A stretch of DNA of 41,517 nucleotides, from assembly GCA_023659775.1 (NCBI GenBank), contig JAGXOS010000001.1:1-41517 (forward strand), given 5' to 3'. How positions within the stretch are numbered: the first letter of the stretch is position 1; the number at the start of each line of letters is the position of its first letter. The DNA is from Methanomicrobia archaeon LH_S14. Its GTDB lineage: Archaea > Halobacteriota > Syntropharchaeia > Alkanophagales > Methanospirareceae. Position numbers and translations under genes: made by a program. Shown piece by piece: positions 1 through 41,517 of the stretch. The notes below the pieces were generated by a model, which saw only the letters and a program-made list of their open reading frames with translations, was not told where the DNA came from and ran no database searches.

Positions 1-358
1 TCGGGATATGGAAAAGCGTTCGTGATTCTATCACTAGAAAATTAGATTGTGCCGTTCAAACCCCTGATAAAACTATCTTTTCATGCGGATTTTCCGAATA
101 AAAAGCAAAGTTTTATATAAATTAAAAGGTTGACTAAAGCGGAGAGAACTCGCACATTAAAACTTCGGTATATCACATATCAGTGTCGTATATCCTCCCA
201 TTTTAGAATAATATCCAAAGTTTGCTTCGTATATGTATATACCTCCATTTGGCAGAAGCTTAGTCCTCATTATGCTCAACCCACTTCAACATAAGAATTT
301 TTAATATTTAAAACTTATCATAACCTTTTTATATCACCCACCCAATAATACTAAAACC

Positions 359-1168
359 ATGATTATAGCACATACACCGGATGCAGATGACGCATTCATG
401 TTCTATGGACTGCTAAGCGGCAAAATCAGTGCCAATTTTGAAATAAAGCATATTGTTGAGGACATTGAAACGCTGAACAGAAAAGCATTCCAGGCTGAGA
501 TTGATGTCACAGCGCTCTCAGTCCACGCTTATGCTTTTCTTCACCCCCAGTACAGGATTCTGTCTGCCGGTGCAAGCGTAGGTGATGGATATGGTCCGGT
601 AGTTGTTGCGAAAAGGGAGATGGATATTGAAGGGAAGAGGATTGCAGTACCCGGGAAATACACCACTGCGAATCTGCTGCTAAAGCTGGCAGTTGGTGAC
701 TTCCAGCCTGTCGAAATGAGATTTGACGAGGTCATCACCTCAGTGAAGCGAGGAGAATTAGATGCGGGGTTGGTAATCCACGAAGCGCAAATAACTTATC
801 CACAGCATGGGCTTGTAAAAATCCTTGATTTGTGGGAGTGGTGGCATGAGAAAACTGGGTTGCCTTTGCCTCTTGGCATTAACGCCATAAAAAGAGACAT
901 TCCATTGGAGACACAGCATGAATTTCTTGAAGCTTTGCGTGAAAGCGTGCAGTATGCACAGGATAACGTAGAAGAAGCTTTGCAGTATGCAATGAAATAC
1001 TCCAGGGGTGCGGATAAAGAACTTGTCAAAAAATTCGCGTTGATGTATGTGAATAAGAGCACATACGAAATGCCAGAAGGTGTAGTAAAAGCCCTTGATG
1101 AACTTTACATAATGGCAGAAAGAAAAGGTTTTTTGGAGAGCCCGCCTTTAGACATCCTTTTTCTTTAA
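359..1168 (+). CDS. mqnD: 1,4-dihydroxy-6-naphthoate synthase (MqnD, futalosine-route menaquinone biosynthesis)
   Basis: 269-aa ORF with blocks EDIETLNR, GPVVVAK, AVPGKYTTANLLL, GLVIHEAQITY and WWHEKTGLPLPLG. These match MqnD of Thermus as I recall it. The paralogous MqnA is not fully excluded. Confidence 0.8.
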   Translation: MIIAHTPDADDAFMFYGLLSGKISANFEIKHIVEDIETLNRKAFQAEIDVTALSVHAYAFLHPQYRILSAGASVGDGYGPVVVAKREMDIEGKRIAVPGKYTTANLLLKLAVGDFQPVEMRFDEVITSVKRGELDAGLVIHEAQITYPQHGLVKILDLWEWWHEKTGLPLPLGINAIKRDIPLETQHEFLEALRESVQYAQDNVEEALQYAMKYSRGADKELVKKFALMYVNKSTYEMPEGVVKALDELYIMAERKGFLESPPLDILFL

Positions 1169-1267
1169 ATATATTCATATTCCGATTTCCACGTGACATG
1201 TCATATCCATTATTGGATATGAACATAAAAGAATATATTTATATGCTGGAGTAAACCACTGCAAAAC

Positions 1268-2212
1268 ATGACTAACAAATTAAGTGCCTGGATAAGGATT
1301 CAAGAACTGTATAAGCACCCGACAGTACTTTTTCCGTTCTTACTCGGGACCGCAATTGCATGGTCAGAAGCAGGAACAATGGATTGACGTGTATTTGCTG
1401 TTTCGATTATTGCAACCTATTTTATAACTAACGGGACATTCATATCGAACGAGTATTTCGACTATGAAACTGACAGGCTAAATATAGAACGAGCTGGTGG
1501 AGATAAAGTCGGAGTCACCACGACTGGGGGGACGAGGGTGTTGGCAGAGGGTCTTTTACCAAGAAATCAGGTTCTAATAGCCCCTATACTCTTCTTTATC
1601 GTGGCAATTCCGCTTGGAATACTATTACAGTTCCACTTTAATACAGGGATATTAACGATGCCCATCGGTGTACTCGGGATTTTGATTGGTCTATTTTACA
1701 CAGCACCGCCACTAAAAGCATCTTATTGTGGGTTTGGCGAAATATTTATGGCTATTGGGTTTACTTTTACTATTCCTGTTTTTATAGGTTACTACCTCCA
1801 ACGAGAATTTAGCTGGCTTCCCCTTATCGTTGCGCTTCCATGGACTGTGGCTGTGCCGGCACTGAAGATAATTCGCGAATTCCCGGATTATGAAGCGGAC
1901 TTGTCCGTAAATAGAAGAAATCTCGTGGTTATTTTTGGAAAGGAGAAAATGGCACCTGTTTACATCTTATTGACAATATGTTCCTTAATTCTGTTTGTTC
2001 CCATTGTGATTATCATTAAAGAAATGGTAGTTTTAGTGCTTCTGTTACCAACATTCTTCCTGCTCAGGAGTTTAATCCCGATGATTAAGGGAGAATGGAA
2101 GGATAAGGAGGGATTGGACACGATATGCAAGAATGGTTTCATAGGAATGCTTTTTATACTCGTGGCACTTACGGGGATTTTCATTCTCAAAGGTTTGTTA
2201 TCAGGGTTTTAG
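1268..2212 (+). pseudogene. UbiA-family aromatic prenyltransferase (MenA/MqnP-like) interrupted by an in-frame TGA at 1385-1387
   Basis: ATG 1268 is in the same frame as the tracked ORF 1538-2212. The translation reads MTNKLSAWIRIQELYKHPTVLFPFLLGTAIAWSEAGTMD-stop-RVFAVSIIATYFITNGTFISNEYFDYETDRLN. The first Asp-rich motif (NEYFDYETD) lies between the stop and the tracked Met. The second motif is FPDYEADLSVNRRNL. The protein has multiple TM helices. Confidence 0.75.
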
Positions 2213-2231
2213 TACAAACGGGGAAGGTAAA

Positions 2232-3320
2232 ATGTCAGTTGACGAATTGAAAAGCTGGATAAGAGCACAAAAAAACGAAATATTTGCAAACGATGCAGTT
2301 GGCACAGGCTGTTTCAGCTATCTGCCGGGCGAGGTTGTATGGGCAGTCACAAAGAGGTGTAACCTGCGATGTAAACACTGCTCGATTGCCGATGTAAGTG
2401 GAGAGGAGCTCACGACAGAAGAGGGATTTGGTATCATCGAAGAAGCTGCTAAACTCGGACACGTAAAGTTCGCATTTACGGGTGGCGAACCTCTGCTGCG
2501 CGAGGACATCTATGACCTCATCGAATATGCATCGTCTTTCGACATGCAGGTGGTAATGGCTACGAACGGGACACTGATAACGAAGGAAGTTGCGGAGAAC
2601 TTAAAGAAAGCGGGTCTGGAACGAGCCGCGATGAGCATTGATGGGATAGGAAGCGCACATGACGAGCTTCGGGGTGTAAATGGCGCTTTTGAAGACGTGC
2701 TGCGAGGAATGAAAGCATGTGAAGATGCGGAGCTTGCAATACAGCTTTTCACGATGGTTACGAGGTCTAATTATCATGAAATCGAAAAAATAATCAAGTT
2801 TGCAGACGATTTGAGTCTTTGGCGAATCTACCTTATTTATTTGATTGCCGTGGGTCGAGGTAAGGAGATTTCTGAGGATTGTTTATCCACGAATGAGAAT
2901 ATGAGGTTCTTTGACTACGTGGCGGATAAACAAAAGAACGTGAATGTCTGGCTCAAACCGATATGCAATCCGCAGTACTGGGCTTATCTGAAGGATAAGG
3001 GGCTTGTGGACCGTAAGGATAGGATTGAGTTTACAGGATGCACGGCTGGTATAACCCGATTTCACATATTTCCTAATGGTGACGTAACGCCATGTGCATA
3101 TCTACCAGTAAAGGCAGGAAATATAAGAGAGCAGAGGTTTTTGGACATTGTCCGGGATTCTGAGATGTTCAAGGCGTTGCGGGCGAGAAAAGTGAAGGGA
3201 CACTGTGCTACTTGCAAATACAAGCGAATATGTGGTGGGTGCAGGTCAAGAGCTTACGCTACTTCGGGTGATTATCTGGCTGAGGATCCGGTGTGCTGGT
3301 TTGGGGATGGGAAGGAGTGA
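2232..3320 (+). CDS. Radical SAM/SPASM enzyme, NirJ/AhbC/AhbD-like (alternative heme biosynthesis type)
   Basis: CNLRCKHC radical SAM cluster motif, a GGEPLL SAM-binding block, and a C-terminal SPASM-type CATCKYKRICGGCRSRAY. Paralog of 6340-7392. Confidence 0.8.
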   Translation: MSVDELKSWIRAQKNEIFANDAVGTGCFSYLPGEVVWAVTKRCNLRCKHCSIADVSGEELTTEEGFGIIEEAAKLGHVKFAFTGGEPLLREDIYDLIEYASSFDMQVVMATNGTLITKEVAENLKKAGLERAAMSIDGIGSAHDELRGVNGAFEDVLRGMKACEDAELAIQLFTMVTRSNYHEIEKIIKFADDLSLWRIYLIYLIAVGRGKEISEDCLSTNENMRFFDYVADKQKNVNVWLKPICNPQYWAYLKDKGLVDRKDRIEFTGCTAGITRFHIFPNGDVTPCAYLPVKAGNIREQRFLDIVRDSEMFKALRARKVKGHCATCKYKRICGGCRSRAYATSGDYLAEDPVCWFGDGKE

Positions 3321-3484
3321 CGGAAAACTATACCATATTGCGGTGAAAGATTTAAATATTAAGAGTTCATTGGATATGATTATCCCAAGGTGAAGATAAG
3401 GGATGACGGAAATATCCCCGTGAACAATAAAGAAAAAAAAGTCCTTTAGATCGGTTGTTTGGAAATAGGAAAAGAGGTGATAAG

Positions 3485-3784
3485 ATGGAGATAAAGCAAT
3501 ACGATCGAGCGATTGGATTCATGACTACGCCCCGAAATTGGAACTGGGTGAGTATTTCGTTGTTGAGATACCTAAAGGAACAGAAACAATCCTACCATAA
3601 AAAATGGCATAAAGCGATGGCGAAGTTTGAGTCCTTAGCTTCTTTAGATTTGCATATAGAAGAAATTAAAGGACAAAAGCCTGAAGGAGAAGTAAAAGTT
3701 GGAAAATCAGATACTGAGCACATACTAATTGTAACTAAAGCACTAATCAAATATGCAGAAGAACTGCTCAAAGAAGGAGGATAA
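3485..3784 (+). CDS. Hypothetical 99-aa protein, first gene of the AT-rich three-gene insert
   Basis: ATG 3485 is preceded by GAGGTGA with a 4-nt spacer. I recognise no family. The stop lies 1 nt before the next start. Confidence 0.5.
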   Translation: MEIKQYDRAIGFMTTPRNWNWVSISLLRYLKEQKQSYHKKWHKAMAKFESLASLDLHIEEIKGQKPEGEVKVGKSDTEHILIVTKALIKYAEELLKEGG

Positions 3785-3785
3785 A

Positions 3786-3944
3786 GTGGAAATAGAACTC
3801 TATAAAGATAAAATGCGACCAACAACAGATAACACGAGCTATATAGCTCGCTTATGCTCACCCAAACACTTCGCTTCACCCATGGCTTCGTATAGCCTGA
3901 AAACGCCGTATAAAATTCTGCCCCTCGCTGATTTGGAGGTATAA
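3786..3944 (+). CDS. Hypothetical 52-aa protein (GTG start), second gene of the insert
   Basis: GTG 3786 is preceded by AAGGAGGA. The stop lies 2 nt before ATG 3947. The only support is tight coupling, and no homology is recognised. Confidence 0.3.
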   Translation: MEIELYKDKMRPTTDNTSYIARLCSPKHFASPMASYSLKTPYKILPLADLEV

Positions 3945-3946
3945 AA

Positions 3947-5023
3947 ATGGTAAAGAAAGAAACACGCAAGGATAGCCTTCTTAGATTGATCTCTGATATT
4001 GGTGGTGAAGGTACACGAGAGCAGATAAACGCAAAAGTACCAGAGTATTGGGAATTATCTAATGAGGAACTAGAAATTGAGAAGGGAACAACAAAGCCGT
4101 TATACTGGCATCGTGTTGCAAGTGTATGCCAAGCTCTTAAAGATCGAGACCACTATCTTGAAAATCCGAAATGGGGAGTATGGAAAATAACTAAAAAAGG
4201 AAGGGAATATCTTTCCTCTAAAAGTTATGAGCCTCCCGTGAGCTCTGGTGGTCCAGCAGCAGAAGATTCGGCTTTAGTAATAAAATTGAGAAGTGCACAG
4301 AGAAACAGTGTTAATTATACAATCTTTGAAGAAACATTGACAGAGGCTTTCAATACCTTAGGATTTTACGCCAAACATCTCGGCAAACAGGATGAACCGG
4401 ATATTTTGCTCAAATTTCTGAATTATAAAATAGTGGTTAACGCAAAGACAACAAATGAGGGTGTAATTAATCCGGGGCACATCGATTTTGATGCTGAAGA
4501 GAGGAATAAAGAGCGTTATGAAGCCGATCACGTCGGCATCGTGGCACCTGGGTTTTCGGAAGGGAATATCAGAGTAACTGCTGAAAGAAGAAATGTGATC
4601 CTTATCGAAACAGAAGCAATATGCAAAATTTTACAGAACCACGCAATTTATCCCTATGATCCCATTAAGATTGTTAAGATACTATTTGAGTCAGGCAAAT
4701 ATGTTATCACTCCGAATGACATCCCATCATCCACCATAGACTATAAAGAGTTAATAGAGATTGTCGCTAAGATTTTGTCAGACATAAAACTAACAGGAAA
4801 GACATCGTTTTCGAGTCAAGAATTACATATTGCGTATTCATGGCAAGGACTTGATTACGAAGTCGATAAGATAGAGACTGCATTAGATTTTTTATCCACA
4901 GCGCCATTTAGTATTTTACAAAAACAAACTGAGGAATATTCGTTAACGAATAATATTGAATTCATATTAAAGAGAATTGGTCTGTTATTACAGTCATTTA
5001 ACAAGATGGAGGGTAAGATATAG
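3947..5023 (+). CDS. Mrr_N-like winged-helix protein fused to a FokI-like PD-(D/E)xK nuclease domain
   Basis: The N-terminus (LYWHRVASVCQALKDRDHYLENPKWGVWKITKKGREYL) follows the Mrr_N/HARE-HTH pattern. The middle region (FNTLGFYAKHLGKQDEPDILLKFLNYKIVVNAKT) aligns by eye to the FokI cleavage-domain core (VYGYRGKHLGGSRKPDGAIY..YGVIVDTKAY). An Asn replaces the second acidic residue. Confidence 0.6.
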   Translation: MVKKETRKDSLLRLISDIGGEGTREQINAKVPEYWELSNEELEIEKGTTKPLYWHRVASVCQALKDRDHYLENPKWGVWKITKKGREYLSSKSYEPPVSSGGPAAEDSALVIKLRSAQRNSVNYTIFEETLTEAFNTLGFYAKHLGKQDEPDILLKFLNYKIVVNAKTTNEGVINPGHIDFDAEERNKERYEADHVGIVAPGFSEGNIRVTAERRNVILIETEAICKILQNHAIYPYDPIKIVKILFESGKYVITPNDIPSSTIDYKELIEIVAKILSDIKLTGKTSFSSQELHIAYSWQGLDYEVDKIETALDFLSTAPFSILQKQTEEYSLTNNIEFILKRIGLLLQSFNKMEGKI

Positions 5024-5186
5024 AAAAACAGAGTTCGAAACTCTCCGTAACTCTTCAGATTGCCCGATGCTCACTCACTTAACAAAGCGTAACGGCTCGG
5101 TATCTCCGCCCAAATTTTACCTGCTACACAAAACTTCAGATACATTCAGAACTTTAAATTGTGAATTCGCCACTTAAAAGCTAAAA

Positions 5187-5714
5187 ATGGACATAGAAGC
5201 GCATGTCTTTGAAGTATTAGAAAAAGCAGGCATTAAAAGAGGCAAGACCATATTGGATTTTGGCTGTGGTTCAGGCACGTATACGATTCCCGCTGCGAAA
5301 ATAGCAGGTAAAGAAGGAAAAGTATATGCTTTAGACAAAGACAAGAAAGCTTTGGCTCAATTGATGCAAAAAGCCGAATCAGCGGGATTGAGAAATATAA
5401 AACGAATAGATACATCAGGCGAGTTGAAAATTCCTTTGCCGGATGAGTCTGTTGATGTCGTCCTTCTGTACGATGTTTTTCATTCTTACTATTTTTCACA
5501 GGTGGCTGATAGAAGGAAATTATTAGAAGAAGTTTACAGGGTTTCAAAAAGAGATGCTCTTATTTCCGTTTGGCCAAAACACATGGAATCGGAGGCAAAA
5601 GAAGAGATAGAAAGTGCGAATTTTTATCTTGAACGCGAATATGCCGGGACGCTTATTCATGATAATGAGGATATTGAAAAAGGAAAAGTGCTTAATTTCA
5701 GAAAAAGAATGTAA
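5187..5714 (+). CDS. Class I SAM-dependent methyltransferase (small-molecule type)
   Basis: Motif I ILDFGCGSG, post-I VYALD, and VDVVLLYDVFH. There is no DPPY/NPPY DNA-methylase motif. Confidence 0.8.
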   Translation: MDIEAHVFEVLEKAGIKRGKTILDFGCGSGTYTIPAAKIAGKEGKVYALDKDKKALAQLMQKAESAGLRNIKRIDTSGELKIPLPDESVDVVLLYDVFHSYYFSQVADRRKLLEEVYRVSKRDALISVWPKHMESEAKEEIESANFYLEREYAGTLIHDNEDIEKGKVLNFRKRM

Positions 5715-5719
5715 AACAC

Positions 5720-6337
5720 ATGGAAGCTCAAGAATTCAGTCTGAAGAGGGAACTCCAGAGAAAGGCTGTACACGTCACCTCCGTACTGATAGTCATATTT
5801 TACTACTTTCTGCCCAAAGAGGCGATATTGCTACCAATGACCTTGTTCTTGATATTATTCCTGGAGGTAGAGTTTATCAGGCTCGACCTAAAGCTAAAAT
5901 TGCCATTTTTTCACAAACTTTACAGAGAGAATGAGAAGGACAGATTGAGCGGCAACGTTTTCTTCCTCATGGGAGCTATAATAGCCATTAGCGTCTTTTC
6001 CAAGGAGATTGCCATAGCCGCTATACTGATGACAATGATAGGAGACGCCTTCGCAGCCATATTCGGCAAGAGGTTCGGCAAGACCTGGATACCAAAGCTG
6101 AAGGACAGGGCTGTTGAAGGTTGTATGGCGGAGTTCATGGTGGACCTGCTCATAGGATTCGTCTTCCTGCACTCATGGCTGGTAATACTGGTGATGGCGG
6201 GGACGGCGACAATAGTCGAGACCGTGGTCAACAAGATAGACGATAACCTTTTAATTCCTTTATTCTCCGGGTTTAACGCCCAAATCCTCACTTACATAAT
6301 TTCCTCAGGATACCTGTCCTTTCTGCCAATAGCTTAG
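5720..6337 (+). CDS. CTP-dependent polyprenol (dolichol/phytol) kinase / cytidylyltransferase-family membrane protein
   Basis: 205-aa polytopic membrane protein with IGDAFAAIFGKRFGK, the signature of the CTP_transf_1/dolichol kinase family. Confidence 0.6.
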   Translation: MEAQEFSLKRELQRKAVHVTSVLIVIFYYFLPKEAILLPMTLFLILFLEVEFIRLDLKLKLPFFHKLYRENEKDRLSGNVFFLMGAIIAISVFSKEIAIAAILMTMIGDAFAAIFGKRFGKTWIPKLKDRAVEGCMAEFMVDLLIGFVFLHSWLVILVMAGTATIVETVVNKIDDNLLIPLFSGFNAQILTYIISSGYLSFLPIA

Positions 6338-6339
6338 CG

Positions 6340-7392
6340 ATGATGAAAAAGGAGAAAGAACCAGGCTACAACATCAACTGGAACATCACAAGGGAATGCA
6401 ATCTGAGATGCAAGCACTGCTACTATGACGCAGGCGTGCAATTAGAAGATGAACTCAGCACAGAGGAATCCTTTGCACTCATTGACGATATAGCCACCGT
6501 ATTTGGTGATAAAGCGAACGTCACCTTTGGCGGTGGAGAGCCATTGATGAGAAAGGACATATTTGACCTCATTTTATACGGTAAAGAGCGAGGTTTGCGC
6601 CTCGTTCTCGCATCAAATGGAACACTGCTCACCGAAGAAGTTGCCACTCGTTTAAAAAAAGCAGGGGTCGAAGAAGTCATAATACCTATTGATGGCACTC
6701 AAAAGACGCACGATTCTATAAGGGGCGAAGGAGTCTTTGAAAAGGCGATAAAGGGTGCGAGAGTTTGTAGAGATGCGGGATTGAGTTTGGTGATTGACCC
6801 CTGCATCATGAAGCAAAACGAAGGTGAGACTGCAAAGATTATTGACATAGCTGAGAATCTGGGTGCGAGGCAGTGCAGGTTCTTCCACTATGTTTCAATG
6901 GGCAGGGGAAAGGAAGTGATGCCAGATAGTGAACTCGACACAGTTCAGTATGCAGAAAACCTGATGCTGTTATATGAAGAACAGAACAGGCGAAGGGAAC
7001 TCGAGATATGCACTACGCAGGCATCGCAGTATTGGGTGGTACTGAAGAGAAAGGAAGAAAAAGGTTTTTTCGTTCCTGATTTCTTTTATAATGAGATTCC
7101 AGGCTGTCGAGCAGCCACAGGCATGCTTTCTATCAAACCGAATGGCGATGTCGTGCCATGTCCGCTGTTAGATGTAAAAGCAGGGAATGTCCGTGAGATG
7201 AGTCTTCGTGAGATACTGAACTCGAAAGTCTTTGTTAAACTGAGAAATCGTGAGGTAAAAGGCAAGTGTGCCACATGCAAATATATGGATATCTGCGGTG
7301 GATGCCGTGTGAGGGCGTATCTTCATACTGGCGATTATCTCGCAGAAGACCCTTTATGTAGCGACTTCTTTTTTGATTCTAAGCAATCCTGA
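6340..7392 (+). CDS. Radical SAM/SPASM enzyme, NirJ/AhbC/AhbD-like (second paralog)
   Basis: CNLRCKHC, GGGEPLM, and SPASM CATCKYMDICGGCRVRAY. Collinear with 2232-3320. Confidence 0.8.
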   Translation: MMKKEKEPGYNINWNITRECNLRCKHCYYDAGVQLEDELSTEESFALIDDIATVFGDKANVTFGGGEPLMRKDIFDLILYGKERGLRLVLASNGTLLTEEVATRLKKAGVEEVIIPIDGTQKTHDSIRGEGVFEKAIKGARVCRDAGLSLVIDPCIMKQNEGETAKIIDIAENLGARQCRFFHYVSMGRGKEVMPDSELDTVQYAENLMLLYEEQNRRRELEICTTQASQYWVVLKRKEEKGFFVPDFFYNEIPGCRAATGMLSIKPNGDVVPCPLLDVKAGNVREMSLREILNSKVFVKLRNREVKGKCATCKYMDICGGCRVRAYLHTGDYLAEDPLCSDFFFDSKQS

Positions 7393-8488
7393 ACCTCAAT
7401 ATTGCTGCAATTCCTCCTAAACCGTTTAACCTCTTCCCCGGCTCGAACTCAGTGCTGAACACCACTATTTCCCCCCTTCCTCTTTCCACCTCCATAAGTA
7501 AGCTTTCTATCTCCATTCTCTCCTCCTCGCTCTCTTCCTCTTCTACCCTCGATGCCATGAGCTTTTCGTCGCTAATCAGCAGAGTTTCTATTGCACCATA
7601 CTGCAAAGCATTTCTCACCTCTTCCTTTCCATACACCCCCTTTCCATCCTGTTCCTTGCTTATCTCTTCCATTAGCCTATCCAGCAGCCTAACTTCTCTT
7701 GTCAGCCTTTCCTCTCTTTTTAACCTTTCCACAGCTCCTCTTTTCAAAACTTCTATAAATCCCGACATGCCGATGCTTGAAACCTGTTCCGTTCTCGCTC
7801 TCTTTGCTAATTCCGAGTCCTTTTCCTTTAAGAAAGAAAGAAAATCGTTCTTTACAAAGCCGGGACCTGCAATGATTATTGCTTCCGCGGATATGGAAAG
7901 AAAAGAGCTTTTCAATTGGTTTAGCACCGCGTAAAAAAAATCCTTTTTACTTCCCTCTCCGCTCTCCATACCTTTACCCGAGCTATATCGTATTGAAAAA
8001 AGCTCATCCACGCCATACTGTCTTACTACTCCAGCAACTGCCTCCCCTTCCTCTATTGTGAGTACAATCACATCAGGAGAAACAACGGCTTTTTCCGCCT
8101 CTCTTATCCTTCTCAACTGATGCTCTTTCCATGTCTTGACGATAGACAGCTCCACGCCGGGTTCGATGTTAAAGGTATGATAAGAACCCAATTCAGTATC
8201 CAATCCTTTCTCAATCACACCTTTTATACGCAATCGGTGAGAAAATTTGTGAAACTCGACGCTTTCCGTCCTTATGCCTAATCTAAGAGGTTTCTTTTCC
8301 GTCTTATCCGGTCTTATCTTATCGGTTGCCTCCTCTAACCTTCTGTACGTAAGAGAATATACAAGGTCACCTTTTTCTATCACATGCTTGAGATGCCATA
8401 AGTCGTCTAACGATTCAGGGATTAGAGAAATTTCACCTGTTTTCCTATTTTCTCCTTTCCACTTTAACTTCTTTTTTAATACCTTCAT
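7379..8488 (-). CDS. pelA: Pelota (Dom34 homolog, ribosome rescue)
   Basis: 369 aa. The N-terminus IPESLDDLWHLKHVIEKGDLV and the eRF1-like domains are typical of archaeal Pelota. There is an acidic insertion EEEESEEE. Confidence 0.9.
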   Translation of the reverse strand: MKVLKKKLKWKGENRKTGEISLIPESLDDLWHLKHVIEKGDLVYSLTYRRLEEATDKIRPDKTEKKPLRLGIRTESVEFHKFSHRLRIKGVIEKGLDTELGSYHTFNIEPGVELSIVKTWKEHQLRRIREAEKAVVSPDVIVLTIEEGEAVAGVVRQYGVDELFSIRYSSGKGMESGEGSKKDFFYAVLNQLKSSFLSISAEAIIIAGPGFVKNDFLSFLKEKDSELAKRARTEQVSSIGMSGFIEVLKRGAVERLKREERLTREVRLLDRLMEEISKEQDGKGVYGKEEVRNALQYGAIETLLISDEKLMASRVEEEESEEERMEIESLLMEVERGRGEIVVFSTEFEPGKRLNGLGGIAAILRFRIA

Positions 8489-8557
8489 TAACCCTCTCTT
8501 AGAAAGAAAAGGTTTACCAAAAGAAATAGTTTTTTAGAGAAAATTATTTAGGAAAAG

Positions 8558-9352
8558 ATGCACGAAAGCATAACACTAAAACCACTGTTAGACGAACCTG
8601 CGATGGTTGTAGAGAACGAATTTAAAACTTTGGTGATTGCCGACTTACATTTAGGTATAGAAGCAGAACTAAGAGTTAAAGGAATAAATATTGGCAGTCA
8701 AACGGAGAAATTGCTGAAACGAGCGACAAAGTGCGTAAAAGCTGCTGAACCTGACGTGATAGTCTTATTGGGCGACGTAAAGCACGCAGTCCCAAGAATA
8801 GCGTGGATGGATAGAAAAGAAGTGCCTTTTTTCTTAGCCGAGCTGGCTGAGTATGCACCGGTATACGTGGTTAAAGGGAACCATGATGGACATTTAAACA
8901 GACTGCTGCCAAAAGCGACAAAGCACGAGGTATATATTAAAAGCACGAGAGGTTTCTTGTTTGACGGCGTAGGATACACGCATGGGCATTCATGGCCTTC
9001 ACAAGATTTGTTCGCTGCAAAATATATACTGATTGGACACAATCATCCGAGGATACGACTTGTAAGTCCAAGCTCGCATTATACGAGCATGAAAACGGTA
9101 TGGATTCGCACTAAATGCAACTATAAAGCGGTAAAGAAGCAATACCCGGAGCTAAGAATAAGCGGCTGGAATGACCCCCGGGTAATAATAATGCCTGCGT
9201 TTAACGAAATATGTGGCGGCGTCACCTTTAATTCACCGAATAAAAGGCTCTTGGGACCCATAGCCTCGAAGCTTCTTCGTTTAGAGGATATGGAAGTGTA
9301 TTTGTTGGATGGGACATATATAGGAAAAACGGGGGATTTGATGGAATCGTAA
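8558..9352 (+). CDS. Calcineurin-like metallophosphoesterase
   Basis: Motifs ADLHLG, LLGDVKH, VKGNHD and GHNHP. Confidence 0.8.
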   Translation: MHESITLKPLLDEPAMVVENEFKTLVIADLHLGIEAELRVKGINIGSQTEKLLKRATKCVKAAEPDVIVLLGDVKHAVPRIAWMDRKEVPFFLAELAEYAPVYVVKGNHDGHLNRLLPKATKHEVYIKSTRGFLFDGVGYTHGHSWPSQDLFAAKYILIGHNHPRIRLVSPSSHYTSMKTVWIRTKCNYKAVKKQYPELRISGWNDPRVIIMPAFNEICGGVTFNSPNKRLLGPIASKLLRLEDMEVYLLDGTYIGKTGDLMES

Positions 9353-9373
9353 TAGAAAAAAACCAATGCCTAA

Positions 9374-10399
9374 TTAAAACTTTGTAAATGGCAAAATTCT
9401 CGACCCCTTTACACTTGCTCCCTCTTTTATCTCACAGCATGCACCAATGATAGAATCCGTTACTTCTGCTTTTTTTATCACCGTATTCTCACCGACCACG
9501 CTTTTATTTAGCGTGGTTTCACTCAAATTCACTTCAGAGAATACCACAGAATCATACATTTTGGTTTTCATTATCTCTGTATGGTTGCCGATAACAGCAG
9601 GACCACGTATCAAAGACTTTTTTACCACTGCGTATTCGTCAATGGCAATGTTCCCTTGAATCTCACTATCTTCTATCTCTGCGGTGTCGGCGCATTCGAA
9701 TCCTTTTTTCTCCAATATCCACCTGCTTGCTTCCATGTAGCCCTCTGGATTACCGACATCAGTCCAGAATCCATTAACCACGCAGCTATAAACCTCCTTT
9801 TTCGCTACAAGTATGGGGAATAAGTCCTTGGAGAAATCAAATAGGCTGCCCTCGGGAACGTATTCCATTGCCTCCGGTTCTATAACATACAACCCGGTAT
9901 TCGCAAGATTTGAGAAACACTCACTCGGAGAAGGCTTCTCTTTAAAATTCGTTATCCGTCCATCGGCTTCTATCTCTGCTATTCCATATAAAGATGGGTT
10001 CGGCACGGGCAGAAGAGCAATGGTCACAAGCTTTCCATGCGCCTCGTGAAACTCCATCACCTTTCTTATGTCCATGTCAGTGATGTTGTCACCCTGTATT
10101 ATCAGGGTTGTATCCGTTATTTTGGCGTTTTTTACCGACCCGGCAGTTCCTAAAGGAGAAGGTTCCTCAGGATATGAAAGCTTTAAATCTGTCCTTTTGC
10201 TGAGATAATTTATCGTTTGCTCTCTAAGGTAGTTTGTAGTGATAACGATATCTTTTAAGCCGTAGCCAGCCAGATAGTCCACTATATACTCTATTATGGG
10301 CTTGTTCACCAATGGAATCATAGCCTTTGGCGTGGTAAACGTAAGCGGTCTAAGTCGCGTTCCATACCCCCCTGCAAGGATTACTGCTTCCGTTATCAT
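9374..10399 (-). CDS. Sugar-1-phosphate nucleotidylyltransferase with C-terminal left-handed beta-helix
   Basis: N-terminal AVILAGGYGTRLRPLT signature. The C-terminal half has hexapeptide-repeat character. Sugar specificity is not assignable. Confidence 0.8.
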   Translation of the reverse strand: MITEAVILAGGYGTRLRPLTFTTPKAMIPLVNKPIIEYIVDYLAGYGLKDIVITTNYLREQTINYLSKRTDLKLSYPEEPSPLGTAGSVKNAKITDTTLIIQGDNITDMDIRKVMEFHEAHGKLVTIALLPVPNPSLYGIAEIEADGRITNFKEKPSPSECFSNLANTGLYVIEPEAMEYVPEGSLFDFSKDLFPILVAKKEVYSCVVNGFWTDVGNPEGYMEASRWILEKKGFECADTAEIEDSEIQGNIAIDEYAVVKKSLIRGPAVIGNHTEIMKTKMYDSVVFSEVNLSETTLNKSVVGENTVIKKAEVTDSIIGACCEIKEGASVKGSRILPFTKF

Positions 10400-10569
10400 T
10401 AAACCTTCCTTTAAACGTTACCAAAGGAAAAAGTTTTTCTTTTATAAGAAAGACTTTTTTAGTAAAGGTTTTTGCGGAGCAAAACCTTTCTTAAAAGAAA
10501 GCCTAAGCTATACAAAGAAATTTTTTCTTTTAGCACAGGTTTTCTTTTTTATAAAAAAAGAAAAAGTGT

Positions 10570-10851
10570 ATGATAAGAAAAGAGGAGATAGAGCATATAG
10601 GATGGTTGGCGAGGATAGAGTTAAGGGAGGATGAGAAGGAATTATTTGAGAAGCAATTGAGTTCGATATTGGATTATTTCGCCGTTCTGGATGAATTGGA
10701 TACTGAAGATGTAGAACCTACTTATCACGTAATTGGCATAAAAGATGTGGTAAGGGAAGACGAACCGAAGGAGGCATTAAGCCAGTCAGAAGTGCTGCGG
10801 AATGCACCTAAGAAAGAGAAGGGATATTTCAAAAGTCCGAGAATGTTATGA
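10570..10851 (+). CDS. gatC: Asp/Glu-tRNA amidotransferase subunit C
   Basis: 93 aa with IEHIGWLARIELREDEKELFEKQLSSILDYFAVLDELDTEDVEP, a typical GatC. Confidence 0.85.
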   Translation: MIRKEEIEHIGWLARIELREDEKELFEKQLSSILDYFAVLDELDTEDVEPTYHVIGIKDVVREDEPKEALSQSEVLRNAPKKEKGYFKSPRML

Positions 10852-10997
10852 TGGTTAATCCAAATAGATTCAGAATGTACCGCACTGTTAACCGCGTGCC
10901 TCTAATGACTGGTTTTCCTACCATAATTTTGGGGTCTAACGCAATGCGTTCAAGTAATTGATTTTGCTCTATTTTTATCTCCCGTTATATTGTAAAG

Positions 10998-12199
10998 TCA
11001 TTCTACTATATAAAAGCAATGGCGTATAACGTTGTATATCCGAACATGGTTCGCATATACATCCCTCGGTCGAACTTCTCCATCTTCTTCGTTAGGGTTT
11101 TGAGCAGATTTGAGCACCGGTTGACCATACAATGAAAGATGCGTAGCACGAAAGCCTGCATCCCATCCGTTTGAAATATCCATGCTCTGCCAGTTCTCAT
11201 ATGCTTTGTCCAAGCGCTTGCGAGCAGCTTCGAGATTGCCCTGTGCAAGATCTGGTTTGGTCAAATGAACGAGACCGTTGTGCTCCCATCGTCGCGCGTG
11301 TCTGTATTCGTCCCTGAGATTGAGCGATGCACCTTCTTCGATTGCAGCTTCGAGATCTATTGCTGCCATCTGAGTATGGCTCAACGCTTGAGTGAGCTCT
11401 TGATGGATCTTATCCCAAGACCATCCACTTTCGGTTCCGGAAAAGCGCATTATGCAGCTCGATTGAGCCAATAGAGCGGTATGTGCTGCCCAACGCCAAC
11501 GATTCTCAGGTATCGTGATATTCGACTCAAGAATTTTTATTCCTTTGAAGAAATCGGAAAAGGCATCATCGAGCTACCGCTCAGAAGTTCAATGTAGGCT
11601 TTTTCATAGATGTATCTCGCTTTCAGAGAATCAGTTCGCGGGCTTTCGGGATGGACCTTTATAATCTCGTTCCATGCACGCCCGAGTGCATTCTTCCTGG
11701 CTCTCCTACGAGTGAGTTCAGCGATCTGAAGTTGCAGGAGGCACCATGCTTCGCTATCAGTCGGTTCGGACTTTTGCTGGGTCCTTAGATTACCCAATTC
11801 TTTTCTTAGATGCCCCTGCTGTTGTGGCCGAGGGCCGTAATCAGCTCGCAACTGCGTCATGCGTTTTCGAGTTATGGGTGGTTTGCCTGCTATCCAACGC
11901 TCTCGGCATTCACGCATATTCACTATGGAGCAACAGCCTTGATCGTAGAGGGTGTGGCAACCCGGCTCGGAGTCGCCTAAGTTCTCCTTGCAAAGAAGCA
12001 ATAGATTCTCCTCAATCGTTATTGCACATTCGGAAAGTGGTGAGATATGGGCTACTTCAAGACGACGTACTTCTGGTGGTGTACGGCCGCAAGCGGCACA
12101 TTTTTTCGGTTGCAATTGCTGTCGCATCCTCCTTCTGGCAGATCTTTCCCGCTTTTTTATATCGTACAAGTCAACAAGGCGGCTGTAGTCAGTACCCAA
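10998..12199 (-). pseudogene. HNH nuclease fused to a helical-repeat C-terminal region, split by a frameshift near 11540-11575
   Basis: The upstream ORF carries CAACGR..LEVAHISP..NLLLLC..CH (HNH). Its frame ends in ...YIELLSGSSMMPFPISSKE-stop. The downstream ORF frame stays open back to 11573 (LDDAFSDFFKGIKILESNITIPENRWRWAAHTALLAQSS...), so the two frames overlap, as expected for a 1-nt indel. Confidence 0.55.
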
Positions 12200-12431
12200 G
12201 GCCTTATGGATTTCATACGCTGTTCTAAGAACGTTTATAGCAAATACTTCCGATTAGATAGACACGTCTGGTCACTTAGAGAAAAGTTTGACCGTACTTC
12301 ATTATCCTTTCCAACACATGAACTTTTGAATATTAAATCTGAAGTACTTCGCTATATTTAAATATTTCTATCACCAATTCATATTTTGAAGGATTGCTAT
12401 ACGAATGATTTACAATTAATTTTCCGGTGCA

Positions 12432-13796
12432 ATGATGAAAGAGAACGAAGAGATAAAAAAGATATATAGAGAAGTCATAGAGCGAATAAGACCAGCAAAG
12501 GAAGAGAGGAAGAAAGTAAAAGCCTTAACAGACCTTATAATCGCGAGAATAAACAAAAAAGCCTCTGAGATGGGCATAGAAGCCCATGCAATCTCCGTAG
12601 GGTCAACAGCAAGAAATACGTGGGTAAGTGGCGAGGCGGACATAGATATATTCATCATGTTCCCTGCGGATATGTCAGAAGAGTATTTAAAAGAGAAGGG
12701 TCTTGCACTCGCAAAAAGCATTTCCGACAGGTATGAGGAAAGATACGCCTCGCATCCTTACATCCACGCTTATTTTTACGATGCCGAAGGAAGAACAGAG
12801 CACGAGGCGGATTTGGTGCCCTGTTTTTCGGTAAAAGACGCATCGGTGTTGAAATCCGCAGTTGACAGGACTCCTTTTCATAATGAATATATTGTGAAGA
12901 AAATATCTGGGCAGGAAGAGGAAGTACTGCTGCTAAAGCAATTCTTGAAGTGCGTGGGGATTTATGGCTCTGAGCAAAGGCGGAAAGGATTCTCCGGTTA
13001 TCTTTGCGAACTGCTCATCCTGAGATATTCCTCTTTCATCGAACTGTTGAGAAACGCATCGAAGTGGAAATATGGTGAAAGAATAGATGTAGAAAGTCGT
13101 GGAAAATATAAAGGAGAAGGAAAAGACCCACTTATTGTAATAGACCCTGTTGACCCGAACAGGAATGTAGCGGCTGCGGTGTCTTTGGATTCTTTTTGCA
13201 GGTTAATAGATGCAGCGAGGATTTTTTTGGCGTGTCCCGATGCGAGTTTCTTCGCTCGGGAGAAGAAAAAAGAGATGAGCAAGGCTGAATTTGTAAAGTG
13301 CATAGAAGAAAGAGAAACAGAGTTCGTAATGGTGCTGTTTGAAGCGCCTGATGTGGTAGAAGACATATTATTTCCACAGTTGAGAAAAGCAGAAGCATCG
13401 GTCACAAGTCTGATAGAAAGGAATGGATTCAGGGTATATCGAAGTGATGTTTCGGTGGAAGGTGACAAAGCCTTTTTGGTATTCGAGTTGCTCGTTTGGA
13501 CCCTTCCGAGGGTAAAAAAGCATGCAGGTCCTCCAATAACTTCAAAATACCATTCTGAGCAGTTTAAAAGCAAATATCCCCTACGACCAGTTCGTATTGA
13601 AAACGGAAGGTATGTTGTGGAAGTAAGTAGAAGATATACGGATGTAGTGGAATTGTTAAAGCACGAGTTGAGGTCATGCAGTTTGGGAAAGCACGTATCA
13701 GAATCAATAGATAGGAGATATGAGGTTTTGAGGAACGAGGAGATAAGGTTTTTTGAAGGACTTGGCTCTTTTTTAAGGGACTATTTTACTCCATAA
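12432..13796 (+). CDS. cca: CCA-adding enzyme (archaeal class I tRNA nucleotidyltransferase)
   Basis: 454 aa with VGSTARNTWVSGEADIDIFIMFP and overall class I architecture. Confidence 0.9.
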   Translation: MMKENEEIKKIYREVIERIRPAKEERKKVKALTDLIIARINKKASEMGIEAHAISVGSTARNTWVSGEADIDIFIMFPADMSEEYLKEKGLALAKSISDRYEERYASHPYIHAYFYDAEGRTEHEADLVPCFSVKDASVLKSAVDRTPFHNEYIVKKISGQEEEVLLLKQFLKCVGIYGSEQRRKGFSGYLCELLILRYSSFIELLRNASKWKYGERIDVESRGKYKGEGKDPLIVIDPVDPNRNVAAAVSLDSFCRLIDAARIFLACPDASFFAREKKKEMSKAEFVKCIEERETEFVMVLFEAPDVVEDILFPQLRKAEASVTSLIERNGFRVYRSDVSVEGDKAFLVFELLVWTLPRVKKHAGPPITSKYHSEQFKSKYPLRPVRIENGRYVVEVSRRYTDVVELLKHELRSCSLGKHVSESIDRRYEVLRNEEIRFFEGLGSFLRDYFTP

Positions 13797-14553
13797 TCCT
13801 CTTACACACATCAGGATAAACCTCCGAAATATTCCCTTTTGCTTCTCTGAACACGTCTTTATCCAAACTAATTATCTCTCCTCTTTTATCGTATGCTTCC
13901 TTATCCCAGAACCTGCATACATCCGGCGTGCCAACCTCATCGGCAAGAATTATATCTCCTTCCTCTTTGCTTCTACCATATTCCAGCTTGAAATCCGCCA
14001 ATATTATTCCTTTTTGGGTTAAGTAAGACTGCATTATATCGCCTATTCTTCTCGTCTCCTTTTTTATATGCTCTATTTCACTTTTCCCCATCCATCCTTT
14101 CTCTATTATCTCTTCCTCTGCTATCGGTCGGTCAATGCTCTCGAACTTAGTGGTGAACTCCAAAAAGCTTTTAGTTAAAGGCATTCCCTCTCTCCTTTCT
14201 TCTTGCACGAGGAAATCGCCGCTAATATCTATCTCACCTCTTTCATATCTTTTCCATAAAGAGCCGTACAGGAAGTTTCGAGCTATCACCTCCACCGGCA
14301 AAAGACTGACTTCCTCTGCAACTAACACGTTTGGAGGCACACATTCCTTGAAGTGTGTTTTTATTCCCTCTGCTTGCAGCTTCTCAAACCAAAAACAGGA
14401 TAGTTTACAGCAAATTTCTCCTTTACTCGCGTATTCTCCTTTTTTCTTGCCGTCAAACGCAGTAACTCTATCGGTAAATACGAAGATAATATCCCCATCA
14501 GATTGATAAATGTCCTTCGCTTTTCCACTTCTTATGTACTTTGCATTCTTCAT
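13786..14553 (-). CDS. purC: SAICAR synthetase
   Basis: GKAKDIY start block and the LADFKLEYG motif. Confidence 0.9.
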   Translation of the reverse strand: MKNAKYIRSGKAKDIYQSDGDIIFVFTDRVTAFDGKKKGEYASKGEICCKLSCFWFEKLQAEGIKTHFKECVPPNVLVAEEVSLLPVEVIARNFLYGSLWKRYERGEIDISGDFLVQEERREGMPLTKSFLEFTTKFESIDRPIAEEEIIEKGWMGKSEIEHIKKETRRIGDIMQSYLTQKGIILADFKLEYGRSKEEGDIILADEVGTPDVCRFWDKEAYDKRGEIISLDKDVFREAKGNISEVYPDVCKRIME

Positions 14554-14586
14554 TTTATCTTTTGTATTTGTTCAGCTCATTTTTGT

Positions 14587-14620
14587 AACCACAAGATTAC
14601 ACAGATTTTCACGAGAAAAA
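14587..14620. repeat. Copy 1 of a 33-nt repeat (AACCACAAGATTACACAGATTTTCACGAGAAAA), followed by TCTCGTGG and a T7 run
   Basis: Matches the reverse complement of 16651-16683 at 32 of 33 positions. The 3' part forms the hairpin CACGAGA-AAAA-TCTCGTG. Confidence 0.85.
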
Positions 14621-14632
14621 TCTCGTGGTTTT

Positions 14633-14645
14633 TTTAATATAAATA
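14633..14645 (+). promoter_or_regulatory. Candidate TATA box for hisB
   Basis: TTTAATATAAATA lies about 35-45 nt upstream of ATG 14678, which would leave a short leader containing AAGGT. Confidence 0.35.
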
Positions 14646-14677
14646 TTTTTCTTATAAAAACAAAAGGTTGTGAAAAA

Positions 14678-15256
14678 ATGAGAACGGCAAGCATAAAAAG
14701 GAAGACAGAAGAAACGAATGTCGAGGTGGAATTGAACCTTGACGGTGTTGGAACGCATGATATAAGCACAAAGGTAAAATTCTTTGACCACATGCTCGCT
14801 ACTTTTTCAAGGCACGGATTTTTTGATCTGGTTGTGCGTGCAGAGGGGGACTTGAGCCACCACATCATGGAAGACACCGGGATTGTGTTAGGTGAAGCAT
14901 TTAAAAAAGCAATTGGTGGAGGCAAAGTTGAATCTGAGAAAAGAGAAAAGACCATGAGGTTTGGCTATGCAATTATACCGATGGACGAGTCTATTGCAAG
15001 ATGCGCAGTGGACATAGGAAGTATAGGTGGAGAAGGGAGAAGTTATACGGTGTTCGAGGCGGACTTCGGTAAGGAAAGAGTAGAGGATATTAACACTGAG
15101 AACATACCACATTTCATCAATTCTTTTGCCACGCACGCAAGCTTCACCATTCACGTATATGCACGGGGTGAGAACGAACACCACAAGATAGAGGCGATTT
15201 TTAAAGCACTGGGAATCGCATTAGACAAGGCTACGAGGATTGAAGAAAGAAAGTAA
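14678..15256 (+). CDS. hisB: Imidazoleglycerol-phosphate dehydratase
   Basis: Begins MRTASIKRKTEETNVEVELNLDG and contains the HH and HHKIEA blocks. The tracked ORF start at 14510 is an upstream extension through the promoter. Confidence 0.9.
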   Translation: MRTASIKRKTEETNVEVELNLDGVGTHDISTKVKFFDHMLATFSRHGFFDLVVRAEGDLSHHIMEDTGIVLGEAFKKAIGGGKVESEKREKTMRFGYAIIPMDESIARCAVDIGSIGGEGRSYTVFEADFGKERVEDINTENIPHFINSFATHASFTIHVYARGENEHHKIEAIFKALGIALDKATRIEERK

Positions 15257-15373
15257 GCGATGGAAGGAAAGCATGAAAATAAAAAGTTTCTTTGCTAAAG
15301 CTTTTTTAAGAAAAGGTTTGTGCTAAAAGAAAAATTTTTACTCAAGGTTTTTACCGGAGGTAAAAAAGTTGAA

Positions 15374-16417
15374 ATGTGGACAGAAAAATACCGGCCGAAG
15401 CGGTTGGATGAAATCGCAGGGCAAGACCAGGTGGTGAAACGGATAAAATGTTTTGTCAAGGAAAAGACAATACCCAATCTCTTGCTCTGGGGTCAAAAAG
15501 GTACAGGTAAGACTTCTCTGGTTTATGCCCTTGCGAAAGAGCTCTATGGTGAGTTCTACGATGAGAACATCATGCTTATAGAAACATCTGATTTCATTGA
15601 ACGGCGTAAAAAATGGCTGCGGGAGGATAAGAGATTCAAATTCTTTTACGATGAGCAGAAATCGGCGATAGACATCTTTAAGGAGATGATAAGGGAATAT
15701 GCAGCGTTGTCACCCATAAATGCCTCATCCAAATTCAAATTACTATTTTTTAGTAACGCTGATTTTCTGCCTGTGAATGCACAGCAAGCGTTGCGAAGGG
15801 TTATAGAACGGAGTAATAAAACATGTAGATTCATTTTCTCCACCACGAGACCTGCTGGCGTCATCCCTGCCATAAGGTCAAGATGCCTGAACCTCCACTT
15901 CACGCCTTTAGATAAAAGCGGTACGCTGGATACGTTGATAAGGTCAATAGCAGAGGAGGAAGGTGTAAAACTTACAGAAGGTGGTTTAAAAACGCTGCGG
16001 GAATATGCGAGAGGAGATGCTGGAGCTGCTATAAATATGCTGGAAGCAGCAGCAACGGCGACGACAGAACCAATTAATAGGAACAGAATAGAAGTAGTAG
16101 TGCGGGATGCGTTTTTTCAAAGGAAGAAAGCAGAGGAGTTGATAGATTTGACATTCGATAGGCGATATAAAGATGTGAGAGCGGGATTAGAAATTCTGAT
16201 AAAAGACGAGAGAATAGGAGGAAGAGAAATTATGCTGGAGATACATGAGGCGTTGCGAAGGAAGATGAAGGCAGAGATGGCAACGGAGGAATCGAAAATA
16301 TTCGCCCGGCTTGTTTTATACGAAGGTGAAGCGGATTTCAAGCTTTGTAATTCTTTAAATCCTATGATACATTTAGAAGAGATGATAATAGAAATGTCAA
16401 AAGATATGGGGTTATGA
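15374..16417 (+). CDS. Replication factor C small-subunit homolog with a degenerate Walker B motif
   Basis: MWTEKYRPKRLDEIAGQ, P-loop GQKGTGKT and SRC box IRSRC are present. The canonical LDEAD box reads FSNAD. Confidence 0.8.
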   Translation: MWTEKYRPKRLDEIAGQDQVVKRIKCFVKEKTIPNLLLWGQKGTGKTSLVYALAKELYGEFYDENIMLIETSDFIERRKKWLREDKRFKFFYDEQKSAIDIFKEMIREYAALSPINASSKFKLLFFSNADFLPVNAQQALRRVIERSNKTCRFIFSTTRPAGVIPAIRSRCLNLHFTPLDKSGTLDTLIRSIAEEEGVKLTEGGLKTLREYARGDAGAAINMLEAAATATTEPINRNRIEVVVRDAFFQRKKAEELIDLTFDRRYKDVRAGLEILIKDERIGGREIMLEIHEALRRKMKAEMATEESKIFARLVLYEGEADFKLCNSLNPMIHLEEMIIEMSKDMGL

Positions 16418-16423
16418 TATCCT

Positions 16424-16582
16424 TCACTTCTTCCTCACCCTTATCTCCATCTCCTTCCAGTCCTCCTTCACGCCCTTTAACGCAGAAACCGCACCAGCAA
16501 TTGCCCTTCCCATCACGTTCTGCACGAACTCGTTTGTTCCTATCTCTTCCTTATCCACAAATATCTCCACTTCTACTTCCAT
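16424..16582 (-). CDS. Small hypothetical protein (52 aa) downstream of moaA
   Basis: It is below the ORF-track length cutoff. Translation is MEVEVEIFVDKEEIGTNEFVQNVMGRAIAGAVSALKGVKEDWKEMEIRVRKK. The ATG is preceded by GAGGGAGCAGG. Composition resembles neighbouring proteins. Confidence 0.3.
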   Translation of the reverse strand: MEVEVEIFVDKEEIGTNEFVQNVMGRAIAGAVSALKGVKEDWKEMEIRVRKK

Positions 16583-16647
16583 TATTTTCCTGCTCCCTCT
16601 ATGAATGAAATATGGAATCGTTACTTATTTTAATTATTGTAATTGTA

Positions 16648-17655
16648 CTATTTTCTCGTGGAAATCTGTGTAATCTTGTGGTTAGCTAAATTCTTCTTAC
16701 CAAAAAACGGCTCTCTATATCTCATCGCTAACTTCAATTTGTTTACTATGTGCTCCTCGTCAATGTTCTCTATGGGGACGAGATTATCATTTCTCAGCAA
16801 ACAGGGCTTTATCTTTCCTTCGGAGGTTATTCTTAACCGAGAGCAATTTGCACAGAACTCTGTGTTATCTATCGGATGAACAACCTCTACTTCTACGCCA
16901 TCTATGAAATATTTTTGCCTGTGCTGCAGCCGTCTCGTTTTTATAGCAGATGCCTTCGATTTGAGTTCCGCTTCGACCCCATAAAAGTCAGCTTCATAAG
17001 TTAGCATGGAAGGGTTAAAAGAAGGAATCAATTCTATTAGCTGCAGGATTGCCACTCCCCTCCCACCTCTTTTATTGCACTCACGCACAAAATCCATCAT
17101 GCCAACTATCTCATCCTCGTTTATTCCTTTCAGGAGAACCATGTTCAGCTTGACCGGCGTAAGACCTGCATCAATCGCACTGTATATACCATCAATCACC
17201 TTTGGAAGATTGTTTCTCGAAGAAGTGATGAAATCATATCTTTCCTCTTTAAGCGAATCCAGACTGACGTTCACCCTGTCCAAGCCTGCATCTGCAAGTT
17301 CAGCCGCATATTTGCTCAAGAATACGCCATTTGTAGTTACCGATATGTCGTCTTCAAAATCTCTCATGCCTTGAACTATGTCCACAAGGTCATCTCGCAT
17401 CAAAGGCTCGCCACCTGAAAATTTTATCTTCCTTATGCCAAAATAACCCGATGCAACTCTTGCTATCTCTATTACGAGTTCAGCACTTATTTCTTCCCTA
17501 TTTCTTTCCCCTCTTCTCCATTCTCCTTCATTATGACAATAGATACAATTCAAGTTACAGCAGTTCGTGATAGAAAATCTTAAACTCCTTATCTCCCTGC
17601 CGTAATCGTCTATTAATCTTTCTTTACACCCTTTATCTCCTTTTTGGTTTTTCAT
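16648..17655 (-). CDS. moaA: GTP 3',8-cyclase (molybdenum cofactor biosynthesis MoaA)
   Basis: CNLNCIYCH radical SAM motif, FSGGEPLM, and a C-terminal CANCSRLRITSEGKIKPCL second-cluster motif. Confidence 0.9.
   Translation of the reverse strand: MKNQKGDKGCKERLIDDYGREIRSLRFSITNCCNLNCIYCHNEGEWRRGERNREEISAELVIEIARVASGYFGIRKIKFSGGEPLMRDDLVDIVQGMRDFEDDISVTTNGVFLSKYAAELADAGLDRVNVSLDSLKEERYDFITSSRNNLPKVIDGIYSAIDAGLTPVKLNMVLLKGINEDEIVGMMDFVRECNKRGGRGVAILQLIELIPSFNPSMLTYEADFYGVEAELKSKASAIKTRRLQHRQKYFIDGVEVEVVHPIDNTEFCANCSRLRITSEGKIKPCLLRNDNLVPIENIDEEHIVNKLKLAMRYREPFFGKKNLANHKITQISTRK
16651..16683. repeat. Copy 2 of the 33-nt repeat, inverted relative to copy 1
   Basis: The reverse complement is AACCACAAGATTACACAGATTTCCACGAGAAAA. 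It overlaps the last codons of moaA. Confidence 0.85.
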
Positions 17656-17684
17656 CTTTTTAAGACTTTGAGTCTCTGTTTAGC

Positions 17685-17864
17685 TTAGCACTCCTCAATC
17701 ATCTTGTTAATTACTCCCTTCATATCCTCGTATTCACGCTGTGAATAGACATGTGGTTCAAGACGAGGTATATCAAGGATACTTTTAATGGAGTTGTATG
17801 CGTCTTCTTTTTCCTCTCCTTTGTATACAACAAGCAAATCCACATCGCTCGCTACTGATAACAT
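17685..17864 (-). pseudogene. N-terminally truncated minimal nucleotidyltransferase (MNT/Pol-beta superfamily) fragment
   Basis: 59-aa ORF MLSVASDVDLLVVYKGEEKEDAY...EPHVYSQREYEDM. It keeps the SDxDLLVV acidic motif but lacks the upstream GS motif. Stops lie immediately upstream. Confidence 0.45.
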
Positions 17865-17961
17865 AATTTATTAAATAAAAGTTTTATCTATTATTTTTTC
17901 ATTCATTGAATTCTAAATTATGCGGAGTGTAGTTAAGTGACCAGAGAAAGAGAAAACACAC

Positions 17962-18543
17962 TCACAGCCACATACTCATCAATACAACAATCGCAATCCC
18001 AAAAGTAACCCCGTATATCCTCTTATCCCATGCTAACACCTTCTTTCCATCTAATATGCTAATCGGAATCATATTGAAAGCAGCCAGCAATGCGTTTATT
18101 ATCACGCCAAACCAGCCTATGTCTTTAAAGATACCCGGAGGAGCAAGGATGAAAAGGGGTAAGAAAAGAAAAGCTAATGCCACGTTCGTCACTGGACCTG
18201 CCAGTGCTATCTTCCCATTCTCCTCTATCGTGAGATAAGGATTGAATATCATGACAGCGCCGGGAGCTGCAAATATGAACCCCATAAAAGCTGTTAGTAT
18301 TGCCACGAGCAACATAAAAGGTGCCATCCTGAACTCAGACCATGCGCCATATCTCTGAGCGACCACTTTATGAGCGAGTTCATGGAAGATGAATGCGAAG
18401 CCAACGGTAACTGCCGAAATAATAAATATTGAAAACAAACTTCGACTGTGCCATCCTCGTAAGAGAATGGCAAAGGCGAAAGAAATAGCCAGCCATGCGA
18501 TCAAAAGATGCTTTATTTCTGTTTCGCTTGTTTTTATCGGCAT
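17962..18543 (-). CDS. M50 (site-2 protease family) membrane metalloprotease
   Basis: HELAHK zinc motif inside a polytopic membrane protein. Confidence 0.8.
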   Translation of the reverse strand: MPIKTSETEIKHLLIAWLAISFAFAILLRGWHSRSLFSIFIISAVTVGFAFIFHELAHKVVAQRYGAWSEFRMAPFMLLVAILTAFMGFIFAAPGAVMIFNPYLTIEENGKIALAGPVTNVALAFLFLPLFILAPPGIFKDIGWFGVIINALLAAFNMIPISILDGKKVLAWDKRIYGVTFGIAIVVLMSMWL

Positions 18544-18568
18544 TTTTACACGGTACTAAGTTAATTAA

Positions 18569-18641
18569 TAGCCCGGGACGGATTCGAACCGACGTCACGA
18601 GGTCCAGGGCCTCGGATGATTGACCTCTACACTACCGGGCT
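18569..18641 (-). tRNA. tRNA-Gln (anticodon CTG)
   Basis: Hand-folded cloverleaf. Acceptor AGCCCGG/CCGGGCT, anticodon stem CGAGG/CCTCG with loop CCCTGGA, T-loop TTCGAAT. There is one U-U mismatch in the T stem. Confidence 0.8.
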
Positions 18642-18685
18642 ATTTTCTTATAAGTATTTTTATAGTTTTAAAGATATTGCCGCCA

Positions 18686-19504
18686 TCAGGCGATTTTGGT
18701 CTCCTTTTTCAAACTCCTTGCGAACTCCTCTATCCCGTTAAGCATACTCTTTCTGCCTTCTAATCCCGACCTCAACCCCTCCTCTATTATTCTTATGAAT
18801 GCACTACCCACTATCGCACCGTCTGCGACCTCGCAAACCGCTCTTACGTGCTCTGGTTTCGAAATGCCGAATCCAACCGCCAGAGGTACAGGTCTATCCC
18901 TTGATAATTCCATCTCCTTTATCCTTCTGATATGTGGGCTTACCGAATCAGAAAGTTTCTCCCTCGCTCCCGTTACGCCAAGCAGTGATACAACATAGAT
19001 AAATCCCGATGCTGCGTCCAGAATCTTCGCCATTCTCTCCTCGGTGGTCGTAGGTGCAATAAGAAATATCAAATCGGTTTCATGTACCTCGCATATTCTT
19101 AGCAGCGGTTTTGACTCCTCTACTGGTAAATCCGGCACCACTAATCCCGCTATCCCTGCTGATTCACAATCCCTTACGAATTCCTCCAGCCCTCTTTGTA
19201 ACACCAAATTGTAATAAGTAAGACAAACCTTTTCCGCTCCTTTTATTCCCGCAGCGACTTCAAAATATAAATCCGGATTCATTCCTGCTCTCAAACTGCT
19301 TTCACTCGCTCGCTGTATCGTAACGCCATCTGCGATGGGATCAGAGAAGGGCAAACCAAGCTCTAAAATGTCCACTCCTCCTTTAATTAAACCGTCTGCT
19401 ATCTCCCTGGTATCTTCAGCAGTGGGATAGCCCGCGGTTACGAAGCCTACCAATGCTTTCTCTTTCCTCTCTTTTAGTTCTTTGAACTTCTCTTCTAAGC
19501 GCAT
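18686..19504 (-). CDS. trpA: Tryptophan synthase alpha chain
   Basis: FVTAGYPT, ELGLPFSDPIADG and GFGIS blocks. No trpB is adjacent. Confidence 0.9.
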   Translation of the reverse strand: MRLEEKFKELKERKEKALVGFVTAGYPTAEDTREIADGLIKGGVDILELGLPFSDPIADGVTIQRASESSLRAGMNPDLYFEVAAGIKGAEKVCLTYYNLVLQRGLEEFVRDCESAGIAGLVVPDLPVEESKPLLRICEVHETDLIFLIAPTTTEERMAKILDAASGFIYVVSLLGVTGAREKLSDSVSPHIRRIKEMELSRDRPVPLAVGFGISKPEHVRAVCEVADGAIVGSAFIRIIEEGLRSGLEGRKSMLNGIEEFARSLKKETKIA

Positions 19505-19521
19505 ACTTCACTGTTCAAAAT

Positions 19522-22161
19522 TTACATTTCTACCTTCAAAGTAACTATCTCAAAAGGTCCCACCGTCAACTCTATTCTTTCACCTTCTATTTTCAACTCC
19601 TTTTTCACTTCCTCGTCCTCTTCCTCCAGCAAGTTCACTGCCCTGACCGCTTTTGGCTCCCTGAACAGTGTTATTTCAGCATCCGTCTCTTCTCCATTCG
19701 TTTCGTAAAATCGCAAGATCATTTCATCCCCCTCCTCCTCTTTTTTCAGTGCGGATAAAATGATGTTCTCCGGCACTATATTCAAAAAAGACCGTTCCAG
19801 AGGAATTTTTTTCTCCTCACGCAACTGCATTGCATCCAAATGACAGTTGAACTCAAAAGCATGTTTGTAGGATGAAGCTTCACGCCAATCTCCTTTGTGT
19901 GGATAAAGGGAATATCTAAATTCGTATCTTCTCAACTCCTGCGCATCGGGAACCGGAATTGCAGGACCTGTTTTACCATCGGAGGACAGCATTAAAACGC
20001 TTCTTAGCAGTGTTAAATAGACGTCCCCATCTCTTACCTCGTTCTCGGGTATTCCCTGGTGAATCACGGTTAAGCCCTTCTTTCCATCGGAATAATCAAC
20101 CCATTTCAGCGAGGGGAATACACCACAGGGTTCCTCCACCCACTTCTCTTTTGGCTTATAGTACCACTGGTCTGTCGGTCGAGAAACAGCGCCAAATTGA
20201 GTCCCACAGGTATAAGTCAGGGATTTCATGTCGGTGGAGAACCTGACCCTTAGCCGTGCCCTCGGATGCTTGTCCACCACGGTCGTGATGAAATCTATTC
20301 TCGGAATGTCTCTATAAACTATTATTTTCTTTGAACATTCGAAGAATTTATGCCGCCATATACGTGGCTCCATTTTCTCCGTTAATCGGTATGGCCATCT
20401 AAGGGAAAAATAATTTGTCTCGACGTTGATAACACGCCTCAAAGGACTTTTATTTATATAGAAATTCTCTACCCGGAATGAACCGTACTTCACTCCTTCT
20501 CCCCTTTCTGTTTTCAATGGGATACCCATTGTTTGTCGGTGGTAGTAAAGGTCGCCAGTTTCTTCCTCCAGCACAAGCTCATTTGCCGTGCAAAGCCTCT
20601 CGCGCTCGCCGTAAATCACATCAATCAACCCCGTGCCCGGGTCCACCTCAACCCCAAAAAATCTGTTATCTATGGTGTTCCCCCGTATCATGATAAAATT
20701 CGGGTCATAACGATACCGTTTAGGCTCTCGCTCAAGGATTTTATACACCTTATAGCCCACTGCGGGAACCGTGGGGACAAATCCTATGCGAGCATATCTC
20801 AACGTGTCATCCCCATACCTCGCAAACTTTATAACTTCCACGTCTATCTCCTCTTCTCCACTTTTTAATCCTTTTATCGTTACCACTTTACCTCGGTCAA
20901 AGTGCAAATCCATCTCTATCCAGTTCCTCACTTCCCACGACAGCGAGTTAAATACTATTATATCCCCATATTCATGCATCATCAATAGCAGCATAGGGGT
21001 ATTTTTGGGTTCAACCCCTTCCTCCGATTCCGCTTCTATTATTTGATTATGTACGCGAAGGTAGCGAGCAGCCATTTCAGTATTGAAAAAGTCGCGGAAG
21101 TGCCTCACTTCTTCGTAACCCTCATCCATACCAGTTCCTGGAGCCACATCATGAAATGCTAAGTACAAAATTTTACGCCACGAATTCCTTGTCTCCTCAG
21201 ATGGGTAGGGGTGGTTATTCAGGAGGTAGTTTATCGTACTCCATCTCTCGCAGCACATCAACCAACCCTCGTACTCGCAAAGCTCCTGTTTTAGCCACAT
21301 CCTGCTCGAGCAGCAATTTGGAAATACCTCTGAATACTTCCCTGAATACATCTCTCCTTTCTGCACGTCCATCTTAAGGTTCTGGTCTTCTATTTCATCC
21401 TCAAGTGCTTCGAAGAATTCTCTTGGCGTTGCTATCTTCATCTCCGCTACTTCTCCTTTATTCTCATTCCACGCCTTTACAACCTCTGGTGTTTCCGGCT
21501 GCGGCATCGTAACCCCACTCCCGGAAGGCATTAAGATATGAGAGGTTGCCGCCACTTCCTTGAGTTTCTCATAGCTTTCTTCCAGCTTTGTCAAGTCCAA
21601 GCCTGCACGGTATCCTAAAGGCATCCAGTGAGCTAAAATCCTTGTTCCATCCAAACCCTCCCAGAGGAATTCCGAAGGCTTTCTCTTCGTTGCTCCTCTT
21701 CTGAATGCAATATACCTGTATCCCGATTTTTTGTATATCTGCGGTAGCTGGGCATTCAAACCAAAGCTGTCTGCCTGCCACATTACCGGAACGTCAACCC
21801 CAAACTTTTCCTTCACGTATCTCTTACCAAACAGGATTTCTCTTATCAGTGTTTCCCCATCCGGGAGCATCGTATCTGCCATCAGGTATTCTCCGTCAGC
21901 AATCTCTATCGCACCTTCCTTTATGCTCTTCGCAATCTTTGAGAATACTTCCGGATACCTCTTCTCCATCTCCTCTAACAGAAAGGTTTGCTCTATCAGG
22001 AACTTGTAATCAGTCTTTTCAACAAGCTCAGCCACCTCCTTCAGAATGGGCACCATGTTGATGTAAAAATAGTCCTCCTTCGTGAAGACCCAGATTGCAT
22101 CATAATGCGTGTGTGGAACGAGAAAAATCGTATCTTTCTCTTCTTTCTTTCCGTTTGTCAT
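19522..22161 (-). CDS. Glycoside hydrolase family 38 alpha-mannosidase-like protein
   Basis: 879 aa. N-terminal VPHTHYDAIW metal-binding motif and GH38 length and architecture. Confidence 0.8.
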   Translation of the reverse strand: MTNGKKEEKDTIFLVPHTHYDAIWVFTKEDYFYINMVPILKEVAELVEKTDYKFLIEQTFLLEEMEKRYPEVFSKIAKSIKEGAIEIADGEYLMADTMLPDGETLIREILFGKRYVKEKFGVDVPVMWQADSFGLNAQLPQIYKKSGYRYIAFRRGATKRKPSEFLWEGLDGTRILAHWMPLGYRAGLDLTKLEESYEKLKEVAATSHILMPSGSGVTMPQPETPEVVKAWNENKGEVAEMKIATPREFFEALEDEIEDQNLKMDVQKGEMYSGKYSEVFPNCCSSRMWLKQELCEYEGWLMCCERWSTINYLLNNHPYPSEETRNSWRKILYLAFHDVAPGTGMDEGYEEVRHFRDFFNTEMAARYLRVHNQIIEAESEEGVEPKNTPMLLLMMHEYGDIIVFNSLSWEVRNWIEMDLHFDRGKVVTIKGLKSGEEEIDVEVIKFARYGDDTLRYARIGFVPTVPAVGYKVYKILEREPKRYRYDPNFIMIRGNTIDNRFFGVEVDPGTGLIDVIYGERERLCTANELVLEEETGDLYYHRQTMGIPLKTERGEGVKYGSFRVENFYINKSPLRRVINVETNYFSLRWPYRLTEKMEPRIWRHKFFECSKKIIVYRDIPRIDFITTVVDKHPRARLRVRFSTDMKSLTYTCGTQFGAVSRPTDQWYYKPKEKWVEEPCGVFPSLKWVDYSDGKKGLTVIHQGIPENEVRDGDVYLTLLRSVLMLSSDGKTGPAIPVPDAQELRRYEFRYSLYPHKGDWREASSYKHAFEFNCHLDAMQLREEKKIPLERSFLNIVPENIILSALKKEEEGDEMILRFYETNGEETDAEITLFREPKAVRAVNLLEEEDEEVKKELKIEGERIELTVGPFEIVTLKVEM

Positions 22162-22269
22162 AGTTCTCAGTTAATATTTCTTAATTATTAAATATATCTA
22201 CAATAAAAGAAGAATAAAAATTTAAATGCGTTTGCTATATATAATAAATTATCATCAAACGAAAGGGGT

Positions 22270-23874
22270 GTGAGCGGTATAATGGTTCAACAAGAACAAA
22301 AAGGGATATACAAAATTATCGTAATGGCTACCCTTTTAGGTATTTGCTGCTTTCTCACTTATTATTTTCGTGTGCATGAAGTCTACACAGTTTTTACGCA
22401 CTTCTTTTACATTCCGATTATCTTAGCATCGGTGTGGTGGAGAAGAAAAGGTTTAGCTGTGGCGATATTTTTAGCGTTGTTTCTAATTTTCAGTCACCTT
22501 TTTATTGGAATAGAGGTGGAGACTATTAATGATTTAGCTCGATCTTCTATTTTTGTGGTTATTGCCCTGGTGGCTGCTATGTTAAGTGGGCGGATTACGA
22601 AGATGATTGACAGTCTCAATCTAATTGGCGTTGAAGTAGCAAGGGTAGCAAGGGAAGTGGGAGTAGAAGGTAATCTTGGCACGCAGGGGGAAGTGCCGGG
22701 TGTTGCGGGAGTTTGGAAGGAGCTGGCTGATAATGTGAACATGCTGTCTGCAAACCTGAGAGACCAGGTGAGGGATATTGCTAAGGTAGCAACCGCATTA
22801 GCCAATGGTGACCTCACACAAAAAATCACGGTGGATGCAAAAGGGGAGCTACTGGAGCTAAAGGACACTATCAACAGTATGGTTGATAGCCTCAACGTCC
22901 TTGTTACCCGGGTGAGGGATTCCGCAAATAGGGTTGCCTCAGCCGCACAGAATTACAGAGCTTCGGGTGCTGAGATGAGCACATCCATAACACAGGTAGC
23001 AGCAGCAGTGCAGCAGATAGCAAAGGGTGCACAGGAGCAGGCACAGAAGACAGAGGCGACATTCAGGTCTGTTGAGCAGATTTCAAAGGCTGCTTCCGAG
23101 GTATCCGAGAGAGTGGAAGAGGTGAACAAGGCAACATCTGCTGCGAATGAGAGTTGCCAGAGATGTCGTAAAACAGCGGATGAGGTTGCCGAAAGCATGC
23201 AGAGAATATCAGAGGTGTCAGAGAAAACATCAGCAACCGTTGAGGTATTGACACAGAGGGCTGAGGAAATTACTAAGACACTAAGTGTTATCACGGACAT
23301 CGCATCCCAGACAAACCTGCTTGCATCGAATGCCGCAATAGAGGCTACGAGAGCTGGTGAGGCAGGCAAGGGGTTCGCTGTGATTGCAGGGGAAGTGCGC
23401 AGGCTTGCAGAGAGCAGCAAAAAATCCGCAGGCGAGATTACAGAACTTGTGCGGTCTGTACAGAAGGGAACGGCATCTGCCTCAGAGGCGGCGAAAACAA
23501 TGGCAGAAATTGTAACAGCAGGCATGAAAGCAACAGCTAAAAGCCCACCGGCTTTTGATAACATTGCATTTACAATGAAGCAGACATTAAATGCAGCACA
23601 GGCGATTGCAGAAGCAGCAGCCCAGCAGAAAACAAGTATTGAATCTGTTGTAAAGATGGTGGAGAAGGTATCCACGATTGCCGAGGAAACAGCATCAAGT
23701 TCTGAGGAATCTGCTGCATCTGCCCAGCAACTAACCTCCGCTATGGAACAGCTTACAACTTCAGGTCAGGAGCTGACAGGCATTGCCGCAGAACTCCAGG
23801 ATGTAGTAACAAGGTTCAAACTCGGTGGTGAAGCAGTGGAGATTGAAGCAGCCAAAAAAGTGCCAAATAAATAA
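22270..23874 (+). CDS. Methyl-accepting chemotaxis protein with an N-terminal 4-TM module and HAMP repeats
   Basis: Signalling-domain core [39 protein letters not shown]-type repeats match [28 protein letters not shown] 22282 is an alternative start. Confidence 0.9.
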
Positions 23875-23883
23875 GGATGATAA

Positions 23884-24354
23884 ATGCCAGAAGAAAGAAC
23901 AGATGGAGAAGCAGAGGAGATGAAACCTTATGTAATCTTCAGACTTGGAGATGAGGAATTCGGTGTGGATGTGATGAACATAAAGGAGATTGCAAAGATA
24001 ACAACAATTACAAGGGTTCCTCGCTCCGCTGATTTTATTGAGGGCGTAATAAATCACCGCGGCAGCCTGGCAACAGTCATAAACCTCAGGAAAAGGTTTG
24101 GTTTTGAGCCTAAGGAGATAGATGCGGATTCAAGGATAATTATAGCAGAGCTTGAGGACAAGCCTGTTGGCATGCTTGTTGATGCTGCAACAGAAGTATT
24201 GAGGATTCCTGTATCTGATATTGATATTGAGGCAACGCCTGAGATGGTTACAACAGAGATTTATAAGGAGTATCTAAAGGGTGTGGGCAAAGTTGAGAAC
24301 CGGCTCATTGTCTTACTCGACCTGAAGCAAGTGTTGGCGGAGGAGGAAGGATGA
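23884..24354 (+). CDS. cheW: Chemotaxis coupling protein CheW
   Basis: 156 aa. FRLGDEEFGVDVMNIKEI and the remainder match the CheW fold pattern. Confidence 0.9.
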   Translation: MPEERTDGEAEEMKPYVIFRLGDEEFGVDVMNIKEIAKITTITRVPRSADFIEGVINHRGSLATVINLRKRFGFEPKEIDADSRIIIAELEDKPVGMLVDAATEVLRIPVSDIDIEATPEMVTTEIYKEYLKGVGKVENRLIVLLDLKQVLAEEEG

Positions 24355-24407
24355 GGAGGATGATGCAGGAGAGGAATGAAAATAAAAAGGAGAGGAACAA
24401 ATAAGAA

Positions 24408-24800
24408 ATGGAAAAGGGAAAGGAAAAGGAAAAGGAAAAGGTAAGAGTATTGTTGGTGGACGATTCTACATACATAAGGACGGTTCTTGGCAGCATAATA
24501 ACCGAGGCTGGATTTGAAGTCGCGGGTGAAGCCGCGGATGGCGAAGAGGCAATTCGGAAGTATATGAGCCTCAAACCCGACCTGGTATTGATGGACGTTA
24601 TAATGGAACCCATGAACGGAATGGAAGCGATGAAGGCGATACTTGATAAAGACCCTGAAGCGAAGATATTGATGGTTACGGTGCTGGAAGATAAAGACAT
24701 ACTTGCGGATTTGATGCGGATAGGAGCAAAAGGGTATATCACGAAACCATTTTCAAAAGATAAAATTGCAGAGAAAATAAAGGAGGTTCTGGGGGAATAA
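24408..24800 (+). CDS. cheY: Chemotaxis response regulator CheY
   Basis: Receiver domain with the LLVDDS, LVLMDVIMP-like and GYITKPF blocks. The N-terminal GKEKEKEK tail is encoded by a hexamer repeat. Confidence 0.9.
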   Translation: MEKGKEKEKEKVRVLLVDDSTYIRTVLGSIITEAGFEVAGEAADGEEAIRKYMSLKPDLVLMDVIMEPMNGMEAMKAILDKDPEAKILMVTVLEDKDILADLMRIGAKGYITKPFSKDKIAEKIKEVLGE

Positions 24801-24806
24801 AGGAGG

Positions 24807-25388
24807 ATGCAGGATACAGGATACAGGATACAGGATAATGGATTCGAAGAAGGAATGCTGGAGCAAATATTGAAGACCGCCGCTTTGAAGTCCCTGATTT
24901 ATTTGCAATTCTTTATTGGCAGACTGGTCAGAGCCGAATCGTTATCCATCCACTGGACAGCTCATCAATTAAGAATAGGAAAGGATTATGTTATCTCCAG
25001 GATAGAGTTAAGAGAGAAAAGTGAGCTGGTTGGAAATATATACCTCATATTTCCATTCGAAACAGCACGCCGACTTACAGAAGACATGTACGGGGAATTG
25101 ATTCCTGAGATTTATAAAAAACATGTTTTAGACATGGTCGAGGAGATGACCAATGTTGTTTCTGTTCCCCTCAGTGAGACCGCCACTTTTTTTTCACGTA
25201 ATACGCCTGTCCTTCCTTCGGTTGCTCATGTAGTCAGCTACGATGAGTTCAAATCTTTACCGTTAGCTGAGGCAGTGGCTTTAGAATTGAAAATGGACGG
25301 CGAAATGAACGGGAATATATACTTTGTGATGGAGGGAGGGACCGTAAAGAAACTAAAGAGAATGCTGAGAAGGAGGGAGAGGGAGTAA
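24807..25388 (+). CDS. CheC/CheX-like CheY-P phosphatase domain protein
   Basis: Position in the che operon and one D-x3-E-x2-N site (DMVEEMTN). The start is uncertain: ATG 24807 or ATG 24855. Confidence 0.55.
   Translation: MQDTGYRIQDNGFEEGMLEQILKTAALKSLIYLQFFIGRLVRAESLSIHWTAHQLRIGKDYVISRIELREKSELVGNIYLIFPFETARRLTEDMYGELIPEIYKKHVLDMVEEMTNVVSVPLSETATFFSRNTPVLPSVAHVVSYDEFKSLPLAEAVALELKMDGEMNGNIYFVMEGGTVKKLKRMLRRRERE
24810..24837. repeat. Perfect heptanucleotide tandem repeat (CAGGATA) x4
   Basis: Read directly from the sequence. It begins 3 nt after ATG 24807 of the cheC-like ORF. Confidence 0.95.
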
Positions 25389-26404
25389 TGATAAACGTGC
25401 TGGTGGTGGATGACTCATCACTGATGAGGAGGATGGTATCTGAAATGCTGAACTCGGCATCAAACATACGAGTTGTTGGCACTGCCAGAGACGGCATGGA
25501 TGCGGTGGAAAAAACAGAAAAACTCAGACCTGATGTTGTAACAATGGACGTAGAGATGCCGAGGATGGATGGATTAACCGCTTTGAGCTGCATAATGGCG
25601 AAAAACCCGGTACCTGTTGTGATGCTCACGGCAATGGGCAAAATAGAAGCTGACCTTGCCGTGAAGTCCTTTGAGTACGGCGCAGTGGACTTTGTATCAA
25701 AACCCAGCAAAACCATCTCGTTAGACATAGAAGAAGTAAAGAGTGAACTGATAAGCAAGGTCAGAGCTGCCTCAACAGTGAATGTGGAAAAAATGGTTTT
25801 CAAGGTTGTGGAAAGAAGATTGATAGAAAAACTGTTAATACCGCCGAAGACAGACAAAAAAGTCCTTATTGTCGGTGCCTCCACAGGAGGACCCCATGCA
25901 CTCTCAGAAATCATTCCGAAACTTCATAGAACCTTTCCTTTAGCTGTTTTGATTGTTCAGCACCTGCCAGTTGGGTTCACAAAAAGCTTTTCAGAACGAC
26001 TGAGCTGGCAGGGCTCTATCGCGTTGAAAGAAGCGGAAGATGGGGATGCCATAAAACCGGGTCAGGCATTCGTTGCTCCATCTGGTTATTATACCGTGGT
26101 AAAAAACGGTAGGATAGGATTAGATAAGCGACCAAAGGGGGATGGCATGAGAAGCATAGACATAGCAATGAAATCAGCAGCGGAAGCATACGAGGATAAG
26201 GTTATTGGCGTGCTGCTCAGCGGAATGGGAAAAGACGGCGCAGAGGGCATGCGGGCAATAAAGGAAAAAGGAGGCTCGACTATTGCGCAGGATGAGCTCA
26301 CAAGTGTTATATTTGGCATGCCGAAGGCAGCAATAGACATGGGTGTTGTGGACAAGGTTGCACCACTGCCTGACATTGTGGATGAAATAATAAGGATGCT
26401 ATAA
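25388..26404 (+). CDS. cheB: Chemotaxis methylesterase/response regulator CheB
   Basis: Receiver domain (VLVVDDS, VVTMDVEMP) plus methylesterase domain (GASTGGP, QHLP, GMGKDGA). Confidence 0.9.
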   Translation: MINVLVVDDSSLMRRMVSEMLNSASNIRVVGTARDGMDAVEKTEKLRPDVVTMDVEMPRMDGLTALSCIMAKNPVPVVMLTAMGKIEADLAVKSFEYGAVDFVSKPSKTISLDIEEVKSELISKVRAASTVNVEKMVFKVVERRLIEKLLIPPKTDKKVLIVGASTGGPHALSEIIPKLHRTFPLAVLIVQHLPVGFTKSFSERLSWQGSIALKEAEDGDAIKPGQAFVAPSGYYTVVKNGRIGLDKRPKGDGMRSIDIAMKSAAEAYEDKVIGVLLSGMGKDGAEGMRAIKEKGGSTIAQDELTSVIFGMPKAAIDMGVVDKVAPLPDIVDEIIRML

Positions 26405-26408
26405 AAGT

Positions 26409-26436
26409 CCTAAACCCTAATTTCTAAACCCTAAAC
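26409..26436. repeat. CTAAACC-type short repeats (CCTAAACCCTAATTTCTAAACCCTAAAC)
   Basis: Reverse complement of the GGTTTAG motif seen at 35170-35230 and 38344-38386. Confidence 0.7.
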
Positions 26437-26657
26437 AATATCAAAATCTCAAATCATAATATCAAAACTTATCTATCTACCCCCAATCTATTTAAAAGTC
26501 AGGAGGAGAAAAATGAAAGGAGTAATTGTACTTGCCTTAAGGGAAATGGTGATAGAGAATTTCTTTAAGAAAAAACAAACCTTTATTTCAACAGGAAAGT
26601 GTGTGACACCAGCCACTGAAGAATTTAAGTACTAATAACTTATATTATAAATTAACG

Positions 26658-26909
26658 GTGACGGAGATGGAGAAGATAAAAATCGAACCAAAGGAATTTT
26701 GGGAAGACAAAAAAAGGGCAGAGAAGAATTATCCTGATTTGCAGGAGAAGTATCCGGACAAATGGGTGGCGATAGTGGACAAAAAGGTTGTCGCTGCTGG
26801 CAAGAGCTTAAAGAACATCGAACTTGAAGCAGAGCATAAGACCGGCGTACCAAGAGATAGAATCCCTGCTATTTTCATAGAGGGCGAGGTGAATATCCTA
26901 TTTGAATAA
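26658..26909 (+). CDS. Small DUF5678-like protein
   Basis: 83 aa. The core YPDKWVAIVDKKVVAAGKSLKNIE matches the W-V-A-I-x-D-x-K-V-V pattern I associate with DUF5678. Family assignment is from memory only. Confidence 0.5.
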   Translation: MTEMEKIKIEPKEFWEDKKRAEKNYPDLQEKYPDKWVAIVDKKVVAAGKSLKNIELEAEHKTGVPRDRIPAIFIEGEVNILFE

Positions 26910-26924
26910 CGGTAATCCAATGAC

Positions 26925-27212
26925 ATGATAAAGCTATCTTTTATAGAATTACGGGATAGGAAGTTGGAAAAATTGGTCCCCGGGTATGGATACCTAACGA
27001 GATTGATTTGCAATACAAAGTTCAAGACGTTCAATGGCTGGACAAAAAGCCATGATGCCATCATCGACACTGGGGCTCACATTTCCATAATATTTGCTTA
27101 TCTTGCTTTAGATGAGGGTATGCCCCTAATCCTTGGTTTTAAAACCTTGTTAGAAGAAGTTAAGATTTGCTTTGACCATAAAGATAACGAGGCATGGCTT
27201 GAAAAACTGTGA
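26925..27212 (+). CDS. Retropepsin-like (clan AA) aspartic protease, short form
   Basis: AIIDTGAHISII contains the D-T-G-A catalytic signature, and PLILGFKTLLE resembles the C-terminal LLG block. At 95 aa it looks shorter than typical members. Confidence 0.5.
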   Translation: MIKLSFIELRDRKLEKLVPGYGYLTRLICNTKFKTFNGWTKSHDAIIDTGAHISIIFAYLALDEGMPLILGFKTLLEEVKICFDHKDNEAWLEKL

Positions 27213-27218
27213 ATAAAG

Positions 27219-28829
27219 ATGGTTGACGTATCAAAATATAAGGAACTGTTCGTAAACGAGTCAAGGGAGCATCTACAAAGTATAAGTATAAATCTGCTGA
27301 CGCTGGAGAAAGAGCCAGAGAACACAGACGCATTAAATGAAACGTTCAGAGCTGTGCACACACTGAAAAGCATGGCTGCCACAATGGGATATCCAGACAT
27401 GGAAGAACTATCGCATGAGATGGAGAACGTGCTTGACGTGCTGAGGAAAGGAAAGGAAATTGAGAAAGGAACAGTTGACGTTCTGTTAGAATGCCTTGGC
27501 GGGCTTGAAACGTTTGTCGAAGATGTTGCATCCGGAAAAACGGTCGAGCGTGATTTAACAGCGCTGTATAAAAAGCTGGATTATATTCTGCCGGAGAAAA
27601 AAGAAGGTGTTGAGGTATCACCCGTTAGGGCAGAAGAGAAAAGGGAGAGGGAAGAGACAGACAGGGGGGAAAAGGTCAGTCCTACAATAAGGATAAGCAT
27701 AGAAAAAATACAGGCATTGCAGAACCTTGCTGAGGAATTATCAATAGCAAAGTTGAGGCTTCTCCAGATAGCCTCAAAACATGCTATCGCCATCCCCGAA
27801 CTCAATGAGATAACGGCAACAACACACCGGCTCACGTCAGAACTACTGGATAGGGTAATGGAGATGCGCATGTTCCCGGTTGCATACGTATTTGACAGGT
27901 TTCCAAGAACCGTGCGGGACTTAAGCATGAAAACCGGTAAAGAAGTAGATTTCGAGGTATCTGGTAAGGAGATAGAACTTGACCGTCTTGTGCTTGACGA
28001 AATAAATGATGCAGTAATGCATCTGCTTCGTAATGCGGTGGACCATGGGATAGAAAAACCAGGGGAGAGGAAAAAGGCGGGGAAAAAGGATACGGGAAAG
28101 GTCATGTTGAGCGCGCGGAGAGAAGGGAACCACATTGTCGTATCAGTCGCGGATGATGGCAGAGGAATGGATATAGAAAAAATCAAAAAAATCGCAGTAG
28201 AAAGAAAAATCATAACCGGTGAGGAAGCATCAAGGATGAATGACGGGGACGTCTATGAACTCCTGGGTGCACCAGGGCTGAGCACAACAAAAAAAATTAC
28301 CGACGTTTCGGGCAGAGGCGTAGGTTTTGATGTGGTGAAATCAAAAATCAAATCACTGGGTGGAAGCGTCAGAATATCAACCGAAAAAGACAGGGGCACA
28401 AGCGTTGAATTGCGTCTGCCTTTGACTACCGCTATTATTCAATCTTTACTCGTTGGCGTGGAAGGAGAAAAATATGCCATTCCATTAGATTCTGTCAGGG
28501 AAATAGTGGCGGTGAGTGAAGAGGATTTGAAAAGCGTTGAAGGGAAAGAGATATTTAGCTACAGGGAACAGGTTCTGCCGCTGCGGAGACTGAAAAACAT
28601 TTTTGACGTCCCGGGAAACAAAGATAAAGATAGGATAGGTCCCGTTGTGGTGGTGGAAAGAGACGAAAAATTGTTTGGAATTATAGTTGGCACACTTATT
28701 GGTCAGCAGGAAACGGTAGTCAAGCCATTGGAAGGAATGCTCAAAGGCAAGAAAGAGTTTGCAGGTGCAACAATACTCGGCGATGGCTCGGTTGCGTTCA
28801 TCCTGGATGTAGGGGGGTTGATACAATAA
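27219..28829 (+). CDS. cheA: Chemotaxis histidine kinase CheA
   Basis: Hpt domain (FRAVHTLKSMAATMG), HATPase blocks (HLLRNAVDHGIE, DDGRGMD, GRGVGFDVV) and a C-terminal CheW-like domain. Confidence 0.9.
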   Translation: MVDVSKYKELFVNESREHLQSISINLLTLEKEPENTDALNETFRAVHTLKSMAATMGYPDMEELSHEMENVLDVLRKGKEIEKGTVDVLLECLGGLETFVEDVASGKTVERDLTALYKKLDYILPEKKEGVEVSPVRAEEKREREETDRGEKVSPTIRISIEKIQALQNLAEELSIAKLRLLQIASKHAIAIPELNEITATTHRLTSELLDRVMEMRMFPVAYVFDRFPRTVRDLSMKTGKEVDFEVSGKEIELDRLVLDEINDAVMHLLRNAVDHGIEKPGERKKAGKKDTGKVMLSARREGNHIVVSVADDGRGMDIEKIKKIAVERKIITGEEASRMNDGDVYELLGAPGLSTTKKITDVSGRGVGFDVVKSKIKSLGGSVRISTEKDRGTSVELRLPLTTAIIQSLLVGVEGEKYAIPLDSVREIVAVSEEDLKSVEGKEIFSYREQVLPLRRLKNIFDVPGNKDKDRIGPVVVVERDEKLFGIIVGTLIGQQETVVKPLEGMLKGKKEFAGATILGDGSVAFILDVGGLIQ

Positions 28830-28833
28830 AAGA

Positions 28834-28899
28834 AACCACGAGGGTTCACGAGATTAACACAGAGGAATGAAAAAGTATGAAACCACAAGAGATTGAAAT
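28834..28899. repeat. Cluster of degenerate AACCAC(A/G)AG-type repeats related to the 33-nt element
   Basis: AACCACGAGG, TTCACGAGATTAACACAGAGG (about 15 of 20 matches with one gap to copy 1) and AACCACAAGAGATTGAAAT. Confidence 0.5.
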
Positions 28900-28927
28900 T
28901 TAAAAATTGGTATTTGTTTAGCTCACC

Positions 28928-29597
28928 TCAAACAAAGTTCATTGGTGAGTAGAGCAATTCTTTGAGTTCATCGTACACATCTTTTCCTTGTAATCGCCAC
29001 GTAGCGAAGACTGAAGCTATGTATTGATAATATTCAGCGCCATTCTGGGATCTAAAGGCACCTATGATCTTCCGCATGAGCACATGTTCTCTTATAACCT
29101 GCTCGCTGAGATTGTTTGTTGGCTCCATTCCGGGGTAAAGGAGGCATGTATACCAGTTTCCCAAGCCGTTTCTGATATAAGCGTTCTTGCAGGCTTCTCC
29201 TACACGGAGGATTGCATCTTGAATGCCTTTAGGAGTGATATCAAAGGAATTGAGATGAGAAGCGAAATCCTTGATTCTCCGAAGAACACCACGGATGCTG
29301 AATTTCAACCATTGTTAGATACACAAGCAGGTTCACACCAAATCTACCCTTTTGAGGGCATTCTTCGTGCTTCGCTGTGAACTCATGCCCATAATCACAG
29401 CACTTATAAACGTGTCTGTTGAATTGGGTGACCTTAATTTTCGGTGGTGGCGGGATTTCCTCGATTATCTTTGTTAGCTCATCATTCTGTTCTTCAAGCT
29501 CCGCTATCTTTTCTTTCAGCTCCTCTATCTCCTTCATCGAAGCTTGATAATTGCTACACAGTGCCATTGGCATCTCAAAGTCCAATTCTTCGCTCAT
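28928..29597 (-). mobile_element. IS66-family transposase remnant with the central DDE domain deleted
   Basis: The N-terminal fragment has a leucine-zipper-like EELKEKIAELEEQNDELTKIIEE and a zinc-finger-like YKCCDYGHEF. The C-terminal fragment has PTNNLSEQVIREHVLMRKIIGAFRSQNGAE, typical of the IS66 C-terminus. The two ORFs overlap in different frames, and about 250 aa of catalytic core is absent. Confidence 0.6.
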
Positions 29598-29705
29598 TGT
29601 GTGCTTAGAGCATCTTTCATTTCTTATACTTAAATTTCCCGCAAATGAAAAAAAACCGAAAAGCTTTTAACGAGATAGGTAGCTATACAAATTAAAAAAT
29701 TGGAA

Positions 29706-30830
29706 ATGGAAAGAGAAGAAATCCTAAGTGCAATATATCATTGTGCAAAATGTAAGCTTTGCAGTATTGCGAGTTTTCACCCGAGTGAGGAATGGTTGCC
29801 TTTATGTCCAAGTGGAGAATTCTATGGCTATCAAGCATTCTACGCACCCGGCAAGTTAGAGATTTTTAGAGAAATATTGGAAGGTGAGCTATCAGAGCCT
29901 TCGGAGGGGTTATTGAAAGCCGTCTATTCGTGTACGTTATGTGGAGCGTGTTATGAGAAATGCAAGCAGATAACGAGTGTAGAAATAAGGTTGCCGGAAC
30001 TGTTTGAGGAACTGAGGGAAGAGATGGTAAAGAAAGGGTGGGCTCTCAACGTTCATAAAGACATTGCAAAAAAGATAAAAGAAACGAGGAATGCGTATGG
30101 TGAGAAATACAAATACGAAGCGGAATCAACCGACAGAAATGCAGATGTTCTCTATTATATTGGCTGCACTGCTCGCTACAGAGTGCCGGAGATTGCAGAT
30201 GCTATGCTGCAAATCTTTGATAAGTTTGGGATAAAATATCAGGTGATGGATGATGAATGGTGCTGTGGCTCGGTTTTGCTCAGAACCGGACAGGTAGAAG
30301 AGGCGAAGGAACTTATGGAACATAATGTCGAAGAAATAAAAAGGAGTGGTGCGAAGACCGTTGTTTTCACCTGTCCTGGATGTTTGATGACGTTCGAGAA
30401 GAATTACCCGGATATGGGTGTCGAACTGGTGCATTCCACGCAGTTCTTAACACGATTGAAAGGCATGAAAGTGAAGAAGCTGGATATGGAGGTGGCTTAT
30501 CACGACCCTTGCCATTTGGGAAGAGATTTAGGCATCTACGAAGAGCCAAGAGCGGTTTTAAAAGAAGTAGCGAATGTGAAAGAAATGAAAAGGGAGAGGG
30601 AGCAAGCGTGGTGTTGTGGTTCAGGTGGTGGGGTAAAATCGGCATTTGATGAGTTCGCACTGTGGAGTGCCGTAGAACGAATAAAAGAAGCGAAAGAAGC
30701 GGGTGCTGAGGCACTCGTCAGTGCATGCCCGTTCTGTAAAAGGAACTTGAGAGAAGCGGCGGAAAAAGAAGGAAAGGGAATGAAAGTATATGATGTTGTA
30801 GAACTTGTAAACAGGAGTTTGGAGGAATGA
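29706..30830 (+). CDS. Fe-S oxidoreductase with two CCG domains (GlcF/HdrD/LutA-like)
   Basis: Two 4Fe-4S motifs (CAKCKLC, CTLCGACYEKC) and two CCG motifs (WCCGS, WCCGSGGG). TTG 29700 is an alternative start. Confidence 0.8.
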   Translation: MEREEILSAIYHCAKCKLCSIASFHPSEEWLPLCPSGEFYGYQAFYAPGKLEIFREILEGELSEPSEGLLKAVYSCTLCGACYEKCKQITSVEIRLPELFEELREEMVKKGWALNVHKDIAKKIKETRNAYGEKYKYEAESTDRNADVLYYIGCTARYRVPEIADAMLQIFDKFGIKYQVMDDEWCCGSVLLRTGQVEEAKELMEHNVEEIKRSGAKTVVFTCPGCLMTFEKNYPDMGVELVHSTQFLTRLKGMKVKKLDMEVAYHDPCHLGRDLGIYEEPRAVLKEVANVKEMKREREQAWCCGSGGGVKSAFDEFALWSAVERIKEAKEAGAEALVSACPFCKRNLREAAEKEGKGMKVYDVVELVNRSLEE

Positions 30831-32254
30831 TGAAGACGAATGAAACACAAACTTTCTTAAAGTTTGTGCAGGCGATAGTAGGAGAAGAGAACGCAACAAA
30901 CGACAGAGCCATCTGTGCCTCTTATTCAAGAGACCAGCACTGGCACTTTGTACCCGCGAAAAATCCCGCATACGTTGTGCGGCCCGCGAACAAAGAAGAA
31001 GTGAGGAAGGTTTTAATGCTTGCGAACAAGGAGAAAATACCGGTGATACCTTACAGTACGGGCATAAATGTACGCGGATTGACCATTCCCGTCCACAAGG
31101 GCAGTATTCTGTTGGACCTGTCGCGGATGAACCGAATCATGGAAATAAATCCAGAGATGAAGACTGCGACAGTGGAGCCCGGCGTGACCTTCGGGATGCT
31201 GCTTGAAAAGACAATGAAATACAAGCTTAGACCTGCATTCCCGGATGCGCCGCTTACAGTAAGCGTACTGGCGAATTACTATTTGCGCGGGATCTATCAA
31301 ACTTCGGCAGTGGACGGTCATGACCACACGTTGTCGTATGAGATGGTTCTTCCAAATGGAGAGATAATAAAAACAGGGTCGAGGTCGCTTTCCGAGATGC
31401 CTTATTTCCGATACGGTGTGGGTCCTGATTTCACCGGTCTTTTCTGCGCTCATCCCGGCACGTGCGGCGTGGTGACTGAATTGACCGCAAAGCTTTACCG
31501 GTTGTATGACAACCGAAAAGTTTACTTCGTGGGCTTTGACGATGTGAACACACCGACGAAATTTATTTACAATTTGATGAACGACGAATTAGCTGCGAGT
31601 ATCAGGTTAGTAGATAATCAGAGCTGGTTGAAAGGGATCTGCGGCACTTTTGATTACGCCTACGAGAAGCTACCGAAGTTCGTTTTGTGCATGTTGGTGG
31701 AAGGAGTAGATGGGATATTCGAGGCGAAGGATAAGTTAGTGCGTTCATACATAAAAGAATCAGGCGGAAAGGTTTTGGAATTTCCGGAGGAGTTCAAAAG
31801 GACCTTCGAGGAAGAGAGCTTAGGTGGTGCGGAGAAGAGCAGCATGGTGTTTGGCTTAAGGGGTAATTACCACTGCATAGGGCTGTATGGACCTTTAACG
31901 CTGGCTGCAAAGTATTATGACTTGCATGAAAAGACGGCATTGGAGGTTGGAATACCAAAGGACCACGTTCATTTCTATCTCAACCCGATATACAATTTTC
32001 ACGGACAGCTTTGTTATTTTGAACTTGATATATTTTATGACGGAAGCGATTTGGGATTTGGAGAGAAGTTAAGGAATTATAACCAGAAGCAATTCCAGAG
32101 GTTGCTTGACCTGGGCATCTATGGCTGGTTCAGACCTTATGCAGGGATAATAGAGCCGACGGTGGATCGAATAGGGTATCTTGGAGAGGTCTGGAAGAAC
32201 TTCCTCAAGGTTCTGGATCCGAATAAGATTATGAACAGGGGGAAACTATTCTAA
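30827..32254 (+). CDS. FAD-linked oxidase (GlcD/D-lactate dehydrogenase-like)
   Basis: 475 aa with FAD_binding_4-like N-terminal half (VVRPANKEEV..IPVIPYSTGINVRG). ATGA overlap with the upstream Fe-S gene. Confidence 0.75.
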   Translation: MMKTNETQTFLKFVQAIVGEENATNDRAICASYSRDQHWHFVPAKNPAYVVRPANKEEVRKVLMLANKEKIPVIPYSTGINVRGLTIPVHKGSILLDLSRMNRIMEINPEMKTATVEPGVTFGMLLEKTMKYKLRPAFPDAPLTVSVLANYYLRGIYQTSAVDGHDHTLSYEMVLPNGEIIKTGSRSLSEMPYFRYGVGPDFTGLFCAHPGTCGVVTELTAKLYRLYDNRKVYFVGFDDVNTPTKFIYNLMNDELAASIRLVDNQSWLKGICGTFDYAYEKLPKFVLCMLVEGVDGIFEAKDKLVRSYIKESGGKVLEFPEEFKRTFEEESLGGAEKSSMVFGLRGNYHCIGLYGPLTLAAKYYDLHEKTALEVGIPKDHVHFYLNPIYNFHGQLCYFELDIFYDGSDLGFGEKLRNYNQKQFQRLLDLGIYGWFRPYAGIIEPTVDRIGYLGEVWKNFLKVLDPNKIMNRGKLF

Positions 32255-32511
32255 CAATTCGCAACCTTTTTCTGATATATTCCCTCCCTCGCATTCACAG
32301 GAATAAACAATTCTGTGGGCTCTCTTTTCAGAAGCATCGCGTAATCTTTGCATGAATCCACGTTGTTCGCCCTCATCCGAATGGCAAGCCTTCTTTTTAC
32401 ATAATTATCCCGGTATTGGTTGCAATCAAATCCCTTATCCTTGAGTATCTGCCTTTTTAGAACTTTAAAATCCCTGTCCTGATCAGGGATTAAATTTTTA
32501 TCGGTTATCAT
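32251..32511 (-). pseudogene. cheR: N-terminal fragment of chemotaxis methyltransferase CheR
   Basis: DFKVLKRQILKDKGFDCNQYRDNYVKRRLAIRMRANNVDSCKDYAMLLKREPTE matches the CheR_N helical domain. The SAM-dependent catalytic domain is absent. The ORF ends where the convergent FAD oxidase gene ends. Confidence 0.6.
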
Positions 32512-33313
32512 GAAGAAGTATGAACTTTTCCACGACTTCAACCCAGCCTTCCGGTCCCTCACCTTTCGCTTTATAAAGGTTTGGCTGTGAAACATCAAGC
32601 CATGCACCCTTTTTGTTCTTCACCAGCGCTGGCTGCTCCACCGCTTTCAACATCGGAATATCATTCATGCTGTCTCCGACACCTATGGTCTTCACTTCTC
32701 CATATCCCCTCTTGAAGAGCTCTGTGAGAATCCTCACCGCTTTCCCTTTGTCCGCGTTCTTACCGTGAATGTTGTAGTATCTACCACCGTGAGAGATATT
32801 AAATCCCTTTTCTTTGATTTTCGCAAACAAAATAGCCTCCTTCTCTTCTGGTTCACCAAAAATGAAACTCTCATTGTATTCCTTTTCCTTCGCAAGTTTC
32901 GCCATCTCTACACTTAAATTCGCATCTTCTGCAACCTCTTCCGCCGTCATATCGCCAAACCCCGTTATTTTAAATCCCGTCTCCTCTCTGAGTTCCTTCA
33001 AGGCTTCCTTTAACTCACCATACGAAGCACCAAGTTCAACAATGCAGTAATTCCCCCTTCTTTTACACTCAAAAACGAATGAGAAGTAATTCTCAGGAAT
33101 GAAAATCGCTCCACCGTTCTCTACGATAAACGGGTCTTCCATCCCCATCGCTTTCCGGTAATATTCGTTCTCTGCTAACGTTTTCGCCGTGCAAAACACG
33201 ACCGGGATATTTCTCTTCTTCAAGGCTTCCAGAGCCGGAAGCGCAGCATCGTAAGAATAGTCAAAGAGGTCAAGCAGAGTTCCATCAAGGTCTGTGAAAA
33301 GAATTTCTTTCAT
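32498..33313 (-). CDS. mpgP: Mannosyl-3-phosphoglycerate phosphatase (HAD-IIB)
   Basis: LFTDLDGTLLD, GVGDSMNDIPM, and position directly downstream of mpgS with an ATGA overlap. Confidence 0.8.
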   Translation of the reverse strand: MKEILFTDLDGTLLDLFDYSYDAALPALEALKKRNIPVVFCTAKTLAENEYYRKAMGMEDPFIVENGGAIFIPENYFSFVFECKRRGNYCIVELGASYGELKEALKELREETGFKITGFGDMTAEEVAEDANLSVEMAKLAKEKEYNESFIFGEPEEKEAILFAKIKEKGFNISHGGRYYNIHGKNADKGKAVRILTELFKRGYGEVKTIGVGDSMNDIPMLKAVEQPALVKNKKGAWLDVSQPNLYKAKGEGPEGWVEVVEKFILLHDNR

Positions 33314-33488
33314 GTGCTTATTTGAAAAGTTTCTCCACTCAAATCCTCCTTCTTTTCTACTTCACACCCGATAGCCCCTTGTTCACACCTTACAAACATT
33401 TCTGAATTGCTTTCCAGTAATTTTATAAATTTACTTGCATCAATCCTCCCCCCAATAGGGGGCATTATGAAGTTCTCCTTTGGCTTTT

Positions 33489-33671
33489 CCCCGGTATCCA
33501 GAATATCTTTCAGCTCATCAAGCACTTTTGACCTTACGTAATCATTGCATAGCTTACTGTAGTAAATCGCACTGAGTGAACCAAGCAGCATGTTCTTAAC
33601 ATGCTCCTCTCCTTTTTCCTCGTGTATGTGTGGATTTAACGTCTCTATCTGAAAAATCTCAATTCCTGCAC
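33489..33671. repeat. Direct repeat copy A (183 nt) inside mpgS
   Basis: Base-for-base identical to 33704-33886. Confidence 0.95.
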
Positions 33672-33703
33672 ACCCATCTCTTCCAGCCCATCAAAATTCA
33701 AAA

Positions 33704-33886
33704 CCCCGGTATCCAGAATATCTTTCAGCTCATCAAGCACTTTTGACCTTACGTAATCATTGCATAGCTTACTGTAGTAAATCGCACTGAGTGAACCAAG
33801 CAGCATGTTCTTAACATGCTCCTCTCCTTTTTCCTCGTGTATGTGTGGATTTAACGTCTCTATCTGAAAAATCTCAATTCCTGCAC
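33704..33886. repeat. Direct repeat copy B (183 nt) inside mpgS
   Basis: Base-for-base identical to 33489-33671. Confidence 0.95.
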
Positions 33887-34843
33887 TTGCAGCATCTGGA
33901 TACGCTATATCTTCCGCTTTCAGCCCGAACTCATCAAACAAATAAACGTAGTGGTAGGGTTCGATTGAAAAGCCGGTCGAATAACATAATAAATCCGCGA
34001 GCTTTGTTGTCAGTGCATGCTCGCCCGCATTTCCCGTTATCACAACTCCGGTCTCAAATCCTGTGTTTGTTGATAGCAGAAGATTGAGATACTTGTTTGT
34101 GGCCTCGCTTACCCTGCCCCACTTTTTGAAATAAAGTTTGTCCTCCACCACCTTTGGCTTATATCTCCAGTGAAGCCTCACCATGCTGTATGGCGACTCA
34201 GACATACAGAATCCTGCTGCATAATCCATCACGTACTCACGCACAGCACCCGGGATGTAGTTGTCGGCATCAGCAAACCCGATAAAATCTTTTCCAAGTG
34301 ATTTTGCAAGCAGCATGCCTATAATCATACCCTCCGACTTCCCATCCCTGACCAATCCATCCTTATCAAGAAGGAAGTCATAACCAGCTTCGTAAAAAGC
34401 AAATCCCAATTCAGGGTCTTTCTGATGCACGATGAGAATTTCTTGCTGTGTAAGGTTATGGATATTTGTTATCGTATCCATTTCCATTTTGTATATATCA
34501 TGTGCATCCCTATCGCTGTTTGAAACCACAATAACAGAACAATCAAAGGGAATTGCTCTTAAAACACCGTCCAACAAATGTATATTTTCATCTTTTACCG
34601 GTATGACGATTGCAAGACGCCTTAAAACATTTTTGATTTCTTCAAAAGAGATGTCTTTTGCCCTTGGATTTTCAAAACCGCCGGAATCGAGTTTTAATAC
34701 ACGCTGTAGCTCGTGAATTTTCACCGAGCCGAAGATTTCTGTATACCTTGGCATTTCGATAAGCATTTTCTACACCTCTACTAATTATTTGTTTTCATCA
34801 TATATATATAACATGATGATAAATTTATGCTGAGGAAGAAAAA

Positions 34844-35170
34844 ATGCCACGTTCACATGGAGAGAGGAAAAGAACGAGAAAAAAGTTGAGTAAGAGAAAA
34901 AGAGAGCGGGGGCTGTCTCCAATAAGCAGAGCCATCCAAAGCTTTGAGCCCGATGAAAGGGTGCATATCCGTATAGACCCAAGCGTCCACAAAGGTATGC
35001 CGCATCAAAGATTTCACGGCTTGACTGGCAAGGTGAAAGAGGAGCGAGGAAGAGCGTATATCGTGGAGGTATCAGATGGGCGGCGGAAAAAGGACTTGTT
35101 TGTGCGTGCGGAGCATTTGAGCCCGCAAGCCAAATCACAGCCAATAGCCAATAGCCAAGCAGCCAAATAG
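34844..35170 (+). CDS. rpl21e: 50S ribosomal protein L21e
   Basis: MPRSHGERKRTRKKLSKR...HKGMPHQRFHGLTGKV. The C-terminal tail SQPIANSQAAK is encoded by AGCCAAT repeats. Confidence 0.9.
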   Translation: MPRSHGERKRTRKKLSKRKRERGLSPISRAIQSFEPDERVHIRIDPSVHKGMPHQRFHGLTGKVKEERGRAYIVEVSDGRRKKDLFVRAEHLSPQAKSQPIANSQAAK

Positions 35171-35300
35171 GGATTAGGGGTTAGCGGTTTAGCTATTTAG
35201 CGGTTTAGAAGTTAGCGTGTTAGCCAGTTAGATAACTAAGTCTCTAATCTGCTTAACGCGCATATACCCCATACCCTACTGGCTATTCCCTATTGGCTGA
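35138..35300. repeat. Long imperfect palindrome built from AGCCAAT and GGTTTAGC-type short repeats
   Basis: The left arm CAGCCAATAGCCAATAGCCA...TAGGGATTAGGGG pairs with the reverse complement of 35262-35300 (CAGCCAATAGGGAATAGCCAGTAGGGTATGGGG). The interior is GGTTAGC GGTTTAGC TATTTAGC GGTTTAGA AGTTAGC GTGTTAGC CAGTTAGA. Confidence 0.7.
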
Positions 35301-35310
35301 GTGTGAGTGA

Positions 35311-35383
35311 TGGGCCCGATGCGATTCGAACGCATGACCTCCGCCTCGTCAAGGCGACGTCATTCCAGCTAGACCACGGGCCC
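35311..35383 (-). tRNA. tRNA-Val (anticodon GAC)
   Basis: Hand-folded. Acceptor GGGCCCG/CGGGCCC, anticodon stem TCGCC/GGCGG with loop TTGACGA, T arm ATGCG-TTCGAAT-CGCAT. Confidence 0.85.
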
Positions 35384-35403
35384 ACGAGTATGGATTTTTA
35401 TAG

Positions 35404-35413
35404 TTATAATAAA
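35404..35413 (-). promoter_or_regulatory. Candidate TATA box of tRNA-Val
   Basis: TTTATTATAA on the minus strand at -30 to -21 relative to the tRNA 5' end. Confidence 0.4.
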
Positions 35414-35737
35414 CAGATGCTTATAAAATTTATTTTTTATTTCCACAATTTTGACAATAAGGCATTTCATATCTGACAGGGAAACCGCACCATGAACCAC
35501 TTTCCACACGTTCTCGATAATCATGTACATCAATAAAAGAGATGCAAAAGCCATGAACGCATTGGCATGAATGATGTATTTGCTCCTCGTCTTTTTGGCT
35601 TTTAAGAACGCGATGATAGCAACCACCAGTAATGGGAGCAGAAAAGCCAATATTTTCTCATCTTCATATTCCGGCATGATTACTGAAAGTTATTATCGGA
35701 TTATAAAGATATAATTACTGAAAGGAGATTTTCCATA

Positions 35738-36667
35738 ATGAAAAAAGGAGCAGATTACGATTTAATTGTTGTTGGAGCGGGTCCTGCCGGGATGACCGCT
35801 GGGATGTATGGTGTGAGAAGCGGATTGGAAACATTAGTGGTTGAGAAAGGAATATGCGGCGGATTATCAAATGAGGCGCCAGAGATAGAGAACTACCCGG
35901 GATTCAAGAAGGTGGGAGGAATGGAACTGGCGGAAAAGATGAAAGAGCAAGCCTCGGAATACGTGGAGATAAAAGAGCTGGAAGCAGTTAAAAGAATAGA
36001 GCTTATGGAGAAAGAGATGAGGGTATTCACGGAAAAAGGTTCTTATCTCACAAATGCGGTGGTAATAAGCACGGGAACTAAACACAGGAGATTAGGCGTG
36101 AAAGGGGAAGAAGGATTTCTTGGAAGAGGCATATCTTATTGTGCTACCTGTGATGGTTTCTTCTTCAGAGATAAGCCCGTAATAGTGGTAGGAGGAGGGG
36201 ACTCAGCAGTTAGAGAAGCCCTGTATTTGAGAAATATCGGCTGCGAGGTGACGCTGATTCACAGAAGGGGGGAACTCAGAGCAGAGCGGTATTTACAAAA
36301 GAATCTGGAAGAGACAGGTGTGCATATTCTGTGGAATTCAGTGGTGAAAGAGATAAAGGGGGATAAAGCGGTGAGGGGCGTTGTCAGATATGATAAAAAG
36401 AAAGAGATTGAGGATGAGCTCCCGGTAGAAGGTGTGTTTGTATCTATTGGTGAAGAGCCAGTCAATGAATTAGCCGTGCAAATGGGAATTATGATGGATA
36501 AAAACGGATACATAATCGTAGATAAAAGTCAGAGGACGAACCTCGAGCGAGTATACGCCGCAGGGGACATAACTGGAGGAGTAAGACAAGTAGTGGTGGC
36601 ATGTGCGGAAGGCGCAATCGCTGCTACCGCTGCATATAATGATTTATTGGAGTTTAGCGTGAAATGA
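35738..36667 (+). CDS. trxB: Thioredoxin reductase
   Basis: DLIVVGAGPAGMTAG, redox motif CATCDG, second dinucleotide fold VVGGGDSA. Confidence 0.9.
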   Translation: MKKGADYDLIVVGAGPAGMTAGMYGVRSGLETLVVEKGICGGLSNEAPEIENYPGFKKVGGMELAEKMKEQASEYVEIKELEAVKRIELMEKEMRVFTEKGSYLTNAVVISTGTKHRRLGVKGEEGFLGRGISYCATCDGFFFRDKPVIVVGGGDSAVREALYLRNIGCEVTLIHRRGELRAERYLQKNLEETGVHILWNSVVKEIKGDKAVRGVVRYDKKKEIEDELPVEGVFVSIGEEPVNELAVQMGIMMDKNGYIIVDKSQRTNLERVYAAGDITGGVRQVVVACAEGAIAATAAYNDLLEFSVK

Positions 36668-37332
36668 GGGAGATAGGGATTGACGAGGCGGGAAAAGGTC
36701 CGGTAATAGGGTCAATGTTTGTTGCCGGGGTTTTGAATTTTGATGGGCTGGAAGAGATGGGTGTGCGGGATTCGAAGCGATTAAGCCCCTCGAGGAGAGA
36801 ATATCTGGCGAACCTTATAGAAGAAGCGACTGAGGTTCATGTCGTGGAGATGACCGCAAGCGAGATAGACGAGGGTAGAAAGAGGCATACTTTAAATGAA
36901 ATCATGGTCGAACTTTTTTCAGCAGTGATTATGCATTTTCAGCCGGATAGAGCTTTTGTGGATGCGGCGGATGTAAAAACAGAGCGGTTCGCTGCTAATC
37001 TCAGGTCGAACTACGAAATGGAAAGGGAGGAGGGAGAAAAAGAAATTGAACTAATTTCTGAATCTAAAGCGGATGAACGCTACCCGGTGGTCAGTGCAGC
37101 ATCCATAGTTGCAAAAGTGCATCGGGATAGGTCAGTAAGGCAGCTCGAGGCGGAGATAGGAGTAGAGATAGGAAGTGGGTATCCTGCGGACCCGAAAACC
37201 ATCCAATTCCTGAAAGCGCTGCTAAAAGAAAAAGAACAGGAAAACATTCCAGCCTATGTGAGGCGCTCTTGGAAAACTGTCGAAAGAAATCTTTCTTCAA
37301 TAAACTCTTCTTTTGTAAAGCAAAGTCTCTAA
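36664..37332 (+). CDS. rnhB: Ribonuclease HII
   Basis: IGIDEAGKGPVIG, DSKRLSP, and ASIVAK near the C-terminus. ATGA overlap with trxB. Confidence 0.9.
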   Translation: MREIGIDEAGKGPVIGSMFVAGVLNFDGLEEMGVRDSKRLSPSRREYLANLIEEATEVHVVEMTASEIDEGRKRHTLNEIMVELFSAVIMHFQPDRAFVDAADVKTERFAANLRSNYEMEREEGEKEIELISESKADERYPVVSAASIVAKVHRDRSVRQLEAEIGVEIGSGYPADPKTIQFLKALLKEKEQENIPAYVRRSWKTVERNLSSINSSFVKQSL

Positions 37333-37368
37333 GGGGTAAGTTCATTCGTTTACATTGTTATATACTTA

Positions 37369-38343
37369 ATGTCAACAAATAAGCGAAAAATGGTAGCCCT
37401 GAAGAAGGATAATGAAGAGGGAGAGGATAAGAAGAAAGGGAAAGAAAAAGACAGTGCCGCTGGTTTACAGGATATAAAAGAATGCCCTGAGTGTGGCTCT
37501 AAGAGTTTGGTAAGAGACTATAATAAAGCGGAGATTTTTTGTGCCAATTGCGGGCTGGTGATAGCAGAGAACATCGTGGACCCTGGACCTGAGTGGCGTG
37601 CCTTCGACTCTGAACAGATGTCCAGGAGGGCGAGGGTCGGGGCACCGATGACTTATCGAATACATGATAAAGGACTGAGTACGATCGTCACGTGGGGTTC
37701 GCCGGGTCAAAGGCAATATAAGTTAAAGAAATGGCAACAGCGGACACATATTGCGAATACAACAGAAAGGAGCTTTATTTTCGCTCTTTCTGAGATAGAT
37801 CGGATGGCATGTGCGCTTAAACTACCGGTAAATATCAGGGAGGCGGCGTCTATGTTATATCGGAAGGCGATGAAGAAACATTTGATTCGCGGGCGAAGCA
37901 TAGAAGGTATAACTTCTGCATTCTTGTACATTACATGTAGACAGTATGGAGTGCCTCGAACACTGGAAGAGGTCAGAGAAATATCAAGAGTTGGACAAAA
38001 GGAAATAAGTCGAGCATATCGCTTTCTTTTACGTGAACTCGACTTGAAGGTTTCGCCTGCTTCTCCCATTGAGTTCGTGCCTCGTTTCTGCTCCATGCTC
38101 AATTTGAGTAGTGAGATAAGGGCACATGCAATAGAGATAATAAAGAAGGCGGCGGAAGCGGAACTAACTAACGGGCGAGGACCGATAGGGATAGCGGCTG
38201 CTGCTATTTACATCGCTGCGATTTTAAGCGGTGAGCATCGGACACAAAAGGAGGTATCGGATGTTACGGGTGTGACCGAGGTTACAATCCGGAACAGGTA
38301 TAAAGAATTATCAGAGCAGTTAGAGATAGATGTGCTTTTATAG
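37369..38343 (+). CDS. tfb: Transcription initiation factor IIB (TFB)
   Basis: Zinc ribbon CPECGS..FCANCG and two cyclin-like repeats. A K/E-rich N-terminal extension is present. ATG 37390 is an alternative, possibly leaderless start about 25 nt downstream of TTATATAC. Confidence 0.9.
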
Positions 38344-38610
38344 TGGTTTAGAAAGTCAGCGGTTTAGCGGTTTAGCGGGTTTAGAATTTATTTTGGAGTA
38401 GAAGGAGGACAGCATTTTTGAAAGTTCTTCTATTTTTGAAGATAGATTACTAAAGTTGTCTTCTTGAATAAAACCCAACTTATGTGCGATAATTCCTTAA
38501 AACTCTTCATCGTTAATCCTTCCTTTTCGGTAGATTATAAGTTTGTCTTTTTAGCAGCGTAGTCTTTCGGCTCTAAACCGCTAATCCACTAAGCCTCTAA
38601 ACCGCTTCTC
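38344..38610. repeat. Inverted arrays of GGTTTAGC-type repeats flanking about 180 nt between convergent tfb and the DUF99 gene
   Basis: Left array TGGTTTAGAAAGTCAGCGGTTTAGCGGTTTAGCGGGTTTAGAA (38344-38386). The right array 38571-38610 has reverse complement GAGAAGCGGTTTAGAGGCTTAGTGGATTAGCGGTTTAGAG. Confidence 0.7.
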
Positions 38611-39170
38611 AAGGCTGCCCTCGCTGCTATTTTCGCAACCCGTAATGGTTCGGGCACTTTTCCATGAGTGGTGAATTTTTTAAGCAGCACCGCAGCTTCG
38701 CTTTTTTCCATACCCCAAAACCGTATTAAAACATCGAAATTGTTATGCAATCTCACAGGAATACGATTTACAAGTCTCTTATACGCTTCTATCCGGTTAT
38801 CTCGCTCACGGGCTTCAAAATGCCTGGCTATGTGTCTCTCCAGGCCCTCAGATTCTTCGTAAGTCACACAGATGAGAGGAATCCCAAGCATTTCATACAC
38901 CTCCTTTATATCTACAATGTTAAACCAACTGATGACACATCCATTTAACATCATTACATTTATGTCAGCGCGTCGCAGCGATTCGAAGACGTGCAGCACT
39001 CCTTCTGTGGCGTCCATCCCCCCTACGGTTATCTTATCAAAAGCGACGCCGTCTATAATAAAATCGGAACGCATAACGATGCCAGCAAGCACTGATTTCT
39101 CATGGGCTCTCCTGAAGCTTTCTGCAATGCCGAGTACCCTTATCCCCTTTTTATTTACGTGTAAGGTCAT
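38589..39170 (-). CDS. UPF0215/DUF99 family protein (EndoV-like fold)
   Basis: 193 aa. The blocks IRVLGIAESF and VAFDKITVGGMDATE match the DUF99 pattern as I recall it. Confidence 0.7.
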   Translation of the reverse strand: MTLHVNKKGIRVLGIAESFRRAHEKSVLAGIVMRSDFIIDGVAFDKITVGGMDATEGVLHVFESLRRADINVMMLNGCVISWFNIVDIKEVYEMLGIPLICVTYEESEGLERHIARHFEARERDNRIEAYKRLVNRIPVRLHNNFDVLIRFWGMEKSEAAVLLKKFTTHGKVPEPLRVAKIAARAALRSGLEA

Positions 39171-39176
39171 ATAAAA

Positions 39177-39662
39177 TTATAGATACGATTTGCTCTCCCT
39201 CTCTTTTTGCTCTTTATATCTTCTTCTTGAAATTGGGTCACTGCTCATCCGCTCTATTTCCATATCTAACTTGTCGTCCAACTTCGCTTGCTTTTCTGAG
39301 ATATATTCCTTGCACAGTGTATAAGTGGAATCGGAAGAATATTGCTGAACGCCAGCCATTATAATCGCTAAATCCGGTTTTTTCTGTGGAGAAATCAAGC
39401 CAAACGGGACTGGCGCACCTATCCTCAGAAGCTTTTTTATCTCATCATCCATTTTCCCTACTTCCAAGCCAAATCCTATTGCCTCATTGCTCCCGGTCTG
39501 TTCCATCTTTAGCTGCCATATACGCTCAGGGCTGGAGATGAACATGTCATACCTACCTTTTGGATTCCTCCCGGTTAGTACTCTCCATTCTTCCTTATCT
39601 TTGCTTTTGTTCCACTTCTCTTTTAATATCCGCGTTATTTCAGCAGAAGACTTTGTTCCCAT
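39177..39662 (-). CDS. Hypothetical protein (161 aa)
   Basis: Clean ORF with proteome-like composition. No family recognised. Confidence 0.5.
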   Translation of the reverse strand: MGTKSSAEITRILKEKWNKSKDKEEWRVLTGRNPKGRYDMFISSPERIWQLKMEQTGSNEAIGFGLEVGKMDDEIKKLLRIGAPVPFGLISPQKKPDLAIIMAGVQQYSSDSTYTLCKEYISEKQAKLDDKLDMEIERMSSDPISRRRYKEQKERESKSYL

Positions 39663-39735
39663 TTCTTTTGTATTGCCTCCAAATGTATACTACCCATGTA
39701 TAAATAAGCATTACTAACATATAAAGCTGAACAAA

Positions 39736-39821
39736 CGCCAGGGTCAGGATTTGAACCTGAGCGTCCCTTACGGGACAGTGACTCTCGAGGCCACCGCATT
39801 TGTCCACTCTGCCACCCTGGC
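39736..39821 (-). tRNA. tRNA-Ser (anticodon CGA)
   Basis: Hand-folded. Acceptor GCCAGGG/CCCTGGC, anticodon stem GTGGC/GTCAC with loop CTCGAGA, long variable arm TCCC-GTAA-GGGA, T arm TCAGG-TTCAAAT-CCTGA. Confidence 0.85.
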
Positions 39822-39834
39822 ATCGTCACACTCT

Positions 39835-40434
39835 TTAAAAAAAGGGTTTCACAAGGAAAGCAATAAGCTGACCGAAATATATCAGAAGGGTGGACCGGAT
39901 AAAAGTGCCAATAACCACCGCAAGCCAGGTCATTAAAGGCGGCATTCCTATTAGCCTACCCACTACGGCGCCCACAACACCTCCTGCCGCGAATGGGAAT
40001 ATAACTAAAACGACAACACCTATAAACCCAAATCTCTTCGCCCATTTATATTTCCTTATTGCTTTTTCTCCACCTTCCTCTGCCCTTTCTACAAGTTTTC
40101 CTAAACCTGGTATTTTCTTTGCGTAATCGAAGTTCCAGACTAAAAACAAAGCAAGAACGGCATCAGTGAAAACAACAAAGGATATAAAAGATACTGGGGG
40201 AAGTGTTAACCCCGCAGGAATAGCAGCTACCGCACCACCAACAGGCATGAGTGAATAAGAAACAAACACCGCTGCATATTTTGCAGATACCTCTGGCTCA
40301 ACGAAGAACCAGAAGAATAGCAGTGTAGCGCCCGCGATGCAAAAAGGAATAACGAGTTTGGCTAAAGCTATTTTCTTCATCTGTATTACCATCTCCATCT
40401 TTTCCTTCACATCCATTTCCATTTCTTTTAGCAT
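39835..40434 (-). CDS. Polytopic membrane protein (possibly small multidrug export / COG2426-like)
   Basis: 199 aa with about 5 hydrophobic helices. The family call is tentative. Confidence 0.5.
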   Translation of the reverse strand: MLKEMEMDVKEKMEMVIQMKKIALAKLVIPFCIAGATLLFFWFFVEPEVSAKYAAVFVSYSLMPVGGAVAAIPAGLTLPPVSFISFVVFTDAVLALFLVWNFDYAKKIPGLGKLVERAEEGGEKAIRKYKWAKRFGFIGVVVLVIFPFAAGGVVGAVVGRLIGMPPLMTWLAVVIGTFIRSTLLIYFGQLIAFLVKPFF

Positions 40435-40451
40435 CGTGGTTTTTACCTTTG

Positions 40452-40464
40452 GTATATAAATAAG
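40452..40464 (+). promoter_or_regulatory. Candidate TATA box for the MBL-fold gene
   Basis: GTATATAAATAAG lies about 40 nt upstream of ATG 40499, with AAGGAG 7 nt before the ATG. Confidence 0.4.
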
Positions 40465-40498
40465 AAATTATCAGATATAAAATAAAAGGAGAAGAAGA

Positions 40499-41155
40499 AT
40501 GAAACTAAGAATTGTGTACGATAACGAGGCGAAGGGAGGGTTAGAGAGCGACTGGGGGTTTTCATGTCTGATCGAAGCAGAGAAAAAAATACTATTTGAC
40601 ACCGGGGCATCAGGCGAGATTTTATCGCATAACATGCAGTGGTTAGGGATAAGAAAAGAAGACATCGAAATTATTGCACTATCGCACGAGCACTGGGACC
40701 ACATTGGTGGTCTTGATGCTGTGTTACACCAAAATGTCGCTGTGTATATACCCAGTTCCTTCTCGATGGGGACGAAGAAAAGGATTGAAGAAAGTGCTGC
40801 GGAAGTATTAGAGGTATCAGGACCTGCGGATATTGTTTCTGGAGTTCATACAACAGGAGAGCTTGGGATAGGGATTAAGGAGCAGTCATTGGTTTTGGAA
40901 ACAAAGGGAAGCGAAGGTGTAATTGTTTTAACCGGATGTGCACATCCGGGTTTGGAAACCATTTTGGAGGCTGCAAAGGTTTTCGGTGAACTATACGGTG
41001 TGATAGGTGGTTTTCACGGGTTCGATAAGTTAGAATTATTGAAAGAATTGAAAATGATAGTACCCTGTCATTGCACCGTGCGTAAGGAAGAGATAATGAG
41101 GATGTATCAGGAAAAAGCGGTATGGTGTGGAGCTGGGGAAATAATAGAGATTTAG
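40499..41155 (+). CDS. MBL-fold metallo-hydrolase (MJ0301-like family)
   Basis: KLRIVYDNEA...FSCLIEAEKKILFDTG...ALSHEHWDHIGGL, which contains the HxHxDH zinc motif. Confidence 0.8.
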   Translation: MKLRIVYDNEAKGGLESDWGFSCLIEAEKKILFDTGASGEILSHNMQWLGIRKEDIEIIALSHEHWDHIGGLDAVLHQNVAVYIPSSFSMGTKKRIEESAAEVLEVSGPADIVSGVHTTGELGIGIKEQSLVLETKGSEGVIVLTGCAHPGLETILEAAKVFGELYGVIGGFHGFDKLELLKELKMIVPCHCTVRKEEIMRMYQEKAVWCGAGEIIEI

Positions 41156-41168
41156 TAAAAGTGATTTT

Positions 41169-41462
41169 TTACCTTCGGCTCCTCCTCCTTCCTCTTCTCA
41201 TTCTCCTCGCTCTTCTCATTTTCCTCATTTCTTCTTTTCTTTTACATTTATCGCATACGAAATATATCCTCGTTTCATCTTCAGTGCCGCAAACGCCCGC
41301 AGCTACATCATCTAATGTCACTTCTTTAATCTGTTCAACTATCTCATCCGATAAATCCTCTTTTCCACATTTAAAACACTTATACAGTGAACCGGTAACC
41401 TCAACACTGTCAAGGTCACCCAAAATATAGCTGAATTCTTCGAATTCTCCTGGTATCCTCAA
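41169..41462 (-). CDS. Small zinc-ribbon protein with an Arg-rich C-terminal tail
   Basis: Two CxxC pairs (CFKCG, CDKCK). The tail is KMRRARRMRRGRRRSRR. No family recognised. Confidence 0.45.
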   Translation of the reverse strand: MRIPGEFEEFSYILGDLDSVEVTGSLYKCFKCGKEDLSDEIVEQIKEVTLDDVAAGVCGTEDETRIYFVCDKCKRKEEMRKMRRARRMRRGRRRSRR

Positions 41463-41517
41463 GCCTTTGTAACTGTTACAGTTTAGCTACCTTTATATAG
41501 TCTTATGTATATCTAAT

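Follow-up and report, generated by a model that had tools for sequence, protein, structure and literature searches.

Chimeras formed by phi29 polymerase in MDA reactions are inverted in 85% of cases, with most join sites less than 10 kb apart, and complementarity of 2 nt or more is present in 93.5% of the inverted chimeras whose sites lie within 10 kb of each other (Lasken & Stockwell 2007, PMC1855051). The rate in that study was of the order of 1 chimera per ~20 kb of sequence. In cells, switching of the FoSTeS/MMBIR type is known from structural variants of human and model organisms, where microhomology at both breakpoints accompanies a short, nearby-templated insert and a small tandem gain (PMC8654963). 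The locus described here lies within a window of 41,517 nt (41.5 kb), which is the whole stretch of DNA that was analysed, and shares features with both systems. To our knowledge, no template-switch rearrangement of the FoSTeS/MMBIR type has been established in ANME or other uncultured archaea.

A repeat comparison across the 41.5-kb window was used to delimit the following features in mpgS, the mannosyl-3-phosphoglycerate synthase gene, and in rnhB, the RNase HII gene.

33489..33671, minus strand: repeat copy 1, 183 nt, coding for MpgS from within ...AGIEIFQIETLNPH... as far as ...DILDTG

33672..33703, minus strand: filler, 32 nt, the reverse complement of rnhB 36731-36762

33704..33886, minus strand: repeat copy 2, 183 nt, identical to copy 1

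33668..33671: microhomology GCAC at junction 1, common to the repeat end and the rnhB antisense strand

33704..33709: microhomology CCCCGG at junction 2, common to the repeat start and the rnhB antisense strand

36725..36766, plus strand: donor 42-mer in rnhB, encoding GVLNFDGLEEMGV

Junction 31-mers of the duplicated form: TCAATTCCTGCACACCCATCTCTTCCAGCCC and CATCAAAATTCAAAACCCCGGTATCCAGAAT

Segments 33489-33671 and 33704-33886 were identical base for base over 183 nt each and were separated by the 32-nt filler (33672-33703), as the earlier note on this DNA had described. Together with the flanking GCAC and CCCCGG, the filler makes up a 42-mer (33668-33709), and its exact reverse complementarity to 36725-36766 within rnhB, also proposed there, was reproduced. 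When imperfect complementarity was included, the match between mpgS and rnhB lengthened to 51 nt at 94% (33659-33709 vs 36725-36775), and the left junction was found to lie inside a 13-nt patch (33659-33671) with 10 of 13 positions matching (TCAATTCCTGCAC vs TCGAATCCCGCAC). Only two copies of the filler were present in the window, one in mpgS and one in rnhB, with 0 expected from shuffles; besides the 183-nt pair the window held no further long repeat.

Both microhomologies pre-exist in the native gene, in agreement with what had been proposed from the contig. Native mpgS reads ...CCTGCAC/TTGCAG at junction 1 in contig L002 of the independent assembly described below, and ...GGCTTTT/CCCCGG at junction 2 in both the window and L002 (slashes mark the junctions). 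By our own calculation for random joins, the chance of microhomology is ~0.016 for at least 4 nt and ~0.0013 for at least 6 nt, with a joint value of ~2e-5. No unusual DNA hairpin was detected on either strand at the three breakpoint regions (z-scores −0.25 to 0.79), and a structure-induced stall at the breakpoints has no hairpin support.

The genes affected by the duplication, together with the neighbouring gene mpgP and the donor gene, were located as follows.

33645..34766, minus strand: truncated mpgS ORF, 373 aa, comprising 354 native and 19 foreign or frameshifted residues and ending in ...DILDTGVLNFDGLEEMGVQELRFFR and a stop codon

33310..33591, minus strand: 93-aa ORF holding the last 59 native MpgS residues, with an ATGA overlap with mpgP

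32498..33313, minus strand: mpgP, mannosyl-3-phosphoglycerate phosphatase (TIGR02461, 265 bits vs cutoff 244)

36664..37332, plus strand: rnhB, RNase HII (TIGR00729, 196.6 bits vs cutoff 123; PF01351)

Deletion of the 215-nt unit in silico restored an uninterrupted 413-aa mannosyl-3-phosphoglycerate synthase ORF on the minus strand. The reconstructed protein scored 515 bits against TIGR02460 (cutoff 351) over profile positions 2-382 of 383, and is accordingly a full-length member of TIGR02460 and PF09488; it could also be aligned over its whole length to 2ZU7, the solved structure of P. horikoshii MpgS (E=2e-141). The truncated ORF matched TIGR02460 at profile positions 2-351 of 383 only. The earlier note was therefore right that, in the contig as deposited, the 215-nt unit shifts the MpgS frame (leaving 354 native plus 19 other residues) and strands about 59 C-terminal residues in the small ORF that overlaps mpgP. 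All of its statements on the sequence were borne out.

Other genes of the window were noted in passing. An 879-aa protein of the GH38 alpha-mannosidase family is encoded at 19522-22161 on the minus strand, 12 kb from mpgS and mpgP. The E. coli mannosylglycerate hydrolase MngB is likewise a GH38 enzyme of similar size; by analogy, the window protein might serve the mannosylglycerate pathway as its catabolic partner. Directly downstream of mpgP lies a 118-aa ORF (32251-32607, minus strand) that matches only the CheR N-terminal all-alpha domain PF03705. No methyltransferase domain follows it, since a gene on the opposite strand already ends at 32254; a full che cluster occupies ~22.3-28.8 kb of the same window. 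Either cheR has been truncated here or CheR_N exists as a stand-alone protein.

The MpgS and RNase HII proteins were compared with those of related genomes. The source organism is an ANME-1/Methanophagales archaeon, as were all the best MpgS relatives, and the closest protein was 97% identical over 413 aa. A 2-kb JGI contig of this closest relative was 97.8% identical at the DNA level and carried the single-copy form. Within the species-representative genome set the MpgS match was uninterrupted in 66 related loci, in line with the undisrupted form that the earlier note had expected. In seven of these 66 loci rnhB lies ~2 kb from mpgS on the opposite strand, and the peptide that the 42-mer specifies in RNase HII, GV(L/S)NF(D/E)GLE..GV, is kept in those seven. 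Because this peptide is conserved in the relatives' RNase HII, the rnhB copy is native and the mpgS copy derived. The 32-nt filler had 0 matches in a metagenome contig collection; this result and the two copies in the window support the view that rnhB is its sole source. The earlier note had allowed for a multi-copy element as the source of the 42-mer; the 42-mer proved to be single-copy rnhB coding sequence.

In one related locus (6001-7413 of the locus from genome G37ANME1) 405 query residues are matched by an mpgS region of 1413 nt, and a 482-aa homologue (P0074) exists. Judged from these sequences, some ANME-1 MpgS proteins appear to carry ~66 additional residues as a natural insertion. 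A search of the literature on ANME-1 and mannosylglycerate found nothing relevant.

Exact protein look-ups placed each window protein that was found in a single sequencing run, SRR14170923. Contigs of that run were taken from Logan, in which reads are assembled by a k=31 de Bruijn procedure that drops once-seen k-mers, applies SPAdes-like simplification and lets no 31-mer occur twice (PMC12424806). Five Logan contigs, together covering 32.4 kb, were 100.000% identical to the window, free of mismatches, and free of gaps apart from the 215-nt unit.

L071: window 2174-10332, 100% match

L070: window 16655-28982, 100% match

L002 (Logan SRR14170923_640, 4781 nt): window 29208-34203 without the 215-nt unit

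L003: window 34344-38483, 100% match

L072: window 38454-41492, 100% match

Since the exact proteins were seen in that run only and five contigs matched without mismatch, the window was very probably assembled from the SRR14170923 reads or from the same sample. Two window proteins (12432-13796 and 359-1168) had no match in the exact look-up, probably owing to different start calls, and ~9 kb of the window lies outside the Logan comparison. A gap of 140 nt separates L002 from L003 (window 34204-34343) and lies where the catalytic region of MpgS is most conserved (GKSEGMIIG...FADADNYIPGAV); it likely results from 31-mers shared with co-occurring ANME-1 populations.

Short repeats of other kinds were observed elsewhere in the window. 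Arrays of the 7-8-nt unit GGTTTAG(C) / CCTAAAC occur at 35139-35231, 38345-38384, 38573-38603 and 26409-26436, just past gene 3' ends, and follow the L21e gene, tfb, a minus-strand gene ending at 38589, and cheB. GGTTTAG was counted 14 times in the window vs 4.4 expected, and no shuffle reached 14; from its placement, the unit may be a lineage-specific 3'-end or terminator-associated motif. A 41-nt inverted repeat with 90% complementarity (14579-14619 and 16651-16691) brackets the hisB (IGPD) and RFC-like AAA genes. The end of L070 at 16655, inside one arm, suggests further copies of this repeat in the sample.

The reverse complement of L002 was equal to window 29208-33671 joined to 33887-34203, exactly and over 4781 of 4781 bases. 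Logan contigs could never display the duplication as such, because no 31-mer can occur twice in them, and the behaviour of the assembly graph was examined for this reason. In the k=31 graph of the 41.5-kb window itself, branching nodes occurred at the repeat edges (33489, 33671, 33704 and 33886), at the edges of the filler and at either end of the rnhB 42-mer, and nowhere else. Had the junction k-mers been present at coverage like that of the flanks, the contigs would stop at these nodes. L002 passes both repeat edges unbroken and L003 passes the rnhB 42-mer unbroken; the junction k-mers are therefore absent from SRR14170923 or present at low coverage. Low coverage presumably means below roughly a quarter of the neighbouring coverage, which is how we take Minia pruning to operate, and this figure is an inference and not a measurement. 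The allele fraction was deduced from assembler behaviour alone. In SRR14170923, the only public read set with this strain, these comparisons show the prevailing mpgS allele to be the intact one of 413 aa. The main claim of the earlier note, that mpgS is broken in the organism, is not supported, as L002 equals the window minus 215 nt and four more contigs match at 100%. The junction 23-mer had 0 matches in the metagenome and genome contig collections and the broken products of 373 and 93 aa are on record in no assembly, results that carry little weight as evidence.

The presence of two perfect copies in the contig was addressed by a graph analysis of the window at k=55 to 141. Over this range only the repeat edges branched, giving a simple loop of repeat, filler and repeat, and the independent assembly lacks the second copy. 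At k > 42, reads carrying the junctions would form this simple loop, and an assembler that kept it would thread it once and so write out two copies. The copies are then one graph edge traversed twice; their identity is forced by the graph and is silent on the age of the event. The earlier inference of a very recent event from the 100% identity is thus unsafe, the copies being identical by construction for k=55 to 141. The locus resembles known cases of loop threading and repeat collapse in de Bruijn graphs in that the 183-nt repeat exceeds the usual k, the copies share one edge and the k=31 assembly is single-copy. It differs in that the edge closing the loop needs genuine junction-bearing reads. 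An assembler cannot join sequences across overlaps of 4 and 6 nt, and hence some sequenced molecule carried both junctions. The fallback offered in the earlier note, an assembly chimera, came closer to the truth than its main reading, but it must be amended, as an assembler cannot invent such joins and a molecule is needed.

On the most likely reading of these results, two template switches produced the duplication, only a minority of the sequenced molecules carry it, and the assembler threaded it once into the contig. Both breakpoints carry microhomology (GCAC, 4 nt, and CCCCGG, 6 nt), and the insert is templated, with 32 nt copied in a known direction from native rnhB; on both counts the event is FoSTeS/MMBIR-like. 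These features support the template switching proposed in the earlier note, and from their sequence the junctions look like polymerase switches primed by annealing, not like ligations or assembler joins. A blunt ligation chimera was rejected on the joint microhomology value of ~2e-5, and copying by a diversity-generating or other retroelement was likewise rejected as a reading. As read from the junctions, a polymerase copying mpgS would have left its template after ...CCTGCAC, and the 3' end would have re-annealed through GCAC, inside the 10/13 patch, to the opposite strand of rnhB 3,015 nt away. Copying of 32 nt of rnhB, ending in CCCCGG, would then have allowed re-annealing through CCCCGG to an mpgS position 183 nt before the one where copying had left off, and continued synthesis would have copied 183 nt twice. 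Two switches within one synthesis event would be the simplest path. The class of mechanism is already known, whether in the tube or in cells.

As to where the minority molecule was made, the anatomy of the junctions suits in vivo template switching and phi29/MDA chimeras equally well, and the sequence by itself does not separate the two. By analogy with described chimeras, we lean slightly towards an origin in the tube over one in cells, through phi29/MDA-type or similar amplification, and put its probability at roughly 45%. Both joins are inverted-strand switches between sites 3 kb apart, the typical MDA pattern: the two sites lie on opposite strands at a distance of 3,015 nt, well inside 10 kb, and are joined through complementarity of 4 and 6 nt, where priming by 4-6 nt belongs to the dominant class described by Lasken & Stockwell (2007, PMC1855051). 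The chimeras of that study are two-segment, whereas the net outcome here is a direct duplication, made by a pair of switches spaced 38 nt apart. The low numbers of the five Logan contigs (38 to 640) weakly hint at a small set of low complexity, for example an amplified sorted sample. Two points weigh against amplification. In an unamplified library, identical double-junction chimeras would be too rare to pass the coverage filters of an assembler, which would favour an allele of a subpopulation; and phi29 polymerase is highly processive, so that an excursion of 38 nt requires a second template that ends there.

A genuine minority allele, present in part of the ANME-1 population or among polyploid genome copies and knocking out MpgS in that subpopulation, is a possible but less probable source of the same molecules. 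It would have arisen by a FoSTeS/MMBIR double template switch, or by abortive strand invasion followed by microhomology end joining, as a 215-nt tandem duplication with a templated insert, and it would revert precisely when its 183-nt repeats recombined. The junctions look no different under this explanation, and two switches 38 nt apart suit repair synthesis of low processivity. Precedent comes from other organisms, in which small tandem duplications that combine microhomology with a templated insert have been described in vivo (PMC8654963). The resemblance extends to the microhomology at both breakpoints, the short insert templated nearby and the small tandem gain; it stops at the fact that the present case is known from a contig sequence and that the intact allele prevails in the same read set. 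A recurrent junction that passes assembler filters is more easily obtained from a real allele than from one-off library chimeras, and an intact L002 is what a mixed population would give. Set against this, the junction appears in no independent assembly, the k=31 assembly having pruned it or never seen it; the donor is 3 kb away on the opposite strand, where it is not obvious that an archaeal fork would offer a single-stranded template; and mpgS is conserved and intact in 66 of 66 related loci.

That the duplication is fixed in the genome and mpgS a recent pseudogene, the main reading of the earlier note, is improbable. The contig as given does contain the duplication, and an intact-looking L002 alone is no proof of a single copy, as Logan contigs cannot represent a duplicated 31-mer. 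A fixed duplication would give the junctions flank-like coverage and would break the k=31 contigs at 33489, 33671, 33886 and 36725-36766, through all of which L002 and L003 run. Since the exact proteins occur in one run only, it is also unlikely that the window came from another sample in which the allele is fixed.

A pure software artefact (misjoin, scaffolding, gap filling or polishing), with no molecule carrying the junctions, is very improbable, even though assembly pipelines do make perfect near-tandem duplicates. A scan for near-tandem perfect repeats in 72 related loci and the window gave as its notable hits two scaffold-gap artefacts, which are not analogues of the present case. In two ANME-1 MAGs (L009, 4483-4780, and L010, 3127-3480), perfect duplicates of 99 nt and 127 nt flank gaps of 100 N; these are assembly artefacts in public genome records, left by contig overlaps of length k that were never merged. 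They are like the window locus in being perfect near-tandem duplicates in ANME-1 genomes, and unlike it in consisting of k-length overlaps around 100 N, where the window has a templated 32-nt filler with microhomologies. De Bruijn assemblers output only k-mers that are present in the reads. The filler is real sequence from 3 kb away, the overlaps of 4 and 6 nt are far below any k and have the joint chance of ~2e-5 given above, and 183 nt is not a usual value of k.

A multi-step or element-driven origin is scarcely credible: an inverted piece between two direct copies does recall remodelled tandem inversion duplications, as reportedly seen in Salmonella lac work, but a trimmed tandem inversion duplication (with two deletions) requires three events instead of one and its inverted piece would here come from 3 kb outside the 183-nt duplicated segment, while a small multi-copy element with a long target duplication is contradicted by a 32-mer that is single-copy, conserved rnhB coding sequence with two copies in the window and none in the metagenome collection, and by a window that holds no terminal repeats, transposase or further copy.

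The class of error is recognisable from the sequence: the repeat is perfect and longer than k, the filler is short and templated from the opposite strand within a few kb, and each join shows microhomology of a few nt. If the duplication were a true allele of a subpopulation, it would be a neat and unsurprising case of template-switch mutagenesis in an uncultured archaeon. It would then document a replication-based, microhomology-primed double template switch in an archaeon, and the knockout would be reversible, because the 183-nt repeats permit precise reversion. That such an allele exists in part of the ANME-1 population, as an unstable and reversible on/off variant of mannosylglycerate synthesis, is somewhat unlikely. 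The case serves chiefly as a caution: taken at face value, the contig would have mpgS called a pseudogene and mannosylglycerate synthesis recorded as lost in an ANME-1 lineage; in the independent assembly the gene is intact.
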